Shown: positions 1 through 64,000 of the stretch, one piece after another | How positions within the stretch are numbered: position 1 is the first letter of the stretch | How the letters are laid out: each line of letters opens with the position of its first letter | Program-made: the position numbers and the translations under genes | Assembly: GCA_028683355.1 (NCBI GenBank) | Contig: JAQUIZ010000001.1 | Coordinates: 15,618 to 79,617 of the forward strand | Direction of reading: 5' to 3' | Source: Fermentimonas sp. | GTDB taxonomy: Bacteria; Bacteroidota; Bacteroidia; Bacteroidales; Dysgonomonadaceae | DNA length: 64,000 nucleotides | Notes under the pieces: generated by a model | What the model saw: only the letters and a program-made list of their open reading frames with translations | What the model was told of the DNA's origin: nothing | Database searches by the model: none

Positions 1-1
1 A

Positions 2-259
2 GAGCTGCAACTGATACCATTTACGCAACTACACAAGTATGTCGGCAGCTACTATGCAAAAATCAAGAAAGTATTACTGGCAGAAGGTGTTATTGTACGG
101 CAGAACGGTATGTGGCATCTACGTGAAGACCTGCAAAAGGATGGCATTGCCGTCTATACCACAGGCAGATTGGGCTGTTACTATGTCTATCACTTGAAAT
201 GGACTCCGAAAGGCGTAGCATTTATCAAGGACATTATTAATCATAAAACCAACCACTGA
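2..259 (+). CDS. 3' end of an upstream CDS of the transfer operon (85 codons, function unknown)
   Basis: Frame 2 is open from the window edge to TGA at 257-259. That stop overlaps the ATG of the next gene by 1 nt (TGATG), which suggests translational coupling. Confidence 0.45.
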   Translation, partial: ELQLIPFTQLHKYVGSYYAKIKKVLLAEGVIVRQNGMWHLREDLQKDGIAVYTTGRLGCYYVYHLKWTPKGVAFIKDIINHKTNH

Positions 260-1392
260 TGGCAAGCGGAGATATACTTTCAGACTTCGGCATCAATCTG
301 CTTGAAGAAGAGATAGATGACGTGATTTTTCAGACCAACGAATTTCTGACGGATGCCACGTTTACAGGTTCACAGGGGCCGTTTTGGTGGATACTGCAGA
401 TGTGTATGGCACTCGCAGCCCTGTTCGCCATTATTATGGCGGCAGGCATGGCGTATAAGATGATGGTCAAGAACGAGCCGTTGGATATTATGAAGTTGTT
501 CAAGCCGTTGGCGATTTCCATCATTCTCTGTTGGTGGTACCCACCGGCAGACACAGGCATGGTAAACAGTGGCAGCAACTGGTGTGTGTTGGACTTTCTG
601 TCCTATATCCCGAACTGCATCGGTTCTTATACGCACGACCTGTATCAGGCAGAAGCCACACATATTGAGGATAAATTCCAGGAGGTGCAACAACTCATTT
701 TTGCGAGAGACACGATGTACACCAGTCTGCAAGCACAGGCAGACGTGGCACACAGCGGCACTTCCGATCCCAACCTGATAGAAGCCACTATGGAACAGAC
801 AGGTGTGGACGAAGTGACCAATATGGAGAAAGATGCAGCCAAACTATGGTTCACCTCTCTCACATCGGGAATCGTGGTAGGAATAGATAAAATCGTGATG
901 CTCATAGCCTTAATTGTATTTAGAATAGGTTGGTGGGCCACGATTTACTGCCAGCAAATCTTGCTCGGAATGCTGACGATATTCGGTCCGATACAGTGGG
1001 CGTTCTCGCTATTGCCCAAGTGGGAAGGAGCCTGGGCAAAGTGGCTAACAAGGTATCTGACAGTGCATTTTTATGGTGCGATGCTCTACTTCGTCGGGTT
1101 TTATGTGCTATTGCTTTTCGACATCGTGCTTTGCATACAGGTAGAGAACCTGACAGCCATCACAGTCAGCGAACAGACTATGGCTGCCTATCTGCAAAAC
1201 AGTTTCTTCTCTGCCGGCTATCTGATGGCGGCAAGCATTGTTGCCCTGAAATGCCTGAACCTCGTACCCGACTTGGCGGCATGGATGATTCCTGAAGGGG
1301 ACACCGCTTTCTCCACCCGAAACTTCGGCGAGGGTGTGGCACAGCAGGCCAAGATGACAGCGACAGGTGCAATCGGCACATTGGCAAGATAA
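259..1392 (+). CDS. traJ: TraJ-like polytopic membrane protein of Bacteroidetes-type T4SS
   Basis: 377 aa with many hydrophobic segments. It sits upstream of TraK/L/M/N/O-like genes in the CTnDOT-type order. Confidence 0.6.
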   Translation: MASGDILSDFGINLLEEEIDDVIFQTNEFLTDATFTGSQGPFWWILQMCMALAALFAIIMAAGMAYKMMVKNEPLDIMKLFKPLAISIILCWWYPPADTGMVNSGSNWCVLDFLSYIPNCIGSYTHDLYQAEATHIEDKFQEVQQLIFARDTMYTSLQAQADVAHSGTSDPNLIEATMEQTGVDEVTNMEKDAAKLWFTSLTSGIVVGIDKIVMLIALIVFRIGWWATIYCQQILLGMLTIFGPIQWAFSLLPKWEGAWAKWLTRYLTVHFYGAMLYFVGFYVLLLFDIVLCIQVENLTAITVSEQTMAAYLQNSFFSAGYLMAASIVALKCLNLVPDLAAWMIPEGDTAFSTRNFGEGVAQQAKMTATGAIGTLAR

Positions 1393-1420
1393 GATTAACA
1401 AACAATTAAACAGAATAGAA

Positions 1421-1816
1421 ATGGAATTACAAAAGAAAATTGAAAAATGGTTAGAGAACGAGAAGTTTGTAACCTTCGCCAACAAGCGTATACAAGAAGA
1501 GATTTTACACGTACCAGAAAACCACTATCTCGACCCTAAGCACGAGGAATTGGAGGAGGGTTTTGATTATTACGACTGTTATGCAGCACCATTGGCGACA
1601 TACCTGACCTATCGTTTGCAACTGGCCAAATGCAGCAGGAATGTCAAGAAACGCAAACGAGGCATTTGGTGGGTGTATGTACAAGTCTATATACTGGGAT
1701 TCTACACCAAAGTCTTCGCTTGTGAGTTTGAAAATCTGGTCAGGATGGTTAATGAAGAGGTTATGCTCATACTCCACAGTGAATATACCCAAAGTTTAAG
1801 AACACAAAGACAGTAA
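1421..1816 (+). CDS. hypothetical protein inserted between traJ-like and traK-like genes
   Basis: The ORF-track entry 1367-1816 starts at GTG inside traJ. The first ATG at 1421 gives 131 aa. No recognisable motif. Confidence 0.4.
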   Translation: MELQKKIEKWLENEKFVTFANKRIQEEILHVPENHYLDPKHEELEEGFDYYDCYAAPLATYLTYRLQLAKCSRNVKKRKRGIWWVYVQVYILGFYTKVFACEFENLVRMVNEEVMLILHSEYTQSLRTQRQ

Positions 1817-1819
1817 GGT

Positions 1820-2434
1820 ATGGTTATCAAGAATCTGGAAAATAAAATCAAACTGGTCGGCATCATCTGTTCGCTCTTCCTTGCCGGCTGCATCATCATC
1901 AGCGTGGGCAGTATATGGACAGCAAGGACGATGGTGGCAGATGCACAACAGAAAGTATATGTATTGGACGGCAACGTGCCCATACTGGTCAACCGCACCA
2001 CCATGGAAGAAACCCTTGATGTGGAAGCCAAGAGCCATGTGGAAATGTTCCACCACTTCTTCTTTACGCTTCCGCCGGATGACAAATACATCCATTACAC
2101 GATGAACAAGGCGATGTATTTAGTGGATGAGACCGGATTGGCACAGTACAACACGCTCAAGGAGAAAGGATTTTACTCCAACATCTTAGGAACGAGTGCC
2201 GTCTTTTCAATCTATTGCGACAGCATTGCCTTTGACAAGGGAAAAATGGAGTTCACCTACTATGGCCGGCAGCGTATCGAGCGCAGGAGCAATATCCTGA
2301 TGCGTGAATTAGTGACGGCAGGACAGCTCAAACGAGTGCCCCGAACAGAGAACAATCCGCATGGGCTGTTGATCGTGAACTGGCGCACCCTTCTCAATAA
2401 AGACATCGAACAGAAAACGAAAACAACTTATTAA
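1820..2434 (+). CDS. traK: TraK-like conjugative transfer protein
   Basis: 204 aa with one N-terminal TM segment (ICSLFLAGCIIISVG). Size and position match TraK of Bacteroides conjugative transposons. Confidence 0.6.
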   Translation: MVIKNLENKIKLVGIICSLFLAGCIIISVGSIWTARTMVADAQQKVYVLDGNVPILVNRTTMEETLDVEAKSHVEMFHHFFFTLPPDDKYIHYTMNKAMYLVDETGLAQYNTLKEKGFYSNILGTSAVFSIYCDSIAFDKGKMEFTYYGRQRIERRSNILMRELVTAGQLKRVPRTENNPHGLLIVNWRTLLNKDIEQKTKTTY

Positions 2435-2445
2435 AACATACAGTT

Positions 2446-2808
2446 ATGAACATCAAAGGATTCCGCAGGATGCTGGTCGGCGAGAAAATGCCCGACAAGA
2501 ACGATCCTCAATATAAAGAGCGGTATGAGCGCGATGTGAATGCAGGACGCAAGTTCGCCAAGGCGACACGCATAGACAAGATGGCGGCAAAGATACAGGA
2601 GTTTGCCAACAGGAACAAGATCCTGTTCTTGGTCATGGTATTCGGCTTTGTCATCGGCACCTTCACATTCAACATCTACCGTTTGGCAAAAGCCTACCAC
2701 CACGGACAGGAAACGAGAAGTGCCACGGAAATACAGGACAGCCTGCTCAGAAAACGGCACAAGGATTTGGTAACACCCATAGTTGAACCCCGACAATCAG
2801 AACAGTGA
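2446..2808 (+). CDS. small single-TM protein in the TraL position
   Basis: 120 aa with a central TM (ILFLVMVFGFVIGTFTF). Its stop overlaps the traM-like start. Confidence 0.5.
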   Translation: MNIKGFRRMLVGEKMPDKNDPQYKERYERDVNAGRKFAKATRIDKMAAKIQEFANRNKILFLVMVFGFVIGTFTFNIYRLAKAYHHGQETRSATEIQDSLLRKRHKDLVTPIVEPRQSEQ

Positions 2809-3950
2809 TGAAGAATATATTTGAGAAAATCAATTTCAAGCAGCCGAAGTATATGCTTCCTGCCATTCTGTACATACCGTTGCTGGCCGCCTCGTATTTC
2901 ATTTTCGACCTGTTCAATACGGGAAAAGCGGAGATACCCGACAAAAGCCTCCAGACAACGGAGTTCCTGAACCCCGACCTGCCCGATGCCACGATTAAGG
3001 GCGGAGACGGAATCGGAAGCAAATATGAGAATATGGCAAAATCGTGGGGCAAGATAGCCGATTACACGGCGGTTGACAATATAGAACGAGAAGAACCCGA
3101 TGATGACAAAGAAAAATACGAATCGCAGTACAGCCAGGACGAAGTCGCCCTCTTGGGCGAACTGGAACAGCAGAAAGCGTTGGCCGCAGAAGCAGCCGAA
3201 GCCGGAACGAGAGAACAGGAAGCCCTCAAAGAGTTGGAACGTGCCCTTGCCGAAGCAAGGCTGAAAGCGCAGGAGCAGGTTGCCCCGATTATGGAAGACA
3301 GCCTTGAAGAGCAAGCCGACACTCCTGTTGCCGTCAGCGGAACCATCGAGGAAGACAGCCGTGCCGTAAGTGTGCCATCCGATGCCGAGAAGCCGGGTGA
3401 AATGGTCAAGAAGGTCAAGGTACCTTCCGATTATTTCAACACCATTGCCCACAACGAACACGAGCCGAACCTTATCAAGGCAATCATTGACGAAAATGTC
3501 AAAGCCGTGGAAGGCAGCCGTGTAAGGCTTCGTCTGTTGGATGATGTGGAGATAAACGAGACGGTGGTCAAGAGCGGTTCCTACCTCTATGCCATCATGA
3601 GCGGTTTTTCCTCGCAAAGGGTAAAAGGGACTATCAGCAGTGTGCTTGTGAACGATGAAATCATCAAGGTCAGCCTTTCCCTTTACGACACCGACGGACT
3701 GGAGGGGTTGTATGTGCCGTCCAGTTCCTTCCGTGAGACCGCCAAGGATGTAGCCAGCGGAGCGTTCAACAGCAATATGAGCATGAACACCGGTGGTAAC
3801 GGGAACAGTCTGACCCAATGGGGTATGCAGGCTATTCAGGATGCCTACCAGAAGACTAGCAACGCCATCAGCAAGAACATCAAGAAGAACAAGGTCAATC
3901 TGAAATACGGCACGTTTGTCTATATCATCAACAGCCAGGAGAAAAAATAA
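2808..3950 (+). CDS. traM: TraM-like conjugative transfer protein
   Basis: About 380 aa with an N-terminal TM and an acidic/coiled-coil linker, then a beta-rich C-terminus. The ATG at 2808 overlaps the upstream TGA (TGATG). Positioned before the TraN-like gene. Confidence 0.6.
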   Translation: MKNIFEKINFKQPKYMLPAILYIPLLAASYFIFDLFNTGKAEIPDKSLQTTEFLNPDLPDATIKGGDGIGSKYENMAKSWGKIADYTAVDNIEREEPDDDKEKYESQYSQDEVALLGELEQQKALAAEAAEAGTREQEALKELERALAEARLKAQEQVAPIMEDSLEEQADTPVAVSGTIEEDSRAVSVPSDAEKPGEMVKKVKVPSDYFNTIAHNEHEPNLIKAIIDENVKAVEGSRVRLRLLDDVEINETVVKSGSYLYAIMSGFSSQRVKGTISSVLVNDEIIKVSLSLYDTDGLEGLYVPSSSFRETAKDVASGAFNSNMSMNTGGNGNSLTQWGMQAIQDAYQKTSNAISKNIKKNKVNLKYGTFVYIINSQEKK

Positions 3951-3985
3951 TACAGAGTAAATAATCCATTCAAAGATTCAGAGAT

Positions 3986-4831
3986 ATGAAAATCATCAAA
4001 ACTATCTGTACCGGAATTGCGGCAGTGTTCTCGATTCTGCCGACTTTCGCCCAGCAGACCTACGAGGAATTGGAGCAGCTGACCGTCAACGAGCAGGTGA
4101 CTACCGTCATCACCGCCTCCGAACCCATCCGTTTCGTGGATATTTCCACGGACAAGGTGGTTGGAGACCAGCCTATAAACAACACCATTCGTCTGAAGCC
4201 CAAAGAGACCGGGCATGAAGACGGAGAAGTGCTTGCCATCGTCACCATTGTCACGGAACGCTACCGCATCCAGTATGCGTTGCTTTATACCACAAGAATG
4301 CAGGAAGCCGTAACGGACAAGGAGATAGAGTTCCGGGAACGGAATGCCTACAACAATCCGGCAGTCAGCATGTCGGTGTCGGACATGAGCCGTTACGCCA
4401 GACGGATATGGAACTCTCCTGCAAAATACCGGAATGTGAGCAACAGGGAACACCGCATGAATATGAGACTGAACAACATCTATGCGGTCGGAGATTACTT
4501 TTTTATTGACTTCTCCATTGAGAACAAGACAAACATCCGTTTTGACATTGACGAGCTCCGGGTAAAACTCGCTGACAAGAAAGTTTCCAAAGCGACAAAT
4601 GCCCAAATCATAGAATTGACTCCGGCATTGGTTCTTGAACAGGCGAAATCATTCCGTCATGGCTACCGCAATGTCATAGTGTTGAAGAAGATGACCTTCC
4701 CCAACGACAAGGTGCTTACCATTGAAATGACAGAGAAACAGATAAGCGGCAGGAACATACGTCTGAATATAGACTACGAGGATGTGCTTTCAGCCGATTC
4801 GTTTAATGCCGTATTGTTAGAGGAGGAATGA
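3986..4831 (+). CDS. traN: TraN-like conjugative transfer protein
   Basis: 281 aa with a signal peptide (AAVFSILPTFAQQ). Size and order fit TraN; its stop overlaps the next start. Confidence 0.6.
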   Translation: MKIIKTICTGIAAVFSILPTFAQQTYEELEQLTVNEQVTTVITASEPIRFVDISTDKVVGDQPINNTIRLKPKETGHEDGEVLAIVTIVTERYRIQYALLYTTRMQEAVTDKEIEFRERNAYNNPAVSMSVSDMSRYARRIWNSPAKYRNVSNREHRMNMRLNNIYAVGDYFFIDFSIENKTNIRFDIDELRVKLADKKVSKATNAQIIELTPALVLEQAKSFRHGYRNVIVLKKMTFPNDKVLTIEMTEKQISGRNIRLNIDYEDVLSADSFNAVLLEEE

Positions 4832-5340
4832 GCATGAGAAGAATTGTATTGGCATTGGTGGCAATCATTGCATTTGTCATCACCGGCAAGGCACAGAGTA
4901 ACAGCGACCGGCTTTCTTTAGGTGTAGGTTGCCTGTACCAAAATGGATTGGATCTTACCCTCTCCTACGAGCACGAGGGCAAATATCACCATGCTTGGGA
5001 GTTTTTCGCTAACGGTTACATCAAGTGGGCTGAATGCGCCTCCTGCAAGCATATCTGTCCCGAATCATTCTGGAAGAATTACCGAAGCTATGGGTTCGGT
5101 GTCGCCTACAAGCCTTGTGTGGTACGTGGGCGCAATCATTACGGCAATGTTCGTATCGGTGCGTCGGCAGGAAGTGATACCCGTCGTTTCTTGGGAGGCA
5201 TCCACCTCGGATATGAACACAATTATGTATTGCGTGGTGGCTGGCAGTTGTTCTGCCAGGTCAAGACCGATTTGATGATAAAAGGCGAAGACCTGTTCCG
5301 TACAGGTATTGTCTTAGGTGTAAAATTACCATTAAACTAA
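4828..5340 (+). CDS. traO: TraO-like conjugal transfer protein
   Basis: 170 aa with a signal peptide (AFVITGKAQS) and a beta-barrel-like Gly/aromatic pattern. It has a 4-nt overlap with the traN-like gene. Confidence 0.55.
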   Translation: MSMRRIVLALVAIIAFVITGKAQSNSDRLSLGVGCLYQNGLDLTLSYEHEGKYHHAWEFFANGYIKWAECASCKHICPESFWKNYRSYGFGVAYKPCVVRGRNHYGNVRIGASAGSDTRRFLGGIHLGYEHNYVLRGGWQLFCQVKTDLMIKGEDLFRTGIVLGVKLPLN

Positions 5341-5347
5341 GGGAAAG

Positions 5348-6019
5348 ATGAAAAAGAAGATATACAACAAGATAGGCAGACTGGTCGGGATGTTGGCCAT
5401 CACCGCTTTATTCGTGGCTTGTGACGAACACCGGGATTTTCCGGACACGGCAATGAAGCCCTGTCATATCCTATGCACGGACGGAAAAGTATTGTCGGTA
5501 TCGGACTTCAGGGAGTCCGAAAAACAGCCCATTGCCGTGGTGTTCCATATCAATCACGATGAAAACACCGAGGGTAACGGCTATGCCGTCTATCTGTGGG
5601 ATTTGGAGCCATTGGCTTTTGCCGACAGCATAGGCGTTAAGCAAAACACCTCCACTGACATCGCCGCACTGGACGGATTTGAAAACACTTTCGCCCTATT
5701 GGATGCGAGAGAAACATCCTCGCCACTGGCAGAGAAAGTTTTTGATATGTGGAGATACGGCCAATCCGCTTATGTTCCATCGGTGGCACAGATGCGCTTG
5801 CTTTATCATGCCAAGGAGCAAATCAATCCCGTTATCAAGATGTGCGGTGGCGACACGCTGTCCGTTGAAGCCGATGATTGCTGGTACTGGACAAGTACGG
5901 AGGTCAATGAACAACAGACCGCCAAAGCATGGCTCTATTCTATGGGCAGCGGAACGATTCACGATACGCCCAAAATACAGGCTCATAAATCAAGGGCAAT
6001 CATCACATTGAGAGATTGA
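5348..6019 (+). CDS. lipoprotein, possibly with a DUF1566-like C-terminal domain
   Basis: Lipobox LFVAC at the N-terminus. The C-terminal pattern YVPSVAQMRLL...CWYWTSTE...AWLYSMGSG resembles DUF1566/Lcl-type domains, judged from memory only. Confidence 0.5.
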   Translation: MKKKIYNKIGRLVGMLAITALFVACDEHRDFPDTAMKPCHILCTDGKVLSVSDFRESEKQPIAVVFHINHDENTEGNGYAVYLWDLEPLAFADSIGVKQNTSTDIAALDGFENTFALLDARETSSPLAEKVFDMWRYGQSAYVPSVAQMRLLYHAKEQINPVIKMCGGDTLSVEADDCWYWTSTEVNEQQTAKAWLYSMGSGTIHDTPKIQAHKSRAIITLRD

Positions 6020-6055
6020 AAACCAGATTATTAAAGGAATTAGCGAATAATAGCT

Positions 6056-8236
6056 ATGGAAGAAAGTAAAGAATTACAAGGCTTTTACAAGATATTCCGC
6101 TCGGTCATCTATGTCTCCATCCTGATGGAGTTCTTCGAGTATGCCATCGACCCTGCCATGCTTGACCATTGGGGAGGTATCCTCTGCGACATACACGGAC
6201 GCATCAAACGGTGGGTGATATACAATGACGGAAATCTTGCGTACAGCAAACTTGCCACGTTCCTGCTTATCTGCATCACCTGTATAGGCACGAGGAACAA
6301 GAAGAAACTGGAGTTCAATGGCCGCAAGCAAGTCCTCTATCCTATCATAGCAGGTATAGGGCTGGTTGTGCTTTCCGTATGGCTGTACGGTTATCCGATG
6401 GAAACAAGGCTTTATTCCTTGCGCCTGAACATCTGGCTCTATATGATAGCCTCCGTGGTCGGCGTAGTACTGGTTCACATTGCCCTTGACAATATCTCCA
6501 AATTCCTCAAAGAAGGTTTGCTCAAAGACCGCTTCAACTTTGAGAATGAAAGTTTTGAGCAATGCCGGGAGTTACAGGAAAACAAATACTCGGTCAATAT
6601 CCCCATGCGATATTATTACAAAGGCAAGTTCCGTAAAGGTTGGGTGAACATCAACAACCCTTTCCGAGGCACTTGGGTGGTCGGCACACCGGGCAGTGGT
6701 AAGACTTTTTCCATCATCGAGCCGTTTATCCGGCAGCACTCTGCAAAGGGCTTTGCCTTAGTAGTTTACGATTATAAGTTTCCGACATTGGCTACCAAAT
6801 TGTACTACCATTATAAGAAGAACCAGAAGCTCGGAAAACTGCCCAAGGGGTGCAAATTCAACATCATCAACTTCGTGGATGTGGAATACAGCCGCCGGGT
6901 AAATCCTATTCAGTTGAAATACATCAACAACCTTGCTGCCGCATCTGAAACCGCAGAAACCCTACTTGAGTCTTTACAAAAAGGCAAGAAAGAAGGAGGC
7001 GGCGGAAGTGACCAGTTCTTTCAGACATCCGCTGTCAACTTCCTGGCAGCCTGTATCTATTTCTTCTGCAACTGGGGCAAAGAACCCTTCGACAAGGACG
7101 GTAATATGCTCATGGCAGAGAAGGTACAGGACAAACAGACCAAGCGGATGATACCCACCGGACGTGTATTCAATTCCGCTGGCGAGGAAGTGGAACCGGC
7201 TTATTGGCTCGGAAAATATTCCGATATGCCTCATATTCTTTCTTTCCTTAACGAGAGCTATCAGACCATCTTTGAGGTGTTGGAGACCGACAACGAGGTG
7301 GCACCGTTGCTTGGTCCGTTCCAGACCGCCTTGAAGAACAAGGCAATGGAACAGTTGGAAGGTATGATTGGTACGCTGCGTGTCTATACCTCACGCCTTG
7401 CCACCAAGGAGAGCTATTGGATATTCCACAAGGACGGTGACGACTTCGACTTGAAAGTCTCTGACCCCAAGAATCCCTCATACCTGCTTATTGCCAATGA
7501 CCCCGAAATGGAGAGCATCATCGGGGCACTAAACGCCCTTATTCTCAATCGTCTGGTTACTCGAGTGAACACGGGTCAGGGCAAGAATATCCCGGTAAGC
7601 ATCATCGTGGATGAGTTGCCGACCCTGTATTTCCACAAGATAGACCGGTTGATTGGTACGGCACGAAGCAACAAGGTATCGGTAGCGTTGGGATTCCAGG
7701 AGTTGCCACAACTCGAAGCGGATTATGGCAAGGTGGGTATGCAGAAGATCATAACTACCGTAGGCAATGTGGTCAGCGGTTCGGCACGGGCGAAAGAGAC
7801 ATTGGAATGGCTGTCTTCCGACATCTTCGGCAAGGTGGTACAGCTCAAAAAGGGCGTAACCATCGACCGGGACAAGACCTCCATCAACCTGAATGAGAAC
7901 ATGGACAGCCTTGTTCCTGCATCCAAAATCTCCGATATGCCGACCGGCTGGATATGCGGACAGACTGCACGTGACTTTGTAAAGACTAAGACCGGCAAAG
8001 GCGGCTCTATGAACATTCAGGAAAGCGAGGAGTTCAAGACCTCCAAGTTCTACTGCAAGACGGACTTTGACATGAAAGAGATAAAAAAGGAAGAAGCAGG
8101 ATATGTTCCTCTCCCTAAGTTCTACACTTTCAAATCAAGGGATGAACGGGAGCGCATACTCTATAAAAACTTTGTACAGGTTGGCGAAGATGTCAAGGAG
8201 ATGATTAAGGAGATACAGAAGTATAAAGTGAAGTGA
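6056..8236 (+). CDS. type IV coupling protein (VirD4/TraD/TraG family ATPase)
   Basis: 726 aa with N-terminal TM segments. Walker A is VVGTPGSGKTFSIIEP and Walker B-like is PVSIIVDELPTLYF. Confidence 0.85.
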   Translation: MEESKELQGFYKIFRSVIYVSILMEFFEYAIDPAMLDHWGGILCDIHGRIKRWVIYNDGNLAYSKLATFLLICITCIGTRNKKKLEFNGRKQVLYPIIAGIGLVVLSVWLYGYPMETRLYSLRLNIWLYMIASVVGVVLVHIALDNISKFLKEGLLKDRFNFENESFEQCRELQENKYSVNIPMRYYYKGKFRKGWVNINNPFRGTWVVGTPGSGKTFSIIEPFIRQHSAKGFALVVYDYKFPTLATKLYYHYKKNQKLGKLPKGCKFNIINFVDVEYSRRVNPIQLKYINNLAAASETAETLLESLQKGKKEGGGGSDQFFQTSAVNFLAACIYFFCNWGKEPFDKDGNMLMAEKVQDKQTKRMIPTGRVFNSAGEEVEPAYWLGKYSDMPHILSFLNESYQTIFEVLETDNEVAPLLGPFQTALKNKAMEQLEGMIGTLRVYTSRLATKESYWIFHKDGDDFDLKVSDPKNPSYLLIANDPEMESIIGALNALILNRLVTRVNTGQGKNIPVSIIVDELPTLYFHKIDRLIGTARSNKVSVALGFQELPQLEADYGKVGMQKIITTVGNVVSGSARAKETLEWLSSDIFGKVVQLKKGVTIDRDKTSINLNENMDSLVPASKISDMPTGWICGQTARDFVKTKTGKGGSMNIQESEEFKTSKFYCKTDFDMKEIKKEEAGYVPLPKFYTFKSRDERERILYKNFVQVGEDVKEMIKEIQKYKVK

Positions 8237-8269
8237 GGTAGTCGTAATATATTGTTATTTACACTGATA

Positions 8270-8303
8270 GTGAGGACTGAGACCAACCAATCCTCACTTT
8301 TTT
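8270..8303 (+). terminator. hairpin plus T-run terminator after the coupling-protein gene
   Basis: GTGAGGA (8270-8276) pairs with TCCTCAC (8291-8297) and is followed by TTTTTT (8298-8303). Confidence 0.55.
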
Positions 8304-8331
8304 ATTAGAATAGATTACTCTTATATGTTGT

Positions 8332-10107
8332 TTAATATTTGCGATATTTTTGAATAAATGAATCAGCTTTATCTTTTATTTCTTTGTAATTTTCATAGCG
8401 ACCACCAAACATACCCTGCTTTATTGGCGCCCATTCATTTTGGAGGGAATCTGCACTTTCCCAAAACAAAGTATAAGGTTCTTCTCCCATTCCCCTATGT
8501 TTGTATTCCACTTCACTCCGAGTAAATTGCCCTAATGGAATTGAAAACTCATTTAGGATATAACATTTATTGTAGCCATAAACTAAAGACCTCATTCGTT
8601 CCCAAATATAAAAAGTATTCTCATACTCTGAATCCACAATAAAGCAATCTTTAAATATTGGTTTCAAGGAATTAAAAACAAAAAAACTAATTGGATAATA
8701 ATAGTTCGCTCCAATCAACTCATTCCATGTTTCATAATTCCAGTGGGTACTACCCAACATAGATAACAATTTCCATCTATACGAAACAGACATAAAGTTT
8801 GGAGTCGGCACTGATAATTTCAAGATACTATCAAGCTCCTTATAGCGATTGTATTTTACACAAGCAATACCTATAGCATTAAATAATAACATAGGAGCAA
8901 TTGAGTGTAAATATTGTGTCCCTTCACTTGTTATTTCTCCATTTTTAAAAGTTCTTGTACATAGCTTTACTAATAATTCACCAAAAGGCTTTATATGATA
9001 CCATTTCCCCCATCTTATTGCTAATAATGCTATTTCCATTAGGGGCATAATTGCAGTTTTATGAATATCCAAATATCTTAAAAACGCATCACGTGTTAGT
9101 CCGAAATCATATTTCGCATAGTTATTGATTGTGTTATAAGCATCATTACCCAAGCGTTCAACTAAATCAATATAGTCTATGTCATACTGATTTGATGACA
9201 GATATTTCTTACATTTTGCAATCATCATTTCATGCCCTAGTTTTCTGCTGACATGATTTTTATCTAATGCAGCAACTTGTTCGTACAACTCAGTAAACAT
9301 TTCATCTGCGCCTTCTATAGGGAGTAATTCACCATGTCTTGATATTGATAAAGTATTCAATGTTTCACTCGTCTTTCCTACAAATGCGTAGAATGAATTA
9401 TATCTTGAAACAGAGGGTTCTGTCATAATTTTGACAAGACCCTTGTCCCAATCACCGGACCAACCACATGTTATAAGTCCATAGTCCTCAAAAATCCTTT
9501 CAAGATATTTGTGCATTATTGGAGGATACTCATCCAATTCTTCTGAAGTATTCCTAAATTGGCAATCTATATAATCTCCATTGATTTTGATGATTGTTGG
9601 TATTTGGCAATGAACAAGAGGAGTCGCTTGTGAAATCGCAGCTTCATGCGAGATTACTTGCGGTGCTACACCTTCTGCTTCAAACGCCTGTTCTAATAGT
9701 CTGTCAAAGTTTGTCGTCAAAATAACACGAATGTAACCCTCTTTAGCTAATTTTGCTATTGCTATATGCGCCTTAGTAGGTCGTTTCCAGTCTAATTCTT
9801 TTTCATCTTCAGTGGGCTCAAAAAAAGGTTTCATCAGCTGAACTCGCTCAGTTGGTGTATTTACCAATTCTTCCAATAAAAAGGAGTAAGATGCCTCCTT
9901 CCCATATTTATCTTTAAACCATTGATGAGCATCAGTTTTTATCACTTCTCTGCTTGAAACAGCCAATTGTTCTATCAACCTCGTTTCTACATCCCAACCT
10001 GTTGGGATATGTGCCGAACGCGAGATTCCTGAACCAAGCAGAAGTGCATAGGCTCCTTTGTTGGAATACATAGAAAAAGACAGTGTTGTAAGTCGTTCTA
10101 TACTCAT
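8332..10107 (-). CDS. SIR2-like domain protein with an unassigned ~300-aa helical C-terminal region
   Basis: N-terminal SIR2_2-type motifs: YALLLGSGISRSAHIPTGWDV, VILTTNFDRLLEQAFE, IIKINGDYID, LITCGWSGDWDKG. No domain recognised in the C-terminal half. Confidence 0.85.
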   Translation of the reverse strand: MSIERLTTLSFSMYSNKGAYALLLGSGISRSAHIPTGWDVETRLIEQLAVSSREVIKTDAHQWFKDKYGKEASYSFLLEELVNTPTERVQLMKPFFEPTEDEKELDWKRPTKAHIAIAKLAKEGYIRVILTTNFDRLLEQAFEAEGVAPQVISHEAAISQATPLVHCQIPTIIKINGDYIDCQFRNTSEELDEYPPIMHKYLERIFEDYGLITCGWSGDWDKGLVKIMTEPSVSRYNSFYAFVGKTSETLNTLSISRHGELLPIEGADEMFTELYEQVAALDKNHVSRKLGHEMMIAKCKKYLSSNQYDIDYIDLVERLGNDAYNTINNYAKYDFGLTRDAFLRYLDIHKTAIMPLMEIALLAIRWGKWYHIKPFGELLVKLCTRTFKNGEITSEGTQYLHSIAPMLLFNAIGIACVKYNRYKELDSILKLSVPTPNFMSVSYRWKLLSMLGSTHWNYETWNELIGANYYYPISFFVFNSLKPIFKDCFIVDSEYENTFYIWERMRSLVYGYNKCYILNEFSIPLGQFTRSEVEYKHRGMGEEPYTLFWESADSLQNEWAPIKQGMFGGRYENYKEIKDKADSFIQKYRKY

Positions 10108-10133
10108 AATATCAAATCGTTCAAGTTGTTGTA

Positions 10134-10141
10134 CAAAGGTA
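10134..10141 (-). promoter_or_regulatory. candidate Bacteroides -7 promoter box for the SIR2 gene
   Basis: The plus strand reads CAAAGGTA, so the minus strand reads TACCTTTG (TAnnTTTG consensus). It lies 27 nt upstream of the start codon at 10107. Confidence 0.4.
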
Positions 10142-10216
10142 ACTCTTTTTATTGAGTCGTGACATTCAGATGATAATAAATATTGAGGTAATTCGCAATT
10201 TTTATGGCAAATAGTC

Positions 10217-10265
10217 TTACTTGTATAGTGGTTGATTGAAATAAATTCATTACTTTTGCAAGTAA
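10217..10265 (+). promoter_or_regulatory. candidate promoter and operator of the HTH-mod operon
   Basis: TACTTTTG (10251-10258) fits TAnnTTTG, 29 nt upstream of the ATG at 10287. It is embedded in the inverted repeat TTACTT-ttgc-AAGTAA (10250-10265). A further TTACTTG half-site lies at 10217-10223. Confidence 0.35.
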
Positions 10266-10286
10266 AGATGAATAATATAATCCAAT

Positions 10287-10529
10287 ATGGAAGATACTAA
10301 AGATATAAATCGAATCAAGGTGGTTCTTGTGGAGAAGAAACGGACCAACAAATGGTTGGCTGAACAATTAGGGAAAGACCCTGCCACGGTATCAAAATGG
10401 TGTACCAACACTTCACAACCAGGACTGGAAACATTATTGCAGATTGCCAATGTGCTTGAAGTTGATGTCAAGGAGTTGCTGAACTCCTCTTTGGACGAAA
10501 ACATTCAAATTGTCAGACTTGTCAAATAA
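10287..10529 (+). CDS. XRE-family helix-turn-helix protein, likely R-M controller (C protein)
   Basis: 80 aa with the HTH KWLAEQLGKDPATVSKWCTNTSQP. It lies 27 nt upstream of mod on the same strand. Confidence 0.75.
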   Translation: MEDTKDINRIKVVLVEKKRTNKWLAEQLGKDPATVSKWCTNTSQPGLETLLQIANVLEVDVKELLNSSLDENIQIVRLVK

Positions 10530-10556
10530 CAATACCAACCTTTTATCTCACAGATA

Positions 10557-12512
10557 ATGAATAAGAAAGAATTATATAATAAGATATTGCAGCTTGACGG
10601 TTTGACTAACGAAGAGAAGTCTGAGCTGTTGGGATTGCTGCGTAAGCAAAAGAAATATGGATTGGTATGGGAGGACAAGCCGGAGGATGTGGAAGAACGT
10701 CTGCGCAATGAGTTGCCCGTATTGGTTGAAGACACTTCAAAAGCCATTATCAGTACAGAAGCCGATGCACCTAACCATATTCTCATAGAGGGCGACAACC
10801 TTGAAGTTCTTACCACCCTCGTTTATACGCATGAAGGAAAGATTGATGTGATTTATATCGATCCGCCATATAATACAGGAAAAAATGATTTCGTCTACAA
10901 TGACTCTTTTGTGGATTCTGAAGATGCTTTTCGCCATTCCAAGTGGTTATCATTCATGCACAAGAGACTACGCATAGCTAAGCGATTATTATCTGAGGAT
11001 GGAATAATATTCATTCAAGTTGACGACAACGAATACGCTAATTTGAAATTGCTTTGTGATGAAATTTTAGGAGAGAAAAATGCTTTGGGTCCAATAATAC
11101 AGAACAAATTGAACGCAAAAAACGACACATTGAACATTCAAAAGAATCATGAGTATATTCTTTGCTATCGTAATAGAATTAAAACGGACAAGAGAACATC
11201 CAAAGAGATTCCTATATTACAAAATATTTCCTACGTTAAGAAAGAAGCATATAAAGAACAAGATAAGTTTTATTACCTGAATGACACAATAACTACGCGA
11301 GGTGAAGGAGGTACATTACGAAAACGTCCTAACTTAGGCTATTCTTTTTACGTAAATCCTAACACATTAGATTTTAAAACTGTCCGCGATTATGATTCTA
11401 CAAATATCCCATCATATACTGATGAGACACAAGTTTACAAAGATAATCAAGATATAATTGCAGAAGGCTATTCTGTTATTATAAGGCCTCCTCGTGTAAG
11501 GAATGAGCTTGGAGTGTGGACTTGGGATATGAAAAAGGCAAATGCTGAAAAAGAGAACCTTGTAGTTATAAATAATAGAAATGGATACTCTATTAAAAAA
11601 AGAACATTTGTTGACGAGGCAGATGTGGTTTTACGAGATTCTAAGTATTGGTATGAAAAAACATCAATTGGAAATTCTCGAAGTATTATAGAATTTTCTA
11701 CAAATGATGGTTCTAATACTTTCAATAATGTATTCAGCCATACGGTAAAATTCAATAACCCAAAAAATTTAGAACTAATAATTTATCTGATAAATTTATT
11801 TTATAGAAAGAATATAACTACTCTCGACTTTTTCGCAGGTTCTGGTACAACCCTCCACGCCACCATGCAACTGAATGCAGAAGATGGCGGACGCCGCAAG
11901 TGCATCCTCGTCACCAACAACGAGAATAACATCTGCGAAGAAGTAACCTACGAACGCAACAAACGTGTAATAAACGGCTACACCAATCCGAAAGGGGAAG
12001 AAGTTCCGGGACTGACAGGTAACACATTGCGCTACTATCGCACAAGTTTTGTGGGCAGAAGCCGAAGCATGAAAAATATGCGTCAGCTGATGAATCTCTC
12101 TACCGATATGCTCTGCATTAAGGAAGACCTCTATACAGAGCAACCGAAGTTTGGAGAGCAACAGACCTATAAAAATGTATTCCGCTACTTCGACAATGGA
12201 AAAAAGCGCATGATGATGATCTACCGCGAAGAAGCTGTGCAACAGCTGGTAGATTTAATCCAAAAGACTGACTACGAGGGTAAGATGCTCGTGTATGTAT
12301 TCTCACCGAGCGAAGACCCATGGGAAGGCGAATTTGAAGAAGTTCAAGACAAGGTGCAACTTTGTGCTTTGCCACAAGCTATTTATAATGCCTACCGTCG
12401 CATACTACCTAAGAAAAAAGACGAGCTTATTATCTCTGACGATACAAAAACAACCGTTCAGGAGGATATGCCGAATGGAATGTTGAACTTTGATGAAGAG
12501 GAGGATTTGTAA
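10557..12512 (+). CDS. mod: type III R-M DNA methyltransferase (Mod, beta-class N6A/N4C MTase)
   Basis: Motif IV VIYIDPPYNTGKNDF precedes motif I LDFFAGSGTTLHA (beta permutation). There is a long variable central region, and a helicase-nuclease Res lies downstream. Confidence 0.85.
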   Translation: MNKKELYNKILQLDGLTNEEKSELLGLLRKQKKYGLVWEDKPEDVEERLRNELPVLVEDTSKAIISTEADAPNHILIEGDNLEVLTTLVYTHEGKIDVIYIDPPYNTGKNDFVYNDSFVDSEDAFRHSKWLSFMHKRLRIAKRLLSEDGIIFIQVDDNEYANLKLLCDEILGEKNALGPIIQNKLNAKNDTLNIQKNHEYILCYRNRIKTDKRTSKEIPILQNISYVKKEAYKEQDKFYYLNDTITTRGEGGTLRKRPNLGYSFYVNPNTLDFKTVRDYDSTNIPSYTDETQVYKDNQDIIAEGYSVIIRPPRVRNELGVWTWDMKKANAEKENLVVINNRNGYSIKKRTFVDEADVVLRDSKYWYEKTSIGNSRSIIEFSTNDGSNTFNNVFSHTVKFNNPKNLELIIYLINLFYRKNITTLDFFAGSGTTLHATMQLNAEDGGRRKCILVTNNENNICEEVTYERNKRVINGYTNPKGEEVPGLTGNTLRYYRTSFVGRSRSMKNMRQLMNLSTDMLCIKEDLYTEQPKFGEQQTYKNVFRYFDNGKKRMMMIYREEAVQQLVDLIQKTDYEGKMLVYVFSPSEDPWEGEFEEVQDKVQLCALPQAIYNAYRRILPKKKDELIISDDTKTTVQEDMPNGMLNFDEEEDL

Positions 12513-13594
12513 TGAGCGAGCAGGAGAAGCACAAAAAGAAAAAAGAACAGGTGACGGTACGCAGCAGTGCAGCCGAATACCTGAACTATGTGGCATCTGT
12601 CGGTAATGACGAGCAACAGATAGAGATACGTTATGAAGACGAAAATATCTGGCTCACACAGAAACTGATGGCGATGCTATACGGTGTGGAAGTACACACC
12701 ATCAACTATCACATCAAGAAAATATTCTCGGACAGCGAGTTGCAGGAAACGGCAGTTATTCGAAAATTTCGAATAACTGCTCCTGACGGCAAACAATACA
12801 CCACGAACCACTATTCATTGGAAATGATTATTGCCGTCGGATTCAAGGTGAATTCCGAGAAAGCTGTGCAGTTCAGGAAATGGGTAAATGGTATTGCTAA
12901 GGAATACACCATCAAAGGCTGGGTGATGGACTCGGAAAGACTGAAACGTGGAACCTTTCTGACAGACAAGTATTTCGATGAGCAATTAGAGCGCATCCGC
13001 GAGATACGCATGAGCGAGCGTCTGTTCTATCAGAAAATAACAGACCTTTATGCCACAGCCGTTGACTACGATAAGACAGCATTGGCCACCCGTCGATTCT
13101 ATGCAACGGTACAGAACAAAATGCACTTTGCCGTTCATGGTCATACAGCAGCCGAACTCATTGTGGAACGGGCAAATGCATCCAAAGAACACATGGGACT
13201 GACTACATGGGCTGATGCCCCCGATGGCAAAATCAAGAAAAGCGATGTGGTGATAGCAAAGAACTATCTTTCAGATACCGAAATGGGACAATTGGAACGC
13301 ATGGTTACGGCTTATCTTGATTTTGCAGAAACAATGACCATGCGCCATATCCCATTGACTATGGCAGATTGGGAACAACGTCTGAACAACTTTATCAATC
13401 TCTTTGAATACGGTCTGTTGAAAGATGCAGGACGTGTAAGTGCCGAAATAGCACGATTACATGCAGAGACGGAATTCGAGAAATACAGAATCATACAAGA
13501 CAAACTGTTTTTGTCTGACTACGACCGCTTTCTATTGGAAATGAAAGAGATTGAGAACAAAAACCATGGAAACAAAAAAGAGGAGAAGCAATGA
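12512..13594 (+). CDS. rhuM: RhuM-family protein embedded in the R-M operon
   Basis: IEIRYEDENIWLTQKLMAMLYGVEVHTINYHIKKIFSD and AVGFKVNSEKAVQFRKWVNGI match my memory of RhuM-family sequences. Its start overlaps the mod stop (TAATG) and its stop overlaps the res start (ATGA). Confidence 0.75.
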   Translation: MSEQEKHKKKKEQVTVRSSAAEYLNYVASVGNDEQQIEIRYEDENIWLTQKLMAMLYGVEVHTINYHIKKIFSDSELQETAVIRKFRITAPDGKQYTTNHYSLEMIIAVGFKVNSEKAVQFRKWVNGIAKEYTIKGWVMDSERLKRGTFLTDKYFDEQLERIREIRMSERLFYQKITDLYATAVDYDKTALATRRFYATVQNKMHFAVHGHTAAELIVERANASKEHMGLTTWADAPDGKIKKSDVVIAKNYLSDTEMGQLERMVTAYLDFAETMTMRHIPLTMADWEQRLNNFINLFEYGLLKDAGRVSAEIARLHAETEFEKYRIIQDKLFLSDYDRFLLEMKEIENKNHGNKKEEKQ

Positions 13595-15954
13595 AGAATT
13601 TAGAATATCAACAAAGAGCGGTAAACGAATTGATTGACAAGACTATCCGTCTACTGAATGCGGGCGGACAGCGCAATAAATTGGTGTTTGAAGCCACGAC
13701 CGGTGCCGGTAAAACCGTAATGGCGTGTCAGATGCTTGCCGGTCTGATGGACGAACTGCATGATCGGGGCGACAGCCGTTATCAAGAAGTGGCATTCATT
13801 TGGTTCGCTCCTCGCAAATTGCACATACAGAGTTACGAAAAGTTGAAAGACACCTTTGAAGAGACTCGCACACTTCGTCCCGTAATGTTTGATGAACTTG
13901 ATCAGAACGAAGGCATCCGCCCGGGTGAAATACTTTTCGTAAACTGGGAAAGCGTTAATAAAGAAAGTAACGTGATGGTGCGCGAGGGTGATTGTTCGTT
14001 GTCACTTTATGAAATTACAGACAAGACGAAAGAAGAATTCGGTTTGCCTATCATAGCCATCATCGACGAAGAACATATGTTCTGGTCAAAGACTGCGGAT
14101 AAGTCGGCTGCCGTACTTGACAAAATCAATCCTATGGTAGAAATCCGCATCTCCGCCACACCTAAAACCGCCAACCCAAAGGAAAAAGTAACGGTGTATC
14201 GTCAGGATGTGATAGCCGCCGAAATGATTAAGAAAGAGGTGGTACTCAACCCGGAGATAGAACTGAATTTCAGCGATGAGCTGGAACTTAATGCCAACCT
14301 TATCAAAGCGGCTTCGGATAAACGTAACCAAATAGCAGAAGCATATAAGTCAGTAGGTTCAGACATCAACCCTTTGCTACTCATTCAGCTGCCTAACGAT
14401 ACAAAAGAAAATATGACGACGGAAGATGCTGCCATAGCCGATCAGGTAAAGAAGTATCTTGAAGTGATGTGTGGTATTACCACCGACAACCACCGTCTGG
14501 CGATATGGCTTGCAAATGAGAAAGAGAATCTGACCGATTTAGAAAAGCCTGACAACCTGACTGAGGTACTGCTTTTCAAAGAAGCCATAGCCTTGGGTTG
14601 GGACTGTCCTCGCGCCGCCGTGCTACTTATATTCCGCAAACTGCAAAGCGACCAGTTTACTATTCAGACTGTTGGTCGTATTATGCGTATGCCGGAACAG
14701 AAGCATTATCCCAAAGAGATGCTCAATGTTGGCTATGTGTTTACCGATATAGCTAAAGACAAGATACAAATCGTTACAGCCGATGCCGACTATATCCTGA
14801 ACAACACTGTTACAGCCTACCGCCGTGAGAATTTGAAAAATGTATGGTTGCCTGCCTGCTATGCGGAACGTCCCAATATAGAACGTAACTATTTAGGGCC
14901 TGACTTTCGCAAAGTGCTCTATGATGAAGCCCGACATTTCTGGGACTTTGCAGAAGGCAATTTACTGTTCTCGTTAGAGGAATTAGCCAAGCTGGATAAT
15001 ACTAATGACGAAAGCGGTCCATTACCTGAGACTGATGACCTAAAAATCAATGAAAATAGGAAAAAGGTAACCAACTCTTTACGCCTTGATGTCAAGAACA
15101 TCAACATTGAGATACCGCAAGACGTACATTTCCAGAACGAGGAACAGATATTAGAAGTTGATACCGTAAAATACGCAAGAAAAGCTACTGAGATTGACCG
15201 CGTGTTTATGGCATACATCGCCACAAAAGGGCATCAATTCGAGAGTAAAGGTCGCGCTGACAAAATTGCAAGTTATCTGCTTGAAATATTGGCCGACTTC
15301 TTCGGTATCTTCGACACAGACGCCAAAAAGGTGGTGCTATATCACTTAAACAAGCCTAAGTTTGACCGCATTATAGACATGGCACTGGAGAAATATGCCC
15401 GTATGCGCGATAGAGCCAAGAAAGCATCTGCAGCCAAGAGAGTATTCAAAAAATACGATTGGGAGGTGCCTGAAGAACGTACTTACGACAATGACACCAA
15501 TCATATAGAGGAAAGCCGGAATCACGCACTCCTGCCATTTGTGCAACTCAACCAGGCATCGAGTCCGGAAAAGAACTTCATAGCCTATCTGGAGCAAAAC
15601 GGACAGTATATAGATTGGTGGTACAAGAATGGAGACAACGGCAAACAGCATTATGCCATAGAATACAGCACCGGCAACGAAAACGGCAAGTCGCTGTTTT
15701 ATGTGGATTTTATCATCCGTATGAAAAACGGTCATATCTATCTCTTCGATACCAAAAGTGCAGGCAGCGACGCATTTGCACACAACAAGCACAACGCATT
15801 GCTGCAATACATCAAAGAAAACACTTCGGACGAAACTCCATTATCGGGAGGTGTCATCCTGCAGCAAGGCGAGAACTGGTTATATTCCCCACTCCCTATC
15901 GAGAATACCACCGATACATTGAACTGGAACTGTTTTTACCCACAAAACGCATAA
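13591..15954 (+). CDS. res: type III restriction enzyme Res subunit (SF2 helicase plus C-terminal PD-(D/E)XK)
   Basis: Walker A EATTGAGKTVMA, DEAH-like IIDEEHMFW and motif VI TVGRIMRMP. The C-terminal nuclease-like motif is FYVDFIIRMKNGHIYLFDTKS. Confidence 0.8.
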   Translation: MKNLEYQQRAVNELIDKTIRLLNAGGQRNKLVFEATTGAGKTVMACQMLAGLMDELHDRGDSRYQEVAFIWFAPRKLHIQSYEKLKDTFEETRTLRPVMFDELDQNEGIRPGEILFVNWESVNKESNVMVREGDCSLSLYEITDKTKEEFGLPIIAIIDEEHMFWSKTADKSAAVLDKINPMVEIRISATPKTANPKEKVTVYRQDVIAAEMIKKEVVLNPEIELNFSDELELNANLIKAASDKRNQIAEAYKSVGSDINPLLLIQLPNDTKENMTTEDAAIADQVKKYLEVMCGITTDNHRLAIWLANEKENLTDLEKPDNLTEVLLFKEAIALGWDCPRAAVLLIFRKLQSDQFTIQTVGRIMRMPEQKHYPKEMLNVGYVFTDIAKDKIQIVTADADYILNNTVTAYRRENLKNVWLPACYAERPNIERNYLGPDFRKVLYDEARHFWDFAEGNLLFSLEELAKLDNTNDESGPLPETDDLKINENRKKVTNSLRLDVKNINIEIPQDVHFQNEEQILEVDTVKYARKATEIDRVFMAYIATKGHQFESKGRADKIASYLLEILADFFGIFDTDAKKVVLYHLNKPKFDRIIDMALEKYARMRDRAKKASAAKRVFKKYDWEVPEERTYDNDTNHIEESRNHALLPFVQLNQASSPEKNFIAYLEQNGQYIDWWYKNGDNGKQHYAIEYSTGNENGKSLFYVDFIIRMKNGHIYLFDTKSAGSDAFAHNKHNALLQYIKENTSDETPLSGGVILQQGENWLYSPLPIENTTDTLNWNCFYPQNA

Positions 15955-15959
15955 GTACT

Positions 15960-16178
15960 ATGGCAAAAGGAATAGACCCCAAATTTGTACATTACGGCAT
16001 CCGCAAGGATGATCTTGCAATGATAGAAGCTATTTGCGCTACCGAAGACATAGATTTTGATTGGCTGAGTGAGGACATCTTGAAAGCCTACCATGCAAAA
16101 AAAGTGGATGTAATCGAAATGAATGATGGCGATACGGAAGAGATAATCCGCAACGCCATACAGAAAATACGTCAATAA
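15960..16178 (+). CDS. 72-aa acidic protein of unknown function
   Basis: ATG at 15960, 5 nt after the res stop. The longer ORF-track entry (15615-16178) overlaps res out of frame. The gene is tightly packed before the DndD-like gene. Confidence 0.55.
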   Translation: MAKGIDPKFVHYGIRKDDLAMIEAICATEDIDFDWLSEDILKAYHAKKVDVIEMNDGDTEEIIRNAIQKIRQ

Positions 16179-16191
16179 ATGAATTTACGCC

Positions 16192-18192
16192 ATGCTCATA
16201 CAAAGAATAAAGATTAGCAATTTCAAGACTTACCTGTCGCTCGACCTCGATTTAACGGTAGATGACGACCGCCCTATTATACTCATCGGTGGTTCAAACG
16301 GTGGAGGTAAAACCACCCTGTTCGAAGCTATAAGCGGTGCATTGTATGGATTGAAAATAGAGAACAAGGAACACTTTATGGAATTGCTCAATCAAGGGGC
16401 AGTCAATCGGGTGAAGCCAGAAATCAGTCTGCAAATCACCTTTGTTGGCAAAGTGCTTGGTCAGCAACAGAAGTATATCCTAAAACGCATATACCAGCTT
16501 AATCCACAAGGTCGTCCGCTTGAAAGTGTATCGCTGAACATGAACGGCAATATGTATGTGTATGGCACAATGACTGCACCCAAAGAAAGGGTGCGGGCTG
16601 AACAGGAAATCAGCAAGATAATCAAGGCCAACCTGCCGCAGGAATTGAGCCAGTATTTTCTGTTTGATGCGATGCAGTCGAGCGAGTTACTGAAAAAGAA
16701 TGTTTTTCAGCAGACCATACGCGACAACTTTGAGAATGTGCTTGGCTTCAAAAAGTATCTGCAACTGAAACGTGCAGCAGAGAAATTACAACAAGAGTGG
16801 GCAGAACAACGATTGGAAGCAGAAAAAGAAGCCAAAGAATACAACTCGTTATGCAATCAGAAAGAGCAGTTGGTAATTGATTTGAACACTTGCCTTGCAG
16901 AGCAAGACAGGTTGTATAAATATCTGTCATCGGTGGAAGATGAATACCAGCGAGCTAAAGATGGTGCGCAACAGGCTGCCAACCTAAGCAAACGTATACA
17001 GGACGTTGACGGTAAAATACGAGCCATAGCTGAGGAAGCTGCCATTTATGCAGAAAACTTGAAGATATTTATAAACAACATAGAAATCAATGTATTCCTT
17101 CCCAAATTGGCCTCCAACCTTTCTCAGGAAATCAACAATATATTACGAGTAAAGGAACAACTCCAAAAACAGAGCACTGGTGCCTATCCGATTGAGACAC
17201 TTCGTGATGTAACGTCAAAAATTATAGACTATTTGAAAGAGCTGTCGCTATGCAGTCAAGCAGTGGATGAAGAAAACGTGGTCTCGCATATTGTAGCCAT
17301 GCAGAACACAACCAATGCCAAAGATCCATACGACTACTTGAACACTGCCGAGGTGGATGCACTTCGGGAACTGCCGAAAAAAGGCAATGGCAACCAATTC
17401 GTTTCCATTGACCGCAAAAGGCAGGATATGGAAATACAGCTTGCCAACCTGGATAATCTCAGGACCGAGAAGCGCACACTTGAACAGACACAGGCTGGAG
17501 GAAACGGTTTACTTATAGTCAACTATGAAGATGCCAAACGTTCTGTGGAGAAGTTGAAAACGCAAGAAGACAGTCTCAAAAACGAGATTCAGCGTTTGGA
17601 AAAACGTATTCATCAATTCGATGTACAGATACAGCAGGAACCGGATGTGAAATTTGATACACTAGTCAAGTTGCGTCCGTTCTTCGATAAAGTGGCAGAC
17701 AATCTGCTGAAAAAGAAAAAGACTCAGATAGAAACAGAGATGCAGTCGCAACTCAATCGCCTGCTGGTATCATATAAAGGACATGTAGGCCGTGTGGAAT
17801 TGTCAGACAGCATGGAGAATTTCAATATCAAACTCTATCACAGTGCAGGCAATGAAATATCGTTGAACCAGCTGAATGCTGCTTCAAAGCAGATATTCAT
17901 ACAGGTATTGTTGAAAGTGCTACGCAATCTTGGCGACTATAACCCACCGGTTATGATTGATACCGTGATGGGTGTACTTGACAATGAAAGCCGTGATGCT
18001 TTAATGGAAGAATACTTTCCACAATTGGCAGAACAGACCATTCTGCTCTGTACTACATCGGAAATACGCACGGATAGCGACTATATAAAACTGGAGCCAT
18101 TCATCTCGAAAACATATACTCTGCATCGTAATGTAGAGGAACAGAATACAACTATAGATGAAGGCTATTTTGGAATACCCCTTAATCAGTAA
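16192..18192 (+). CDS. DndD-like / Rad50-SMC-like ABC ATPase
   Basis: Walker A LIGGSNGGGKTTLFEAI and a long charged, coiled-coil-like middle. The C-terminus PPVMIDTVMGVLDNESRDALMEEYFPQLAEQTILLCTTSEI resembles the DndD Walker B/D-loop end. Confidence 0.8.
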   Translation: MLIQRIKISNFKTYLSLDLDLTVDDDRPIILIGGSNGGGKTTLFEAISGALYGLKIENKEHFMELLNQGAVNRVKPEISLQITFVGKVLGQQQKYILKRIYQLNPQGRPLESVSLNMNGNMYVYGTMTAPKERVRAEQEISKIIKANLPQELSQYFLFDAMQSSELLKKNVFQQTIRDNFENVLGFKKYLQLKRAAEKLQQEWAEQRLEAEKEAKEYNSLCNQKEQLVIDLNTCLAEQDRLYKYLSSVEDEYQRAKDGAQQAANLSKRIQDVDGKIRAIAEEAAIYAENLKIFINNIEINVFLPKLASNLSQEINNILRVKEQLQKQSTGAYPIETLRDVTSKIIDYLKELSLCSQAVDEENVVSHIVAMQNTTNAKDPYDYLNTAEVDALRELPKKGNGNQFVSIDRKRQDMEIQLANLDNLRTEKRTLEQTQAGGNGLLIVNYEDAKRSVEKLKTQEDSLKNEIQRLEKRIHQFDVQIQQEPDVKFDTLVKLRPFFDKVADNLLKKKKTQIETEMQSQLNRLLVSYKGHVGRVELSDSMENFNIKLYHSAGNEISLNQLNAASKQIFIQVLLKVLRNLGDYNPPVMIDTVMGVLDNESRDALMEEYFPQLAEQTILLCTTSEIRTDSDYIKLEPFISKTYTLHRNVEEQNTTIDEGYFGIPLNQ

Positions 18193-18198
18193 ATAGTT

Positions 18199-19785
18199 AT
18201 GAGTATAATAAACTTTTCAAATACCCGTCAGATGGAGGGGATTCTTGACGAAATAAGTCAAGTAAAGGAACTTATCGAGAGTAAGATAAATTTGTCGCGC
18301 ACCGCCGACAGAGAAAAACGTGCAAGTCTGACTGCAAACAAGGTAATGCGCATTTGCTTTATAGTCGGTTTGAGTCTGACAACAGAACGCAAGGAAGAAG
18401 AATACAAGGATATACAGCTATCTGCCACATCGGCACGTATCGTTCCGAGCTTCTTCACGATGCACGATTTATCTACCTTATATTCTGCATTACTGAAATT
18501 GCGCTATGCCAATCTGAATATAGATTGGTCACAAAATGCCGTGCTTTCACGCATTATTGCAGCCGAAATGCTGCGTGGCAGAGACTACCTGTTGATAGAC
18601 AATAATTTGGATTCCATATTATACGCCGTAAACAACAAGGTTGCAATGGTAAAAGATATTCCTGCCCTGAACTTGATAATAGGCAACTATGGCGATGTGG
18701 AAATGGAGGCTACTCTTGATATCAACAGCCGTGACATTACCAATTCGCAAATCATCATTGCAGGTGCTACGGGTTCAGGAAAGACGAATCTGCTTGCAGT
18801 GCTGATGCAACAGTTCAGAGCATTATCGTCTGAATCGCAATATCCGGTAAACTTCCTGCTTTTCGATTACAAAGGAGAGTTCAGCGACATTCAGAACAAT
18901 CACTGGCTTTCACATTTCGATGTGGATCGCAGCTGTATCTTAGACCCGATTGAGCATCCCCTACCGTTCACGCCGTTCAAGGATTTTACAGACCGCCCAA
19001 TCAACGAAATAAATCTTTATTCATCCGAAATGGCTTCGGCTCTATGCTCAATTGACCGAGTATCAGCCAGTGCAAATATGAATAACCGATTGAGTGAAGC
19101 CATTGTAGAAGCATATAAGAAAACAGAAGGCGCGCCCATTACATTCAACATGATGTTGGAAGAATATCAAGCCAAGATGACAGATGCCGGAAAGGACGAC
19201 AGCATTTCGTCTGTATTGAAACAGTTGGTGCGTGCTAACATCTTCGAGGAGGAAGACAAAGCCAGCCTTATCGATGACTGCTACATCATAAAAATGGACG
19301 GCTACCCCAAAGACGGCCCGATAGCAAAGGCTATTGTCTATTTCATTATCTCAAAGCTTAATAATATATACGAACAACTCGAAAAACAAGCGACTAACGA
19401 GGATGTAGTGCAAATCCGCCATTTCTCGATCATTGACGAAGCGCACTATATGCTGGATTTTGACAATCGCCCATTACGGAATCTGATTGCCGTAGGCAGA
19501 AACAAGGGATTAAGCATTATCCTTGCCACCCAAAATATGAGCAGTTTCAAGAGCAAAGGCTTTGATTTTTATGCTAATGCCCAATATCCGCTCATCATGA
19601 AGCAGCAAACTATTGACGACAAGGTTATCAAAGACCTATATGGGGTAAGCGGACAAGAACTGCAAGAGGTGCGTACTGCCATAGCCGGACTCCAGAAAGG
19701 CGAACTGATTATCAAAGACCAAATGGCCTTTGCTTTGGGTATGGGTAAGAAATATAAGAAAATCAATGTGACACATTTGATATAA
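18199..19785 (+). CDS. HerA/FtsK-like P-loop ATPase with an unassigned N-terminal domain
   Basis: Walker A IIIAGATGSGKTNLLAVL, Walker B FSIIDEAHYMLD and LSIILATQNMSSF. The first ~170 aa have no recognisable motif. Confidence 0.75.
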   Translation: MSIINFSNTRQMEGILDEISQVKELIESKINLSRTADREKRASLTANKVMRICFIVGLSLTTERKEEEYKDIQLSATSARIVPSFFTMHDLSTLYSALLKLRYANLNIDWSQNAVLSRIIAAEMLRGRDYLLIDNNLDSILYAVNNKVAMVKDIPALNLIIGNYGDVEMEATLDINSRDITNSQIIIAGATGSGKTNLLAVLMQQFRALSSESQYPVNFLLFDYKGEFSDIQNNHWLSHFDVDRSCILDPIEHPLPFTPFKDFTDRPINEINLYSSEMASALCSIDRVSASANMNNRLSEAIVEAYKKTEGAPITFNMMLEEYQAKMTDAGKDDSISSVLKQLVRANIFEEEDKASLIDDCYIIKMDGYPKDGPIAKAIVYFIISKLNNIYEQLEKQATNEDVVQIRHFSIIDEAHYMLDFDNRPLRNLIAVGRNKGLSIILATQNMSSFKSKGFDFYANAQYPLIMKQQTIDDKVIKDLYGVSGQELQEVRTAIAGLQKGELIIKDQMAFALGMGKKYKKINVTHLI

Positions 19786-19800
19786 AAAACATTCTAGCAA

Positions 19801-21390
19801 ATGATAGAACGCGTTGTTATCAAAAATTTCAAAGGAATAAAGGATGCAGACATTTCCTTTAACGATAAAATCAATATCATTGTAGGAAATAATGGAGTAG
19901 GCAAATCCACTCTTATAGAAGCAATCGCAATAGCTTTAGGGTATGGTATCAATCAACTTGAAATCACCCAGTATCTTTTTCACGCAACAACGTGGAAAGA
20001 TTTTGACGAGAGGAAGACCTTACCTGAGATTGTTATTGAGTTGTACTTCAATGAATCATTCTCTGCAGAATACTCAGGAAAGAACAATAGTTTATCGCTG
20101 TTAGCACCTGGAATCAGATTAAGAATTGCTTGTGATAATTCTTATTTAACATTATTTCAAGAGCAAAAAGAACAATACAAGCATATACCATGTGAGTTTT
20201 ATATCATTGACAGACATTGGTTTTCTGGAGAAACTGTCAAACAATTGCTAATTCCTTTCACTCCTTGGATAATAGACTCATCATCTAACACCTTTAACAA
20301 TAAAGCCAATCAGTTAGCTACACGCCTAATTTCGCATAAACTATCTGATACAGAACGTGTACAAGTCAAAGGATGTTTGAGAGCACTTAGAGAACATTTC
20401 GAAAGCGACAACAAAGTCAATGAAATCAACACTTCGCTAAATGATAAAATAAAGGACGTGTCTCCAGACTTTAAATTGACTGTGGATTTAACTACCAAAA
20501 CAGCATGGAATACAATTTTATGTCCTGTTTTAAAAGATATTCCTTTTTCCCAAATCGGTTTAGGAGATCAGTGTATTGTCAATACCCTCTTATCACTTGA
20601 TTCATCAAACAAGATAGAACGAAAAGAAAAATTATTGATTGTTGAAGAGCCAGAATCTCACTTATCTCATACAAAAATGTATGAACTACTGAACTGTTTA
20701 GACGATTTTAAAGGACAAATATTTATAACCACACATAGCAGTTATGTTGCGAATAAGTTATCTCTTAGTAATTTGCTAGTATTAGGGAATGAGAATGGAA
20801 AGATTTGCAATCAAAAAATTTTCGATTTAGATGACTATAATTTCTTCGCCAGAGTTCCAAACTATCCAACTTTACGGATTGCTCTGTGTAAAAAAGCAAT
20901 ACTAGTTGAAGGTCCTACTGATGAAATGGTATTATTATATCATTTCATGAAAGAATATCAATGTCATCCATTTGCCATGAACATTGAACTTATTTCTGTT
21001 GGAGGAGTAGTATTTAAACATTTCGCTCAATTAGGAGCTACACTTAATAAAAAAATCGCCATAATCACTGACAATGACTCATCTCCACTTGAAGAGCTAA
21101 AAAAGAAAAGAGCTATTAACCAAGAACTAAATGTTAGGCTATTTTCTGAGGAAAACACTCTAATACATACATTAGAGCCTGCTTTTGTTCGTGCAAATCT
21201 CAGTAATATTGATAAATTATCATTGTTGGTTAGAGGAAAAGTTGAATCAGAAGAAACAGAAGAAAAGTTATCGGACTATATGGTAAAACATAAAACTGAG
21301 TGGGCTCAAAAATTATTAGAAGCCAAATCTTATGATTATGATGTTCCGCAATATATAAAAGACGCAGTAAATTGGTTAGTTAATGGTTAG
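19801..21390 (+). CDS. gajA: OLD-family ABC ATPase-TOPRIM nuclease (GajA-like)
   Basis: Walker A VGNNGVGKSTLIEAI and Walker B LLIVEEPESHLSH. The TOPRIM Glu is in AILVEGPTDEMVL and the DxD motif is in IAIITDNDSS. Confidence 0.8.
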   Translation: MIERVVIKNFKGIKDADISFNDKINIIVGNNGVGKSTLIEAIAIALGYGINQLEITQYLFHATTWKDFDERKTLPEIVIELYFNESFSAEYSGKNNSLSLLAPGIRLRIACDNSYLTLFQEQKEQYKHIPCEFYIIDRHWFSGETVKQLLIPFTPWIIDSSSNTFNNKANQLATRLISHKLSDTERVQVKGCLRALREHFESDNKVNEINTSLNDKIKDVSPDFKLTVDLTTKTAWNTILCPVLKDIPFSQIGLGDQCIVNTLLSLDSSNKIERKEKLLIVEEPESHLSHTKMYELLNCLDDFKGQIFITTHSSYVANKLSLSNLLVLGNENGKICNQKIFDLDDYNFFARVPNYPTLRIALCKKAILVEGPTDEMVLLYHFMKEYQCHPFAMNIELISVGGVVFKHFAQLGATLNKKIAIITDNDSSPLEELKKKRAINQELNVRLFSEENTLIHTLEPAFVRANLSNIDKLSLLVRGKVESEETEEKLSDYMVKHKTEWAQKLLEAKSYDYDVPQYIKDAVNWLVNG

Positions 21391-22555
21391 AAACAATATT
21401 TGTTACATAGCATCCGCTGGTGCTGGTAAAACGACCAAATTGGTTAAAGATGCAGCAATTAATGCGACCAATGATTCTTGCAAAAAAATTGCAATTATCA
21501 CATACACACAGAATAATCAAGCCCATATTAGAAGTAAATTAGAACAATATGAATTTGGTTATAAAATTGTTGTAATGGGTTGGTTTGAGTTTCTATTAAA
21601 GCATTGGATAACACCATTTAAGACGATGATTTTTCCACACCTAATTGATTCTCATATAGGCATAGCTCCTGTTGAAGGCAAATCTGGAATTAAAAAACTC
21701 TCAGATGGAAGAACTTTTGTTGCTTATCAAAAGGAAGATTACAGTAAAAAATATCTAACCACTGAAGGATCTAAAGTATATACTGATAAAATATCGGAAT
21801 TAGCCTATGAATTATATACAAGAAACGAAACAGATGTGATCGAAAGGTTAAATTCCATATTTGATTTTTTATATTTTGATGAATGTCAGGATTTTGTAGG
21901 ATACGATTATGAAATCCTGAAAATATTACTTGTAAAGTCTAAGATTTGTTGTGTCCTAGCCGGAGATCCTCGTCAACATACATATTCGACACATGCAACT
22001 TCAAAGTATAAAAAATTTTCTGGAGATATTGCAACTTTCATTCAAGAAAACATCAATAGAAAAAGAAAACAATATGTAATCATAGATAAAACAAGTCTTG
22101 TCAAATCTCACAGATGTCCGCCATCTATATGCAATTTTGCAAATGTAATAATGTCTCAATTTCCCAAAATGGAATCTGCTAATATGCGATATTACCAAAC
22201 TGAACATTGCAAACTGGTTAGGCAAAAAGACGCTGAAAATTATATAAACAGATTCAATCCCATTGCACTTATCTGGAACCATAGCGCAAAAGATAAAGTA
22301 CACTCAAATATTAGCAGAATATACAACATGGGGGAAGTTAAAGGTCTTGACTTTCTGAATATCATCGTTTATCCAACAAAAACTATGGAAAAGTGGATAA
22401 AAGATACAAATACAGAATTATCAAGAGAGGCACGAGCCAAATTATATGTAGCTGTTACACGAGCGGAAATATCAACAGGAATAGTTGTTCCTGACGATTT
22501 TCATATTCCATTAAATTCTAAGATTCAATTTTGGGACAACAATTCAGGCATATAG
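21383..22555 (+). CDS. gajB: short UvrD-like SF1 helicase (GajB-like)
   Basis: Motifs ASAGAGKTTKLV, LYFDECQDFVGYD, LAGDPRQHTY and LYVAVTRAEIS. It overlaps the gajA-like gene by 8 nt. Confidence 0.75.
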   Translation: MVRNNICYIASAGAGKTTKLVKDAAINATNDSCKKIAIITYTQNNQAHIRSKLEQYEFGYKIVVMGWFEFLLKHWITPFKTMIFPHLIDSHIGIAPVEGKSGIKKLSDGRTFVAYQKEDYSKKYLTTEGSKVYTDKISELAYELYTRNETDVIERLNSIFDFLYFDECQDFVGYDYEILKILLVKSKICCVLAGDPRQHTYSTHATSKYKKFSGDIATFIQENINRKRKQYVIIDKTSLVKSHRCPPSICNFANVIMSQFPKMESANMRYYQTEHCKLVRQKDAENYINRFNPIALIWNHSAKDKVHSNISRIYNMGEVKGLDFLNIIVYPTKTMEKWIKDTNTELSREARAKLYVAVTRAEISTGIVVPDDFHIPLNSKIQFWDNNSGI

Positions 22556-22655
22556 GACAATAACACTATGCCTGATCGTTTATGCTAAGTATTTTAAAGA
22601 ATAATTCTTTTGAATACATGAAATAGATAAATATTAACAAATTAGACAAATAAGT

Positions 22656-23183
22656 ATGAGTATGCCAGATGATAGAAGACCAAGAATTATCGACGTAACA
22701 CGCAAGCCGACAAAATGTCCAGATTGCGGTGAAAGAGTCGTTGATATAATTTATGGTACTGGAGATATGACTGAAATTGAGTTTGCACTTCAATACAGAA
22801 AAGAAGCCATTATGGGTGGAGACAATATACCTCGTCGTCCTCCAATATGGTGTTGCTCGTGTGGATGCAAACGATTTAGAAAAGTGAATCCTGATGGAAC
22901 GGATGCTCCAGTAAAAGTAAAAATGCTGAAAAACATCCGTAAAGCACCTGCCTCTAAAATAAATTGGAGTTCAAAGATGATTGAAACAGCCTTAGATAAC
23001 AAGGATATCTATACTATACATCACTATCATGCAAAGATAATTACTGAACTTGGTGAATGTGAAACTCTTTCTCTAACTGCCGTAAGTACTGAAGATGCAA
23101 AAGAACTGGCAAAAGAATTAGTATCAAGTGGTTTACTTGGACTTGACGGTCGTACTTGTATGAATATAGAATTTATAGAATAG
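22656..23183 (+). CDS. zinc-ribbon protein, function unknown
   Basis: 175 aa. CPDCGERV ... WCCSCGCKRF forms a Cys4-type ribbon, with an unassigned C-terminal half. It lies 7 nt upstream of the next gene. Confidence 0.55.
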   Translation: MSMPDDRRPRIIDVTRKPTKCPDCGERVVDIIYGTGDMTEIEFALQYRKEAIMGGDNIPRRPPIWCCSCGCKRFRKVNPDGTDAPVKVKMLKNIRKAPASKINWSSKMIETALDNKDIYTIHHYHAKIITELGECETLSLTAVSTEDAKELAKELVSSGLLGLDGRTCMNIEFIE

Positions 23184-23190
23184 TTCGCAA

Positions 23191-24210
23191 ATGGAAAAGA
23201 CAATCGATGGAGTAGTATACTATCTTCCGAGTAATTTAACATCGGAACAAGAAGCCATTTATGTTCACATCATAGACTGGAAGCGAAAATACATCACTAC
23301 GCAAAGAGGTTTATACAGGGGACATGAATACGATGCTATATTCCCAGATGAGAACCCTATCCCAGAAATGCTGTACAAACCGATAATACCATTGCTGAAT
23401 GAAATGCAACAAGGTAAATTTGCTTATAAACCACATAAGTTTGCCTATCACGCCGTAAGTTCACAGACTGCTTGTATCAATCTTTTCATGCCTTTACTCC
23501 TTTCTGAAGATGCAGACAGCATATTACCTATGATTCCAGGATGTCCTGCGGACTTCAGTAAGATAGCAAGAGACAAGTTGTTCAGTGGATTCTGTTTTGA
23601 ATATTGGGGACAAGACATTAAACAAGGCACAGGTGTATTGAATGACCATTCCAGCCAGGCCGGAACGGATGCGGATGTCGCAATTGCGTATTATAACAAG
23701 GAAGACAAATTATGTCTATGGCTTATAGAACATAAACTGAGCGAGAAAGAGTTTACAATGTGCGGTGCATACAAAAGCAAAGCAAATAGAAACAAGCATA
23801 ATTGTTCTCAATGTGATTTCATGAGTATAGCCAAAGAGCCTCAGAAATGCCATTATCACAAGATAGGATATGAATACTGGAATATTCTAAAGAAAAATAT
23901 GGAAAGATTCCAAGGTTTAATTGAGATTGAAGGCTGTCCATTCAAAAACGGACTTAACCAGCTATGGCGTAATCAGATGCTTGCATTTGCGTTGCAGGAA
24001 ACAGGAGAGTATCATACAGTAACTTTCTCGGTATGCCATCATGCAAGAAACACCATGTTAGACAAGTCAATCAATCGATACAAAGCATTAACCTGTGGAG
24101 ATAGAATATTCAGTTCTTTCACCAACTATGATGTTTTGAATGCTGTAACTACGCACGATTATGATTTGCCAAAATGGATACAATGGTATAAAGAGGTCTA
24201 TTGCTTTTAA
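23191..24210 (+). CDS. PD-(D/E)XK nuclease-like protein with a Cys/His-rich insert
   Basis: HAVSSQTACINLFMPLL is followed by GTDADVAIAYYNKEDKLCLWLIEHKLSEKEF (a D ... E-x-K core). After that comes C-x13-C-x2-C ... C-H-x-H. Confidence 0.6.
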   Translation: MEKTIDGVVYYLPSNLTSEQEAIYVHIIDWKRKYITTQRGLYRGHEYDAIFPDENPIPEMLYKPIIPLLNEMQQGKFAYKPHKFAYHAVSSQTACINLFMPLLLSEDADSILPMIPGCPADFSKIARDKLFSGFCFEYWGQDIKQGTGVLNDHSSQAGTDADVAIAYYNKEDKLCLWLIEHKLSEKEFTMCGAYKSKANRNKHNCSQCDFMSIAKEPQKCHYHKIGYEYWNILKKNMERFQGLIEIEGCPFKNGLNQLWRNQMLAFALQETGEYHTVTFSVCHHARNTMLDKSINRYKALTCGDRIFSSFTNYDVLNAVTTHDYDLPKWIQWYKEVYCF

Positions 24211-24225
24211 ACAATATAGTTTGCG

Positions 24226-24900
24226 TTACAATACAGTCAAAGCAGCCACACAACTTTGTTGGGTATCTTCTATCAGTTTTAAAAAGAGCATTGGGTCTAT
24301 GCTATTTCCATTGAACTTACAGGTAATATGCAGGTGTTCCCCGGTGCTACGCCCCGTATTGCCTGTAATCCCGACAACATCACCCGGCAGAACTGCCTGC
24401 CCCTGTGACACGAAAATTTGAGACAGGTGGCAATAGCTGACGATGAAGCTGCCGTGTTGTAACGTGACATATTTTCCTGATACTTTGTCCTCTCCTACCT
24501 TCAGCACTCTCCCCTGCATCATGGCAAACACCTTGGCACTCCGGGCATGGAGGTCAATGCCGTTGTGAAACTTCCTCTTCCCTGTAAAAGGGTCTTTCCG
24601 ATAGCCGTATGGCGAATTGATTTTGACAGATGAGAGCGGATAGCATACGCTAAGATAGTGTGCTACCTGCTCTTTCTTTTTGGTATCCGTACTTGACAAA
24701 GCAACCTTGTCGGGTACGGACTTTTCGTTTTCAGAGGTGATGCTTTCGGGTGTCGCCTCTGTTTCGTTTGTCGTCCGGGATGGATTTTCCACAACGACTT
24801 TATAGCTATTGCCCGGACAGGAAACCGTGTTGAACTGCGCTTTTGCATGGTTTCCGGACAATAGCAAAAGAAGGGATATAAGGATTCGTGTTTTACTCAT
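24226..24900 (-). CDS. secreted M23 (LytM-type) metallopeptidase
   Basis: Signal peptide MSKTRILISLLLLLSGNHAKAQ from the ATG at 24900. Motifs HNGIDLHA (HxxxD) and GNTGRSTGEHLHI (HxH). Confidence 0.8.
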   Translation of the reverse strand: MSKTRILISLLLLLSGNHAKAQFNTVSCPGNSYKVVVENPSRTTNETEATPESITSENEKSVPDKVALSSTDTKKKEQVAHYLSVCYPLSSVKINSPYGYRKDPFTGKRKFHNGIDLHARSAKVFAMMQGRVLKVGEDKVSGKYVTLQHGSFIVSYCHLSQIFVSQGQAVLPGDVVGITGNTGRSTGEHLHITCKFNGNSIDPMLFLKLIEDTQQSCVAALTVL

Positions 24901-25120
24901 AGATGCAAATGTAGGAACAGTTTTCCGTCCACGCCAAAAGATGCCCTGATTTACACTCAAAATATAACATTAAACAAGTTCAGAGTATGATTATTATACC
25001 ACAATCATACTTAAAACATAAATAAACACAAATAATCAGACTATTTGCAGCAATAAAAATTGAAGTATGAATAATAGTACATACCTTTACCAAAGTATAA
25101 TTAAAATATCATATCAAAAT

Positions 25121-25879
25121 ATGAAACAAGTACGATTTGAATTTGAGGAACTGCCATACGACACCCTGTCGCAGTTCGGACTTACCCAAGAAATGATTGA
25201 AGACCTGCCCATGCAGACCTTGGAGGCAATCAGTCACGGCAGACACTCTCCCGTACTGCCCATCAAGGTAAATGACGAGAACGGAAACACCGTTACCGAG
25301 CGAAGCCGTTTCGCTTTCGTGCGCAAGGAAAACGGAGAAGCCGATGTGATATTCTTCCCGGTATTGAAGAAATCGCCTTTGGAGAAATACAACGAGGAGC
25401 AGAAAAAGCAGCTCCAATCCGGCAAGACCATCCTTGCAGACTCCGTAACGGCGGACGGACGCAAGACCAAGGTATTCGTGCAGATCGACACCGAGACCAA
25501 CCAGGTCATGTCCGTTCCCACACAGGTCATCGCCCGCAACCTTCAGGTATTGGCAGAGGAACTGAAACTCAGCAATGCCGAAATCAAGGTGATGCAGCAA
25601 GGGGAACCTTTGACCTTTGTGATGGAAGACGAACCGGTTACGGTCGGCATTGACCTGAACGAGAAGAACGGCATCCGCTTCTGCCAGGGCGACAGCCAGA
25701 AATGGAGCGAGCACACCAAAAGAGAATGGGACAAATACACATTCGGCTGTTACGGCTGTTGGGTCATGGACGATGACGGAAATCTTGACTATGTACCCGA
25801 AGAACAGTACACAGAAGAACTCTGGAACGAACAGAAAAAGAGTGCCCAGCGCAATATGGGTGCAGGACTTCACAAATAA
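25121..25879 (+). CDS. DUF4099-like protein of Bacteroides conjugative elements
   Basis: FEFEELPYDTLSQFGLTQEMIEDLPMQTLEAISHGRHSPVLPIKV resembles the DUF4099 N-terminal pattern, judged from memory. The ATG at 25121 is preferred over the 25067 start. Confidence 0.5.
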   Translation: MKQVRFEFEELPYDTLSQFGLTQEMIEDLPMQTLEAISHGRHSPVLPIKVNDENGNTVTERSRFAFVRKENGEADVIFFPVLKKSPLEKYNEEQKKQLQSGKTILADSVTADGRKTKVFVQIDTETNQVMSVPTQVIARNLQVLAEELKLSNAEIKVMQQGEPLTFVMEDEPVTVGIDLNEKNGIRFCQGDSQKWSEHTKREWDKYTFGCYGCWVMDDDGNLDYVPEEQYTEELWNEQKKSAQRNMGAGLHK

Positions 25880-25891
25880 TCTTCAATCCTT

Positions 25892-26122
25892 ATGATTATG
25901 GCACAAAACGCATTTTATCCCGAAGACGTTCTCATCGAGAAGATGGAGAGCGGAGAATACAGCTGGCTGGATTATGTCAACCACTTTTCTGCCGAATGGC
26001 AGGATGAACTGGCGGAATACTGCACGGAACACGCATTGGAAATCAACGATGCCTCTGCCGAGCAGTTCGTCCATTACAAAAGCGAACAATTAGAAGCCGC
26101 CATGGAGAGCGGTGAAGCATAG
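25892..26122 (+). CDS. small acidic hypothetical protein
   Basis: 76-aa ORF tightly packed between neighbours on the same strand. No motif recognised. Confidence 0.4.
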   Translation: MIMAQNAFYPEDVLIEKMESGEYSWLDYVNHFSAEWQDELAEYCTEHALEINDASAEQFVHYKSEQLEAAMESGEA

Positions 26123-26127
26123 AAATT

Positions 26128-27747
26128 ATGGCCATACGAACCCATACAAATCCAAGGATAGCGGACTTACAACCTGAAATGCGTGACCTGTTGATGCGCA
26201 ACGGTATGCAAGCCCACATCGTGCCTGCCGGAGAAGGCTACCAGTTGGTAGTACAAGGGCACGACTCTCCGCTCTTGCGATACCCCATCAGCAAGCAGCA
26301 GTTTTCAGCTCTTACCGACTGGGGTACGAACCATGCCAACAAAAAGGCATACAACACCTTTACGGAGATAGTAAAGAATGACTTTGAGCTGCCACGCAAC
26401 TTTGTCCATGCTCGTAATGCCAACGGCAGGGTGGCTATGGGACTGCACGGTTACCGTATCGGCATCAGGGAATACGGCAGGGTCGGCAGATATGGGATGC
26501 CGCCTCCATTCTTGGGATGGACACCCCGACAGCAGGAAGGCTACCACCTCCGCAGAGTGGGCGGCCGGCTTTTCTATGCAGGAACGCCCATGGTGGCAGA
26601 ACGTCCCGACGGACGCATGAAACCCGGAGAACTCCAGTCGGGCGGTTACGGATTCTATTACAAAGGCCATCCACAACAGCAGCCGGCACAACCCGTCCGC
26701 CAAGACGTGTTGCAGGAGCTGCAAGCCGTCATCACCCCGATGGTAGGCAAGCCCAGAAGCGAAGAACCTGCAAAGCCCTACAAGGAGCTGATTACCTCCC
26801 CTGTCTATTTCTCTAATGAGAAGTGGCAGGAATGCCTCTCTTCCCACGGCATACTCGTAGACAAAGAAGAAAAGACCCTGACCATACAATCGGAACAAGT
26901 CCATGCCGATATGGTCTATGACATCACAGATGCGGAATTATCCGCACTGACCTCCAATTCCATCGAAGAGTACCCGATAGAGCGACGATTGGAGCTGTTG
27001 AACACGGTTATTCAGGAAGACTTCGCCGATAAGATCACGATGGATTCCCTGAATCATACCGAGCGCATCGGTATCACCTTGCATCCCGAAGTAGAGCAAG
27101 ATTTGGCAGCACGCCAACAGCAGGAACAGGACTTGCTCCTGCCATTGGAATCCGATAACAGCCTTGCGCCGCACTCTGCAGAACAGACCGTATTGCAAGA
27201 AGATGAATCCATTATCAGAGAACCACAGGAAGGAGCTTTGATTGACGGACGAGACTTGCCGTATCTCCATGAAAGCAAGGGATGGTACCGGGAAGGAGAA
27301 CACGGACGGGAGGTGGAAGTGGAAGCGATTGCCGTACAGCCGGCAGAAGCGGAAGGCGAATACAGGATGACCGCCATTATCAATGGAGAAGCCATCACCC
27401 ACGAAATCAGCCAAAAGCAGTACGACAAGTTCCTGGCAGTGGATGACTACCACCGCATGAAGCTCTTCTCGAAAGTGTTCAACGAGGTCGATATGAAGAC
27501 ACGCCCGGAGATACGGAGCAACTTGGGTGCAAAGATATTCGCAGCCCTTGCCGCAGGAACAGTCGTGGCTTCCGACCTTGCCCACAGCATTCACCACCAC
27601 TCTTGCCCGGAATTATACGGCGAGCATTTCTGTCATGCGCCCCGTCCCTATTTCAAACCCGGAGTGGATTCACCGAGGGATGTAGCCGCGCGGAACTTCG
27701 AGGCACAGATGAACCAAGAAATAGCGGAGATACGCAGAGGATTTTAA
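26128..27747 (+). CDS. hypothetical conjugative-element protein (539 aa)
   Basis: Long ORF with backbone composition, co-oriented and tightly packed. It has a Gly/Arg/Tyr-rich segment and a C-terminal hydrophobic segment (IFAALAAGTVVASDLA). Confidence 0.55.
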   Translation: MAIRTHTNPRIADLQPEMRDLLMRNGMQAHIVPAGEGYQLVVQGHDSPLLRYPISKQQFSALTDWGTNHANKKAYNTFTEIVKNDFELPRNFVHARNANGRVAMGLHGYRIGIREYGRVGRYGMPPPFLGWTPRQQEGYHLRRVGGRLFYAGTPMVAERPDGRMKPGELQSGGYGFYYKGHPQQQPAQPVRQDVLQELQAVITPMVGKPRSEEPAKPYKELITSPVYFSNEKWQECLSSHGILVDKEEKTLTIQSEQVHADMVYDITDAELSALTSNSIEEYPIERRLELLNTVIQEDFADKITMDSLNHTERIGITLHPEVEQDLAARQQQEQDLLLPLESDNSLAPHSAEQTVLQEDESIIREPQEGALIDGRDLPYLHESKGWYREGEHGREVEVEAIAVQPAEAEGEYRMTAIINGEAITHEISQKQYDKFLAVDDYHRMKLFSKVFNEVDMKTRPEIRSNLGAKIFAALAAGTVVASDLAHSIHHHSCPELYGEHFCHAPRPYFKPGVDSPRDVAARNFEAQMNQEIAEIRRGF

Positions 27748-27764
27748 CTAAAAAGGACACACAG

Positions 27765-28937
27765 ATGGCAAACGGAGAACTGACATACGATGACTTCCTG
27801 CAACGGTTGGACATACAGGACGTACTGGTGGATGCAGGCTATCACCTGAACAAGCGTGACGGCCTGCGTTATCCGTCCTATATCCGCACGGACAGCAATG
27901 GCACACGCATCCGTGGAGACAAGTTTATCGTGACCGGAGGTGGCAAATGTTGCTTCCAGCCCCCACAGCAAAAGCTCTACAACATCATCTCCTTTATCAA
28001 GTCGTTCCCCGAAAAGTTTGCAGAACACAGAAACGGCGTGTCTCCCGACAGGTTAGTCAACCTTGTCTGTAACCGACTGTTGAACCACCCTATCGAAGAC
28101 AGGCCAATCCGTATCATCCAGCCCAAGCAGCACAGCCGTCCGTTCAGTCTCCATGATTACGACATACACCGTTTTGACGTAAACGACCGGGAGACCCACA
28201 AGCGTTTCTATCCCTACTTCAAGAGCCGTGGCATTGACATCTTCACGCAACGTGCTTTTGCCGACCATTTTTTCTTAGCCACCAAACACAGGACAGACGG
28301 TCTGTCATACGCCAACCTCGCTTTCCCGTTGGTATTGCCCAAAGAGTCTGACAAGGTTGTCGGTTTGGAAGAGCGTGGACGCCCCAAGATGGACGGCAGC
28401 GGCAGCTATAAAGGAAAGGCCGAAGGGAGCAACAGCAGCGAAGGCTTGTGGATAGCCAATTTCAGCGGAGAACCTTTACATCAAGCCGGAGGTGTCGCCT
28501 GGTTTGAAAGTGGCTACGATGCAATGGCATTCCACCAACTGCACCGTGACACCTTCCGGGACAATCCCGAACTTTCCAAGAAAAGCGTGTTTGTCTCCAC
28601 CGGCGGCACGCCCACCGATATGCAGATCAGGGGAATGCTCTCCGCCACCCCGAATGTGAACCACTACCTGTGTTTCGATAACGACAGTGCCGGGCGCGAG
28701 TTTGTAAATAAATTCAGGAGCATAGTGAAATCCATGCACGTCAATCCGGAACAGATCAGAGAAATCCCCTTGATGCCCTGTTACAAGGACTGGAACGATG
28801 CCCTGCTTGGCAAGACGAGCGAGGAATACCTTGACAGCATCAAAGATGCGGTTATTCCTTTGAGTGCGCCACTCGCTACAAAAGGAAGTACAGCCGACGA
28901 AGAAGAAATAAACGAACAATCCACCATCCACAGATAA
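27765..28937 (+). CDS. Toprim-domain protein (primase-like, TraP-type role plausible)
   Basis: The Toprim Glu is in VAWFESGYDAMAFHQL and the DxD motif is in HYLCFDNDSAGREF. The ATG at 27765 avoids overlap with the upstream gene. Confidence 0.7.
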   Translation: MANGELTYDDFLQRLDIQDVLVDAGYHLNKRDGLRYPSYIRTDSNGTRIRGDKFIVTGGGKCCFQPPQQKLYNIISFIKSFPEKFAEHRNGVSPDRLVNLVCNRLLNHPIEDRPIRIIQPKQHSRPFSLHDYDIHRFDVNDRETHKRFYPYFKSRGIDIFTQRAFADHFFLATKHRTDGLSYANLAFPLVLPKESDKVVGLEERGRPKMDGSGSYKGKAEGSNSSEGLWIANFSGEPLHQAGGVAWFESGYDAMAFHQLHRDTFRDNPELSKKSVFVSTGGTPTDMQIRGMLSATPNVNHYLCFDNDSAGREFVNKFRSIVKSMHVNPEQIREIPLMPCYKDWNDALLGKTSEEYLDSIKDAVIPLSAPLATKGSTADEEEINEQSTIHR

Positions 28938-28942
28938 GAACC

Positions 28943-29431
28943 ATGCAGAACAGACAGCTATACAGAGACATTTCGCTTCGTCCGAAAACCACGCAGTTCT
29001 TCATTGATGAGCTGCCTTTGTTGTTTGTGGCTATAACAGGCTTGGTCTATGGCGGTATGGATGACGCGCCCCTTGGCTCTATCGCCACCCTCTTTGCCAT
29101 GCTTCTTTCCCTCTACTTGGCCTACCGGCTCATCTATCTGAAACGGATACGCTACCATATCGGGAGCGAACAACTGACGGCAGCGCATGGCGTGTTCCAA
29201 CGCAGCACAGGTTATATCGAACTGTACCGTGTAGTAGATTTTCACGAACACCAGACCCTGTTACAACAGATTTTCGGACTGAAAACGGTAACGGTACTCT
29301 CTATGGACAGGACCACACCCAAGCTGGCTCTGATTGGCTTGCCCAAACAGACAGCCATCGTGGAACTTATCAGGGAACGTGTTGAGTTTAACAAAAAAAG
29401 AAAAGGCATTTATGAAATCACCAATCATTAA
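28943..29431 (+). CDS. membrane protein with a bacterial PH (YdbS/YdbT-like) domain
   Basis: Two N-terminal hydrophobic segments, then HIGSEQLTAAHGVFQRSTGYIELYRVVD ... LKTVTVLS, typical of bPH_2-type domains as I remember them. Confidence 0.5.
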   Translation: MQNRQLYRDISLRPKTTQFFIDELPLLFVAITGLVYGGMDDAPLGSIATLFAMLLSLYLAYRLIYLKRIRYHIGSEQLTAAHGVFQRSTGYIELYRVVDFHEHQTLLQQIFGLKTVTVLSMDRTTPKLALIGLPKQTAIVELIRERVEFNKKRKGIYEITNH

Positions 29432-30101
29432 AATAGCGATGCTCCTATTCGGCATCATCTTGTCTGTCACGGTGAAGGCGCAGATTGTCACGACCAACCC
29501 GTTGGAATATGTGGCATTAGCAGAAGGCAACGAACTGATTCTCGCCAAGGTCAGAGACCAGATGGACGGACAGAAGAAAACCGCCCTTTTGCAGAACACC
29601 ATTGCCGCAGAGTTCGAGCAGATGCGCCAGTGGGAAAAGAAATACAACAGCTACCTTAAAACGGCAAGCGGATTCGCCTCTTCCATCAAAGCCTGCACCC
29701 ATCTGTACAATGACGGTGTGAGGATTTTCATCACACTGGGCAAGTTGAAAAATGCCGTAAGTGACAATCCGCAAGGCATTGTGGCTTCCATTAGCATGAA
29801 CAATCTCTACATAGAGACAGCGACCGAACTTGTAACCGTATTCTCCCTGCTCCGTGATGCCGTGGCCAAGGGCGGCAAGGAGAATATGCTCACTGGAGCG
29901 GAACGGAGCCAGACCTTATGGGCATTGAACGACCAGATCTCCTCATTTCAGAAAAAGCTCAATCTGCTCTACCTGAGCATCCGCACCTACACGATGACCG
30001 ATGTATGGAACAATGCCACCGCAGGGATGCTGGATCGGAACAACGGAGAAATCGCACAGATAGCGATGCGAAGATGGCGCAGGGCGGCTACAATCAGATA
30101 A
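29412..30101 (+). CDS. secreted protein, paralogue 1 of a tandem pair
   Basis: Signal peptide MKSPIIKIAMLLFGIILSVTVKAQ from the ATG at 29412. The C-terminal EIAQIAMRRWRR is mirrored in the next gene. Confidence 0.55.
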   Translation: MKSPIIKIAMLLFGIILSVTVKAQIVTTNPLEYVALAEGNELILAKVRDQMDGQKKTALLQNTIAAEFEQMRQWEKKYNSYLKTASGFASSIKACTHLYNDGVRIFITLGKLKNAVSDNPQGIVASISMNNLYIETATELVTVFSLLRDAVAKGGKENMLTGAERSQTLWALNDQISSFQKKLNLLYLSIRTYTMTDVWNNATAGMLDRNNGEIAQIAMRRWRRAATIR

Positions 30102-30117
30102 AAACAGAGAGAATGCA

Positions 30118-30798
30118 ATGAGACGGACAATCTTCATAACAATCCTCCTGATGTGTATGGGCATAAAAGTCCACGCACAGTTAGACCCTACCCTTACCGG
30201 AATGGTTCTGATATACACCGAAAAGGCAAAGAAAACCTTGAAGAACCAGGAAAAAGTCATGCTACTCCAAACCACCGGCCACATCTGGACAAAGGAAGAG
30301 GTGAAAGCCGTCACCGACTTGCAAAGGGAGTTCAACGACTATCTGGATTCGTTCCGTTCGGTTGTCAGCTATGCCGCCCAGATATACGGCTTCTACCACG
30401 AGATAACGCATTTGACAGAGAATATGGGCGAGTTCACCGGGCAACTCAAAAACTCTCCGACAAACGCCTTGGCGGTTGCGTTGTCCACAAACCGGAATAA
30501 AATATACAGAGAATTGACATACAATTCCATAGAGATAATCAACGATATACGGACGGTTTGCCTGTCGGACAACAAGATGACGGAGAAAGAACGGATGGAA
30601 ATCGTGTTCGGCATCCGCCCCAAGCTGCAACTGATGAACAAGAAACTGCAACGGCTGTCGATTGCGGTCAAGTACACCTCCATGGGCGATATATGGGCAG
30701 AAATCAGCGAAGAGGCACGCCCGAAAGCCAATAAGATGGAAATCGCCCGATCTGCCATAAGACGGTGGAAACGGAGCGGCAAAGCCGGAGCTTATTAG
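30118..30798 (+). CDS. secreted protein, paralogue 2 of a tandem pair
   Basis: Signal peptide MRRTIFITILLMCMGIKVHAQ. It has the same length class as the previous gene and the C-terminal EIARSAIRRWKR. Confidence 0.55.
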   Translation: MRRTIFITILLMCMGIKVHAQLDPTLTGMVLIYTEKAKKTLKNQEKVMLLQTTGHIWTKEEVKAVTDLQREFNDYLDSFRSVVSYAAQIYGFYHEITHLTENMGEFTGQLKNSPTNALAVALSTNRNKIYRELTYNSIEIINDIRTVCLSDNKMTEKERMEIVFGIRPKLQLMNKKLQRLSIAVKYTSMGDIWAEISEEARPKANKMEIARSAIRRWKRSGKAGAY

Positions 30799-30821
30799 AA
30801 TAACGAATAAAACATAAGAAT

Positions 30822-31493
30822 ATGGGATTTTGGAGTTCATTATTAAAAACCGGCGGTAAAGCCATATCATACGGTGGCAAGGCAACTGTCGCTACCGGGA
30901 AAAGTGTAGGCAACGCTGTGCTGCACCCCTCACAAACACTGCGTGGAGCAGGAAGTGCGTTGAAGACAGCCACTGTCGGAGGTGCTGTCGGTTATGTCGG
31001 TTGGGAGAAACTGACCACGGACAAGAGCGTGGTGCGTATCGTGAGCGATGCTGTCATAGGCGAGGAAGCCACCAATGCCATCAGCGGTACAGCCAAGTCA
31101 GCCGGGGACAAAGTAAGCCAGCTTACCGACAAGGCAGAGCAGACCATGGCCAATGTAAACCAGGCGACAAGCAACATCTCATCCACTCTCAACGGAGCAT
31201 CCACCTTCTTGGGTAATGTTTCCAATGGGAACGGCGGCAATATGTTGGGCAACTTCTTCAGCAACCTTGCAAACGGCAAGGTATCGGGAATGAGCATTGC
31301 CGGACTGATTGCCGGAGCGTTTTTGGTATTCGGCCGTTTCGGATGGCTCGGCAAGATTGCCGGTGCCTTCCTGATGATGATGACCATCGGCAATCACGCC
31401 AACCTGCTGCAAGAAACCACAGTCGCCAACGCACCCCGACAGACACCCTCACAACAGGAAGAACAGACCCATAACGGAGGAATGAGAAGATAA
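30822..31493 (+). CDS. Gly/Ala-rich membrane protein
   Basis: 223 aa. The N-terminal half is Gly/Ala/Thr-rich and low-complexity. C-terminal TM segments are IAGLIAGAFLVFG and IAGAFLMMMTIG. Confidence 0.5.
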   Translation: MGFWSSLLKTGGKAISYGGKATVATGKSVGNAVLHPSQTLRGAGSALKTATVGGAVGYVGWEKLTTDKSVVRIVSDAVIGEEATNAISGTAKSAGDKVSQLTDKAEQTMANVNQATSNISSTLNGASTFLGNVSNGNGGNMLGNFFSNLANGKVSGMSIAGLIAGAFLVFGRFGWLGKIAGAFLMMMTIGNHANLLQETTVANAPRQTPSQQEEQTHNGGMRR

Positions 31494-31521
31494 CATCCAC
31501 GAAAACAATATTGCAACAACA

Positions 31522-32352
31522 ATGAAATATACGGAAGAAATGATTTTACATTCCCAAAGCGGCTACTGTATGCCCTTCGAGGAAGACAAAAATAAAGAAG
31601 TAACCTTGTCAAAGGAGTACGGTGAACAGAAAGATGCCATAACCGGAGAAACTTCCTTTAATCACGGCATAGACTTTAATGCCGGTCACCGCCCTTTGGC
31701 GGCAGTGGCCAGCGGTGTCGTATCGAGCATCGGTACGGACAAGAAATGTGGCGTGTATATTGTCATACGCTACGGTAAATACGAAGTGACCTATGCGCAT
31801 CTTGCCAATATATTCATCCGTTTCGGGCAAAAGGTAAAGGCCGGTCAGACGGTAGCCATCAGTGGAAGCGACCTTCACATGAAGGTTGCGTTTGACGGAG
31901 AAGAACTGAATCCGATAGAGTTCCTGACCATGCTCTACGGCAATATCCAGGCATTTCGCAAAGCCGGGCACGAAGCCACCCACGAATTTATCCAATTTGA
32001 CGGTGAGATGAAGACAAGATACGACCGTGACAAGGAAGAAATCGAGGAACTGATGATCCGTTTCCTGCCGGTCTATATGGAAGACCTGTTCCGTGGAGCG
32101 TACACCGTACCCGAATACACCGAGCAATCGCTGCGGAACGTGTTTGCAGTGGGTGCCACCAAAAATTATTTCTTTGAGACGATGCCGAGCATGGCAAATC
32201 CTCTTGGTATCGGCAGCCGTGCCCTGCCGTTGGCAAGCAAGGTACAGAATCTCCTGATAGCGGATTTCCTGAATTACCTTGCCCTCAGGCACAATGTCTA
32301 TCTCTCCACCATGGGCGAGGAAGTAAAAAAAAACTTCAATCCGAGGCCATAG
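31522..32352 (+). CDS. M23 peptidase-like protein with an altered HxH motif
   Basis: FNHGIDFNAG (HxxxD) and YAHLANI are present. The position of G-x-T-G-x-S-T-G-x-HLH reads ISGSDLHMKVAF. Confidence 0.65.
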   Translation: MKYTEEMILHSQSGYCMPFEEDKNKEVTLSKEYGEQKDAITGETSFNHGIDFNAGHRPLAAVASGVVSSIGTDKKCGVYIVIRYGKYEVTYAHLANIFIRFGQKVKAGQTVAISGSDLHMKVAFDGEELNPIEFLTMLYGNIQAFRKAGHEATHEFIQFDGEMKTRYDRDKEEIEELMIRFLPVYMEDLFRGAYTVPEYTEQSLRNVFAVGATKNYFFETMPSMANPLGIGSRALPLASKVQNLLIADFLNYLALRHNVYLSTMGEEVKKNFNPRP

Positions 32353-32375
32353 CGAGCAGTGGAATCATTGACCCT

Positions 32376-32657
32376 TTGGAAGAATTGGAGATCGATGTGC
32401 AGAGTTTTGACATTCCGAGAGTCGTGTCCGTCTATCCCGACCGTGCCGGAGTCCGATGGTGGACAAAGGCCTGGTTCAACAATCGGGAGGAAGGCGAACT
32501 TTCAGTAGAGATAGACCGGAACAATGCCATCCGTTTCATTCAGGACAGGATAGAAAAGGATGAATGGTTAGAGGAGTTCTTTCCCAAACAGATGGAGATA
32601 TACCATAACGCCATAGAGCAGACCAAAGAACAGCTTTTGAACCAATTGAATTATTAG
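32376..32657 (+). CDS. hypothetical small protein (TTG start in ORF track)
   Basis: 93-aa ORF co-oriented with its neighbours. There is no ATG near the 5' end, so the start is uncertain. Confidence 0.35.
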   Translation: MEELEIDVQSFDIPRVVSVYPDRAGVRWWTKAWFNNREEGELSVEIDRNNAIRFIQDRIEKDEWLEEFFPKQMEIYHNAIEQTKEQLLNQLNY

Positions 32658-32660
32658 AAT

Positions 32661-34511
32661 ATGGGCGAAATCAGACATACAGAGCGTTTTGCAGAGATAG
32701 AAAGGATATTCGGTGACTACTTCAATTGCCACCTTGCCCCTGTCATGCGTGACACGCAAAGCTATCTCAACCGCAAGCAGGTGGAGGAAATGGCGGAATA
32801 CTCTACCAGTGCAGCCGGTATTCTCAGTTCGATGGCAGCCGCCAATAATCCGATGATCGATCCGTACCAGACACTGAAAATAACAGGAGAATGGAACTCC
32901 AAGACTACGGAAGACTATTTGGCGATGGTCAAGGACAAAATTTCCGGCAACAAGGATATGCAGACCGACCTAGCGATGATGGCCGGCGAATGGCGTTCCG
33001 CTGTAATCGGAGAAATCGGCAGGGATCGTTATGACACATTATCCGGACAATTAGGATGCGACCTTGCCTACGCCTACACGGATTACCGTATGGAACAACT
33101 GATGATAGACAGGTTGGTCAAGGAACGTATGCCCAAGTCATCGGCAGACTACATCATCCGCAAAGCCGCACAGAATACGCTGTTAGGCTTGTCAGCGACA
33201 CTGGGCCAATCACCGCTTGCCGCCGAGATCGAGCAACGTGGCGAAGCGGCCTACAAGCCTTCCAAATTAGAAAAAGGGACAAGCCGTGTCATCGGTGCAG
33301 GGATTGACGCCCTCTCTTTAGGTGGTGTGGGCAGTTGGACGAGCTTCGCAAAGTTTGTCGGAGTGGATCTGGCTTTTTCCGCATTGGCACCTTCCCAAGA
33401 CAATAAAGGAAACGGGCAATCGGTGGAGGATTGTATCAGTAAAGGCGTGTTTGGAAGCGAAGCCAACGTCTTTGCGGATTTCCGCAAACAAGCCAAAAAC
33501 ATACAGAAGGACAAGAATCCGTACATCATCGCTACCAACGAGCGACTGGCCAAGAAGATTCCCATCGAAACTTTTGATTTTACGAAATGGATGAGTGAGC
33601 ATACGATAACAAGCAAGCCCATGTGGAGTTTGGCTGACGAAAAGAAAAACGAGGAACGGTATAAGAATGTGCCTTTGGTGATCATGCCGGAATACCGGGA
33701 AGCCTATCTAAATAGTTTAGAACAGAAGCAAAATAAGGGAAGTGAAGAATCTGCATCTACCGAAATAGCAAAACAGGAAGTTCAAAACACTACCGAGCAA
33801 GCTGTTACTCAACAAATAGAGGAAAGTGAAATGTCGGGACAATCGTATTCGGAAGTGGTTACACAAGAAGAAAAAGGACAACAAGGACAACAAACGGTAC
33901 AATCCGACACCCGCACCAACGAAAACGGCTGGAACGGACTGTTCTCCTCCTTGGGATTGAACGGCATGGGTGATATAGGCAGAAACTTAGGCTATGTGTT
34001 CTCCATGCTGCCCGACATCCTGGTAGGAATGTTTACAGGCAGGACGAAATCTTTGGATATAGGAGACAACATCGTACCTATGGCAAGCGTCTTAGCCGGC
34101 TTGTTTGTCAAGAACCCCGTCCTAAAAATGCTGATGATTGGATTGGGCGGTGCCAACCTGTTGAACAAGGCAGGACATGAAGCCATTGACTGGAAACGGA
34201 ATGAGGGTAACAGCAAGCCTGTATCGGAAAACAGACCTGTACTATACCGAAGCTATCCGGATGAACCGCTCAATCCGCGCATCTCCAATCCGATATTGAA
34301 AGGCAACAACCTGATAGCGACAATAGACCGTGTACCCTGTACCATCCAGCTACCCGAAAAGGTAACAGCCGCCTACCAAGCAGGAGCCTTGCCTCTCAAC
34401 ACCCTTGCAAACGCCATTCTCGCCAAGAGCAACCAGACCAGGGAGATGATGGAGCGCAACTTTGAGAATGGAGAACGGGAGACCATTATAAGAACCAGAG
34501 GAATACAATAA
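32661..34511 (+). CDS. large hypothetical conjugative-element protein (616 aa)
   Basis: Long ORF with a Gln/Glu-rich linker and C-terminal hydrophobic segments (VFSMLPDILVGMFTG, LAGLFVKNPVLKMLMIGLGG). Confidence 0.55.
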   Translation: MGEIRHTERFAEIERIFGDYFNCHLAPVMRDTQSYLNRKQVEEMAEYSTSAAGILSSMAAANNPMIDPYQTLKITGEWNSKTTEDYLAMVKDKISGNKDMQTDLAMMAGEWRSAVIGEIGRDRYDTLSGQLGCDLAYAYTDYRMEQLMIDRLVKERMPKSSADYIIRKAAQNTLLGLSATLGQSPLAAEIEQRGEAAYKPSKLEKGTSRVIGAGIDALSLGGVGSWTSFAKFVGVDLAFSALAPSQDNKGNGQSVEDCISKGVFGSEANVFADFRKQAKNIQKDKNPYIIATNERLAKKIPIETFDFTKWMSEHTITSKPMWSLADEKKNEERYKNVPLVIMPEYREAYLNSLEQKQNKGSEESASTEIAKQEVQNTTEQAVTQQIEESEMSGQSYSEVVTQEEKGQQGQQTVQSDTRTNENGWNGLFSSLGLNGMGDIGRNLGYVFSMLPDILVGMFTGRTKSLDIGDNIVPMASVLAGLFVKNPVLKMLMIGLGGANLLNKAGHEAIDWKRNEGNSKPVSENRPVLYRSYPDEPLNPRISNPILKGNNLIATIDRVPCTIQLPEKVTAAYQAGALPLNTLANAILAKSNQTREMMERNFENGERETIIRTRGIQ

Positions 34512-34524
34512 AAGACAAACATAT

Positions 34525-36462
34525 ATGAAAGAGAAATCACAGTTTGAGAAAAACGCTGCGGACAAGCAGGTCGAATTGCTTTCCGAAGCATTGAACGGTG
34601 CAGTCAGTGTCGGTGGCCATTGGCTCAACGCCACGGGCAAGGGATATCCGAAGTTTTATCCGAAAGGAGTTGCGGTCAGTCCGTTCAACGCCCTGTTCAT
34701 GGCATTGCATTCGGACAAGACCGGAAGCAAGACCAACCTCTTCACCTTATACAGCGAAGCCAAGGCACGGGGAGAGTCTGTCCGGGAACACGAGAAAGGT
34801 GTGCCCTTCCTGTTCTACAACTGGAACAAGTATGTAAACCGGAACAATCCCAACGACATCATTTCAAGAAACGACTACCAACAACTGCCTCCTGAAGAGA
34901 GGAACCGGTATAAGGGCATACACAACAGAGAGATTCGCACACTGTTCACCATAGACCAGACCCTGCTGCCCCTTGTTGACAAGAATGTATATGAGACCCT
35001 TGTGCAGAAACACGGCAACAGCGTGGAGCAGGGATTCGGCGAAAAGGAGCTGCGTGAATTGCGCCCCCGCTTCAATGCCTTTGTGCAAGCCATTTCCAAA
35101 AACATGGTGCCCGTCCGCACGGACGGAAGCGGCGTGGCACATTACGACAGTCAAAAGGATGCGGTTTACATTCCCCGTCAAAAGAATTTTGAACATTATA
35201 CCGACTATGCACAAGAGACCTTGCGGCAGATCATAGCGGCTACCGGACACCAGCAACGCCTTGCCCGTGAAGGCATGGTGATGAAAAACGGAGTGCCACC
35301 CACCGAGGATGCCGTCAAGCAGGAACATCTTATCTACGAAATCGCTTCGGGTATCAAGATGCTGGTAATGGGACTGCCTGCACGCCTGTCGGATGAGAAT
35401 ATCGAGATGGTGGACTACTGGAGCCGGGAACTCAAAGAGAATCCCTGTCTAATTGATGCCATAGAGAGCGATGTGAACAATGCCTTGAAGGTCATACGCA
35501 AGGCGGAACGAGGCGAGAAAATCGAATATGCCACCTATCGTAACCACCGGCAGACCGAGCAGATGCAGGAGCAGATGCCCAAGCATTTCTTCGTGGCTGA
35601 CGAGATCAAGAAACACCCCGACAAGGATAACAAGACCATCGTGTTGGTCATAGACCGACAGGGAAAGAGTGCCGATGTCATCTTGCCTGCCGGCGCATCC
35701 TTGGAGGTGAACAACGAGATAAAGGGCATGAACAAACAGCGCATACAGTCTGCCCTGCAGAAAAGCGGCATTGAGCATGTCCGCTTCTACAATCCAGACG
35801 GAGCATTGGGGTATCGTCCCGACGACCGCTATTTTGCCGAGAAGCAGATTGAGGTGGCAAGATTGAAGAGCTGGACTTTGGAAACGCTCTCCACCATCGA
35901 CGCCCATCCTGCGGTAAAGCAAGCCTATGATCTTGGCTTTGAGCAAATCCAGATGGTGCAGGACGACAAAAACCGTTGGGCATTGTATCTAAAACCCGAA
36001 GGCAAGTCCGGTTACAGCATCTATCCCGACAAGGATGACCTGAACCGTTTCTTCACCACCCTCAAGCAGTCGTTGGATAACATCGACAAGGTACGTGGCG
36101 AACTGGCGAAGAAATACTATGCCTTGGCGGAGAGCAAACCCGAAATGAAGGTGGATCTGTTCCACACATCGGACGAGCGCATCGACCTGAACCGCATCCA
36201 GCGTGTGGCCGTGTTCAAGACCAAGAACGGTGCGATACTCTGCGCTCCCACCATAGACAATCAGAAGCCACAGCCCCGAAGTGTCACGCCACAACAATGG
36301 CAACGGATGTGGCTTGCCGAAGACCGGAACAGCTTCAAGCAGCATTTGGCTGCAACACTCTTTGCGGATCTGCTGAACAAGAGCCAATCACAGGAGCAGA
36401 CCTCTTCCGAGAAACAGGAAGAAGAGGTGGAGGCAAAAGTCGGCCGGAAAGAGGAAATCTAA
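34525..36462 (+). CDS. ArdC-N-like (DUF1738-type) ssDNA-binding domain protein lacking the zincin HExxH
   Basis: The N-terminal KGYPKFYPKGVAVSPFNALFMALHSDKTGSKTNLFTLYSEAKARGESV fits the ArdC N-domain pattern. The expected HExxH position reads ETLRQIIAATGHQQRLAREG. Confidence 0.65.
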   Translation: MKEKSQFEKNAADKQVELLSEALNGAVSVGGHWLNATGKGYPKFYPKGVAVSPFNALFMALHSDKTGSKTNLFTLYSEAKARGESVREHEKGVPFLFYNWNKYVNRNNPNDIISRNDYQQLPPEERNRYKGIHNREIRTLFTIDQTLLPLVDKNVYETLVQKHGNSVEQGFGEKELRELRPRFNAFVQAISKNMVPVRTDGSGVAHYDSQKDAVYIPRQKNFEHYTDYAQETLRQIIAATGHQQRLAREGMVMKNGVPPTEDAVKQEHLIYEIASGIKMLVMGLPARLSDENIEMVDYWSRELKENPCLIDAIESDVNNALKVIRKAERGEKIEYATYRNHRQTEQMQEQMPKHFFVADEIKKHPDKDNKTIVLVIDRQGKSADVILPAGASLEVNNEIKGMNKQRIQSALQKSGIEHVRFYNPDGALGYRPDDRYFAEKQIEVARLKSWTLETLSTIDAHPAVKQAYDLGFEQIQMVQDDKNRWALYLKPEGKSGYSIYPDKDDLNRFFTTLKQSLDNIDKVRGELAKKYYALAESKPEMKVDLFHTSDERIDLNRIQRVAVFKTKNGAILCAPTIDNQKPQPRSVTPQQWQRMWLAEDRNSFKQHLAATLFADLLNKSQSQEQTSSEKQEEEVEAKVGRKEEI

Positions 36463-36523
36463 AGAGGAAGTCGAGGAACAGGAAGAGGTATCACGAGGTA
36501 TGCACCGATAAACGAAACGGAAT

Positions 36524-38068
36524 ATGAGCAAGAACCAACAATACGCGGAACAATACGCCGATTTTGCGATGGAACAGATGCGCAAGTACGGCATTCCTGC
36601 CTCTGTGACCTTGGCGCAAGGCATATTGGAGAGCAGCAACGGACAAAGCCGTCTGGCTCTGAACGAGAACAACCATTTCGGCATCAAAGCCACTTCAAGA
36701 TGGATTGCAGAGGGTGGCAAGTACGGATTATACACCGATGACAAGCCCAACGAAAAGTTTTGCAGTTATGACAGTGTGGGTGATTCTTACGAACACCACT
36801 CCAAGTTTCTGGTAGAGAACAAGCGGTATGACAAATGTTTCGCCTTGGCTCCCGATGACTATAAGGGCTGGACGGAAGGGCTTGCCAAGGCAGGATATGC
36901 CAGCGGCAGCAATTATGCCAAAAGCCTGCAAAAAATCATCGAGGTCAACGGATTACAGAAGTACGACCGGATGGTGATGGCGGAAATGAAAACGCAGGGA
37001 TTAGAGATCGGACAAGAAATGAATGCCGATGCAAACAAGGAAGCGTATTCATTCCCTGTGGAGCGTGCGGAATTTATGTTTGTCACCTCTCCATTCGGTA
37101 TGCGCACCGACCCGATGGATGCCGGCAAGCAACAGATGCACAAGGGTATCGACATCCGCTGCAAGGGATATGCGGTACTGGCGACTGAGAACAACGGCAA
37201 GGTGGTGGCCGTCAACCACAACGCAAATACCGCCGGAGGGAAGTCCATCACCATCGAATACCCAAGGAGCGACGGGAGCAAGGTGCAGAACACCTATATG
37301 CACCTGTCTTCTGTCGATGTCAAGGTGGGCGATACCGTCCAAGCCGGGCAGAAAGTCGGTGTTTCTGGGAATACCGGGACACGGAGTACCGGCGAGCACC
37401 TGCATTTCGGGGTGACATTAGTTTCAGCGGATGGGCAGAAGCGGGATATGGACCCGGCTGTTTATCTGGCTGAGATTGCCGAAAAAGGCAATATCAAGTT
37501 ACAAGCTCTGCATAACGGGAATGACCTGCTGGCAAAATACAAGACGGAGGCAGTGGCCACTCCACAAGAAAGCAAGGCTCAAAGCCCTGAAGACTGGATG
37601 AAAAAGCTGCTCTCTTCGGAGGACAGCGGTGTCGGCTTATCGGGAACCAACGACCCGATTATGGATATGGTGGTCAAAGCCTTTTCTTCTCTGATGATGC
37701 TGGCAGTAGTCATTGACAGTAAGGATGAAGAGGAACAGATAAGTGCCGTTTCCAAAATGGCCGATGAACGGAAAGTGGATTTGACCCCACTTTTGCCACA
37801 CATGAAAACCTGCGCTCTCGTGGTTGGAGAGAATAACAAAGCCGTATTGCAGGCAGACAACGGCTCCATCCAATTCTCACGGGAGTTGAGTGCTAATGAG
37901 CTGAGCCGCCTGTCTGCCACGCTGAACAGTCCGGGACTCTCGGAAGAAAGCAAGCGTATGCGTGTGGCCGGGATGGTCAATGCCCTGGTGCTGTCGCAAC
38001 AGGCTTCGCAGAACTTCGAGCAGGGAATGTCGGAACAACAGAGCCGGGAGGAACAAATCAAGAGATAA
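36524..38068 (+). CDS. bifunctional peptidoglycan hydrolase (GH73 glucosaminidase plus M23 peptidase)
   Basis: VTLAQGILESSNGQSRLALNENNHFGIKA is GH73-like. It is followed by MHKGIDIRCKG and GNTGTRSTGEHLHFGV (M23). Confidence 0.85.
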   Translation: MSKNQQYAEQYADFAMEQMRKYGIPASVTLAQGILESSNGQSRLALNENNHFGIKATSRWIAEGGKYGLYTDDKPNEKFCSYDSVGDSYEHHSKFLVENKRYDKCFALAPDDYKGWTEGLAKAGYASGSNYAKSLQKIIEVNGLQKYDRMVMAEMKTQGLEIGQEMNADANKEAYSFPVERAEFMFVTSPFGMRTDPMDAGKQQMHKGIDIRCKGYAVLATENNGKVVAVNHNANTAGGKSITIEYPRSDGSKVQNTYMHLSSVDVKVGDTVQAGQKVGVSGNTGTRSTGEHLHFGVTLVSADGQKRDMDPAVYLAEIAEKGNIKLQALHNGNDLLAKYKTEAVATPQESKAQSPEDWMKKLLSSEDSGVGLSGTNDPIMDMVVKAFSSLMMLAVVIDSKDEEEQISAVSKMADERKVDLTPLLPHMKTCALVVGENNKAVLQADNGSIQFSRELSANELSRLSATLNSPGLSEESKRMRVAGMVNALVLSQQASQNFEQGMSEQQSREEQIKR

Positions 38069-38241
38069 TGAAACGCGTGATGATGGAAATAGGATTGTTG
38101 TTTGTCGGGTTGTCCATGGCAGCACTGCACACCCTCGTATGCTACAAGCTGTTCGGCTTGGTGGCGACACTCGTGATCATTGGGGTGCAGGTCCTCATCG
38201 CCATCGGGATAGCCTGGATTAAAATCCGTGCGCCCGACTAA
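38068..38241 (+). CDS. 57-aa two-TM membrane peptide (below the ORF-track size cutoff)
   Basis: The ATG overlaps the upstream TAA (TAATG). The protein MKRVMMEIGLLFVGLSMAALHTLVCYKLFGLVATLVIIGVQVLIAIGIAWIKIRAPD is almost entirely hydrophobic. Confidence 0.4.
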   Translation: MKRVMMEIGLLFVGLSMAALHTLVCYKLFGLVATLVIIGVQVLIAIGIAWIKIRAPD

Positions 38242-38321
38242 GACGGTTGCACAGGCAAGTGGTTCACATTTAACAGGATATTCCGGTCAAATGGTCTTGG
38301 TAAAATAAAACTACAAGCAAT

Positions 38322-38930
38322 ATGATAAAGTGTAATGTAACAGTGTGCGGTACAATCAGCCGTGTGACTACCGTCCGCACCAACAGCGATAATAAAGTGT
38401 TCACGGCTTTTGCCGTAAATTGTGTGGTTCCTGCCAAAAGCGGCATCAACAAGACCGTGGAAATCTCCGTCGCCAAAGATGGAGAGGATAACGAACTGAA
38501 GAATTGTGCCTTGGGACAACGGGTAAATGTGTCGGGCACGCTGACTTTCAAGAAACGTGGGGACAACCTCTATTTCAATCTGTCAGCTTCGGAGGTCACT
38601 CTTTCGGCTTCCAATGAAGATTCCATCAAGGGGGAAATGCACTTCCGTGGAAAGACGGGAAAAAACATTGAAGAGAAGACCGACAAGAAAGGCAAGGACT
38701 TTTTACAGTTCTCAGGCTTTTCCGCAGAGAAAGTCAATGACGGCTTCGAATACCTGTGGGTACGGTTCTTTGGATTTGACTGCAAACGTGAAGAGTGGCT
38801 GCAACCCCAGACAGGCATCGAGGTCAAAGGCGACATGGAGCTGTCCGTCTATAACGACAAGCTGAACCTTTCCTGCAAGATTGCCGAGATGTCGGTGTAT
38901 GTCAAGCCTCCGTATAACCCCAATAACTGA
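38322..38930 (+). CDS. hypothetical beta-rich protein, possibly a tandem OB-fold
   Basis: 202 aa made of two ~95-aa halves with similar beta-strand-like patterns. It lies directly upstream of the ArdC-like gene. The fold assignment is speculative. Confidence 0.45.
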   Translation: MIKCNVTVCGTISRVTTVRTNSDNKVFTAFAVNCVVPAKSGINKTVEISVAKDGEDNELKNCALGQRVNVSGTLTFKKRGDNLYFNLSASEVTLSASNEDSIKGEMHFRGKTGKNIEEKTDKKGKDFLQFSGFSAEKVNDGFEYLWVRFFGFDCKREEWLQPQTGIEVKGDMELSVYNDKLNLSCKIAEMSVYVKPPYNPNN

Positions 38931-38935
38931 CAGGT

Positions 38936-40648
38936 ATGGCCGGTTACAAGAAATATAACAACGATGGCCCTTCCGCAGAAGACAAGGCTCTTGACCTTTT
39001 TGCGGAAATGATGATCGAGCGCATCGAGACCATCAGCAAGGACTGGTCGAAGCCGTGGATTACCGTGGGAAGTTTGGGGTGGCCGAAGAACCTGTCAGGG
39101 CGTGAGTACAATGGGATGAACGCGCTGATGTTGCTTCTCCACTGCGAGAAGAACGGATATAAGATTCCTCGTTTCTGCACCTTTGACTGTGTGCAGCGGT
39201 TGAACAAGCCGACTGAAAAACAGGCTAAAGAGGGTGTGGAACTGCCGAGGGTTGCCGTCAACCGTGGTGAAAAATCGTTCCCGGTCATGCTTACCACATT
39301 TACCTGCATCCATAAGGAGACCAAGGAGAAAATCAAGTATGACGATTACAAAAGGCTCTCCGACGAAGAGAAGAAGATGTACAACGTATATCCGAAGATG
39401 CAGGTCTTTCGGGTCTTTAACGTGTCCCAGACCAATCTTCAGGAAGCCCGTCCGGAACTTTGGAACAAGCTGGCGAATGGGGATGCCGTAAAATTGGACG
39501 AGAGCGAGAAGATGTCTTTTGAACCGATGGATGTGATGATCCGTGATAACCGGTGGATTTGTCCCATCAAGCCGATGCACCAGGACAAAGCCTACTTCTC
39601 CATTACCAAAAACGAGATTGTGGTTCCTGAAAAGGCACAGTTCAAGGACGGGGAATCGTACTACGGCACGCTTTGGCATGAAATGACCCACAGCACAGGT
39701 ATCGAGGGGCAGCTTGACCGCATCAAGCCCACCGCTTTCGGTTCGGACGAATATGCCCGTGAGGAATTAGTGGCTGAATTAGGCAGCGCATTGGTGGCAC
39801 AGCGTTATGGTATGAGCAAGGCTCTGAAAGAAGAGAGCTGCGCCTATCTAAAATCGTGGCTGGAGCAACTGAAAGAGTCTCCGCAATTTATCAAGACCAC
39901 GCTCTTGGATGTGAAAAAGGCGACTTCGTTGGTTACGCAAAACGTGGATAAGATTGCGGAAGAATTGGAAAAGGGGAAAAAGGAAGAGCAGAACAACAAG
40001 CAAGAAGTGAAAGTTGAACAACCTGCATCCGGCGAAAAGATTTTCTATTCTTCCGTTGCCTATCTGCAATCAACCGATGACACTTCCCGGCTGGACGAAT
40101 TTCGGGACAAGGGTGATTATGAAGGATTGCTCCAAGCTGCCAAAGAGTATTATGACGGGAACGGTATCAATGAGCAATATACCTTTGCCTCTCCTCTCCA
40201 GAACAAGGGTGATGACCTGTTGATTGAAGACAAGGATTTTGCCGTGGTCTATAACAACAGCGTGGGTGGCACATACGAGGTGATGCTGAAATATTCGGAA
40301 CAGGAAATCCGTGACCATATTACCAGATACGGAACCCGTCTGCCAAGCGATGACATCAAAGAGGTAGCAAAGGATATGGTGGCAGAACAGTTCCATGCTA
40401 TAACGAAACAGCGAATACCTGTCTTTGAAATGCCGAGCGGAGACATTCTCTATGCCGGATATAACAGGGAGACCGACACGCTTGATATCGGTACGGTGGT
40501 CAATGCCGGTCTTGTTCCCAACCATCAGTTCCCCTACGACCACGACAATTCTCTCGAATCCAACCTGCAATCCGTCCATTCGGAATTAAGTCAGATGGAA
40601 CAGTATCAGGAGGAAGAGGTGGAATATAGCGGTGGTATGCACCGATGA
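38936..40648 (+). CDS. ardC: ArdC-like antirestriction protein (ssDNA-binding N-domain plus zincin metalloprotease domain)
   Basis: KPWITVGSLGWPKNLSGREYNGMNALMLLL is the ArdC N-domain. An intact HExxH occurs in YYGTLWHEMTHSTG. There is a long C-terminal extension. Confidence 0.8.
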   Translation: MAGYKKYNNDGPSAEDKALDLFAEMMIERIETISKDWSKPWITVGSLGWPKNLSGREYNGMNALMLLLHCEKNGYKIPRFCTFDCVQRLNKPTEKQAKEGVELPRVAVNRGEKSFPVMLTTFTCIHKETKEKIKYDDYKRLSDEEKKMYNVYPKMQVFRVFNVSQTNLQEARPELWNKLANGDAVKLDESEKMSFEPMDVMIRDNRWICPIKPMHQDKAYFSITKNEIVVPEKAQFKDGESYYGTLWHEMTHSTGIEGQLDRIKPTAFGSDEYAREELVAELGSALVAQRYGMSKALKEESCAYLKSWLEQLKESPQFIKTTLLDVKKATSLVTQNVDKIAEELEKGKKEEQNNKQEVKVEQPASGEKIFYSSVAYLQSTDDTSRLDEFRDKGDYEGLLQAAKEYYDGNGINEQYTFASPLQNKGDDLLIEDKDFAVVYNNSVGGTYEVMLKYSEQEIRDHITRYGTRLPSDDIKEVAKDMVAEQFHAITKQRIPVFEMPSGDILYAGYNRETDTLDIGTVVNAGLVPNHQFPYDHDNSLESNLQSVHSELSQMEQYQEEEVEYSGGMHR

Positions 40649-40672
40649 CTATAATGGGACGTTTGCGTATTT

Positions 40673-40714
40673 CAATCCAACCGTAGGGAGTTTGTTCTCC
40701 TTGCGGTTGGATTG
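40673..40714. terminator. strong inverted repeat between convergent genes (bidirectional terminator candidate)
   Basis: CAATCCAACCG (40673-40683) pairs perfectly with CGGTTGGATTG (40704-40714). An inner GGAG/CTCC pairing adds to the stem. Confidence 0.6.
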
Positions 40715-40728
40715 TTGTAGCTATACAG

Positions 40729-41355
40729 TCAGTCAATATCATAGCCTATCACATAATCGTCATTGATAAGCAGATAGTAGTAGCCGTTGCCACAATTCCG
40801 ATATTCCTTGCTGAAGCCTGCCGCCATATCGCCATTGTCTCGTGGCTCACACCAAAGCGTTCCGTCATAACCGCAAAAATCAAAGCGGCAAGTGGAAAAT
40901 TTCTCTTTGTTTTTCAGTGCCTCACGGAAGAGACGCATTGCTGTCGTTCCACAGTATTTTTCAATGGTGGCAAGTCCGATACATTTGCCGTCGATGCGTG
41001 TGCCTGTTGTAATGTGGTTCTCGTAAAGGTTTTTATCCAAATCCGCATTGGCGATTTCACGAAGCCAGGAATTTGTATGTGTGGCAAGTCGAGCAAGTTT
41101 CTGATATTTCAGAATAAGTTTCCTGTCCGTATTCTCGTCCTGTTCTTGCGAGGGATAGTATATTTGCTCGATGCTTGCCCAATCTGTAAACACATAGCCT
41201 TTTGTCCGCTTGCCGAGAGCGATAATGCCAATAACACCTCTGTCTCGGTTGATGAACAAGCGTCTGCGTTTTCCTGCAATCCGCACGTATAAAGACGGAG
41301 GATTGGTTTCGTTGCGAAGATAGCTCTCCGCCGGATGAATAGTTGTCATTTCCAT
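40729..41355 (-). CDS. hypothetical protein (208 aa)
   Basis: Last gene of a tightly packed minus-strand operon. No motif recognised. Confidence 0.5.
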   Translation of the reverse strand: MEMTTIHPAESYLRNETNPPSLYVRIAGKRRRLFINRDRGVIGIIALGKRTKGYVFTDWASIEQIYYPSQEQDENTDRKLILKYQKLARLATHTNSWLREIANADLDKNLYENHITTGTRIDGKCIGLATIEKYCGTTAMRLFREALKNKEKFSTCRFDFCGYDGTLWCEPRDNGDMAAGFSKEYRNCGNGYYYLLINDDYVIGYDID

Positions 41356-41363
41356 ATCTGTAT

Positions 41364-41603
41364 CTATTTTTCAATGTTTATTTTACCTATCCTTACCAAT
41401 GTACCATTGCGGTAAAGCATGATTTCTCCGGGCTTGAACCCCATTTCTCCGAAGGCTATGTATTTGATATAATCCCGGTACTTCTCGCCTGAAAAGTTTT
41501 TACCGCACAAGTTGTTGAAAAACATGGGTATTGAAAACCCATCCTCTCCTGACAACACTGTTTTGCCGTTTTGCCTGATTTCGTCTAACATACCAATTTC
41601 CAA
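41364..41603 (-). CDS. hypothetical small protein (79 aa)
   Basis: Co-oriented with its neighbours; overlaps the upstream ORF by 19 nt. Confidence 0.45.
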   Translation of the reverse strand: MEIGMLDEIRQNGKTVLSGEDGFSIPMFFNNLCGKNFSGEKYRDYIKYIAFGEMGFKPGEIMLYRNGTLVRIGKINIEK

Positions 41604-41836
41604 TTTTCATCATCAATCGTAAGTTTGTTCATTTCCCAATCATACTCCACTTCCGGTGCATTGGTATAGGGAAAATTGATGGTGTAGCCGATTTGTCCGT
41701 AGGAACAATGAAGCGGTGTTACACATATTTCCCTGCCAAAATAAAGGCTCGGTGTGCAGTATTTCCGCCAATTAAAGCGGTCTGCAAGGATATTCCTGCA
41801 AAGTCTTCTGTAATATGATTTGTCCGATAAAGTCAT
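41585..41836 (-). CDS. hypothetical small protein (83 aa)
   Basis: Co-oriented and tightly packed. Confidence 0.45.
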   Translation of the reverse strand: MTLSDKSYYRRLCRNILADRFNWRKYCTPSLYFGREICVTPLHCSYGQIGYTINFPYTNAPEVEYDWEMNKLTIDDENWKLVC

Positions 41837-41847
41837 AATTATGTGTA

Positions 41848-42210
41848 TTAAAGAAATTCCATTTCAAATGCTTGTAGCAATTCATATATTTGTTCTTCGG
41901 CATCTTCCATATCCGCTACAATATCCTTGATGTGATAAGGTGCGCCATTCTTGCCGTGTCCGTCATCGCCTATCCACAAATAGGCTTCATAATCGGGGTC
42001 AAAACCCTCGTAATACTCTTTTACACTGGCTATGAGGGAATCAATATCCTCGCCCTGCATATCGGCATTGAAGAGAAAATCCTGTCCGTACTTGGTATAG
42101 CGTTGAAACTCAAACAATACTCTTGTCTCGTTTTTGTCTTCAACGTTCACGCTCCAGCCTTTTTCTTGGGCAATGTCGGTTATTCTCTGTATCTGTTCTT
42201 CGGTAGTCAT
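41848..42210 (-). CDS. strongly acidic 120-aa protein (candidate DNA mimic or anti-defence)
   Basis: By my count about 29 Asp+Glu against about 9 Lys+Arg. It lies in the ArdC/PcfJK neighbourhood. Confidence 0.55.
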   Translation of the reverse strand: MTTEEQIQRITDIAQEKGWSVNVEDKNETRVLFEFQRYTKYGQDFLFNADMQGEDIDSLIASVKEYYEGFDPDYEAYLWIGDDGHGKNGAPYHIKDIVADMEDAEEQIYELLQAFEMEFL

Positions 42211-42261
42211 CTTGTGAGGGTTTTGAAGTGGGGAAACTTTTTACATTTCCCCACACGTGGC

Positions 42262-42594
42262 TTAATCCGTTACTTGAAAATAATACTCCTGCTTCTCGTC
42301 CGACCATTCGGAGGTCATTTCGTCCGCTTCTCTCCATAGCTTGTCATAGAGAATGGCTCTTTGGTTGTCTCTCTCGTGCCACTGCCATATCTTGTGATTG
42401 AGTACAAGGCAGAGTTCCGTCCAATACTTGTAGTTGTCTTTCCATTCGGACTTGGCTCGGCTGTATGTGTCGGCTATGGCTTTGTCTCCGAATTTATCGG
42501 CAATGGAGAAGTCCTGCCAAAAGGTGGTTATCGGCTCGTAACCGTTCAACTCTGTTATGTTCCATCTTGGGATGGCGATTTGAAGTGCTTTCAT
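42262..42594 (-). CDS. hypothetical Trp-rich small protein (110 aa)
   Basis: Co-oriented ORF. No motif recognised. Confidence 0.5.
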   Translation of the reverse strand: MKALQIAIPRWNITELNGYEPITTFWQDFSIADKFGDKAIADTYSRAKSEWKDNYKYWTELCLVLNHKIWQWHERDNQRAILYDKLWREADEMTSEWSDEKQEYYFQVTD

Positions 42595-42599
42595 AATCG

Positions 42600-42911
42600 T
42601 TATTGTTTATGGTTTTCGTAATACTCTTCGGGCAAATAATAGAGGTCGTTCTCTGACAAATGGTCTATGGCTTCCGCTGCCAGACGGCACGCCCATTCGT
42701 TACGCTGGTCATATCTTCCCTTGTGCCAGTTCTCCGCCAACTGCTCCATAAAGTAGAACATCAGCTTGGCTTTTTCGTTTACCAAATAGCGGTGGTCATC
42801 CGCCAATGCCTTGCCCACCTTTCGGGGTGAAGCCATTTTTCCGTTTACATAGTTTGAGAACTCGTCCGCAAAGCGTTTGTCGTTCTCCGATAATTGATTG
42901 TTGTACTCCAT
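42600..42911 (-). CDS. hypothetical small protein (103 aa)
   Basis: The ATG at 42911 (MEYNNQLSEND...) is preferred. The ORF-track extension to 43304 runs through the conserved non-coding element. Confidence 0.5.
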   Translation of the reverse strand: MEYNNQLSENDKRFADEFSNYVNGKMASPRKVGKALADDHRYLVNEKAKLMFYFMEQLAENWHKGRYDQRNEWACRLAAEAIDHLSENDLYYLPEEYYENHKQ

Positions 42912-43313
42912 TTCTAATGAATTTTGATGTTGAACATTTTTTCTTTTCCCTCTGGTCGGTTCTTTCCCGTCTGAACCGCCTTGGAATTTTATGGATGCGG
43001 TAAACGGCTGTCGGCACAGCTTCATGCGACGGCTTTCCCGGCCAATTACTCTTTCACGGAAAGGAAGAATTTGCAGGGAATGCACTTCAAGCCGGAGAAT
43101 CAAGCACGACAGCAGACCTTTGCATCTGATAAAACCAAGAGCGGTGTGGACGGAAGATGAGCCACGGCAGTTATACCTATAAAAGGAAGATGGCTTGGGC
43201 AAAATATAAAGGTTGAGATACAAAAGGAAGCTGCCAACGCAGTTTAGGCAACTCATAAAAACGGGTATCGTGCTTTTGTGAAACCACGTAAGCACGACAC
43301 TCATTGATAAGAG
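42912..43313 (-). repeat. copy C (divergent) of a conserved ~300-400-nt non-coding leader element
   Basis: It shares the exact 16-mer TTTTTTCTTTTCCCTC (42937-42952) and GTTGAAC with copy B. It shares ACAGCAG(T)ACCTTTGCA and CGGAGAATC blocks with copies A and B. Confidence 0.5.
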
Positions 43314-43760
43314 CTAAAAAGATGAAGGCAGTAAATCACTCATCCTCTGTTCCGGCAAACCGCAAAAGCCCCGAATGATAGTATCTCCGTTTACGCCATC
43401 AAGTTTGCTGAACATCTGCAAGGAGTCAAATCCTCTGTCGAATTGCTCCTTGCTGACAGCAGGGGCAAAATGAATAACTCCACGTGGATAGCTTTTTGAT
43501 ACACCTATCCACCCACGCAAATAATCATCGAAATGTCCGTCCGCTTTCGACACATAGAACTCTTGCGAATGAGAACTGCAAATGTTCTTTCCGTACATCT
43601 CGTCTCCTAAAATCAGGATTCCGATTTTAGGATTGTACATAAAACGTCTGTTGGCTATTTGAAGAATATCTATGATTTTCTGTTTGATATTGATAACCAT
43701 CAGGGGTTTCCCAATCTCTCTTTTTGCACGTTTGCCTGTGCCGTAACCTTTCTTTTCCAT
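43314..43760 (-). CDS. hypothetical protein (148 aa)
   Basis: Second gene of the middle minus-strand operon. No motif recognised. Confidence 0.5.
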   Translation of the reverse strand: MEKKGYGTGKRAKREIGKPLMVINIKQKIIDILQIANRRFMYNPKIGILILGDEMYGKNICSSHSQEFYVSKADGHFDDYLRGWIGVSKSYPRGVIHFAPAVSKEQFDRGFDSLQMFSKLDGVNGDTIIRGFCGLPEQRMSDLLPSSF

Positions 43761-43784
43761 ACTCCAGTCTTTTATGCTCTCCGA

Positions 43785-44366
43785 TTATGCCGATATTTGA
43801 TATTCGTGAATAGAGCAGTATGCGTCTTCATTTTTTTCTTTCCATTGCATGACAATCGCATTGACATCCTGACGGGATTTAACTTGTACTTCGCAAATAT
43901 CCTCCAGCCAGTCATATACGCTTTCCAAGTCTTGAAAATACTCGGAATAGTATTCTTCCTCCGAAGTGCATACATCAACATAGTATCTGTCGGGAAAGTA
44001 TTTGCCCTTATCATCATTCGTCCAATACTCACACATACCAGGTTCTTCCGACTGATAGAAATATCGCAGCGTGGGATATTTCTCACATACCATATCAAAC
44101 ATTTCATTGCAGGGAGACCACGCTGTTTCTGTATTGAACGTAAGCACCTCACCGTTGAATTTGAGGTTATCCCACGTTCCACGGCAATATATCTTTTCCC
44201 AACTTTCTCCGAGGGCTTCTACAAGACACCCTAACCACGTAGTTCCAAAACCATTTTGAACGGACGGCTTTTGTCGTTTTTCTAAATCTTTCATTAACTC
44301 ATAGAGTTTTTTCAATTCTGTTGCGTTGCCCTCTATCGCATACGCAGTGCTGCACCAATTCGGCAT
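43785..44366 (-). CDS. acidic Cys/Trp-rich protein, possibly DUF1281/YubB-like
   Basis: The N-terminus MPNWCSTAYAIEGNATELKKL resembles the M-x-N-W-C start of a family I recall from plasmid leading regions. The assignment is tentative. Confidence 0.5.
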   Translation of the reverse strand: MPNWCSTAYAIEGNATELKKLYELMKDLEKRQKPSVQNGFGTTWLGCLVEALGESWEKIYCRGTWDNLKFNGEVLTFNTETAWSPCNEMFDMVCEKYPTLRYFYQSEEPGMCEYWTNDDKGKYFPDRYYVDVCTSEEEYYSEYFQDLESVYDWLEDICEVQVKSRQDVNAIVMQWKEKNEDAYCSIHEYQISA

Positions 44367-44700
44367 AATCGTAAATTTTTATTGTTAGACTTGTTTTTGT
44401 TTCCCTCTGCTTGGAAGCCTTCCGACTTCGCCACCAGGATATGTTTTATGTGCGTTAAAGACTGCGTTACAAGGGAGATAAGACAAGTAAACAAACAAGG
44501 AGTTAATGAAATACCCAATTTCTGCCTGCCGGAAATTGAGGAAAGTTGTCGTTAAGTCCGGTGATTTGTTAGCCGAAGCGATACTTGGTGTTCTCCCACA
44601 GCAGTACCTTTGCACCATAAAACAATCCGCGCGGCGTGGTGGTCGGCTCAAAGGAGAATACTCAAAAAACTATAATGGGTTGTTAGTAGGTAAAACAGAT
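44367..44700 (-). repeat. copy A of the conserved non-coding leader element
   Basis: The core at 44477-44559 matches 47431-47513 at 73 of 83 positions by hand alignment. It contains the hairpin CAATTTC (44516-44522) / GAAATTG (44532-44538). Confidence 0.65.
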
Positions 44701-44850
44701 TTGACCTTTGAGTGGTGCTATAAACGGCACAAGTGGTTGTATAAATGGAAGAATTGCGTACATTGCTATATTTTAACAGGTTACATCTACCACTTTGCGG
44801 TAGAATTAAAACAGTACATCGCTACGGCAATCAGCGAGCAGCCGTAGCCG

Positions 44851-44896
44851 GATACATAAAAGCCACCTGCTACATTGTATATCGTAACAAGTGGCT
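44851..44896 (-). terminator. candidate terminator after the pcfJ-like operon
   Basis: 44861-44869 pairs with 44888-44896. This gives 9 bp on the minus-strand RNA including one G-U; the same position is a C-A mismatch on the plus strand. The stem is followed by UUUAUGU. A second hairpin is GCTACGGC/GCCGTAGC at 44821-44848. Confidence 0.4.
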
Positions 44897-44916
44897 GACG
44901 AAAAGAACAAAACAGA

Positions 44917-46182
44917 TTATGCTGTCATACGCTTACGGATTTGCCGTGCGTTTTTCTGTACAAGTTGTATGATGCGGTCGTGGTATTCTGTGTTTTGGTT
45001 GCAAAGCCCTCTTGATTGCAGGACTTTGAAATTTTCAAGCGACAGTTCAACAGTCTCAATGCGTTTGTCATTTATCCGTGCAGAGAAAACCAAAGACTTG
45101 GGTTTGAGGTAGTATTCGCATTGTCCCACACAATGATGTAAAGCATTTCCCTCTTTGTAATAATCATCCACACTCTCCAACACGCTGACTACAATCAGTC
45201 CGTCAGTGAATGACAATCCAAAGAATTTGCCTTTCAACTCTCTGAACTTCTCCTCATTCTCCTGCGCCTTTTTCTGCTCGGCTTCACGTTTCTCTCGCTC
45301 TTGGATAACCCTTACCCTCTCTTGATAGCGGTCGTGCTCGGCTTTCAAATCCAATGGGCAGACATAATGGGCATTGCGAATATCCTTGCCACACCTTTCA
45401 AGCAAGCGGATGTAATCCACCCAAAGGGAAATGTCGGATATGTGATAATTGTTACGCATCACTATCTTATAAGTGTTCCAATACAAATCAAAATACATAG
45501 GGTGTTGCAGAAAATAGTTCAAATCCACCTTTCTCCCTGCCTTGAACATCGTTTCGGCTCTACTGTCCTGCAACAAGGCTTCAATCAGCTTCGTTGGCTC
45601 AATCTCCGACAAAGAACCTCTTAGTCCGTTGCGTCTTAACTTGGTTGTGGCAGAATAATAAGGATAAACCTTGCAATCGGCAATCCGCCTGTAAACATTA
45701 TTGTCGTTCCGCAGTTCTATATGATTGTCAAAGACAAAGCTGTCTATATAGTAGCCGAGTGTACGCCTTAATGCCGTTACTTCTGTCTTGCCATTATCAT
45801 CAATCCAATAACGGACTACCTCCATAGAGTAAAAATCGGCTTTCTTGCCCTTGCGATAATGAGCCGTCAAAAGGAACACCCTCTGCACCTGTAAGCCGTC
45901 TTGGGTTGTCAGTATGGAGTAATAGGATTTGTCTTTATACTTACGCTGTAAGGTGTTGCGTATCTCCAACTTTGTATCGCAGCGAGGGCAACGGCAGGTC
46001 TTTTCTCTGGTCTCGCTCCATTGGTGTCCGCAATCCATACAGGTGGTCATACCGCTTTTGGCACGGAACGCATAATGATTTAAGCAATGGCGAAATGCCC
46101 ATAACTCTTGCTTCTCGGTCAGTGGCAGTAACCGCTCATTGGCGGTTACTACCTTGTGCTGTAATCTCGTCTTGGCTCTCAT
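44917..46182 (-). CDS. pcfJ: PcfJ-like protein
   Basis: 421 aa with N-terminal Cys pairs (CMDCGHQW ... CRCPRCD) and C-terminal GNALHHCVGQCEYY typical of PcfJ-like proteins. The PcfK-like gene lies immediately upstream. Confidence 0.75.
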   Translation of the reverse strand: MRAKTRLQHKVVTANERLLPLTEKQELWAFRHCLNHYAFRAKSGMTTCMDCGHQWSETREKTCRCPRCDTKLEIRNTLQRKYKDKSYYSILTTQDGLQVQRVFLLTAHYRKGKKADFYSMEVVRYWIDDNGKTEVTALRRTLGYYIDSFVFDNHIELRNDNNVYRRIADCKVYPYYSATTKLRRNGLRGSLSEIEPTKLIEALLQDSRAETMFKAGRKVDLNYFLQHPMYFDLYWNTYKIVMRNNYHISDISLWVDYIRLLERCGKDIRNAHYVCPLDLKAEHDRYQERVRVIQEREKREAEQKKAQENEEKFRELKGKFFGLSFTDGLIVVSVLESVDDYYKEGNALHHCVGQCEYYLKPKSLVFSARINDKRIETVELSLENFKVLQSRGLCNQNTEYHDRIIQLVQKNARQIRKRMTA

Positions 46183-46619
46183 AGTCCTAAATCAAATAGT
46201 GATGGTTGGGTAACTTCCTGTTTCGTTGCTTTCTGGGTTGGCTTGGGTCTGCTGTTACGTTGTTGTATCTTCCGCAGTTCCTCGTCTTGATAGGCTTTGA
46301 GTGCCTTTTCCCTCGCTTCGGCTTGCTCTTCGGGAGTAAGTTCTACCCTATGATTGACTATCACACCGCAATTGACGGCTTTACCCACCTCTATATTGTC
46401 TTCATCATAATAGTGGGTACAGAGAGAATAAACCTCATTGTCGGTCATTCCACAACCGCCCTCTTTGCATATAGCCATTGCTTGGTTGAGTACAAATGTG
46501 ATGCAATCGTCCAAATTCTTGTTCTCTTTGGCATACGACACGGCAAAGAGTTCATCCGTCTTGGCTCTATCGTCCAAATATGCCTTTATGGTCTGCTTGA
46601 ATTGTTCTGTTCCTTTCAT
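46179..46619 (-). CDS. pcfK: PcfK-like protein
   Basis: The N-terminus MKGTEQFKQTIKAYLDDRAKTDELFAVSYAKENKNLDDCITFVLNQ matches my memory of Bacteroides PcfK-like proteins. It has a 4-nt overlap with the pcfJ-like gene. Confidence 0.7.
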   Translation of the reverse strand: MKGTEQFKQTIKAYLDDRAKTDELFAVSYAKENKNLDDCITFVLNQAMAICKEGGCGMTDNEVYSLCTHYYDEDNIEVGKAVNCGVIVNHRVELTPEEQAEAREKALKAYQDEELRKIQQRNSRPKPTQKATKQEVTQPSLFDLGL

Positions 46620-46627
46620 ATCGTCTG

Positions 46628-46840
46628 TTATTTTGCTTGATAATAAATACTTGGCTCACTTGAAACATTGTAGATGTATGCTCCGCACCTTACCAACAAT
46701 GCCTGTTTACCATAATACAATCGCTTCATTTCTTTGACACTGCCTGTGTTATGGAAGTTGGGAAATCGGCTGATATTACAGCGTTCTCCCTGCTCTTTGG
46801 TCATTCTTCGTGTTCTCATAGCATTAGAAATGATAGTCAA
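46628..46840 (-). CDS. hypothetical small basic protein
   Basis: 70-aa ORF that overlaps the upstream gene by 17 nt. Coding status uncertain. Confidence 0.35.
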   Translation of the reverse strand: MTIISNAMRTRRMTKEQGERCNISRFPNFHNTGSVKEMKRLYYGKQALLVRCGAYIYNVSSEPSIYYQAK

Positions 46841-47309
46841 TCACTCCACTGATATACAGCAATGTTCCAGGCACTAATTGGCTTACCACTCGCAGAAACT
46901 CGTAAGATTCTTCGGCAGCTCCGTTGATACACTGCTCGTCCATATAAAATTGATAGCCGGTGTCAAGCGGATTTTTGAGGTACTTTTCAAGTTGGTACAC
47001 CTCGCCAATCCAAAGAGTGCAGTTCTCTGTGGTAACGGCTTTCGCCTTTTCTTGCAAGGTTGCCACAAATTCCTCTTTCCATTTGTCCGCACCGCCATTG
47101 TAACGGATTGTATCATCTGAAACAAGCTCAAACATACCTTTGGGCAGAATGTTATTTATCAGATTGTCGATGTGGAATTTACGCTCTTCCTCGTCAATCT
47201 CCGAACAATAGTCATAATAGTGTCCGTCTCCTTGTTCAAGGGTGCAGTCGTTCAGAATGTTGTCTTTTAGAGGTCTCTCTTCTGTGATTTGAAAAATCTT
47301 GCTGTGCAT
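46824..47309 (-). CDS. acidic hypothetical protein (161 aa), first gene after leader copy B
   Basis: Rich in Asp/Glu. First ORF of the pcfK/pcfJ operon. Confidence 0.5.
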   Translation of the reverse strand: MHSKIFQITEERPLKDNILNDCTLEQGDGHYYDYCSEIDEEERKFHIDNLINNILPKGMFELVSDDTIRYNGGADKWKEEFVATLQEKAKAVTTENCTLWIGEVYQLEKYLKNPLDTGYQFYMDEQCINGAAEESYEFLRVVSQLVPGTLLYISGVIDYHF

Positions 47310-47665
47310 AATCTGTCTGTTTTAATCGTTGAACTTTTATTTTTTCTTTTCCCTCATTTTTGAAGCCTTTATCGGCTTTCTTGTCGGGATCTGAATTTTA
47401 CGTGCATTCAGAGACTGTGGACTACAGAGGGATAAGACAAGTAAATGCCAGAGGAGTTGATGAAATACCCAATTTCAGCCTGCCGGAAATTGCGGAAAGT
47501 TGTCGTCAAGTCCACAAGGCATTAGTGGAGCCAATCGGAGAATCGGTACTTGGCGTTCCCTCGCCGCAGTACCTTTGCAAAGGAAAATGGAGCCGACAAG
47601 AATAGCCGGAGAAGCTCACAGTATTGTGATAATAGAAACAGGTATAATGGTCTGGTAGTAGGAAT
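47310..47665 (-). repeat. copy B of the conserved non-coding leader element
   Basis: Contains the 16-mer TTTTTTCTTTTCCCTC (47340-47355) and the core 47431-47513. It has the hairpin CAATTTC (47470-47476) / GAAATTG (47486-47492) and a second hairpin at 47545-47573. Confidence 0.65.
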
Positions 47666-47682
47666 TATAAAACAGGATAAAA

Positions 47683-47808
47683 TATAACAAAACGGCAAAC
47701 TCGATGTATATTTGCCAAAATCGTTATAACATTCGCAGCGTTATCTTACTAACAGTATAACAAAAATGGCAAACCACATTGTTATATGCCAAATTTGTTA
47801 TAACTTTG
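47683..47808 (+). promoter_or_regulatory. two tandem imperfect palindromes plus a -7 box upstream of abiEi (candidate autoregulatory operator and promoter)
   Basis: Unit 1 (47683-47730) is TATAAC-n5-GGCAAA ... TTTGCC-n6-GTTATAAC. Unit 2 (47756-47804) is TATAAC-n6-GGCAAA ... TGCC-n6-GTTATAAC. TAACTTTG (47801-47808) fits TAnnTTTG, 22 nt before the ATG. Confidence 0.55.
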
Positions 47809-47830
47809 CAGTATAATTCAAAAAGCAATA

Positions 47831-48559
47831 ATGACTGCTGTAAATCAAATAATAGATATTGCTAAGAAACAGGATGGCATATTCACAAGAAAAGACTTGT
47901 TGAATGTGGTACGATTTGGTATGAAAAACATATCAGAAGGGTCTCTTGCTGTGCTTTTGAATAGGATGATTGCAGAAAACAAAATCATTAGGGTTTCATA
48001 CGGGAAATATAAATTAAATGAAGATTTGAAGCATGAATTTTTGTATGAACCAAACGAATTTATGCTTTCACTCAACAAGCATATAAAAGAAAAATTTCCT
48101 TTCATCGACTATTGTATATGGCAACCGTCTGTATTTGCATCAATGATGCTACATGTACCTGCGGTAAGAACCACATTAGTAGATGTTGAAAGGGAAGCGA
48201 TGGAATCTGTTTTTATGTCATTACAAAACGTCGAATCAGAAATCCCTATTTTCTTGAATCCGTCCCAAGAAGATGTGGACAGATACATTACAAATAGAGA
48301 CTTAATTATTGTCCGCCCTCTTGTTAAAGAGGCTCCATTAGATGTTATAAATGGTTGTCCCGTTCCCACATTGGAGAAAATGCTTGTTGATGCCATATCT
48401 GACAAAGAACTACAACATCTTCAAGGCAATGAATTATATACTATATATTCAAACGCATTCTCTGACTATGCAATCAAAAAAACAAGGTTATTGAGATATG
48501 CGGCACGTCGCAACCGAAAACAAAAAGTTGAACAAATTATCAATACAATCAATATATGA
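47831..48559 (+). CDS. abiEi: AbiEi-like antitoxin / transcriptional regulator
   Basis: 242 aa with a winged-helix-like N-terminus. It has a 4-nt overlap with the downstream AbiEii-like nucleotidyltransferase gene. Confidence 0.7.
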   Translation: MTAVNQIIDIAKKQDGIFTRKDLLNVVRFGMKNISEGSLAVLLNRMIAENKIIRVSYGKYKLNEDLKHEFLYEPNEFMLSLNKHIKEKFPFIDYCIWQPSVFASMMLHVPAVRTTLVDVEREAMESVFMSLQNVESEIPIFLNPSQEDVDRYITNRDLIIVRPLVKEAPLDVINGCPVPTLEKMLVDAISDKELQHLQGNELYTIYSNAFSDYAIKKTRLLRYAARRNRKQKVEQIINTINI

Positions 48560-49620
48560 TACATCCCGATAGCAGGACTTTGTCTTGGATAGAACAAGTC
48601 GCCAAAGACAATAAGATAAAAGATATAACCCTCGTTGAGAAAACAATCCGTGCATTCTCATTGTTGGAAGCATTGGCTCGATCGGGTTGCCCATTTTTGT
48701 TCAAGGGAGGTTCGTCCTTAATGCTTCATCTTGATACAGGCAAACGACTTTCTATCGATATTGATATAATATGTCCTCCTGGAACAAGAATTGAAGATTA
48801 TCTTGAAAAGTATTCCGAAGAATATGGCTTTGGAGAGGTCAAATTGGTAGAGCGTATCTCTCGTACCGATATTCCGAAACAACACGCCAAATTCTTTTAC
48901 CAAGTGGCATATCCGGCAGGAGGACGTCAGGATAAGATTTTGTTGGATGTATTATTCGAGGAAATTCATTATGCAAATGTAGTGGAACTTCCTATTCAAA
49001 GCCGGTTGTTAAAAACAGAGGGAGACCCCATAATTGTAAAGTTACCAAGTAAAGAGGATTTGCTTGGCGATAAATTAACTGCATTTGCTCCTCACACGAC
49101 CGGGATTCCTTTTTTCAAAGGAGAAAAGAATTGCTCAATGGAAATATGCAAACAACTATTTGACATTGCATCTCTTTTCGATATTGTCAATGACTTGTCC
49201 ATTACAACAGAGACATTCAATAAGTTTGCGATGGTTGAACTTCAATACAGAGGTGAGAGTCCTGATGCAATTCAAAAAGTTTTGGATGATATTTATGATA
49301 CGGCTAAATGTATCGTAATGCGTGGACAAGATAATCAAGAAGAGTTTGACATGATTCAAGATGGAATAAAAAAAGTGCGTGGCTTTATTCATAGTGAAGT
49401 CTATACTTTGGAAAGTGCTATCACAAATGCTTCAAAAGCCGCCTATCTCGCTAAACTTATCGGCAAAGGAATACACGAGGTAAAACATTATAATCCGTCC
49501 GAAGCGAATTTATTAATCAACACAACGATACAACCTCCATTATCAACTAAGTTGAACAAATTTAAGAAGACAAATGCAGAAGCGTTCTTCTATTGGAGTG
49601 AAATACAAAAGTTAGGATAA
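48556..49620 (+). CDS. abiEii: AbiEii/AbiGii-family nucleotidyltransferase toxin
   Basis: FLFKGGSSLMLHL and GKRLSIDIDIICP match the GG-[ST]-x-L and R-x-S-x-D-x-D motifs of AbiEii-type NTases. Confidence 0.8.
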   Translation: MIHPDSRTLSWIEQVAKDNKIKDITLVEKTIRAFSLLEALARSGCPFLFKGGSSLMLHLDTGKRLSIDIDIICPPGTRIEDYLEKYSEEYGFGEVKLVERISRTDIPKQHAKFFYQVAYPAGGRQDKILLDVLFEEIHYANVVELPIQSRLLKTEGDPIIVKLPSKEDLLGDKLTAFAPHTTGIPFFKGEKNCSMEICKQLFDIASLFDIVNDLSITTETFNKFAMVELQYRGESPDAIQKVLDDIYDTAKCIVMRGQDNQEEFDMIQDGIKKVRGFIHSEVYTLESAITNASKAAYLAKLIGKGIHEVKHYNPSEANLLINTTIQPPLSTKLNKFKKTNAEAFFYWSEIQKLG

Positions 49621-49636
49621 TGCACTTTATAATGCA

Positions 49637-49667
49637 GGAGAGCCGATCCATCACGGACAGGCTCTCC
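49637..49667. terminator. hairpin between convergent abiEii and ompA-family genes
   Basis: GGAGAGCC (49637-49644) pairs with GGCTCTCC (49660-49667). There is no clear T-run. Confidence 0.45.
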
Positions 49668-49704
49668 CAATTCAAATCATGAAGCAAAAAGTATCTTTTG
49701 TGTT

Positions 49705-51201
49705 CTATTTCATATAAAGCAATACTTTGGTATGTCGATTGGCTTCGGTAGGATTGTAATCTGAGATTCCTCCCTTGCCGACCTTGGTAATCACATCAAC
49801 TGCCAGTCCTCGCTTAACCAATTCTGTGGTAATATAATCGGCTCTCGATATGCTTAACCTGTCGTTTACATCGGCAGTCCCTGTGGCTGCATCAGCCGCA
49901 CCTACAACAGTAACCGACAATCCGTATTTCTTTGCGACACGTGCCAGTTCATCAAGATTGACCGACTGTGACTTGTCTGTCAACTTCGCTGTGCCGAGTT
50001 CAAAGAAGAAATAAACGGGAGAACCGATGCACTCGTTGCCGGAGTTTATAAAGGACAGATAATCCGAGTGGTTATAAGTGGCAATGCTGTCTCCGCCCAT
50101 ATTTGTCAATTCCTGAGCTTTGGCAAGATTGTCCGATTGGACTTCATTTGAATTTCCACTATCATCTACATTCACATTGGCAATTCCGGAACAAACCGCA
50201 AGGCTGTCATTGGACAAAGGCGACTTGCCATCCCAACGCCTGTTCTTCAACCTTGCCCTGAGCGAGTTCAGTCCGCTGTAATCATTTTTAGGATAACCAC
50301 TGCTTAAATTTTCACGGTCTTCAAACAGCCGGCTGTACTTTTCAAGCAATCCTTCAATCTCCAAAATTTTCTTCAGTTCATTCAAGGTACGCATATCCCT
50401 ATCGTGTTGACCAATGTACCTGCGGTTGCTTTCCGACAACTCCGAAGCATATTCCACTAACCACTCGTTTTGCCGAATATAAGGAGTCGCATCAGCGGAT
50501 CGTTTCCACCCGACCTTTCCAATCGTGAAAGACAGTCCGACGGAAATGGAGAGCATATTGTCCCCGAAGCGGTTGGCTTCCCCATATCCGTCAAAGTTTT
50601 GGAAAGTGGAAACATTGCCAATCTCCAGCAATGCCGCCAGCCGTTTGCAGATGCGGTATTGCCCTTGTATGCCATAAGAAATGGCAAATGGTTTCTGACC
50701 GTTCTGAGGATTATACATCATTCCAAGACCAACGTATGGAACAATGCCCCAACGTGGATTTTCTTTCTTTGCATACAGTCCGCCAAGGACATTATACATC
50801 AGGTCGGCGTGGAAATGATGATAGTCATTGACAGTAAGGTTGCAGTCCTTGAACCGCCAACCTCCATACCCGATTCTTGCCCCGATCTGTGGAGTGAACC
50901 ATTTGCCGACTGATGCGGATAACGATGGTTGTACCCTGTCAAACAAATCAGCACAGCCAATCGGTCTGCCGATGAAAGCACTTGCACCACCTTGCAGACT
51001 GACAAACCAGTTGCCGTTCCATGGTGAAGTTACCAGCACTCCCTTGTGGTAAGTCGGCTCTGCGGTTTGAAACATCAGTTCCTTCTCCATATAGGATTCA
51101 TAGTGTACACTATCCTGTGGGACAGGTTGTACATTCGCCTTCGCTTGCAGTGTGCAGCACATTCCTGCCATTGCCATTACAAATACTATTTTATTTCTCA
51201 T
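49705..51201 (-). CDS. OmpA-family outer-membrane protein
   Basis: Signal peptide MRNKIVFVMAMAGMCCTLQAKA and a beta-barrel-like N-terminal half. The C-terminal OmpA-like domain is LSVTVVGAADAATGTADVNDRLSISRADYITTELVKRG. Confidence 0.8.
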   Translation of the reverse strand: MRNKIVFVMAMAGMCCTLQAKANVQPVPQDSVHYESYMEKELMFQTAEPTYHKGVLVTSPWNGNWFVSLQGGASAFIGRPIGCADLFDRVQPSLSASVGKWFTPQIGARIGYGGWRFKDCNLTVNDYHHFHADLMYNVLGGLYAKKENPRWGIVPYVGLGMMYNPQNGQKPFAISYGIQGQYRICKRLAALLEIGNVSTFQNFDGYGEANRFGDNMLSISVGLSFTIGKVGWKRSADATPYIRQNEWLVEYASELSESNRRYIGQHDRDMRTLNELKKILEIEGLLEKYSRLFEDRENLSSGYPKNDYSGLNSLRARLKNRRWDGKSPLSNDSLAVCSGIANVNVDDSGNSNEVQSDNLAKAQELTNMGGDSIATYNHSDYLSFINSGNECIGSPVYFFFELGTAKLTDKSQSVNLDELARVAKKYGLSVTVVGAADAATGTADVNDRLSISRADYITTELVKRGLAVDVITKVGKGGISDYNPTEANRHTKVLLYMK

Positions 51202-51256
51202 ACGTTTTCTGTTATTATAGATTTCACATCCGATGCAGGAAACTACCTCCTGCCGA

Positions 51257-52708
51257 TTATCGTTTCTGTTTTTTGCCGGAAGCCGGACGCATCATCTTGC
51301 TTGCCATCATCATACACCGTCTTGCCCAGGCCCGGTTGTCCTCGTCATCGTCCCGTCCCCATTTAAGGTCACTGGAGCTTCCACCACCGCCATGCGTTTC
51401 GGCAAAAGTAGTGGCATCATTGACCATTCCGAGAAACAGAAGCGTGGCGCAGTGCATCACTTCCGATCCTTGTTCCGTCAGGCTTTGCAGTAATGAACCG
51501 TCAAATCGGGACTGTTCGGAAAGTCCCATTTCTCCCAATCGTACCGAGTGCTCCCTGACCAATGTTTCCAACATTACATCTTTGAGCAGCACATCCACGT
51601 TGGAATGGATTTCACGGCTGTACTTATAGGCTTCGCCTTTCAACTCCTCCGTGCGCTCGCCAATGGCATCCATGTCCCTTTTAAGGGCTTCAAGTTGTTG
51701 GTCAGCCGTCCGTAGCTTATCCTGCTTGTCTTCCAGTTTCGTTTGGATAGAAGCCAGTTCCTTTTCCAACCGATCCCTCTCTGCTATAATGGCAGCCGTA
51801 TCTCCCTGATGGGATTGAAGTGTGCGCTCCAATGCCGACAACTGGTATTCCTTTTCCGCTTTCGCCTTTCTGAGGTTGTCCACCATTGAGGTCAAACCTT
51901 TCACCCTGCGTTCTGCCAGACTGATTTCCACTTTTAGGTCGGACAGTGCTTTTTTGTGTTGGACAACCTGTTCTTCGATATTGGTACATTCTTCCGAAAG
52001 GTGTCGGCGGTACTCTTCGGTGGTGCGGTGTTTTGCGCCGGTCTCGGATATACTGCTACCACGTGACATTCCCCAACGCTTGTTCACTTCTGAGAAGTCG
52101 CTATGTAACTGCTTCATCCGTGCGCTGAACTCGTACTTGTCCTTTCCTGCAAAAATCTGCTTGTATGCAAACTTGCCGTCACGGATTGGCAACAAGGTAC
52201 AATGCGCATGGGGATTCAGTTCATCCATGTGTACGATAAAAGCTGCAATGTTCTCCTCTCCATATTTGCCACAAACGAATGAATAGACGTCCTTGGCCCA
52301 TTCTTCAATATCCTTGCACCTCTCGACATGGGAATTGTCCGCTCCCTTATCAAAATTTACAATCTGACTGCCGAAAGCTATTTCGTGCATACGTTCACGT
52401 GAACCTCCGAAAATAAAATTGACCACCGTGCGGAAACGTGGCTCTGCCAAACCTGCATTTGGGTCTTTGATTCCTCTCGCCAACAAATTATCGGACATTC
52501 TTTCCGGGATGCTCCGTGTCTTGTCTATCGGGCAGACCTTGCCTGCCCTTATCTCAAAATTCAAATGTTCTCTTGTCGGATCATAGTTCCCGACCGACAT
52601 GGCACGCTCCCAGCCTTTTTCCGTCCACCTGCGTTGGTGTTCGTTGCTTTGTGCTGTGGTTATGCCTTTTGATGGTCGGAAATCCATCACCTGCTTTGCA
52701 TTTGCCAT
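51257..52708 (-). CDS. MOBV-type (Mob/Pre family) relaxase
   Basis: The HxDExxPHxH signature VHMDELNPHAHCTLLP lies in the N-terminal domain. There is a long coiled-coil-like C-terminal half. Confidence 0.8.
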   Translation of the reverse strand: MANAKQVMDFRPSKGITTAQSNEHQRRWTEKGWERAMSVGNYDPTREHLNFEIRAGKVCPIDKTRSIPERMSDNLLARGIKDPNAGLAEPRFRTVVNFIFGGSRERMHEIAFGSQIVNFDKGADNSHVERCKDIEEWAKDVYSFVCGKYGEENIAAFIVHMDELNPHAHCTLLPIRDGKFAYKQIFAGKDKYEFSARMKQLHSDFSEVNKRWGMSRGSSISETGAKHRTTEEYRRHLSEECTNIEEQVVQHKKALSDLKVEISLAERRVKGLTSMVDNLRKAKAEKEYQLSALERTLQSHQGDTAAIIAERDRLEKELASIQTKLEDKQDKLRTADQQLEALKRDMDAIGERTEELKGEAYKYSREIHSNVDVLLKDVMLETLVREHSVRLGEMGLSEQSRFDGSLLQSLTEQGSEVMHCATLLFLGMVNDATTFAETHGGGGSSSDLKWGRDDDEDNRAWARRCMMMASKMMRPASGKKQKR

Positions 52709-52939
52709 ATTCTCTTTTCTGTTTTTCGGACATCCTGTTTGCCCCAGCTTGCTGCTTGTCCGGGCACCTCTCCCGATAGCTTTATGCTATTGGGGTATTA
52801 GGCTACCCATACTTCCCTCTGTTTGGTCAACGTGCAAGCACTGCTGCACGCTTAAAATGGCAAGCCTACAAGTGTAGGGCATCACGGTTCATCCGTGGTT
52901 ATACAATAAGTTTTTGACTTACAACACCGGTTGTGGAGT
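52709..52939. other. candidate oriT region upstream of the relaxase gene
   Basis: 231-nt non-coding gap with several short hairpins (CCTACA-ag-TGTAGG, CACGG-ttcat-CCGTG, GTGCA...TGCAC). Mob/Pre-type oriTs usually lie next to the relaxase gene. The nick site is not identified. Confidence 0.3.
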
Positions 52940-53791
52940 CTATAAAAGGGTGAAATCACGCTCTTGGTACTTTGCCCACAACTCCTTGAACGGCTGTCGG
53001 AGCGTGGCAAGCATATCTGTTTCGCTCGAACTACTGGCCGTGCCGTCGTTTCCAGCGTCCAGAATCATCTTGGCAGTTATCTTAGATGCCTCCAAAAGTG
53101 AAGTCCAATCACCTTCCAGTTCCTTGTGAAAGAACTCCAGGAAATCGGTCGGGTCATCGAAGCGCGAATTTCGTATGGCACGTTTCAGTCCGGCTACGGC
53201 TACACGCTCGACAATCTCTTGGACAAACTCCGTTTCTGCACCTGCCTTTATTGCCGGCTTGTCGCCCGAATGATCTTTGCCGGATTCATCGGCAAGCCGT
53301 TTCCGTCCGGCTTCATGATACTGTCCACAAACCTCTCCCATATCTTCGTCAGACAGATTGCCATTTATCCATTCGGACAAAGCCTTGTCCAAATCATCGG
53401 CAAGTCGGGGTTCTACCTGACCAGTATAAAAGGCAGGGCTTTCGCCATCAGAGAGCGACGCAAAAGTGACTGTAATGACCACACTCTTTGCGAACTTTGT
53501 CCGACGAATATATCCCATCTCCTCCAGTTTGTCAAGGAACGCCCTGACAGTAGCCCTATGCCAGTGCCATTCTACGGCGAGATCGGAAATAGTCACATGA
53601 CACTGGTCAGCCTGCAACACATACTCGTGGTTTTTCAAAAAGGGAGCGATAAAACCTGCCGTTGCTTTCTCCAACAGGTCACAATAGGCACCGGTCTTTG
53701 TCTTCCGTTCACCGACTTTCTCTTTGAGGTAGTCGAAAAAATTCATATCTGCCAATACCTGATTGGTGGCTCTATTCTTGTATTTCATCAT
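52940..53791 (-). CDS. hypothetical protein with a probable winged-helix segment
   Basis: 283 aa. ISDLAVEWHWHRATVRAFLDKLEEMGYIRR looks like a wHTH recognition unit. Located upstream of the relaxase gene. Confidence 0.45.
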   Translation of the reverse strand: MMKYKNRATNQVLADMNFFDYLKEKVGERKTKTGAYCDLLEKATAGFIAPFLKNHEYVLQADQCHVTISDLAVEWHWHRATVRAFLDKLEEMGYIRRTKFAKSVVITVTFASLSDGESPAFYTGQVEPRLADDLDKALSEWINGNLSDEDMGEVCGQYHEAGRKRLADESGKDHSGDKPAIKAGAETEFVQEIVERVAVAGLKRAIRNSRFDDPTDFLEFFHKELEGDWTSLLEASKITAKMILDAGNDGTASSSSETDMLATLRQPFKELWAKYQERDFTLL

Positions 53792-53874
53792 TTCATTTGA
53801 TTTTTGTTTGACTATATGTGGATTCGATTAACCTGCCACTATCCACTTATTCATGGCAGTTTCGCGTGATGATG

Positions 53875-54369
53875 TCAGTAGTAATGTTCGGACATTGTTT
53901 TTGGATTTTCTTTCAAATGCTTGCGAGTGTCTTCATCCTGCCATTCGACTAACACACGGCAAGAGGGATAGAACATGGCGGCCAAAAGAAGAAAGGCAAG
54001 CATGAACGCCGTGGTGTGCAGATGTGGTACAGCGCAGCTGGCCAATGTGATCAAGGCTGCCATAACGAACCTTTTCTTATCCTCGTGGAGTCTGTGCATC
54101 CACCTGTCGGCACGTCTGAACGAGAACAGAACGGCACAAGGTATGGTGGATATCAGAACTCCCCACTCTCCGAAGTGTCCGCCTGCATAGACATAGTGAT
54201 ATAGCAGGAGGAAGATAAGCATACACTGCACATAGAGTTTCCTCGCACTCTCGCTATCCGCCATTCTGAGGTAAAACTTTGCCATAAAAAACCGGTTGCT
54301 CCTGTACAATGACATGGACAGTATAATGAGCAATGCCGGAAATAACATTTCGATGATAATCCAAATCAT
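53875..54369 (-). CDS. polytopic membrane protein (164 aa)
   Basis: Four to five hydrophobic segments. Last gene of a four-gene minus-strand cluster. Confidence 0.5.
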   Translation of the reverse strand: MIWIIIEMLFPALLIILSMSLYRSNRFFMAKFYLRMADSESARKLYVQCMLIFLLLYHYVYAGGHFGEWGVLISTIPCAVLFSFRRADRWMHRLHEDKKRFVMAALITLASCAVPHLHTTAFMLAFLLLAAMFYPSCRVLVEWQDEDTRKHLKENPKTMSEHYY

Positions 54370-54389
54370 AATCGTAATCCCTTGTGTAA

Positions 54390-54770
54390 TCAGTATTGTT
54401 TGAATAATGGCAGTTCGGTCAGTTCCAGTTTGACCAACCCATAGGTGGCAATCTCTATAATGGCTTCCACATCCTTTACTTCGAGATATGACGCCCCCTT
54501 TTTAAGCCGGGATTTTAGTTCGTGATTCTTTTGGCGATACCTTGCCAATGCCTTGTCCAGTTCGTATTCGGATATGCTCCATTTCGTGCCACGCTCATAG
54601 CCATTGTGCTTATAAGTTGAACGGAGCCGGAGCATACGGCACACGCAGGAAACCGGCCTGCCCCGTCTGAACACGACACTTTGCCTGTATCCATATCCGT
54701 CATCCACGACTATCCAACTCCTGTACATATTGATAATGTATAGCATTTGCAGGTATATCGTCCGTCTCAT
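54390..54770 (-). CDS. hypothetical basic protein (126 aa)
   Basis: 4-nt ATGA overlap with the upstream gene. No motif recognised. Confidence 0.45.
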   Translation of the reverse strand: MRRTIYLQMLYIINMYRSWIVVDDGYGYRQSVVFRRGRPVSCVCRMLRLRSTYKHNGYERGTKWSISEYELDKALARYRQKNHELKSRLKKGASYLEVKDVEAIIEIATYGLVKLELTELPLFKQY

Positions 54771-55213
54771 ATAAATTCGGCAAGCAACTCCTCCTTGGTC
54801 TTGCGGTACTTGAAATGGCCGGTCTTTTCGTGAAGTTTCAAGTCAAGACAGATGTCAGAACACATGAACTCCAGGGATTCATAGATGGTCACATCAATGC
54901 GGTCAACCTTGCCGGTATCAGAAACTCTCACGTTCATCTTGAACATCTGTCCGAAAGCTGGATTGGAATAGGCACAAGTGCTGCTGCCAAATGTCGTTGC
55001 ACTTGAAGGAATATGATGATAAAGGGTTATCAGCTCCATGTCGTCCTCAAAGATATCCATCACTTCTTCCAAATCGTATGGGTCGGCAAGCAGAAACGAA
55101 AGGAGAACGTAATCGTCATAGAACTGCGGCTGTTCCATTGTGGTTACATCCAGCAATTGCGGAAGCTGGAGCGGCACAAAGGAGAGAAAGTCATCGTAAA
55201 AAAGTTGTAGCAT
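54767..55213 (-). CDS. hypothetical acidic protein (148 aa)
   Basis: The ATG at 55213 (MLQLFYDDF...) is preferred because the longer ORF overlaps the upstream gene by 52 nt. Confidence 0.45.
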   Translation of the reverse strand: MLQLFYDDFLSFVPLQLPQLLDVTTMEQPQFYDDYVLLSFLLADPYDLEEVMDIFEDDMELITLYHHIPSSATTFGSSTCAYSNPAFGQMFKMNVRVSDTGKVDRIDVTIYESLEFMCSDICLDLKLHEKTGHFKYRKTKEELLAEFI

Positions 55214-55242
55214 AACTGTTGTATTTATTTGTTTCTGGTTCG

Positions 55243-56337
55243 TCAAATGGATGTGAGCATTATCTTGATCAGTACTTCGGGCAATACCTGCCATTGGTCA
55301 TTTTCCGTCCCAATAATCTTGTTTAGATTGGCTATCATCAACGGTGTATTGTTTGCAACCTCATAAAGTTTTATCCTTTCAGTTTCGGACATGACAGTCA
55401 TACTGAAACCGTCCAATGAAATATATGGTTGTAACAACATCCATACATAGGCCCTTGCCTGTTCTTCACTCTTGACTCTGTTTTGGTCTATGTCATCACA
55501 ACAAACCAAAGCATTGAGGACGATTCGCCGGTTAGTACGCTTGGCTGTATATACCAAAGCATCTCGGTAAGAGAGCCTGCCGTTCTCCGCTGACTGGAAT
55601 ATCGACAGACAGCATTTTTCAGTTTCATTTGTAATGACAGACAGATCTGCATCGGCAAGCTCCGGAAGATGGCTCAGGAAAGAACGGAACATCCGGTCTT
55701 CCTCTTGTATAAAGGCTAACATCTTGTCTTTGGAGTCTATTCCGGATTTCAGAGTATTGACAAGAAAGGATTGGTAGATTGACACAGTTTGTTTTGCGTT
55801 TCCGTGACACGGTGCTACTGAATCCAACGACCTGAAAAAAGGTTCTGCATCTGTTACCGCTTGTGCCAGTTCTGTGTCTTTTCGATATTGGGAAGTCTTT
55901 TCTTTGATTAGCAACACATCAGCGAAGCTCCGTGGTTGGGACAATGCCAATCGGGTAAATTCAATCCGCAAAGAATCATGTAGCATCCGAACTGTGTTTT
56001 CAGGATTTTGGTGTGGTCGGCTTGTCGTGCCTTTAGCAATACAGGCATAGACTGAATCCCTGAGTATCTGCCATTCCTTGACAGACTCAATCAGTCTCTC
56101 AGTTGAGATAGTTCCCATATTCCGTACTTCGGACAGGTATGACTTGTAGGCATTGGCTGCCTCTTCGTCAGTCTGAAATATATAGTTGTCAGTCTTATTT
56201 CCGCATGATGCCAGTGCGACAGTGGCAAAGCATACGGCAAGGAGTTTGGCACATTGTCCACGTATTTTGGAGTATGATTTACACTCCACACCTTTTTTTA
56301 TCAGATCTGTTTTCTCGTTAAATAAACCTTTAAACAT
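55243..56337 (-). CDS. putative lipoprotein (364 aa)
   Basis: Lipobox-like ATVALASCGNK after a hydrophobic segment. The remainder is helical-looking and unassigned. Confidence 0.5.
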   Translation of the reverse strand: MFKGLFNEKTDLIKKGVECKSYSKIRGQCAKLLAVCFATVALASCGNKTDNYIFQTDEEAANAYKSYLSEVRNMGTISTERLIESVKEWQILRDSVYACIAKGTTSRPHQNPENTVRMLHDSLRIEFTRLALSQPRSFADVLLIKEKTSQYRKDTELAQAVTDAEPFFRSLDSVAPCHGNAKQTVSIYQSFLVNTLKSGIDSKDKMLAFIQEEDRMFRSFLSHLPELADADLSVITNETEKCCLSIFQSAENGRLSYRDALVYTAKRTNRRIVLNALVCCDDIDQNRVKSEEQARAYVWMLLQPYISLDGFSMTVMSETERIKLYEVANNTPLMIANLNKIIGTENDQWQVLPEVLIKIMLTSI

Positions 56338-56538
56338 GATTCCCTCGTTGAATTATGGCTACAAAGGTAAGTATAAAAGTTTACACAATAATACTCTAAA
56401 ATAAAACTTTAATCTATTTTCTTTTTCATACTTGCGAGTATAATCCGAGAAACAAACAAGAGCATAACAAGTGAAAATATAAAGTATAATAATTGAAAAA
56501 TATTTTATTGAGTATGATTTTAACCGAATTAAACTTTG

Positions 56539-56546
56539 TATCTTTG
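56539..56546 (+). promoter_or_regulatory. candidate -7 promoter box for the recombinase-like gene
   Basis: TATCTTTG fits TAnnTTTG, about 32 nt upstream of the ATG at 56578. Confidence 0.3.
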
Positions 56547-56577
56547 CACTTGGTATCATTTAGCATTGAACAACACT

Positions 56578-57204
56578 ATGGCAAAAGTAGGTTACATATT
56601 CAAGGCAGCCGGCTATGACGGCTTCGACACTGATGTGGAGTGGATGAAGCAATACGGTTGTGTACAAGTGATTGAGGAGGAAAACGGACACGAGAAACTG
56701 CGTCCCCAATGGAAACAGCTCATGGCAAGTCTAGAGCGGGGGGACGAAATCGTACTCGCTAAATTCAGCAACGCCCTGCGTGGTTCTCGTGAACTGGCAG
56801 CATTCATCGAATTCTGCCGTGTAAAGGTGGTGCGGATTATCTCCATTCACGACAAAGTTGACAGTCGTGGCGACCTGTTCCCTGAAACCAAGGCTGCGGA
56901 TGTGTTGGAGATATTCGGTTCGCTTCCGGAAGAGTGTGCCGCATTAAGAAAGGCTTCAGCGCATATCATCCAATTAAAGCAGAACATAAACCAGCCGTCC
57001 AAAGAGAAAAACATCAGCAAAGCAGAAAGGGAGAAAACCATCGTGGCGATGTACAACAACGGGCATTCAATAGATGACATCTGGAAAGTAAGCGGATTCA
57101 ACAGCCGAAGCTCGGTGTTCCGCATTCTCAATAAATACGGCGTATCACTCAATCGTGGCAAGTTCAGCGGGCCGCTTGGGAAAAGGAAGCCAAAAGAAGA
57201 GTAA
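56578..57204 (+). CDS. serine-recombinase (resolvase/invertase) homologue lacking the catalytic Ser motif
   Basis: Resolvase-like N-domain layout (GDEIVLAKFSNALRGSRELAAFIEF ... IISIHDKVDS) and C-terminal HTH GHSIDDIWKVSGFNSRSSVFRILNKYG. The N-terminus reads KVGYIFKAAGYDG where G-Y-x-R-V-S-T is expected. Confidence 0.6.
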   Translation: MAKVGYIFKAAGYDGFDTDVEWMKQYGCVQVIEEENGHEKLRPQWKQLMASLERGDEIVLAKFSNALRGSRELAAFIEFCRVKVVRIISIHDKVDSRGDLFPETKAADVLEIFGSLPEECAALRKASAHIIQLKQNINQPSKEKNISKAEREKTIVAMYNNGHSIDDIWKVSGFNSRSSVFRILNKYGVSLNRGKFSGPLGKRKPKEE

Positions 57205-57208
57205 CGAT

Positions 57209-57511
57209 ATGGTAAAAAGCCGTATTGAAGAGGAGAAGAAGGTAGTAGAACAAATGATTCATTTATACTGCCGAAAAAAGGAAGGCAATGCAAGCCTATG
57301 TCCGGCTTGCCATGAGTTGTTGACATACGCAAGGGACAGACTTGACCATTGCAAATTCGGAAACGACAAGCCAACTTGTAAAAAGTGTCCTGTACATTGT
57401 TATCGCCCGGATATGAAAAAGCGGATAAAAATGGTTATGCGATGGTCCGGTCCGAGAATGCTTTTTTATCATCCTGTCTCAGCCGTCAAACATCTGTTGA
57501 GAGAATTGTAA
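57209..57511 (+). CDS. YgbA-like 'nitrous oxide-stimulated promoter' family Cys-rich protein
   Basis: CPACHELLTYARDRLDHCKFGNDKPTCKKCPVHCYRP ... MRWSGPRMLFYHP matches that family's pattern as I remember it. Confidence 0.65.
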   Translation: MVKSRIEEEKKVVEQMIHLYCRKKEGNASLCPACHELLTYARDRLDHCKFGNDKPTCKKCPVHCYRPDMKKRIKMVMRWSGPRMLFYHPVSAVKHLLREL

Positions 57512-57530
57512 TCACAACAACTTTTATCCG

Positions 57531-57656
57531 ATGAACAAACGAGAAAACATACAAGAAACCGAACGACTGGCTATCCGCAAACTCACCCATGACGACTTTG
57601 AGACTTTGATAGCAATAATGGGCAAGCCGGAAGTGATGTACGCTTGGGAAACGTAA
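57531..57656 (+). pseudogene. 5' fragment of a GNAT (RimJ/RimL-type) acetyltransferase gene, truncated after 41 codons
   Basis: MNKRENIQETERLAIRKLTHDDFETLIAIMGKPEVMYAWET-stop matches the usual GNAT N-terminus (TERLxLRxLxxDD ... PEVMxY) but ends where the domain should continue. Confidence 0.55.
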
Positions 57657-57731
57657 ATCAAAAGAGGAATAATCTTAATCATTACCACTGTGCATAAACT
57701 TACAGGATGGTTTCAGAATATATCAACAATT

Positions 57732-59522
57732 ATGAACTACTTGAAAATTACCGATAGCTTAAAAAAGGAAGTTGAGCCCAAGCTAAAGAATTACTTTCCT
57801 GGAAGATGCTACAAGACGGAAACAAATCATTATCACGACAATCGTTTCATCCAATTGGAGACTATTCTCCACGATATCGATATACATTACGAATACTATC
57901 AAGGATACGTTGAATTGCACCTTGAAGGGAAATTTAGCGGTTATGAATATAATACTATTTGGAGAGAGTTAGTTGAAGAATCTTATCAGCATCAAGAACT
58001 AAGTTGGCATAGATGGGGTAATCGTAATCAAGGCCGGTGTAGAATCAATATTTCTATTCAGTCTACAGACGATATCATCAAATGCTTTGAGAAAATATCT
58101 AAAATATTCGACCCTGTGCTATCTCCTTTATCAGCAGAGCATGAAGACACAGAAGTTATAATGCAGCAAATAGAAAAACTGGAGATTCTTCCACCTGCCG
58201 ATAGCATGCAAGTAGAAAAACTAACATACGGCATTCTGAAAATAAGGGAATTGCCTTTCAACAACTTCGTAATCCCAGAGTATCAGCGTCCATACAAATG
58301 GGGTGTAAAGAATGTCAATCAGTTAATAAACGACCTTTTGCATTTCAGAGATAGCGAAGAATACAGACTTGGAACTATTGTGCTTCATGAGAACAACATA
58401 GTGGATGGTCAACAGCGTATAGTCACCCTATCTTTACTCCTGTACAAACTGTTCGGCAAAAAAGAGATAAGGGCTGCGAATCCTTATCAGGAAGTACAAG
58501 ATAGAATAAAAACATTTTGGAAACGGACTGAATTTAAAAACGAGCATTCGATTGGCCATGTGAGAGAGAATCTGACAGCTATTGAAGATAGATTGGATGA
58601 TTTGGACGAGGATTTCTTGGATTTCCTTCTGAACAAATGTCAGTTCGTTGTAGTTCGTCTGCCAGAAATTTCCGAAGCATTCCAATTCTTCGATTCTCAA
58701 AACGCAAGAGGAAAAGATTTGGAACCGCATGATTTATTGAAAGCGTTTCATCTTAGGGAAGTCAAAAAACTTTCTGAAAAGGACGGCGATAACATCACAA
58801 AATGGCAGGAACTTGACACTCAAAGACTGGTTGATTTGTTCCTGACTTTGTATAGAGTCAAAAGATGGGCTAAAAACAACAGCGGAAAAGAGTTCACCAA
58901 AGACAATATTGACGCTTTTAAGGGCATATCTCTGGAAGATAAACGGTATCCTTTTTATATGCAGCAAATTATATGTCACTTCTTCTCATCGTTTTATGCT
59001 AATGAGCCGTCCAGATTGATAGATCGGTCAAAGATGGAGTTCCCTTTCCAGATAGATCAGATTTGCATCAACGGAAGCCGTTTTTTTGACATGATTCGCT
59101 ATTACGATGCTTTATATCATAAAATCATAGACGAGAACGAATATAAAAAATATGACTCGATAGAAGATGAAAAGTCAGCATATAAAATCGTCCGAACTTT
59201 GAATGCCTACTCTAACAGAACTCGTACTGGAGATACTTATGTCCGCCAGTTATTTAATTGCCTCTTGATTTATTACGTTGATAGATTTGGCTTCGCAGAA
59301 ATAAACAAAGTGGTAAAAAAGATTTTCAGATATGCATATCAAATTCGTTTGGTACACTATAGTGTTCAACTTCCAACAATAGATAATAGTGCCATTAACG
59401 GTGTTATGTTCAAAGCTATTCGTGATGCCCAGTCTCCTTATGACATCATTAATCTCATGATTCCACAAATTGGGCCGTTGGCATCAAATGCTGATTCTCA
59501 GATTAAACAACTATATGACTGA
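57732..59522 (+). CDS. DUF262 (ParB/GmrS-like NTPase) domain protein without a recognisable nuclease domain
   Basis: FVIPEYQRPYKWGVKNVNQLINDLL and VDGQQRIVTLSLLL. An unassigned N-terminal region of roughly 180 aa precedes DUF262. No His-Me/HNH motif at the C-terminus. The ATG at 57732 is preferred to the GTG at 57690. Confidence 0.8.
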   Translation: MNYLKITDSLKKEVEPKLKNYFPGRCYKTETNHYHDNRFIQLETILHDIDIHYEYYQGYVELHLEGKFSGYEYNTIWRELVEESYQHQELSWHRWGNRNQGRCRINISIQSTDDIIKCFEKISKIFDPVLSPLSAEHEDTEVIMQQIEKLEILPPADSMQVEKLTYGILKIRELPFNNFVIPEYQRPYKWGVKNVNQLINDLLHFRDSEEYRLGTIVLHENNIVDGQQRIVTLSLLLYKLFGKKEIRAANPYQEVQDRIKTFWKRTEFKNEHSIGHVRENLTAIEDRLDDLDEDFLDFLLNKCQFVVVRLPEISEAFQFFDSQNARGKDLEPHDLLKAFHLREVKKLSEKDGDNITKWQELDTQRLVDLFLTLYRVKRWAKNNSGKEFTKDNIDAFKGISLEDKRYPFYMQQIICHFFSSFYANEPSRLIDRSKMEFPFQIDQICINGSRFFDMIRYYDALYHKIIDENEYKKYDSIEDEKSAYKIVRTLNAYSNRTRTGDTYVRQLFNCLLIYYVDRFGFAEINKVVKKIFRYAYQIRLVHYSVQLPTIDNSAINGVMFKAIRDAQSPYDIINLMIPQIGPLASNADSQIKQLYD

Positions 59523-59527
59523 TTATT

Positions 59528-61495
59528 ATGAATGATATACAAGAACTTACAATAAAAGAATTACTCTGCGGCAGTGAATATCGAATTCCTATTTATCAAA
59601 GAAATTATGCTTGGGGCTTAGGCGAAACAACCCAACTTATTCAGGATATAGCGGACTATGCGAAAGATTCACCCGCAAACAACTATTACATAGGAAATCT
59701 TATTGTGTTCCCAAGGCATTACAACAACAGCCTGTATTTCGAGACAATTGATGGACAACAGAGAACAACAACTATAACTATTCTCTTATGTGCGCTAAAA
59801 CACAACTATGCAAAATATGACCTATCTTGGTATTCCAAAGTAAATATCTCTTTTGACCATAGAGAGAAATCAAACCTCACGTTGTCCGCGCTGTACAATA
59901 ATCCTGAATCTGTCAACTATGACGTTGTCAATGCAAATATAATGGCTGTATATAACAAAGCGTGGAGTATAGTTGATAAGATTTGTCAGGATAAAGAGAT
60001 TTCCGTTTCTACTTTTATTGATTATCTACTTAATAAGGTAATCATTCTTCGGATAAGTGTTCCCAAAGACACAAACCTTAATCACTATTTCGAGATAATG
60101 AACTCCAGAGGGGAGCAACTTGAGCAGCATGAAATCGTGAAAGCACAACTTATGTCTCCAATCAAGGACAATCAGTCTACTATGGCTGCTTTTAATCTGA
60201 TTTGGGAAGCCTGCTCTAATATGGATAGATATGTTCAGCTAAATTTCTCAAAAGCCACAAGAGAACAAATATTTGATAACAATGGCACTGAAAATATTAA
60301 AATTTCATTCAATGATTTAGCTGCATTATACAATAAAAATTCCGTTCTTGGTAACGAAGAAAAAAATCATTCTTTAGAGCGGTTATTCTTAGATGCTGCT
60401 AACAACACACCTTATAGTAAGCCATGGGAAGAAGGTCCCGACAAAGATCAATCAGAAACTTACCATTCATTGATTACTTTTTCCAACTTTCTTCTTCACG
60501 TCTTAAAAATAATCCGTCCGGCCAATAAAGAAGTAGTGCTGGATGACAAAAGGTTGACAAAGATTTTCAAAAGCGTGATTAAAAGCGAAAAAGACGCTGC
60601 TGGTTTCAGCATCGAGTTTATTATGAAACTCCTCGATTTACGTCTTCTCTTTGATAAATACATCATTAAACGAAAACAAGATAAATGGAGTCTGAAGAAA
60701 TTATTACCTCAAAAAGCAGATAAAGATAAATATTATTACAAAGACACATTCTCACAAACAGAATACGAAGATGATGGATCTGGACAAAACCGTAATATAA
60801 TTATGCTCCTATCAATGTTTCATGTGTCAGCACCGACTCAGATATATAAGCATTGGATGAATGCCAGCTTATACTATGTCTATAATCATAGGAATACAAA
60901 TGCTACTGAATATGCGGAATATTTATGGAATTTATCAAAAGCATATATGTTAGATAGATACTTAGCAATCCCCGAAAATAAGGTTCCATTTGAGACTATT
61001 ATATTCGAGAATAATGGAAAGAGTGTAAATCACGATAAAGATATCCTATGGTCAAATATCAATATAGACGAGTACCCACAAAAAGGAGAACATGTGGAGA
61101 ATTTTGTATTTAACTTTTACGATTATCTGTTATTGAAAGAGACAAAGGATACAGATTTTGAGTTTTCGTACAGAACTTCTGTAGAACATTTCTACCCACA
61201 ACATCCAACGGATAAAGATCCAATGGATTTTAACCATCTACATAGTTTTGGGAATCTGTGTCTTGTCAGTAGGGGTATGAATTCAAAATTTACTAATAAT
61301 CTCCCGGGAGCAAAATATGAAAACTTTGGTGATGCCAAAGCTATGAAGACCTATAGTCTCAAATTAAAATCCATGATGAATACCATTAAGAAAGGAGAAA
61401 GGTGGGACGAGACGAAAATTGCTCAAAAAGAACAAGAAGCAAAAGAATTGATCAGTAAGGCTCTATTGTCAGAAAAGCCATTAGAATGCTTTTAG
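59528..61495 (+). CDS. DUF262-DUF1524 protein (GmrSD-like type IV restriction enzyme family)
   Basis: YRIPIYQRNYAWGLGETTQLIQDI and IDGQQRTTTITILL form the DUF262 part. The C-terminal His-Me finger-like motif is TSVEHFYPQHP ... FGNLCLVSRGMNSKFTNN. Confidence 0.85.
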   Translation: MNDIQELTIKELLCGSEYRIPIYQRNYAWGLGETTQLIQDIADYAKDSPANNYYIGNLIVFPRHYNNSLYFETIDGQQRTTTITILLCALKHNYAKYDLSWYSKVNISFDHREKSNLTLSALYNNPESVNYDVVNANIMAVYNKAWSIVDKICQDKEISVSTFIDYLLNKVIILRISVPKDTNLNHYFEIMNSRGEQLEQHEIVKAQLMSPIKDNQSTMAAFNLIWEACSNMDRYVQLNFSKATREQIFDNNGTENIKISFNDLAALYNKNSVLGNEEKNHSLERLFLDAANNTPYSKPWEEGPDKDQSETYHSLITFSNFLLHVLKIIRPANKEVVLDDKRLTKIFKSVIKSEKDAAGFSIEFIMKLLDLRLLFDKYIIKRKQDKWSLKKLLPQKADKDKYYYKDTFSQTEYEDDGSGQNRNIIMLLSMFHVSAPTQIYKHWMNASLYYVYNHRNTNATEYAEYLWNLSKAYMLDRYLAIPENKVPFETIIFENNGKSVNHDKDILWSNINIDEYPQKGEHVENFVFNFYDYLLLKETKDTDFEFSYRTSVEHFYPQHPTDKDPMDFNHLHSFGNLCLVSRGMNSKFTNNLPGAKYENFGDAKAMKTYSLKLKSMMNTIKKGERWDETKIAQKEQEAKELISKALLSEKPLECF

Positions 61496-61547
61496 GGTTC
61501 AACGAGAGTTCTGTAGCATACAACTATTGAGTATTGTAAGTAGGTAA

Positions 61548-61946
61548 ATGAATAAGAAAGAATACATACAAGCCAACAAAGATTGGCTGGAGACAAAAGC
61601 AAAGGAAGAGGGAGTGAAAGCACTTTCGGGAGGCATATATTACAAGGTCATCACTGAAGGGGAAAAAGATGGCAAACACCCCACGCCACGAAGTATCGTT
61701 ACTGCCCACTACACAGGATGGACTATTAACGGCAAAAAATTCGATAGCAGCCGAGGTGATACACCTATTGCGTTCCGCCTGAACGAACTAATAGAGGGCT
61801 GGATTATAGCCATGCAACAGATGTGTATAGGGGATAAATGGGAGATATACATTCCTGCCGAAATGGGATATGGTAAGTTCTCACAACCCGGCATTCCCGG
61901 GGGCTCAACGCTCATTTTTGAGATAGAGTTGCTTGGGATTGCATAA
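61548..61946 (+). CDS. FKBP-type peptidyl-prolyl cis-trans isomerase
   Basis: VTAHYTGWTINGKKFDSS ... LIEGWIIAMQQMCIGDKWEIYIP ... GGSTLIFEIELLGI is a classic FKBP core. Confidence 0.85.
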   Translation: MNKKEYIQANKDWLETKAKEEGVKALSGGIYYKVITEGEKDGKHPTPRSIVTAHYTGWTINGKKFDSSRGDTPIAFRLNELIEGWIIAMQQMCIGDKWEIYIPAEMGYGKFSQPGIPGGSTLIFEIELLGIA

Positions 61947-61986
61947 ATTTAGTGAAGTACAACGGATACGCATAATGTTTCCTATA

Positions 61987-62023
61987 AAAGATACTGCACA
62001 TTTGGATATTTGCAGTATCTTTT
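61987..62023 (+). terminator. hairpin terminator after the FKBP gene
   Basis: AAAAGATACTGCA (61987-61999) pairs with TGCAGTATCTTTT (62011-62023). Confidence 0.6.
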
Positions 62024-62380
62024 GTATATAACATCATACCTATTATCAACCATTATCACCATCAGGCATTCTATTGATATTTAACACAATACGATTGTTC
62101 ATTTCATAATTTTTTCGTACCTTTATAGGTAGTAAGAATAAAAATATAACAGAAGTATGGGAGAAACTATAATTACATTATTGGTATTCTGGGTGTTCTT
62201 CAAAATAGTGATGGCACTTCTCGTAGGATGGAGTAAAAGCGACTATCGAAGAGATAGATAGGGCAGATGAGTATCAAGAGGCGGTTGCTGTCTGACTGCC
62301 ATATATGCACTGCGACGGTCGTGGGTTAAAGTTTTAATTCTCCCTCATATTGAAATTATACACCAAATCACAAAACGAAT

Positions 62381-62914
62381 ATGATTATTCTCATCATGGG
62401 GGCAACCCATACAGGCAAGACAAGACTGGCTCAACAGTTCCTTGAAAAATATAAGTTTCCCTATCTCTCCATTGACCATTTGAAAATGGGGCTGATAAGA
62501 AGTGGAAACACATCATTAACTCCGGAAGACGACAATGAGCTTCAGAAAATCCTTTGGCCAATCGTCCGGGAAATCATCAAAACCGCCATTGAGAACAATC
62601 AGAATCTGATAGTGGAAGGCGGGTATATTCCTTTTGACTGGTCAAACGATTTCTCGTCCCAATATCTGAGTGAGATTAGCTATCTGTGCCTGGTTATGTC
62701 AAAAGAGTATATCGACCTCCATTACACGGACATACAGAAGTACGAGAGTGTCATAGAAAAGCGTTTGCCGGACACCATGCCCACCAAAGAAGAACTGGAA
62801 CGTGAGAACAAAAAATATTTGGAGCAATGTCGCAAGCATGGATTAGACTACACTTTAATAGATAAAACCTATCCTGAAAATATAACGGGAAAAATCATCA
62901 AGGGCGGGCTATAA
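62381..62914 (+). CDS. P-loop kinase-like protein (2-phosphoglycerate-kinase / AAA_33-like)
   Basis: N-terminal Walker A IMGATHTGKTRLA. It has small single-domain size (177 aa), and LIVEGGYIP follows the lid region. Confidence 0.55.
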   Translation: MIILIMGATHTGKTRLAQQFLEKYKFPYLSIDHLKMGLIRSGNTSLTPEDDNELQKILWPIVREIIKTAIENNQNLIVEGGYIPFDWSNDFSSQYLSEISYLCLVMSKEYIDLHYTDIQKYESVIEKRLPDTMPTKEELERENKKYLEQCRKHGLDYTLIDKTYPENITGKIIKGGL

Positions 62915-63212
62915 ACGAGTTTCTTCTATAAGTCCGACAAGAAACAAAATGTTTTGCCTACTGGGAGAAAACGAAGTCTTGGAGCGGTTGGCAAATCTTT
63001 TTGTATCGGGCGATTTCGGCAGAGTGTCTTGCGAAAGAGGAGTAACGTGAAACATTGCGCAGTCGAGCAAGTCTCTCGAAGAAAAGTAGAAGAAGACGTT
63101 TACGGGATGGGTGAAAACTTATAATGGGCAACTAATAGATGTATAACAGGTAAACATACGAGCAAAAAGAAAAGCGACCGAAGCCGCTTTGTTTGTCGGA
63201 ACGAGGCAGGAG

Positions 63213-63593
63213 TTATTTCTTGCCTTTTTTCGTTTTCTTTTCCGGTTCCGCAGGAATTTCCTCCTTGTCGGGTGTCTGGTAAAACTTGTTAGCGACCATG
63301 ACGATGCGGTTGTGTTTCACGCCGTCCTTGTCAATCCATTCTTCGGGTTTGAAGTAGCCCTCCACTGTGAGCAGGGTGCCCTTGGTGATTTGGGCAAGCG
63401 AATCGGTGTTGGCGTTGTTGCGCCAGGCTTCCACATTGATGAAAGCGGACACACGTTTCGTTTCCTCGCCGCTCTTCTCCTGACGGCTTACTGCCAATGA
63501 GAAGCGTGCTACGCTTGCGTTTGCGAACTGACGGATTTCTGCGTCCTTACCTACGAATCCTGATACTGCGAAATTGTTCTCAATCTGTTTCAT
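63213..63593 (-). CDS. ssb: single-stranded DNA-binding protein (OB fold)
   Basis: The start is the ATG at 63593. MKQIENNFAVSGFVGKDAEIRQF ... FINVEAWRNNA ... TLLTVEGYFKPEEW has an SSB-like OB-fold pattern, with a Lys-rich tail. Confidence 0.75.
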   Translation of the reverse strand: MKQIENNFAVSGFVGKDAEIRQFANASVARFSLAVSRQEKSGEETKRVSAFINVEAWRNNANTDSLAQITKGTLLTVEGYFKPEEWIDKDGVKHNRIVMVANKFYQTPDKEEIPAEPEKKTKKGKK

Positions 63594-64000
63594 GTTACAA
63601 TGCTTTAAGTTGTTAATTAAATTATTTTTACGCTGCCAATATAAGTGAGTGCAGTTACAGGGGTGCGACAAGGTTAGCAATCAAATACTCTTTATTTTTG
63701 TCAGCGTAAGCCGTCAAAACTTACGGTCAGATAAAGGAAGATTTGTGAAGCTACACCATTGACCAAGGCTTTTAGCCGTACCCGGCTGCATACTAACTTT
63801 GCAACGGAAAAATGTGTGATAACACGACCAAAAGCGGTTGTGAAACGGGTTGATGAAAAAAAAATGAGCAAGGCTTCGTGAGTGGACAGCATCCGTCCGT
63901 AAATGTAAGTTTGAATAAACGCTCCGGCTGTAAGTCCAAAAGAAGAAGTATGATCGGAGAGGAACGAGTATTGTCGCCAAAAGTGGATGCCGGACAATGC

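Follow-up and report, generated by a model that had tools for sequence, protein, structure and literature searches.

Candidate single-strand-DNA promoters in front of co-oriented operons of a Bacteroidales integrative element

The window analyzed here is a stretch of 64,000 nucleotides (64 kb) of DNA. Its positions 40729-47309 contain 12 ORFs and, as an earlier note on this DNA had claimed, all of them (12/12) are on one strand, here the minus strand. The genes of this block and its neighbour are as follows.

38936-40648, plus strand: ArdC, immediate neighbour of the block and convergent with it.
40729-42911, minus strand: operon 3 behind E3, with b103, b110, b120, b83, DUF7688 (41364-41603) and b208.
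43314-44366, minus strand: operon 2 behind HP2, with b193 and b148.
43314-43760, minus strand: b148, operon 2.
43785-44366, minus strand: b193, operon 2, with a weak DUF1281_C match.
44917-47309, minus strand: operon 1 behind HP1, with b161, a small ORF, PcfK and PcfJ.
44917-46182, minus strand: PcfJ, operon 1.
46179-46619, minus strand: PcfK, operon 1.
46628-46840, minus strand: small ORF, operon 1.
46824-47309, minus strand: b161, operon 1.

The PcfJ- and PcfK-like proteins reported in the earlier note are thus present. ArdC is indeed adjacent to the block, but it is encoded on the opposite strand. The description of many small, very acidic proteins was too broad, as only five of the 12 are acidic (pI 4.06-5.15) and the others are neutral or basic. 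When the block proteins were searched by sequence against Pfam, NCBIfam, PHROGs and the PDB, only PcfJ, PcfK, DUF7688 and the weak DUF1281_C match were obtained, and no anti-defence, SOS-inhibition or ssb function was recognisable. The AF2 model of b161 (pLDDT 84) gave no fold match in the PDB using Foldseek. The proposed anti-defence character of the region was therefore not borne out: the block holds no protein of known function, and the opposite strand encodes ArdC.

Structured repeats were observed directly 5' of the three ORF runs.

47372-47612, plus strand: HP1 (E1), a long imperfect hairpin defined by ssDNA folding and family covariation; the plus strand is the folding strand and the template of the downstream genes.
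44420-44650, plus strand: HP2 (E2), of the same hairpin family as HP1, defined by ssDNA folding.
42975-43135, plus strand: E3, a divergent or decayed hairpin with the -7-like sequence GACCTTTG at 43115-43122.

By sequence, E1 and E2 are clear homologues (approximately 85 % identity between their cores) and E3 is a divergent relative. The core repeat pattern is far above chance, with 0 matches expected from shuffles. E3 was missed by both the repeat search and the family HMM; it has in common with E1 and E2 only the 5' box, a TSS-like CATAAAA and the 3' UTR, which is the HP2 3' UTR of other ICEs. It sits within a spurious N-terminal extension of the ORF at 42600-43304, and the true start of b103 is the ATG at 42911.

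When folded as ssDNA, the plus strand of E1 gave a dG of -46.8 (z -6.28) and the minus strand -36.2 (z -3.2). The corresponding values for E2 were -45.3 (z -6.07) and -38.8 (z -4.65). Thus one strand of both E1 and E2 folds into a stable long stem-loop, and the plus strand of E3 is weaker (dG -27, z -2.65). The earlier note had spoken of three long structured repeats at operon starts, and "long structured" holds only when the correct extents and strand are used. Shorter pieces folded as sense-strand RNA, with extents and strand that are not those of the hairpin, gave z values of only -0.45 to -2.5.

The same hairpin is formed by most sequences of the family folded singly. RNAalifold on a MAFFT alignment, which is gappy, returned just a 3-bp CCC/GGG helix; the helices were obtained by projecting the per-sequence folds onto the alignment columns and were then formally tested. 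Over 34 non-redundant copies from other genomes, 83.8 % of the cells of 56 pairs were paired (G-U counted) versus 36-44 % for slid partners, and compensatory changes were seen at 36 of the 56 pairs. The covariation score was 0.273, compared with 0.119 in shuffles, and none of 500 shuffles matched it. Complementarity spans the whole element, with at least five helices containing indels, and some copies carry a 60-70-nt insertion exactly at the hairpin apex.

The two strands are not equivalent in this respect. Among 48 diverged representatives the template strand was the better folder in 47 (mean -42.9 vs -36.1). Wobble cells comprise 108 A.C, corresponding to G.T in the template strand, versus 40 G.T on the sense strand, an asymmetry that is modest when counted by columns (21 vs 14). 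A conserved C.A mismatch, present in 27/34 copies, is a G.T only on the template strand.

The Bacteroides sigma-ABfr consensus consists of a -33 TTG and a -7 TAnnTTTG (PMC7366714). Both long hairpins carry this promoter on the plus strand.

47550-47577, plus strand (3' arm): HP1 promoter arm, TTG-N17-TACCTTTG, an exact -33/-7 sigma-ABfr match.
44585-44612, plus strand: HP2 promoter arm, TTG-N17-TACCTTTG, an exact match.

The boxes of the host primary sigma factor are thus rebuilt in the stem with proper spacing; because the plus-strand 3' arm bears the motif and the minus strand encodes the genes, transcription from the motif would exit the stem into the genes. The consensus of the template arm is TTG-N17-TA[C/A]CTTTG. 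An exact TTG-N16-20-TAnnTTTG was found on the antisense arm of 37/39 copies, and on the sense strand from -250 to +260 in 0/39. On the sense arm the -7 box has a 2-nt deletion and a 5-nt insertion (the bulge) and a longer spacer, and TAnnTTTG at the mirrored position occurs in none of the 39 copies. Judged by consensus only, the double-stranded DNA lacks an equivalent sense promoter. In E3 there is no -33 TTG, and GAnnTTTG replaces TAnnTTTG. In double-stranded DNA the E1/E2 motif also makes a fully adequate antisense promoter.

Each motif base is the same in 33-34 of the 34 copies, with variation confined to the first n of the -7 box. Since their pairing partners do vary (16-25/34 at T5-T7), promoter identity seems to be selected beyond pairing. 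Of 38 hairpins examined, 35 leave the A at position 2 of the -7 box unpaired and 31 the following n3; the -33 box forms pairs in 34-36 of them. The whole window has 10 TTG/TAnnTTTG promoter matches. The matches that belong to ordinary operons (AbiEi, the relaxase-side operon and the methylase) face their genes, whereas the E1 and E2 matches face away.

One explanation of this orientation is that the motifs are ordinary double-strand antisense promoters, whose RNA acts against the upstream operon (mobV-ompA or pcfJ) by silencing or insulation, with the palindromy serving another purpose. The motif does match the consensus at normal spacing in dsDNA, and every hairpin is directly 3' of an operon; the antisense start would lie near 47584 or 44619 on the plus strand, approximately 7 nt beyond TACCTTTG. 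We nevertheless find this quite unlikely. It leaves unexplained why covariation links the promoter spacer and flanks to a segment approximately 270 nt distant and why the unit moves as a cassette with the downstream ORF and UTR, and the sequence past the antisense start is poorly conserved except for the part that pairs in the stem.

A promoter pointing away from its operon and flanked by inverted repeats also resembles a phase-variable promoter seen in the OFF state. Bacteroidales commonly have such invertible promoters (PMC8748976), and the element has a resolvase-domain gene, a small serine recombinase at 56536-57204, that might flip it. However, ON junctions were found in 0 of 80 genome loci and 0 times in a metagenome collection in which 106 stretches showed the OFF pattern. 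The motif is, as noted, missing from the sense strand in all 39 copies, and the self-complementarity extends beyond terminal repeats through the whole element. We rejected this reading as extremely improbable.

The hairpins belong to a family tied to genes. All 249 hairpins at 128 loci are co-oriented with genes and each is immediately 5' of an ORF, most commonly b161 (102 cases). An element has up to five hairpin copies, and every copy is joined to a conserved UTR and the start of an ORF. In related ICEs the order HTH-MobV-OmpA-HP1 is conserved. Hairpins of divergent sequence but identical architecture were seen in ICEs of Porphyromonas, Parabacteroides and Prevotellaceae. Two further candidates were rejected. 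For a MITE or other mobile palindrome, no further copies were found in the 64-kb window and the 249 copies share one orientation and one context; for an integron attC-like site, IntI is absent and the promoter motif is left unexplained.

Downstream and upstream of the hairpins, the following elements were identified.

47310-47399, minus strand: predicted start and 5' UTR (approximately 89 nt) of HP1, placed from -7 box geometry and the paired template positions.
44367-44447, minus strand: predicted start (approximately 44445-44447) and 5' UTR of the b193 operon, placed in the same manner.
44861-44896, minus strand: intrinsic-terminator-like hairpin (14 bp and a T run), right after pcfJ and 5' of HP2.
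47643-47676, minus strand: HP1 upstream CCnTT(T)ATA boxes.
44671-44748, minus strand: three HP2 upstream boxes, CCATTTATA, CCGTTTATA and CCCATTATA.

The start of HP1 is predicted at approximately 47397-47399, inside a conserved GTAAAA, and the conserved UTR behind it contains a small GAAGCC-GAAA-GGCTTC hairpin and a AGGGAAAAGAAAAA tract. Strand-specific CCnTTTATA boxes, two or three each, precede 37/39 copies (138 matches vs 15 expected). Such boxes could serve a regulated double-strand promoter, and the hairpin would then lie in an RNA leader.

According to that explanation, transcription comes from a regulated non-canonical double-strand promoter further 5', or from read-through, and the hairpin functions within the sense mRNA, either as a long 5' leader or as an intercistronic structure (stability, processing or antitermination), with the antisense motif as a separate overlapping feature. 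The boxes agree with it, and so does the 3' part, clearly a conserved 5' UTR that has a small hairpin of its own; the long hairpin, too, is possible in RNA, as G-U was counted in the pairing given above. We still regard it as unlikely. No copy has a canonical sense promoter within 250 nt, a terminator lies between pcfJ and HP2, and read-through cannot supply operon 1 because the gene 5' of HP1 in the window is divergent (AbiEi). In addition, the sense strand is the poorer folder in all but one of the 48 representatives and cannot form the G.T that replaces the conserved C.A mismatch. A role in RNA also leaves unexplained the invariant TTG-N17-TAnnTTTG, in which one n alone varies freely, and the systematically unpaired A. 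Rfam gave no match, neither at the gathering score nor at E<=1.

We therefore favour, with a probability of about 60 %, the reading of E1 and E2, together with their family in Bacteroidales ICEs (at least 250 copies), as single-strand-DNA promoters; the support for it is computational throughout. The earlier note had proposed Frpo/ssi-like promoters at three places. In silico the proposal stands for E1 and E2, which have a covarying hairpin of approximately 240 nt with a promoter on the 3' arm of the template strand reading into the genes, and it is not supported for E3.

According to this proposal, when the plus strand of the window is single-stranded, approximately 240 nt would fold as one long imperfect hairpin. 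Its 3' arm would act as the non-template strand with the canonical sigma-ABfr promoter, and its 5' arm as the template. The -33 box would be base-paired, the A of the -7 box and the next base would face nothing, and the bulge of approximately 5 nt in the template arm would leave the -7 region pre-opened. Initiation by RNA polymerase would fall within the conserved (G/A)TAAAA, approximately 7 nt further on, and the enzyme would leave via the hairpin base along the plus strand to give an mRNA with a conserved 80-90-nt leader (b161-pcfK-pcfJ from E1; b193 onward from E2). Once the DNA is made double-stranded, the sense strand has a crippled promoter copy and the genes should go silent. If the plus strand is the transferred one, as this model needs, an early burst of these transcripts would be expected in recipients. 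As with Frpo, this RNA could in addition serve as a primer for synthesis of the complementary strand.

The transferred strand is thus central, and it was considered from the relaxase side.

51257-52708, minus strand: MobV-family relaxase, the sole relaxase in the window; directly 5' of HP1 in related ICEs as MobV-OmpA-HP1.
52740-52900, no strand assigned: candidate oriT, a conserved non-coding block 5' of mobV with a GCTTGC palindrome and a AGCCTAATACCCC hairpin.

The relaxase gene is co-oriented with the block and lies at higher coordinates. The earlier note had predicted a nick site below 40729, but the nick need not be there since the element is circular during transfer. No nick site was found, and alignment of the region upstream of mobV showed conserved palindromes without polarity. 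The MOBV1 relaxases MobM and MobSag nick the coding strand 5' of mob (PMC5090054), and this was the only precedent for T-strand polarity found in the literature, with nothing for MobV of Bacteroidales. By analogy, the transferred strand may be the minus (sense) strand of the window, contrary to what the model needs; this strand is without the promoter consensus. The block would be leading only if the minus strand were transferred, and if the plus strand left from the mobV-side oriT, the block would enter last. If transfer is MOBV1-like, the hairpins would fire on the strand left in the donor, and such donor-side firing, if true, would be a transfer-coupled expression switch without known precedent.

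The neighbourhood of the relaxase also bears on the possibility that the hairpins are sso/ssi sites only, which recruit RNA polymerase for short primers of the complementary strand and have no role as gene promoters. Frpo itself was first known as a priming signal. MOBV1 modules are ordered oriT-mob-ssoA (PMC5090054) with HP1 here directly 3' of mobV-ompA, and ICEs can need an sso (PMC4595007). Priming is compatible with the single-strand promoter reading and does not exclude it. As the sole function we consider it improbable: the multiple copies are each joined to a conserved UTR and ORF start, and an ssoA promoter occupies the 5' arm, its transcript stopping in the loop, whereas the promoter here occupies the 3' arm and leads out of the stem. 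The strand problem is the same as for the single-strand promoter reading.

To our knowledge, single-strand promoters have been demonstrated so far only in enterobacterial F/I-type plasmids, with relatives inferred by similarity. Our literature search found no earlier description of them in Bacteroidota, and Samuel 2024 (PMC11541004) mentions Bacteroidota 0 times. We see about even chances that Bacteroidota ICEs independently evolved a large, diverse class of ssDNA promoters, with a sigma-ABfr -33/-7 code, a pre-flipped -7 A and portable hairpin-UTR-gene cassettes in up to five copies per element. If true, expression from the incoming single strand would be a convergent, general solution of conjugative elements, and the idea would extend to the ICEs that dominate human-gut gene flow. 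The hairpins would give a handle on the genes that ICEs need first (among them PcfJ/PcfK and approximately 10 families of candidate anti-defence or establishment proteins) and a natural ssDNA-specific switch for engineering Bacteroides. The predictions are exact (start sites, the bulged A and the strand that must be single-stranded), and the proposal makes it pressing to learn which strand is transferred by MobV-type ICEs of Bacteroidales.

Among known systems, Bacteroidales invertons share the canonical promoter between inverted repeats pointing away from the operon, but the flipped form was never found here (0 vs 106) and the entire element is self-complementary. The ssoA/ssoU sites of rolling-circle plasmids and MOBV1 modules, and sso1 of ICEBs1 (PMC4595007), are likewise folded ssDNA hairpins that use RNA polymerase in an orientation-specific manner, and ssoA/ssoU share the position 3' of a MobV-type relaxase gene. 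Unlike ssoA, whose short primer ends at CS-6 in the terminal loop, the E1/E2 promoter reads into ORFs and occurs in several copies, every one with a UTR and a gene. The RSB/CS-6 (TAGCGT) architecture is absent; a TAGCG-like pentamer on the plus strand of many copies lies outside the terminal loop, and a conserved GCTAA/TTAGC is in an internal loop away from the apex.

The closest known systems are found on enterobacterial plasmids, namely Frpo1/Frpo2 of F and the ssi/Frpo-like elements of ColIb-P9 and others (Masai & Arai 1997; Couturier 2023, PMC9849209; Samuel 2024, PMC11541004). These are also non-coding, approximately 240-330 nt long, present in several copies and located 5' of small genes that a conjugative element carries in the same orientation. 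Their template strand likewise forms a long imperfect stem-loop that rebuilds host primary-sigma boxes in the stem, with mismatches at the melting box, transcription exiting at the stem base and no sense promoter in the double-stranded form, and the geometry described for Frpo1/2 (PMC9849209) is that of the E1/E2 hairpins. No sequence similarity was detected, as blastn (word 11) of E1 against PLSDB (72,556 plasmids) gave four matches, all in Bacteroidales and none enterobacterial. The ssb/psiB/ardA-type cargo, leading position and transferred strand are features of Frpo plasmids; no such cargo was recognised in the block, and the E1/E2 plus strand and gene block are at most putative counterparts of the T-strand and the leading region. 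In place of -35/-10 boxes, E1 and E2 carry the Bacteroidota -33 TTG and -7 TAnnTTTG, and their host is a Bacteroidales integrative element with a MobV relaxase. Judged by sequence, their architecture is thus Frpo-like without Frpo homology.

The window is a portion of a Bacteroidales integrative conjugative element (ICE) with the following layout, in which both defence islands are cargo.

Layout of the window (coordinates, strand, content)
1-8236, plus strand: tra genes (TraM, TraN/DUF4138) and coupling protein
8332-24210: defence island 1 (SIR2, type III R-M with RhuM, AAA/HerA, OLD-family ATPase and UvrD-like helicase (Gabija-like), REase-ARP)
25-40.6 kb, plus strand: DUF4099, Toprim, lysozyme/M23 and two ArdC-like genes
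40729-47309, minus strand: the block in question, 12 ORFs
47831-49620, plus strand: AbiEi/AbiEii pair
49705-56337, minus strand: operon with an OmpA-like gene and the MobV-family relaxase
51257-52708, minus strand: MobV-family relaxase (NCBIfam NF041497, 186 bits)
57690-61495: defence island 2, two GmrSD-type genes

The co-orientation of the block described in the earlier note was borne out, as 12 of 12 ORFs lie on the minus strand. Acidic products were found (pI 4.06-5.15), but these are 5 of 12 and not "many", and the ArdC gene named as a neighbour adjoins the block but is convergent on the opposite strand. Firm family matches were limited to PcfJ, PcfK and DUF7688, with a weak match to DUF1281_C; for the other block proteins, sequence searches of Pfam, NCBIfam, PHROGs and PDB were empty. 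Beyond its context, nothing speaks for the proposed anti-defence role of the block; the family and PDB sequence searches returned no such function. The 161-aa acidic protein b161 (46824-47309, minus strand) is the product of the commonest gene after a hairpin and is confined to these ICEs. Its AF2 model is confident (pLDDT 84, pTM 0.78), and its best PDB fold match reached only E = 1.7.

Both ArdC-like genes (34525-36462 and 38936-40648; ArdcN plus zincin peptidase) are on the plus strand, and the hairpin-driven block is on the other; transfer of the plus strand would mean that neither gene could be expressed from the transferred strand. The gap in which ArdC and b208 converge holds an 18-nt inverted repeat (40673-40714), probably a bidirectional terminator. 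At 47756-47802, the properly oriented AbiEi/AbiEii promoter is overlapped by a 23-nt inverted repeat that contains repeated TTGTTATA/TGGCAAA motifs and is likely an AbiEi operator.

Two hairpin elements, E1 (47372-47612) and E2 (44420-44650), are about 85 % identical over some 190 nt and lie upstream of 46824-47309 and 43785-44366, respectively; zero matches to their core pattern are expected by chance. The third element, E3 (42975-43135), was missed by the element-family HMM and resembles E1 and E2 in three features only: the 5' box TGCAAAGGT, CATAAAA and the 3' UTR. It is located upstream of ATG 42911, the true start of ORF 42600-43304 (minus strand). As called, this ORF has 234 aa, of which the first 131 codons are an artefact, namely translated E3; the gene starting at 42911 encodes 103 aa and in other ICEs stands directly 3' of an E2-type hairpin.

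Starting from a PcfJ alignment, 80 loci were gathered from species-representative genomes (Bacteroides, Prevotella, Alistipes, Parabacteroides, Porphyromonas and others; PcfJ identity between 30 % and 95 %). In these loci, 53 copies of the element were recovered by iterated nhmmer; with 106 metagenome loci added, the total rose to 257. Roughly 190 copies are unique. Among copies in loci with recognisable block genes, 249/249 were co-oriented with those genes. A locus holds up to five hairpins, and the ORF directly 3' of each copy is b161, b193, b103, b120, b83 or PcfK. The MITE reading was rejected, as the copies occur in a single context and a single orientation. Ancestrally, genes and hairpins run HTH-MobV-OmpA-[hairpin]-b161-PcfK-PcfJ-[hairpin]-b103...b208 and converge with ArdC. 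Only in this window and a few other loci has the AbiE pair been inserted between OmpA and E1; in other ICEs it is inverted between b208 and ArdC, or absent. Tandem or multiple hairpin-UTR-gene cassettes were observed in L004 (3792-4064 and 4571-4863) and in L010/L011 (at 326, 2096, 4766 and 7500). Since b193 relocates along with its own hairpin, hairpin, UTR and gene together behave like a portable cassette.

When per-sequence folds were projected onto the alignment of 34 non-redundant copies, the consensus was a single long hairpin with the 5' half paired with the 3' half. Standard pairs fill 83.8 % of cells over 56 pairs, versus 36-44 % with partners slid by 1-3 columns, and in 36 of the 56 pairs both partners have changed. 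Covariation scored 0.273; the shuffles gave 0.119 ± 0.007, and 0 of 500 reached the observed score. Covarying columns include 26/312 (TA 19, AT 6, GC 3), 37/294 (AT 12, GC 6, CG 6) and 78/276 (GC 14, AT 11). Four copies (L006, L007, L009 and L028, about 5225-5540) carry a 60-70-nt structured insertion at the exact apex of an HP1-type (E1-type) hairpin, and L008 has a shorter form; this site is as expected of a hairpin tip.

Folding also differs between the strands. As ssDNA, the plus (template) strand of E1 reached -46.8 kcal/mol (z -6.28) versus -36.2 (z -3.2) for the minus (sense) strand, and the values for E2 were -45.3 (z -6.07) and -38.8 (z -4.65). The template strand was the more stable in 47 of 48 diverged representatives (mean -42.9 vs -36.1). 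The pair table contained 108 A.C cells, equivalent to G.T wobble on the template strand, versus 40 G.T cells on the sense strand, and one C.A is conserved in 27/34 sequences. Counted by columns the excess is only 21 vs 14 and the sequences are related, so the wobble asymmetry is supporting and not decisive.

The 5' half of the element, read on the antisense (plus) strand, is TTG-N17-TA[C/A]CTTTGCA. The sigma-ABfr consensus has TAnnTTTG at -7 and TTTG or TTG near -33 (PMC7366714), and this arm matches it. The exact motif is at this site in 37 of 39 non-redundant copies. There are only ten such matches in the whole 64-kb window, among them the following.

Promoter-motif matches in the window (coordinates, strand, direction)
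47779-47808, plus strand: points at its own gene, AbiEi
56362-56388, minus strand: points at its own genes, the relaxase-side operon
10232-10258, plus strand: points at its own gene, a methylase
47550-47577, plus strand: E1, points away from the genes
44585-44612, plus strand: E2, points away from the genes

An outward promoter between inverted repeats could also be the OFF state of an invertible promoter; the arrangement resembles an OFF inverton and the ICE has a small serine recombinase gene. This reading was rejected, because the flipped junction (promoter followed by an E1-type UTR) was found in 0 of 80 genome loci and 0 times in the metagenome collection, the unflipped pattern was found in 106 metagenome stretches, and the motif was on the sense strand of no copy (0/39, from -250 to +260). 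A plain double-strand antisense promoter would leave unexplained the covariation of the promoter spacer with a segment 270 nt off.

Within the motif only the first n of the -7 box varies, the other bases being identical in 33-34 of 34 sequences. The pairing partners opposite T5-T7 are much freer (conserved in only 16-25 of 34); the identity of the promoter arm is therefore selected beyond the need for pairing. Promoter geometry was read from the predicted folds of 38 hairpins, six of them sequence-divergent and from elements of Porphyromonas, Parabacteroides and Prevotellaceae. Of the 38, 34-36 have a paired -33 TTG, and 29-35 have T1 and n4-G8 of the -7 box paired; A2 stays unpaired in 35 of them and n3 in 31. 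A bulge of about 5 nt lies in the template arm, inside the -7 box. About 7 nt downstream of this box is a conserved (G/A)TAAAA, followed up to the start codon by a conserved 80-90-nt leader that contains a small covarying GAAGCC-GAAA-GGCTTC hairpin and a AGGGAAAAGAAAAA tract. On the sense strand the copy of the promoter is crippled: its -7 box has a deletion of 2 nt and an insertion of 5 nt, and its spacer is longer.

It is possible that the hairpin works instead in the sense mRNA, as an RNA leader. Boxes of the form C[CT]N1-2TT[AGT]TA (CCATTTATA, CCGTTTATA, CCCATTATA; window 44671-44748 and 47643-47676, minus strand) sit about 70, 90 and 140 nt upstream of the hairpin 5' box in 37/39 copies (loci L001-L069), with 138 matches (15 ± 4 expected from shuffling; 7 on the opposite strand). 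These two to three strand-specific CCnTT(T)ATA boxes favour the leader reading, and might serve as regulator sites or belong to a (regulated) double-strand promoter. However, an RNA leader leaves the invariant promoter motif, the unpaired A and the strand asymmetry unexplained; in addition, a terminator-like hairpin stands between pcfJ and E2, and the gene upstream of E1 is divergent in this window.

We consider it probable, at roughly 60 %, that the element serves the downstream genes as an ssDNA promoter. In the folded plus strand the 3' arm carries the promoter motif, read from loop to base, with the 5' arm as template, and the polymerase would leave the stem base toward lower coordinates into the minus-strand genes. 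A priming-only (sso) role is compatible with this promoter reading and not opposed to it. The narrower idea of the earlier note, that the hairpins drive an early burst of expression from the incoming strand in recipients, is more tentative and somewhat doubtful.

The ssDNA-promoter model requires a single-stranded plus strand. A nick site was looked for in the window and not found. A non-coding block upstream of mobV (52740-52900), conserved across relaxases of 64-100 % identity, has an invariant GCTTGC within a covarying palindrome (GTGC..GCAC / GGGC..GCCC), then a AGCCTAATACCCC / GGGTAGCCTAATACCCC hairpin and AGCAGCAAGCTGGG; it is a plausible candidate oriT and/or mobV leader, and the conservation upstream of mobV gave no polarity signal. 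MobM and MobSag, the only MobV relatives with mapped nicks, cut the coding strand at a site upstream of mob, and an ssoA lies downstream of mob (PMC5090054). If this ICE behaves like MOBV1, the sense strand is transferred, and the block would be leading by position but could not be transcribed from the incoming strand; if an oriT beside mobV sends the plus strand, the block is the last to enter. Either transfer polarity differs in these ICEs, or the exposed plus strand acts in the donor. F donors accumulate ssDNA (PMC9849209). A nick below 40729, as predicted in the earlier note, is not required if the element is circular, and nothing was found in its support, with no oriT hint near 40673-40714.

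No Rfam family matched the Bacteroidales element, no similarity to enterobacterial plasmids was found, Bacteroidota are absent from the survey of leading-region ssDNA promoters, and we found no description of these hairpins in the literature. In Frpo1 and Frpo2 of F, a stem-loop rebuilds the -35 and -10 boxes and is active as ssDNA and silenced on conversion to dsDNA (PMC9849209). The Bacteroidales hairpins are not of the Frpo family by homology, but they match Frpo by every criterion testable at the sequence level, and their predicted stem-rebuilt promoter has the same design.

Follow-up and report, generated by a model that had tools for sequence, protein, structure and literature searches.

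A repeated hairpin element of Bacteroidales conjugative elements as a candidate single-strand promoter

Two copies of a noncoding element precede genes for small acidic proteins

The DNA analyzed here (a stretch of 64 kb, hereafter the window) carries genes of a conjugative element, and a noncoding element is repeated upstream of its minus-strand operons, as a preliminary description of the sequence had noticed. Downstream of the first copy (copy A) lies the gene for a 193-aa protein that starts with MPNWC (G193; pI 4.4; 43785-44366, minus strand) and is the first gene of an operon extending to 40729. Copy B precedes the gene for a 161-aa protein (G161; pI 4.5; 46824-47309, minus strand), which is followed by the genes for PcfK (46179-46619, minus strand) and PcfJ (44917-46182, minus strand). 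After pcfJ, a terminator-like hairpin with a 14-bp stem followed by TTTAT (44861-44896, minus strand) divides the pcfJ operon from copy A and the G193 gene. Therefore, the G193 gene needs its own promoter. A Toprim-domain primase candidate (27765-28937) is part of the same conjugative element.

Homologues of G193 are widespread in Bacteroides, and all of them are unnamed. Its AF2 model (pLDDT 90.5) had no significant fold match in the PDB. Searches with the downstream proteins yielded only a subthreshold Pfam match (DUF1281_C, for G193), nothing in NCBIfam or by sequence in the PDB, and in PHROGs only matches to families of unknown function. An anti-restriction identity of these proteins was considered; since acidity (pI 4.4 to 4.5) was its sole basis, we do not claim it.

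The DNA segments upstream of the two genes are clearly related, with 73% identity over 239 nt (blastn; E 1e-30) and a gap-free core of 88 nt with 86% identity. In the 83-nt core that had been aligned by hand (44477-44559 with 47431-47513), exactly 73 positions are identical, and the blocks TACTTGG[TC]GTTC, GCAGTACCTTTGCA, and TATAATGG..TAGTAGG are present in both copies. The open reading frames 44506-44847 and 47360-47605 take this core in different frames (1 and 0, respectively; at the copy-to-copy offset of 2954, position 47360 is equivalent to 44406). Neither frame is kept in relatives, and the indels between copy types do not come in multiples of three. The conservation is thus at the nucleotide level, in agreement with the preliminary description. 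The element is slightly larger than first stated: on the plus strand, the hairpin of copy A (see below) spans 44393-44670 with a profile match at 44400-44682, and that of copy B spans 47373-47608 with a profile match at 47347-47654. The mention of three copies did not hold up, as blastn (word size 7), a search with an nhmmer profile, and one with an iterated profile each revealed only two in the 64-kb window. Weak evidence points to a possible, very diverged analogue upstream of ssb (63624-63812). In Rfam 15, there was no match to the whole window at gathering thresholds and none to 44300-47900 at an E value of ≤1. Furthermore, the element is not a fragment of an insertion sequence (IS) or MITE, and it has relatives in other genomes.

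The element belongs to a family that is confined to conjugative backbones

In total, 69 distinct relatives were gathered from gut metagenomes and from Bacteroides, Phocaeicola, and Alistipes genomes. A metagenome scan and protein-guided loci yielded far more than an exact apex pattern, which was too strict: in genome contigs, the pattern detected one true match (an Alistipes MAG with the same integrative and conjugative element [ICE]) and one chance 18-mer, and in viral contigs it detected none. No match was found by blastn (E ≤ 0.01) in 5,426 complete E. coli genomes and plasmids. PLSDB contained a match in a Phocaeicola "plasmid" (OY726012), which is without annotation at the matching site.

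The family is found in ICEs of Bacteroidales that carry a tra set of the MPF-B type and a relaxase of the MobM family. The hairpin element always lies within conjugative-element backbones, in the same orientation and at the same distance to the start codon. The distance from the core to the ATG is fixed at 152 to 176 nt before three unrelated genes; in distant relatives, about 200 to 256 nt separate the ATG from the promoter box described below. One relative is located directly upstream of an ssb gene. In other Bacteroides ICEs, a homologous copy is present in every 400- to 500-nt gap, giving rise to arrays of up to five copies, one ahead of each small gene. The families of small acidic proteins represented by G193, G161, and G94 occur on hundreds of contigs.

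The hairpin is maintained by compensatory changes and folds better on one strand

Each copy constitutes an imperfect hairpin of about 250 nt. In copy A, the robust core of the hairpin comprises 44406-44657 on the plus strand, with the apex loop near 44525-44529. Depending on the copy type, the apex loop is TGCCTGCC, ACACTTGG, or TAATGGCACATTC. When folded as single-stranded DNA (ssDNA), copy A reached -54.3 kcal/mol on the plus strand (z score, -4.25) versus -47.2 kcal/mol on the minus strand, and copy B reached -52.1 kcal/mol (z score, -3.2) versus -42.5 kcal/mol (z score, -1.4). Among all intergenic gaps of the window, the folds of both copies stand out. For the gene at 43785-44366, the plus strand serves as the template.

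Across 34 distinct alignment rows, 86.5% of the cells at paired positions could pair, compared to 36 to 46% if the partners were slid. Double-sided changes were found at 15 pairs versus 3 to 8 with slid partners, and the covariation score of 0.189 (at most 0.084 with slid partners) was reached by none of 500 shuffles. In an alignment of 46 sequences, which included a type with a replaced apex, 17 of 88 pairs were compensatory; the compensatory changes mostly separate a few lineages, so that independent events are fewer than the cell counts imply. For this alignment, a majority-of-MFE structure was used instead of RNAalifold (DNA parameters), which gave only 10 pairs, because the indels of the two arms are out of alignment register. 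We conclude that the pairing of the hairpin is maintained through compensatory changes, with 85 to 88 pairs supported.

The strand bias is a property of the whole family. With DNA parameters, the template strand of the downstream gene was the better folder in all 69 distinct copies, with a mean difference of 9.5 kcal/mol; with RNA parameters, this was the case in 66 of them. In the 46-sequence set, there were 283 G.T cells versus 110 A.C cells.

Promoter boxes lie on the template strand

The box TAHHTTTG is present at a homologous column of the 3' arm, on the template strand, in 68 of the 69 copies, and it is absent from the gene's own strand in all 69. In the arrays, the antisense box was found in 19 of 20 gaps, while a sense box was missing from 17 of the 20. 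The preliminary description had found no TAnnTTTG on the minus strand of copy A; indeed, there is none in 44250-44920 and likewise none in 47200-47835. The motif sought there sits on the opposite strand inside the shared block GCAGTACCTTTGCA, and it is the sole TAnnTTTG on either strand within 44250-44920. No other part of the family is as conserved as this block, which corresponds to the promoter box. In a set of 17 representatives below 88% identity, the longest invariant block is GTA.CTTTGCA, and all copy types keep yTTG-N17-18-TAHCTTTGCA. The spacer between the TTG and the box varies in sequence, covarying with the opposite arm.

In copy A, the TTG (44585-44587, plus strand) is part of a near-invariant CGnTACTTG and is fully paired to CAAGTA in arm 1 (44484-44489). 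The box TACCTTTG (44605-44612, plus strand) is in the 3' arm and lies partly in an internal loop, where A44606 and C44607 are unpaired and GTT of the opposite arm (44454-44456) is bulged. Copy B has its TTG at 47550-47552 (plus strand), within GGTACTTGG, and the same box TACCTTTG in the 3' arm at 47570-47577 (plus strand). The TTG may represent a -33 element, but this is uncertain: presumably, it is about 2 nt nearer to the box than in canonical -33 spacing. The -33 element of Bacteroidetes is itself weakly defined. A scan for sigma-70-type promoters was uninformative in this phylum.

The family box matches the genome-wide -7 consensus of Bacteroidetes, T-12 A-11 H H T-8 T-7 T-6 G-5 (PMC6847099). 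According to the start-spacing rule from the same work, which places the G of the box at -5, transcription would start at 44449 (minus strand) in copy A. This position pairs with 44617, 5 nt past the box G, and would result in a leader of 83 nt to the ATG at 44366. In copy B, the predicted +1 is 47582 (plus strand), with 47401 as its partner in the template arm.

The relaxase region and the transferred strand

The MobM-family (Mob_Pre, MOBV) relaxase of the conjugative element is encoded at 51257-52708 on the minus strand and was identified by its Pfam match and a match to MobM in the PDB (4LVI). Its gene is a conserved backbone neighbor, with synteny at more than 20 loci. The genes downstream of the hairpin element are always cooriented with the relaxase gene, and this fits the rule of plasmid F. 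Upstream of the relaxase gene, we detected a putative oriT recognition hairpin, CCCGATAGC-TTTAT-GCTATTGGG (52772-52794). In a second ICE lineage, the stem of this hairpin is wholly replaced and still pairs (CCCAC-CGAC...GTCG-T-GTGGG).

The reading proposed below takes the plus strand to be the one that is transferred. The oriT-like hairpin of the window lineage contains one G.T wobble on the plus strand where the minus strand has A.C, which may be taken as a hint in favor of the plus strand. An analogy argues against this assignment: in pMV158, it is the coding strand that MobM nicks, upstream of its own gene (PMC5737340), and by that analogy the transferred strand would be the minus strand of the window, the wrong one for a single-strand promoter. 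Comparison of the oriT-like region with IR1+8 and the nick site of pMV158 revealed a loose resemblance on both strands. With a plus-strand nick upstream of the relaxase gene, the copies would be located at the last-entering end, outside the leading region. If the MobM nick analogy holds, the element would act on the nontransferred strand exposed in donors, which would be a wholly new mode.

Proposed mechanism

A promoter box on the strand opposite to that expected, together with the hairpin, points to a promoter acting on folded ssDNA. We propose that each copy is a single-strand-active hairpin promoter of the Frpo/ssi type, rebuilt for the housekeeping sigma-ABfr of Bacteroidetes, and we consider this reading probable. 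The downstream genes would most likely be switched on while the transferring DNA is still single-stranded. In the proposed mechanism, about 250 nt of the single-stranded plus strand of the conjugative element would fold back on themselves. The 3' arm would serve as the nontemplate promoter strand with the TTG, the 17- to 18-nt spacer, and TAHHTTTG, and the 5' arm would serve as the template strand, with the -33 region as a perfect duplex and the -7 box in a preopened internal loop. RNA polymerase would initiate about 5 nt beyond the box, reading the 5' arm out via the base of the hairpin. The transcript would enter the gene about 80 nt farther on, at 43785-44366 for copy A and at 46824-47309 for copy B. 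In double-stranded DNA, the gene strand would offer no promoter box, and until transfer the genes would be transcribed weakly or not at all. The transcript from the folded strand could additionally serve as a primer for complementary-strand synthesis, as demonstrated for Frpo and for single-strand origins.

Within duplex DNA, transcription from these boxes should be possible in the direction leading away from the gene. It is conceivable, but in our view rather doubtful, that the boxes act as a switch set by the DNA state, in which folded ssDNA drives the gene and the duplex fires the opposite way only. If so, transcripts from the duplex would run into a nearby terminator or into the upstream gene at its 3' end, and the small-gene arrays of the ICEs would be held off or silenced by antisense RNA in residents, firing once, in order, at entry.

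Alternative explanations

The hairpin promoter could instead be a single-strand origin (sso/ssi type), used mainly to make a short RNA that primes synthesis of the complement of the transferred or rolling-circle-displaced strand, with gene expression being secondary or absent. The anatomy of RNA-polymerase-dependent ssos, a long hairpin that is strand and orientation specific, is indeed matched. In relatives without the AbiE insert, copy B is directly downstream of the relaxase-OmpA operon; ICEBs1 sso1 is immediately downstream of nicK (PMC4595007), and ssoU and ssoA flank the MobM cassette of pMV158 (PMC5737340). A nick on the plus strand would also place the copies close to the 3' terminus of the transferred strand, a location that should be good for full-length priming. 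However, priming needs no arrays of up to five copies at a fixed distance to the ATG, the predicted RNA would run in the sense direction of the neighboring gene, for which there is no other promoter, and the Toprim-domain primase candidate is encoded by the same element. We therefore regard this explanation as unlikely. Promoter and sso functions are mutually compatible; Masai and Arai (1997) describe Frpo as acting in both transcription and the synthesis of primer RNA. Somewhat less likely still is a conventional promoter of double-stranded DNA that points away from the gene and whose antisense or noncoding product would target the upstream gene at its 3' end; the inverted repeat would in that case be either a protein-binding site or a palindrome by coincidence. 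The plus-strand TTG-N17-18-TAHHTTTG would be a plausible sigma-ABfr promoter towards higher coordinates, and one copy type has a strong hairpin terminator about 45 nt past the element. But an RNA starting about 5 nt after the box would hold only the last ~40 nt of one arm, which leaves the 85 to 88 covarying pairs over 250 nt unexplained. It would not explain the near-invariant blocks that pair from the opposite arm (GATAAGACAAGTAAA and TTTTAyGTGC), either. Moreover, little is conserved beyond the box except complementarity to arm 1, and the consistent strand bias in stability would be unaccounted for.

A structured RNA within the minus-strand mRNA, either a long 5' leader or an intercistronic element, that acts, for example, as a processing site, stabilizer, or riboregulator would agree with the position directly upstream of the genes in a fixed register. 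Any hairpin folds on both strands, and transcripts of operons farther upstream might conceivably extend through copy B. The preliminary description had implied such a stable RNA or processed 5' leader; this part is not sustained, because the fold favors the plus strand and the gene strand is without a box. We consider a structured RNA very improbable: the gene-sense strand folds worse in 69 of 69 copies with DNA parameters and in 66 of 69 with RNA parameters, the invariant G.T pairs become A.C mismatches in the gene-sense RNA, a terminator lies upstream of copy A, and Rfam gave no match even at an E value of ≤1. Nor would a structured RNA account for the promoter consensus that is invariant on the opposite strand. 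A mobile repeat (a MITE or an IS remnant) or chance similarity is hardly credible. The sequence is repeated, palindromic, and noncoding, but the copy-to-copy E value is 1e-30, and orientation and distance to the start codon are constant, in conjugative backbones only. No flanking direct repeats were reported at either copy, the imperfect arms covary rather than decay, and there was no match outside Bacteroidales elements, with none in E. coli genomes and, for the apex pattern, none in viral contigs.

Implications of a proposed single-strand promoter family

Single-strand promoters allow plasmids to express anti-defense and establishment genes before their DNA becomes double-stranded. To our knowledge, they have so far been recognized by their sigma-70 boxes or by similarity to Frpo, and the papers searched contain no link of single-strand promoters to Bacteroidota. 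If the proposed reading is true, the family would comprise the first sigma-ABfr-dependent single-strand promoters, and the RNA polymerase of Bacteroidetes would be able to use a premelted hairpin promoter. The signature would consist of a covarying hairpin, a template-strand TTG-N17-18-TAHHTTTG, and no box on the gene strand, and with it early-expressed genes could be found in those conjugative elements that are the dominant route of gene flow in the human gut. Every copy would mark an uncharacterized "zygotic" establishment or anti-defense gene of gut Bacteroidales, and dozens of unnamed small acidic proteins would become candidate establishment or anti-defense factors. The element would also predict which strand is exposed, and it could provide a natural part for transfer-triggered expression in Bacteroides engineering.

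Comparison with known systems

RNA-polymerase-dependent ssos, such as ssoA and ssoU of pMV158 and sso1 of ICEBs1, are strand- and orientation-specific hairpins that are active only as ssDNA and are used by the host polymerase. No homology between them and the family is apparent. The ssoA signature comprises RSB and CS-6 (TAGCGT in the terminal loop). A CS-6-like motif was absent from the apex loops of the family, and a TAGCG-like sequence was found only in a side bulge of some copies. Like the family, the ssos adjoin a relaxase gene, and mobM belongs to the same relaxase family as the relaxase gene described here (PMC4595007, PMC5737340). However, while their short primer is antisense to the genes of the displaced strand, the RNA predicted for the family is sense to a gene at a fixed distance.

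Outside Proteobacteria, an ssDNA promoter of the Bacillus plasmid pLS20 reportedly drives establishment genes (PMC6294495); it differs from the family in phylum and sigma factor.

The closest parallels are with Frpo1 and Frpo2 of F and ssi of ColIb-P9, which are located in the leading regions of IncF and IncI plasmids. These are likewise noncoding segments of about 300 nt that form a long imperfect stem-loop as ssDNA (PMC9849209, PMC11541004). In both groups, the stem rebuilds the promoter boxes of the host RNA polymerase, the gene strand is without a double-strand promoter, and the element is upstream of cooriented genes (establishment genes in the case of Frpo and ssi) whose template is the folded strand. 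Both also have at least two diverged copies a few kilobases apart (for F, see PMC9849209), including a copy upstream of ssb. In contrast, the boxes of the family are TTG ... TAHHTTTG (the -33/-7 type of Bacteroidetes) instead of TTGACA/TATAAT. The family resides in Bacteroidales ICEs, where a leading-region site is putative, rather than in IncF and IncI plasmids, and arrays of up to five copies occur among its relatives. There is no detectable sequence similarity between the two groups (blastn, 5,426 complete E. coli genomes and plasmids). By analogy, we propose that the family works like Frpo without being its sequence relative.

Two related noncoding copies in a conjugative element

The DNA upstream of two minus-strand operons in the window is related, as the preliminary description had claimed. 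Using blastn, we aligned copy A, which precedes the gene G193 (43785-44366, minus), with copy B, which precedes the gene G161 (46824-47309, minus), at 73% identity over 239 nt (E 1e-30). The two copies share an 88-nt core without gaps (86% identical), and the 83-nt core originally reported matches at exactly the 73 positions given for it. The common flanking blocks are also present, the ORFs within the two copies do lie in different frames, and the indels between copy types are not multiples of three. Of the three copies claimed, however, blastn, profile and iterated profile searches recovered only two in the window. Rfam yielded no match, whether with gathering thresholds (whole window) or with E relaxed to ≤ 1 (44300-47900).

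The window belongs to a Bacteroidales-type conjugative element. TraM, TraN (DUF4138) and a coupling protein are encoded at 2.8-8.2 kb, defence genes form a block at 8-24 kb, and two ArdC-like genes lie at 34.5-40.6 kb. On the minus strand, co-directional genes make up a 16-kb run (56.3 to 40.7 kb) that contains a Mob_Pre relaxase gene (51257-52708), an OmpA-domain gene and the genes for PcfK and PcfJ. In more than 20 loci the backbone order is kept, with all genes co-oriented: HTH283, relaxase-OmpA, an optional AbiEi/AbiEii insert, the element, (G94) G161, PcfK and PcfJ, then an optional AbiE insert, the element, and G193 through u208. The first gene of the run (55243-56337) has an ordinary gene-strand box, TACCTTTG at 56369 (minus), 32 nt upstream, implying a conventional duplex promoter for this operon head, in which the two element-preceded operons differ from it.

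Several parts of the surroundings are variable. The AbiEi/AbiEii pair (DUF6577 plus nucleotidyltransferase; 47831-49620, between OmpA and copy B) is a movable insert, as comparison with loci L003, L023, L025, L033, L034, L037 and L044 shows: several relatives lack it, and in others an AbiE pair of ~35 to 50% identity is placed between PcfJ and the next element copy. Just upstream of abiEi, the stretch 47671-47830 has an unusually stable fold given its composition (z near -5, both strands); it carries GGCAAAC / TATATTTGCC motifs in repeated form and, on the plus strand, TAnnTTTG boxes at 47707 and 47801, and probably serves as promoter and operator of abiE. A 148-aa gene next after G193 (43314-43760), within the element-driven operon, shows presence/absence polymorphism in comparison with L002 and other loci, being absent from an Alistipes MAG copy of the element and from several metagenome relatives. 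Two defence clusters are present. One (8332-24210) encodes SIR2-like, N6/N4 methylase, RhuM, ResIII helicase, SMC-like ATPase and HerA-like ATPase proteins, an OLD-family ATPase-TOPRIM adjoining a UvrD-like helicase (Gabija-like pair, 19801-22555) and a PD-(D/E)XK nuclease; the other (57732-61495) has two neighbouring GmrSD-family genes.

Each copy folds into a hairpin that bears promoter boxes on the template strand

As single strands, copies A (44393-44670) and B (47373-47608) each form one long imperfect hairpin, and they are the outstanding long hairpins among all intergenic gaps in the window. In both, the better-folding strand is the plus strand, the template strand of the downstream gene (-54.3 versus -47.2 kcal/mol on the minus strand for copy A; -52.1 versus -42.5 kcal/mol for copy B). 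Within the common block GCAGTACCTTTGCA, this strand carries TACCTTTG (44605-44612 and 47570-47577, plus), which matches the Bacteroidetes -7 element perfectly; this element was refined genome-wide as T-12 A-11 H H T-8 T-7 T-6 G-5 (PMC6847099; see also PMC7366714). The other common block, TACTTGG, supplies a TTG that precedes the box by 17 nt. Within the fold, the TTG block pairs perfectly with CAAGTA on the opposite arm, and the -7 box lies partly within an internal loop, facing a GTT bulge. The complement of the opposite arm, corresponding to the gene strand, reads AGTCTTTAACG, which is not a box.

The preliminary description had found no TAnnTTTG on the minus strand of copy A, and this holds for the upstream regions of both copies. 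Since a terminator-like hairpin follows pcfJ, G193 must have its own promoter, and none is available on the gene strand.

Hairpin, strand bias and boxes are conserved among 69 copies

Among species-representative genomes, scanning for the exact pattern detected a single Alistipes MAG, carrying the same element; scanning metagenome contigs yielded 44 human-gut loci. A profile built from these loci detected a further, apex-replaced copy type. More diverged copies came from loci that encode homologues of the downstream protein at 56 to 70% identity; these loci are from Bacteroides uniformis, B. acidifaciens, a Xylanibacter-type element and others. A PLSDB Phocaeicola record added one. The pooled set comprised 69 distinct copies of at least 180 model positions each, with 17 representatives below 88% identity. 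In the L029 copy (6253-6560), the 5' arm contains, close to the apex, an insertion of 23 nt.

In alignment A3, 86.5% of cells pair, compared to 36 to 46% when partners were slid by 1 to 3 columns; two-sided changes occur in 15 pairs (3 to 8 when slid), and the covariation score is 0.189 (≤0.084 when slid; 0/500 shuffles as high). Compensatory pairs numbered 17 of 88 (46 sequences). The apex-replaced type has a wholly different tip sequence that keeps its pairing, and the promoter spacer and its partner have changed together (CTGCG/CAGCAG to CTATGG/CCATAG). Many of all these changes separate a few lineages and thus represent a modest number of independent events. Folding favors the template strand in 69/69 copies (mean 9.5 kcal/mol, range 0.9 to 17.6) and in 66/69 with RNA parameters; G.T cells number 283 versus 110 A.C cells.

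TAHHTTTG is present on the template strand in one common alignment column in 68 of the 69 copies (TACCTTTG, n=60; TAACTTTG, n=7; TATCTTTG, n=1), and nowhere on the gene strand of any of the 69. The sole boxless copy has a 1-nt deletion, and its contig name gives ~2x coverage. A yTTG always precedes the box by 17 to 18 nt, with variable spacer sequence. The longest invariant block of the family is GTA.CTTTGCA, followed by CG.TACTTG and the opposite-arm partners, and every copy type is duplex at the TTG region and partly unpaired at the -7 box. In most copy types, the -33-like TTG is directly preceded by a small stem-loop or bulge on the side of the stem, in which a (T)TAGCnnnnGCGGTAC-like motif recurs (in the window 44570-44582, just 5' of the TTG block). 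The CS-6 motif of ssoA has a TAGCG core; the likeness is superficial, and the motif here lies outside the terminal loop.

Copies always lie upstream of an opposite-strand gene, with a core-to-ATG distance fixed at 152 to 176 nt, and at least three unrelated gene families (G193, G161 and G94) follow them. In L016, an atypical stretch (7282-7663) separates the element from the nearest long ORF (439 aa), which starts 285 nt from the core. Other Bacteroides elements, one adjoining T6SS genes, have small genes split by 400- to 500-nt gaps with a homologous copy in each (five consecutive ones in L047); an antisense-strand box is present in 19 of 20 gaps, and 17 of 20 have no sense-strand box. An ssb gene in L055 is directly preceded by a copy. 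The G193 and G161 products are small, acidic proteins (pI 4.4 and 4.5), with widespread, unnamed homologues in Bacteroidales and no informative match to families, PDB or folds; from context, we would guess at an establishment or anti-defence role.

Upstream of the ssb gene of the window (63213-63593, minus), the plus strand of 63594-63870 forms a hairpin of ~190 nt (63624-63812) whose 3' arm carries TAACTTTG at 63794, at a distance of 201 nt from the ssb ATG; the gene strand has no box. The layout is element-like, with no detectable homology and a nonsignificant fold (z -0.9); this may be the third copy of the preliminary description or a very diverged analogue.

A proposed promoter in folded single-stranded DNA

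As the simplest reading using every feature, we favor, with moderate confidence, a promoter that forms only when single-stranded DNA folds. The 3' arm would be the non-template strand bearing the boxes, and the 5' arm the template. Initiation is predicted ~5 nt past the box, in copy A at 44617 (non-template; partner 44449), giving an 83-nt leader, and in copy B at 47582 (partner 47401). RNA polymerase would exit via the hairpin base into the gene, and the same RNA could additionally prime the complementary strand. The analysis shows the repeat, the covarying hairpin, its strand bias, the conserved boxes on one strand, the fixed register and the spread of the family; use of the boxes by RNA polymerase on single-stranded DNA, the start site and the biological timing are what we infer here.

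A pure single-strand origin would share this mechanism and suits a copy adjoining the relaxase operon, but it leaves unexplained why each gene has its own copy at a fixed distance, and we consider it rather unlikely. Somewhat less probable still is a conventional duplex promoter directed away from the gene: its RNA would include no more than the final ~40 nt of a single arm, so the covarying 250-nt hairpin finds no explanation. A structured mRNA leader would be on the wrong strand and without a promoter, which makes it very improbable. A MITE or chance repeat is ruled out by fixed register and orientation.

The single-strand promoter requires a single-stranded plus strand. In favor of this, the relaxase gene has the same orientation as the driven genes and an ssb gene, an arrangement also seen in F. 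The stretch 52709-52939, which precedes the relaxase gene, is an oriT-like region with several short inverted repeats. The stem of its hairpin 52772-52794 is wholly replaced and still pairs in a second ICE lineage, a clear covariation typical of a relaxase recognition hairpin; its plus strand has a G.T at a position that would be A.C on the minus strand, again favoring plus. Against the model, the relaxase matches MobM of pMV158 (PDB 4LVI), which nicks the coding strand 8 nt 3' of the hairpin upstream of mobM (PMC5737340; PMC3105389); by analogy, the minus strand would be transferred. Comparison of the oriT-like region with pMV158 IR1+8/nick was ambiguous on both strands. If the nick is on plus upstream of the relaxase gene, copies A and B would lie at the last-entering end, which suggests a better fit to priming than to a leading-region role. 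This evidence for and against holds our confidence in the single-strand promoter at its moderate level.

Comparison with known systems

The proposed logic is that of the published Frpo of plasmid F, a stem-loop reconstituting -35 and -10 boxes. Its two copies, 92% identical and ~5 kb apart, are each needed for early expression of downstream leading genes; one lies upstream of ssb, and duplex conversion inactivates both (PMC9849209; PMC11541004). The element is not a sequence relative of Frpo, as blastn against all complete E. coli genomes and plasmids gave no match. In the searchable literature we found no paper linking Bacteroid* with ssDNA promoters or Frpo, and a large survey of leading regions sought sigma-70 boxes and left Bacteroid* unmentioned. 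RNA-polymerase-dependent single-strand origins have also been described (PMC4595007). As proposed, the element works like Frpo/ssi and these RNA-polymerase-dependent ssos, with the promoter grammar of Bacteroidetes.

Follow-up and report, generated by a model that had tools for sequence, protein, structure and literature searches.

The window analysed here, a stretch of 64,000 nucleotides from Fermentimonas sp. (GCA_028683355.1 JAQUIZ010000001.1:15618-79617), is a Bacteroidota integrative conjugative element (ICE), and it raises the question of what a structured, non-coding sequence does that recurs in it immediately ahead of small genes. The surrounding features are the following:

259-8236, plus strand: homologues of TraJ, TraK, TraM and TraN, and a coupling protein
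about 8.3-24 kb: defence island
3' of the defence island: a Toprim primase-like gene and two ArdC-like genes
40729-47309, minus strand: block of small genes including pcfJ, pcfK and a DUF7688 gene
to the right of this block: an AbiE pair, an OmpA-family gene and a MobV relaxase
44917-46182, minus strand: pcfJ (Pfam PcfJ, 1.5e-42), in the copy-B transcription unit
46179-46619, minus strand: pcfK (Pfam PcfK, 5.6e-50), in the copy-B transcription unit
44861-44896, minus strand: terminator-like hairpin after pcfJ, with 14 pairs including G-T, followed by TTTATG

Two intact copies of the element and a degenerate third one are present:

44367-44700, plus strand: copy A, with its consensus hairpin at 44430-44634 and the hairpin tip at 44516-44538
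47310-47680, plus strand: copy B; this is the strand proposed to fold, and the template of the downstream genes
about 42912-43160, plus strand: copy C, degenerate (nhmmer E = 0.001)

The homology of copies A and B is clear from blastn (E-value of 1e-30, 73% identity over 239 nt) and from the MAFFT alignment (80% identity over ~340 columns), and the terminator-like hairpin at 44861-44896 stands between the copy-B operon and copy A. Copy C has kept the long hairpin described below (DNA fold of −49.7 kcal/mol, z = −2.4), its promoter box reads GACCTTTG, and it sits within a mechanically called 234-aa ORF. The real downstream gene in this case is a 103-aa ORF (42600-42911, minus strand), and copy C aligns to orthologous copies that precede the same 103-aa family, where the elements are intact. 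Genes for OB-fold/SSB, ArdC-like and LPD11-domain proteins are found near element copies. An oriT or nic site of this ICE family was not found in the window; the gap at 40649-40728 was considered as an oriT and rejected, as it resembles a bidirectional terminator hairpin.

The search for relatives started from PcfK homologues, which were used to fetch 80 loci from species-representative genomes. Iterated nhmmer identified 47 copies in ~25 of these loci, which we called subfamily 1 and to which copy B belongs with an E-value of 3e-56. The remaining loci are CTnDOT-like (Prevotella, Porphyromonas, Alloprevotella, Bacteroides xylanisolvens and others) and carry a distantly related subfamily 2, which was uncovered by a motif-plus-fold scan and comprises 43 nhmmer hits. 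The family totals ~90 copies in the 80 Bacteroidota ICE loci, with one to four per locus, and is found in Bacteroides, Prevotella, Alistipes, Parabacteroides, Porphyromonas and other genera. All ~90 copies are co-oriented with the genes, and the mean pairwise identity within subfamily 1 is 58% (36 unique copies). A collection of 72,556 plasmid records gave only four weak, unannotated matches to the element. The whole window has no match in Rfam 15 at the gathering score, the region 44200-47900 has two chance-level matches only at E-values up to 10, and we found no description of the element in Rfam or in the literature searched.

The first-pass annotation had seen two local hairpins in copies A and B and had concluded that they represent a structured nucleic acid, either an RNA leader or folded ssDNA, and not a protein-binding array. 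The family analysis bears out the general conclusion and changes the structure. Each copy, ~300 nt in size, folds as one long imperfect hairpin of ~220-250 nt; this single hairpin is recovered in the minimum free energy (MFE) folds of A, B and C, in the case of A and B on either strand. In copy B the hairpin is placed as follows:

47380-47600, plus strand: family-consensus long hairpin, from the consensus pairs mapped to the window
47470-47492, plus strand: apical stem-loop CAATTTC-n9-GAAATTG, the tip of the long hairpin

The MFE fold of copy B alone stretches the hairpin to 47364-47616. The CAATTTC-n9-GAAATTG stem, correctly reported in both copies (47470-47492 and 44516-44538), is thus the tip of a much longer structure, and it is at this tip that the family varies most, with insertions of up to ~90 nt. 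The lower-stem sequences diverge between A and B, yet both are self-complementary.

The structure was tested on structure-agnostic MAFFT alignments of subfamily 1 (A3, 36 unique copies) and subfamily 2 (A4, 28 copies), with the consensus of per-sequence folds mapped to the alignment columns; this consensus was used instead of RNAalifold, which on the gappy MAFFT alignment gave 20 pairs only. In A3, 80.4% of the cells are paired, against 71.7% in shuffles and 32-44% with slid partners, and double changes are found in 247 cells against 90±8 (0/500 shuffles as high), with changes on both sides in 46 of the 71 pairs. The corresponding values for A4 are 77.7% paired cells (70.9% in shuffles, 40-44% with slid partners) and 172 double-change cells against 72±7, again with 0/500 shuffles as high, and 38 of 94 pairs changed on both sides. 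With strong covariation in two separately aligned subfamilies, the element is a structured nucleic acid.

The second local hairpin, GGTAC..GGCG-ttccct-CGCC..GTACC (47545-47573), does not share in this support. It can be drawn in both copies, and the base pair for which a compensatory change had been claimed does read T-A in A (44589/44598) and C-G in B (47554/47563). However, across the 36 unique copies that pair is U-A in one and unpaired in 19, the outer stem consists of near-invariant bases, and the inner stem is paired in 62.5% of the cells, with 6 double-change cells against 4.9 expected, which does not describe a conserved structure. We rejected this hairpin since it fails the family test and its bases pair instead over a long range with the other arm (in copy B, 47557-47561 with 47428-47432, and 47547-47552 with 47438-47443). 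The genuine compensatory changes, both between A and B and family-wide, fall in those long-range helices. Covariation in a larger alignment, the check that had been suggested for the local hairpins, is found for the long hairpin and not for the second local one. An intrinsic terminator or attenuator was also rejected, as neither strand has a T-run after the long hairpin.

The 3' arm of this hairpin carries a promoter motif. The relevant positions are:

47547-47552, plus strand: −33-like TACTTG (CTTG) of copy B, fully paired with CAAGTA at 47438-47443
47570-47577, plus strand: −7 box TACCTTTG of copy B, in the 3' arm and partly in an internal loop
44582-44587, plus strand: TACTTG of copy A
44605-44612, plus strand: −7 box TACCTTTG of copy A

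The −7 consensus of Bacteroidota is TAnnTTTG, refined as TAHHTTTG, with the G at −5 (PMC6847099), and the −7 box matches both forms exactly. In both subfamilies it falls in the best-conserved block, which reads GCAAAGGTA(C) along the gene strand and TA(C/A)CTTTGC antisense to it. At the homologous position, 36 of 37 subfamily-1 copies and 27 of 28 aligned subfamily-2 copies have an exact TAnnTTTG, and the two copies without it read TTCG; on the gene strand, a TAnnTTTG box occurs in one of 37 subfamily-1 copies. The −33-like element lies 17 nt upstream of the −7 box in copy B, and a CTTG/TTTG is found upstream of the box at 17-19 nt in subfamily 1 and 18-22 nt in subfamily 2. Its helix is paired in 94% (subfamily 1) and 81% (subfamily 2), and the partner arm, CAAG, is invariant in 36/36 subfamily-1 copies. 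The combination of CTTG/TTTG and exact TAnnTTTG on the 3' arm of the template-strand hairpin is found in 63 of 65 unique copies.

This association is strand-specific. Across the 80 loci, TTG-N16-20-TAnnTTTG occurs 100 times antisense to the genes and 29 times on the gene strand, and it lies within a long hairpin in 61/100 of the former against 3/29 of the latter. Within the 64-kb window, box, TTG spacing and hairpin coincide only at 44605 and 47570. The minus strand between 40000 and 48500, with about a dozen genes, has a single TAnnTTTG, inside an ORF, and no canonical promoters were recognised on the gene strand of the cluster; a scan of the region with the σ70-type consensus gave no match at the box positions. 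The earlier suggestion of a minus-sense function for the whole region is thus valid for the genes and the predicted transcript, which are on the minus strand, but not for the promoter motif and the folding strand, which are on the plus strand. Similarly, the terminator-like hairpin that had been cited in its favour is real on the minus strand, but it is silent on the strand on which the element folds.

In the plus-strand hairpin, the −33 element and the box run 5' to 3' from the tip to the base, antisense to the genes, and in the folded strand the box arm is the non-template side and the 5' arm the template. From the box geometry (G at −5) and the pair map, the following are predicted:

about 47401, minus strand: transcript start of copy B, a G, opposite the position 5 nt past the box G
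about 44449, minus strand: transcript start of copy A
47310-47401, minus strand: leader of copy B, ~92 nt (that of copy A is ~83 nt)

In the family, the start column holds either G or A, and it covaries with the column to which it is paired (pair 137-417). The copy-B leader contains a small stem-loop (47363-47378) and then an A-rich stretch before the ATG at 47309, which fits the Shine-Dalgarno-less initiation of Bacteroidota (PMC6847099). Across the family, this small stem-loop has 26 G-U against 14 A·C on the sense strand. In the opposite direction, the box of subfamily 1 is aimed at the 3' end of a co-oriented upstream gene, usually pcfJ, in 31 of 40 copies; as a dsDNA promoter it would therefore have no gene to serve there and would give antisense RNA only. 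Candidate divergent ORFs were rejected in both subfamilies, since upstream of subfamily-1 copies they are mostly spurious antisense ORFs inside real genes, and in the group of subfamily-2 loci represented by the CTnDOT-like locus L060 they are frame-inconsistent between loci. A few first-of-cluster copies do have real divergent neighbours.

The element is also tightly placed relative to the genes that follow it, as it ends 18-20 nt before the ATG of the downstream ORF, and this spacing is fixed. In the window these ORFs are:

46824-47309, minus strand: 161-aa ORF, immediately downstream of copy B
43785-44366, minus strand: 193-aa ORF, directly after copy A, with a weak DUF1281_C/Api92-like match

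At least eight unrelated small protein families directly follow the element, including PcfK and one protein with the LPD11 polyvalent-protein domain. The 161-aa family follows 17 copies and PcfK nine (in these other ICEs it is pcfK itself that is directly preceded by an element), and families of 116, 103, 84 and 193 aa are also found in this position. No match was obtained for the 161-aa ORF in Pfam, NCBIfam, PHROGs or PDB sequences; for the downstream proteins in general, Pfam returned only PcfJ, PcfK, LPD11 and the weak DUF1281_C, and PHROGs only families without an assigned function. By analogy, this neighbourhood resembles the leading-region genes of plasmid F, most of which are likewise uncharacterised.

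This comparison extends to the element. Plasmid F has two hairpin promoters, 92% identical and ~5 kb apart, which drive operons of its leading region from the transferred strand (T-strand) and are switched off by conversion to dsDNA (PMC9849209). ColIb-P9 has three hairpin promoters (PMC6294495), and for promoters of this kind (Frpo/ssi) the T-strand must be the template (PMC9849209, PMC6294495). We propose that the element is probably a Frpo-like ssDNA promoter, with a possible second role as a primer site, built on Bacteroidota motifs. When the ICE is single-stranded, the plus strand, which is the template of the 40729-47309 cluster, would fold at each element. The 3' arm of the hairpin, read 5' to 3', would then present the −33-like CTTG/TTTG in a well-paired helix, followed by the exact −7 TAnnTTTG, which in subfamily 1 would be partly unpaired in the fold. 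Since both the −33 and the −7 elements are carried in the stem, the folded DNA would mimic a dsDNA promoter facing the hairpin base. RNA polymerase with the primary sigma factor may initiate ~5 nt beyond the box, with the 5' arm serving as its template, and would leave the hairpin at its base, moving leftwards along the plus single strand into the minus-strand genes. The RNA produced would begin with a leader of ~85-92 nt and continue as the message of the small downstream genes, and it could also prime synthesis of the complementary strand. Conversion to dsDNA would remove the hairpin and turn off the promoter in the sense direction. The use of the hairpin by RNA polymerase, the timing and the primer role are thus all predicted, and the activity restricted to ssDNA and the early, transient expression are proposed by analogy with Frpo.

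The anatomy of the Frpo/ssi class is found here, namely a non-coding hairpin, a promoter in its stem directed towards the genes, and several copies. Like the sequences of F and ColIb-P9, the element is a ~300-nt non-coding, long imperfect hairpin (PMC9849209; PMC6294495; PMC11541004), has primary-sigma promoter elements in the stem facing the downstream genes, and occurs as two to four similar copies a few kb apart, each before an operon of small establishment-type genes; in both cases the folding strand is the template strand. In contrast, it uses the Bacteroidota TTTG and TAnnTTTG instead of TTGACA and TATAAT, its hosts are ICEs of another phylum, and the genes downstream are PcfK, PcfJ and uncharacterised families instead of ssb, psiB and ardA. 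Given the different phylum and promoter motifs, homology to Frpo is not expected. Its T-strand status and ssDNA-only activity are predictions from the sequence. The literature that we searched demonstrates ssDNA promoters for enterobacterial plasmids only (F and ColIb-P9) and does not mention Bacteroidota. A large survey of leading regions relied on the TTGACA/TATAAT consensus in its search (PMC11541004), and surveys using this E. coli consensus would miss the Bacteroidota motifs.

Two other groups of elements have to be considered. The single-strand origins ssoA and ssoU of rolling-circle plasmids, and sso1 of ICEBs1, are long hairpins in the displaced or transferred strand that are recognised by RNA polymerase in an orientation-dependent manner. 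They give short primers, are uncoupled from downstream ORFs and have the conserved motifs RS_B and CS-6, whereas the element described here is placed as a promoter-leader cassette. The EGeRS1 regions are repeated structured non-coding regions before establishment and anti-defence operons of the pLS20 family (PMC8708921), and the element is also repeated, structured, non-coding and immediately upstream of operons. However, EGeRS1 is >500 nt long, branched and GC-rich, with no promoter in the fold (PMC8708921), whereas the element consists of one hairpin of ~220-250 nt that contains an exact promoter box. In pLS20 the T-strand is the non-template strand, for which reason the authors rejected an ssDNA promoter (PMC8708921), and by the same argument the identity of the T-strand can by itself overturn such a reading here.

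Two lines of evidence bear on the strand, one from the fold and the other from the direction of transfer. In subfamily 1, G·T-type wobbles number 168 on the antisense strand against 61, a ratio of 2.75 compared with 0.9-1.7 in slid controls, whereas the ratio of 1.89 in subfamily 2 is not above its slid controls (1.1-1.9). Conserved wobble positions favour the antisense strand by 2 to 0 in A3 and by 4 to 1 in A4, and at two pairs (218-354 and 224-326) a near-invariant A·C mismatch of the sense strand corresponds to G·T on the antisense strand. The plus strand is the more stable in absolute terms in 33 of 36 copies, in part for compositional reasons, and the fold z-scores relative to shuffles are similar on both strands (−2.1 to −3.4). 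Because of this compositional share, and because the z-scores do not separate the strands, we take the strand asymmetry only as supportive.

With regard to transfer, the tra genes are opposite in strand to the cluster both in the window and in L060, where traN-traQ converge directly on the cluster. The mob (relaxase) and tra operons of CTnDOT are divergent (PMC3809561), and the usual rule is that the relaxase side enters last (PMC11541004); Samuel et al. (2024) assigned the leading side by convention from the relaxase position, and their supplementary tables include a PcfJ-like family and a Bacteroides TraN family (PMC11541004). Together, this rule and the opposition of tra genes and cluster would make the T-strand the one that is sense for the tra genes, and thus the template of the cluster. 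From this general relaxase-last rule we infer that the plus strand of the window would be the transferred one; the reviews and the Hfr discussion that we searched do not give the direction of transfer of CTnDOT-type ICEs. In the window, ~35-45 kb separate the tra genes from the cluster, which even with the right strand may not be a leading region in the classical sense and would enter tens of kb after oriT.

The alternatives differ mainly in the strand and in the state of the nucleic acid in which the element acts. The box and the −33 element on the plus strand would work without any folding, and the element could be a conventional dsDNA promoter whose antisense RNA over the upstream operon silences the resident cluster; the inverted repeat would then have some other role, such as the structured 3' end of the antisense RNA begun at the next element downstream. 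After crossing pcfJ and pcfK in the antisense direction, the transcript from copy A would indeed arrive at copy B in the orientation whose fold is the more stable in absolute terms, and this explanation would hold even if the T-strand is the sense strand. It leaves unexplained the ~70-95 bp of covarying hairpin around the promoter, the high conservation of the −33 partner on the other arm and the fixed 18-20 nt to the downstream ATG, it leaves the cluster without a recognisable sense promoter, and the hairpin is not followed by a T-run on the plus strand. We consider it rather doubtful. On the opposite strand, a structured 5' leader or intercistronic element of the sense mRNA, acting in RNase III processing, stabilisation or antitermination as proposed for EGeRS1, would agree with the position directly before ORFs and the repetition ahead of several operons (PMC8708921), with the ability of the sense strand to fold (~72% Watson-Crick cells, z = −2.4 and −3.2) and with the small 3' stem-loop, which is richer in G-U on the sense strand. 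But the sole motif common to both subfamilies is an exact host promoter box on the other strand with the correct −33 spacing, a coincidence for which a rough estimate gives chance odds of the order of 1e-3, and a sense RNA would have to tolerate near-invariant A·C mismatches at positions where the antisense strand has G·T. In addition, there is no conserved sense promoter upstream, a terminator-like hairpin precedes copy A in the window, and no Rfam family matches. An RNA leader of this kind is therefore unlikely, and of the two forms of structured nucleic acid that the first-pass annotation had left open, folded ssDNA fits the data better.

Folded ssDNA might also serve only as a single-strand origin or priming signal, like ssoA or sso1 of ICEBs1, with the genes expressed by other means. 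These have the same hairpin-plus-promoter anatomy, the title of Masai and Arai (1997) presents Frpo itself as promoter and primer site, and discontinuous priming would be well served by several copies on one strand at intervals of ~3 kb. Priming alone seems improbable to us, as it does not account for the ATG spacing, the conserved A-rich leader and the placement ahead of each unit's first gene after a terminator; it also overlaps with the ssDNA promoter and does not exclude it. Finally, multiple copies, a long inverted repeat and variable insertions at the tip are what could be expected of a selfish palindromic repeat, MITE- or REP-like, that spread in ICEs with no role for its neighbours. 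This is very improbable, considering that ~90 copies all have one orientation and a constant distance to the ATG, that the stem was kept by compensatory evolution despite drift to 58% identity, that the exact promoter box was kept across subfamilies, and that the 72,556 plasmid records hold only the four weak matches.

In dsDNA, the box should act as an ordinary antisense promoter, an activity that the ssDNA-promoter model neither needs nor explains. A tentative possibility is that the element is a toggle responding to strand state: in ssDNA the hairpin promoter would express the establishment genes, and in dsDNA the same box would fire in the opposite direction, with the antisense RNA running over the upstream operon as far as the next element and silencing the resident cluster.

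If the element is an ssDNA promoter as proposed, this mechanism would extend to the ICEs of Bacteroidota, a major gut phylum in which these ICEs are a main route of resistance-gene spread. It would provide a sequence signature for the ICE genes that are expressed first in a new host, making PcfK, PcfJ and at least eight uncharacterised families candidates for functions in establishment or anti-defence, and it would allow a prediction of which strand is transferred, and in which direction, in CTnDOT-like and related ICEs. For Bacteroides engineering, it would also offer a compact part of ~300 nt with which expression could be made transient and coupled to conjugation.

The 234-aa mechanical ORF at window positions 42600-43304 was rejected as an artefact, its reading frame running through a degenerate third copy (copy C) of the element, the ~300-nt hairpin family proposed to act as an Frpo-like ssDNA promoter. 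The real gene next to copy C is a 103-aa ORF, whose orthologues in L001, L003, L005 and L007, four of the PcfK-anchored Bacteroidota loci, are preceded by intact elements. Copy C retains the long hairpin (z = −2.4 for fold energy against shuffled sequences), but its box, the position of the Bacteroidota −7 promoter element, reads GACCTTTG. The features discussed here are:

40649-40728, perfect 11-bp inverted repeat, CAATCCAACCG-n19-CGGTTGGATTG
42600-42911, minus strand, 103-aa ORF beginning MEYNNQLSENDKRF
about 42912-43160, copy C, degenerate third element copy
44672-44680 and 47634-47642, plus strand, and also 40649-40658, CTATAATGG / GTATAATGG motif
47801-47808, plus strand, TAACTTTG box with TTG 19 nt upstream, outside any hairpin
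63213-63593, minus strand, SSB-family gene (Pfam, 2e-16)

In the stretch upstream of the SSB-family gene, at 63594-63860, the plus strand carries a TAACTTTGCAACGGAAAAAT box, similar to the copy B box TACCTTTGCAAAGGAAAAT, within a hairpin of ~190 nt. This arrangement could represent a fourth, highly diverged hairpin promoter, placed upstream of ssb as in the F plasmid, or could have arisen by chance. The hairpin does not fold better than shuffled sequences (z = −0.6), and nhmmer did not recognise the region as an element, matching a 25-nt piece only (E = 0.1).

Many copies of subfamily 1, which includes copies A and B, share the conserved CTATAATGG / GTATAATGG motif, which reads CCATTATAG on the gene strand and lies beyond the consensus hairpin, ~60 nt from the box on its 3' side. 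Within the motif is TATAAT, the −10 hexamer of E. coli; the primary sigma factor of Bacteroidota has a different promoter element. At the end of the cluster, the 11-bp inverted repeat separates the ArdC-like gene from the convergent last gene, and looks like a bidirectional terminator.

In the CTnDOT-like loci L060-L078, a stretch of ~600 nt preceding the subfamily-2 element (e.g. L060:4580-5190) holds no consistent ORF. Since the minus-strand ORFs of 109-115 aa found there differ in frame between loci, this region may be a further non-coding feature.

The ICE also contains a large defence island (8332-24210), with a SIR2-like gene, an N6/N4 methylase with RhuM and a ResIII helicase, an OLD-family ATPase with a UvrD-like helicase (Gabija-like), a HerA-like ATPase and a REase-ARP nuclease; two GmrSD-type nucleases are encoded at 57690-61495. 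The AbiEi start at 47831 lies 23 nt past the TAACTTTG box, which probably serves the abiE pair as an ordinary dsDNA promoter, and this non-hairpin box provides a useful internal contrast to those embedded in hairpins.
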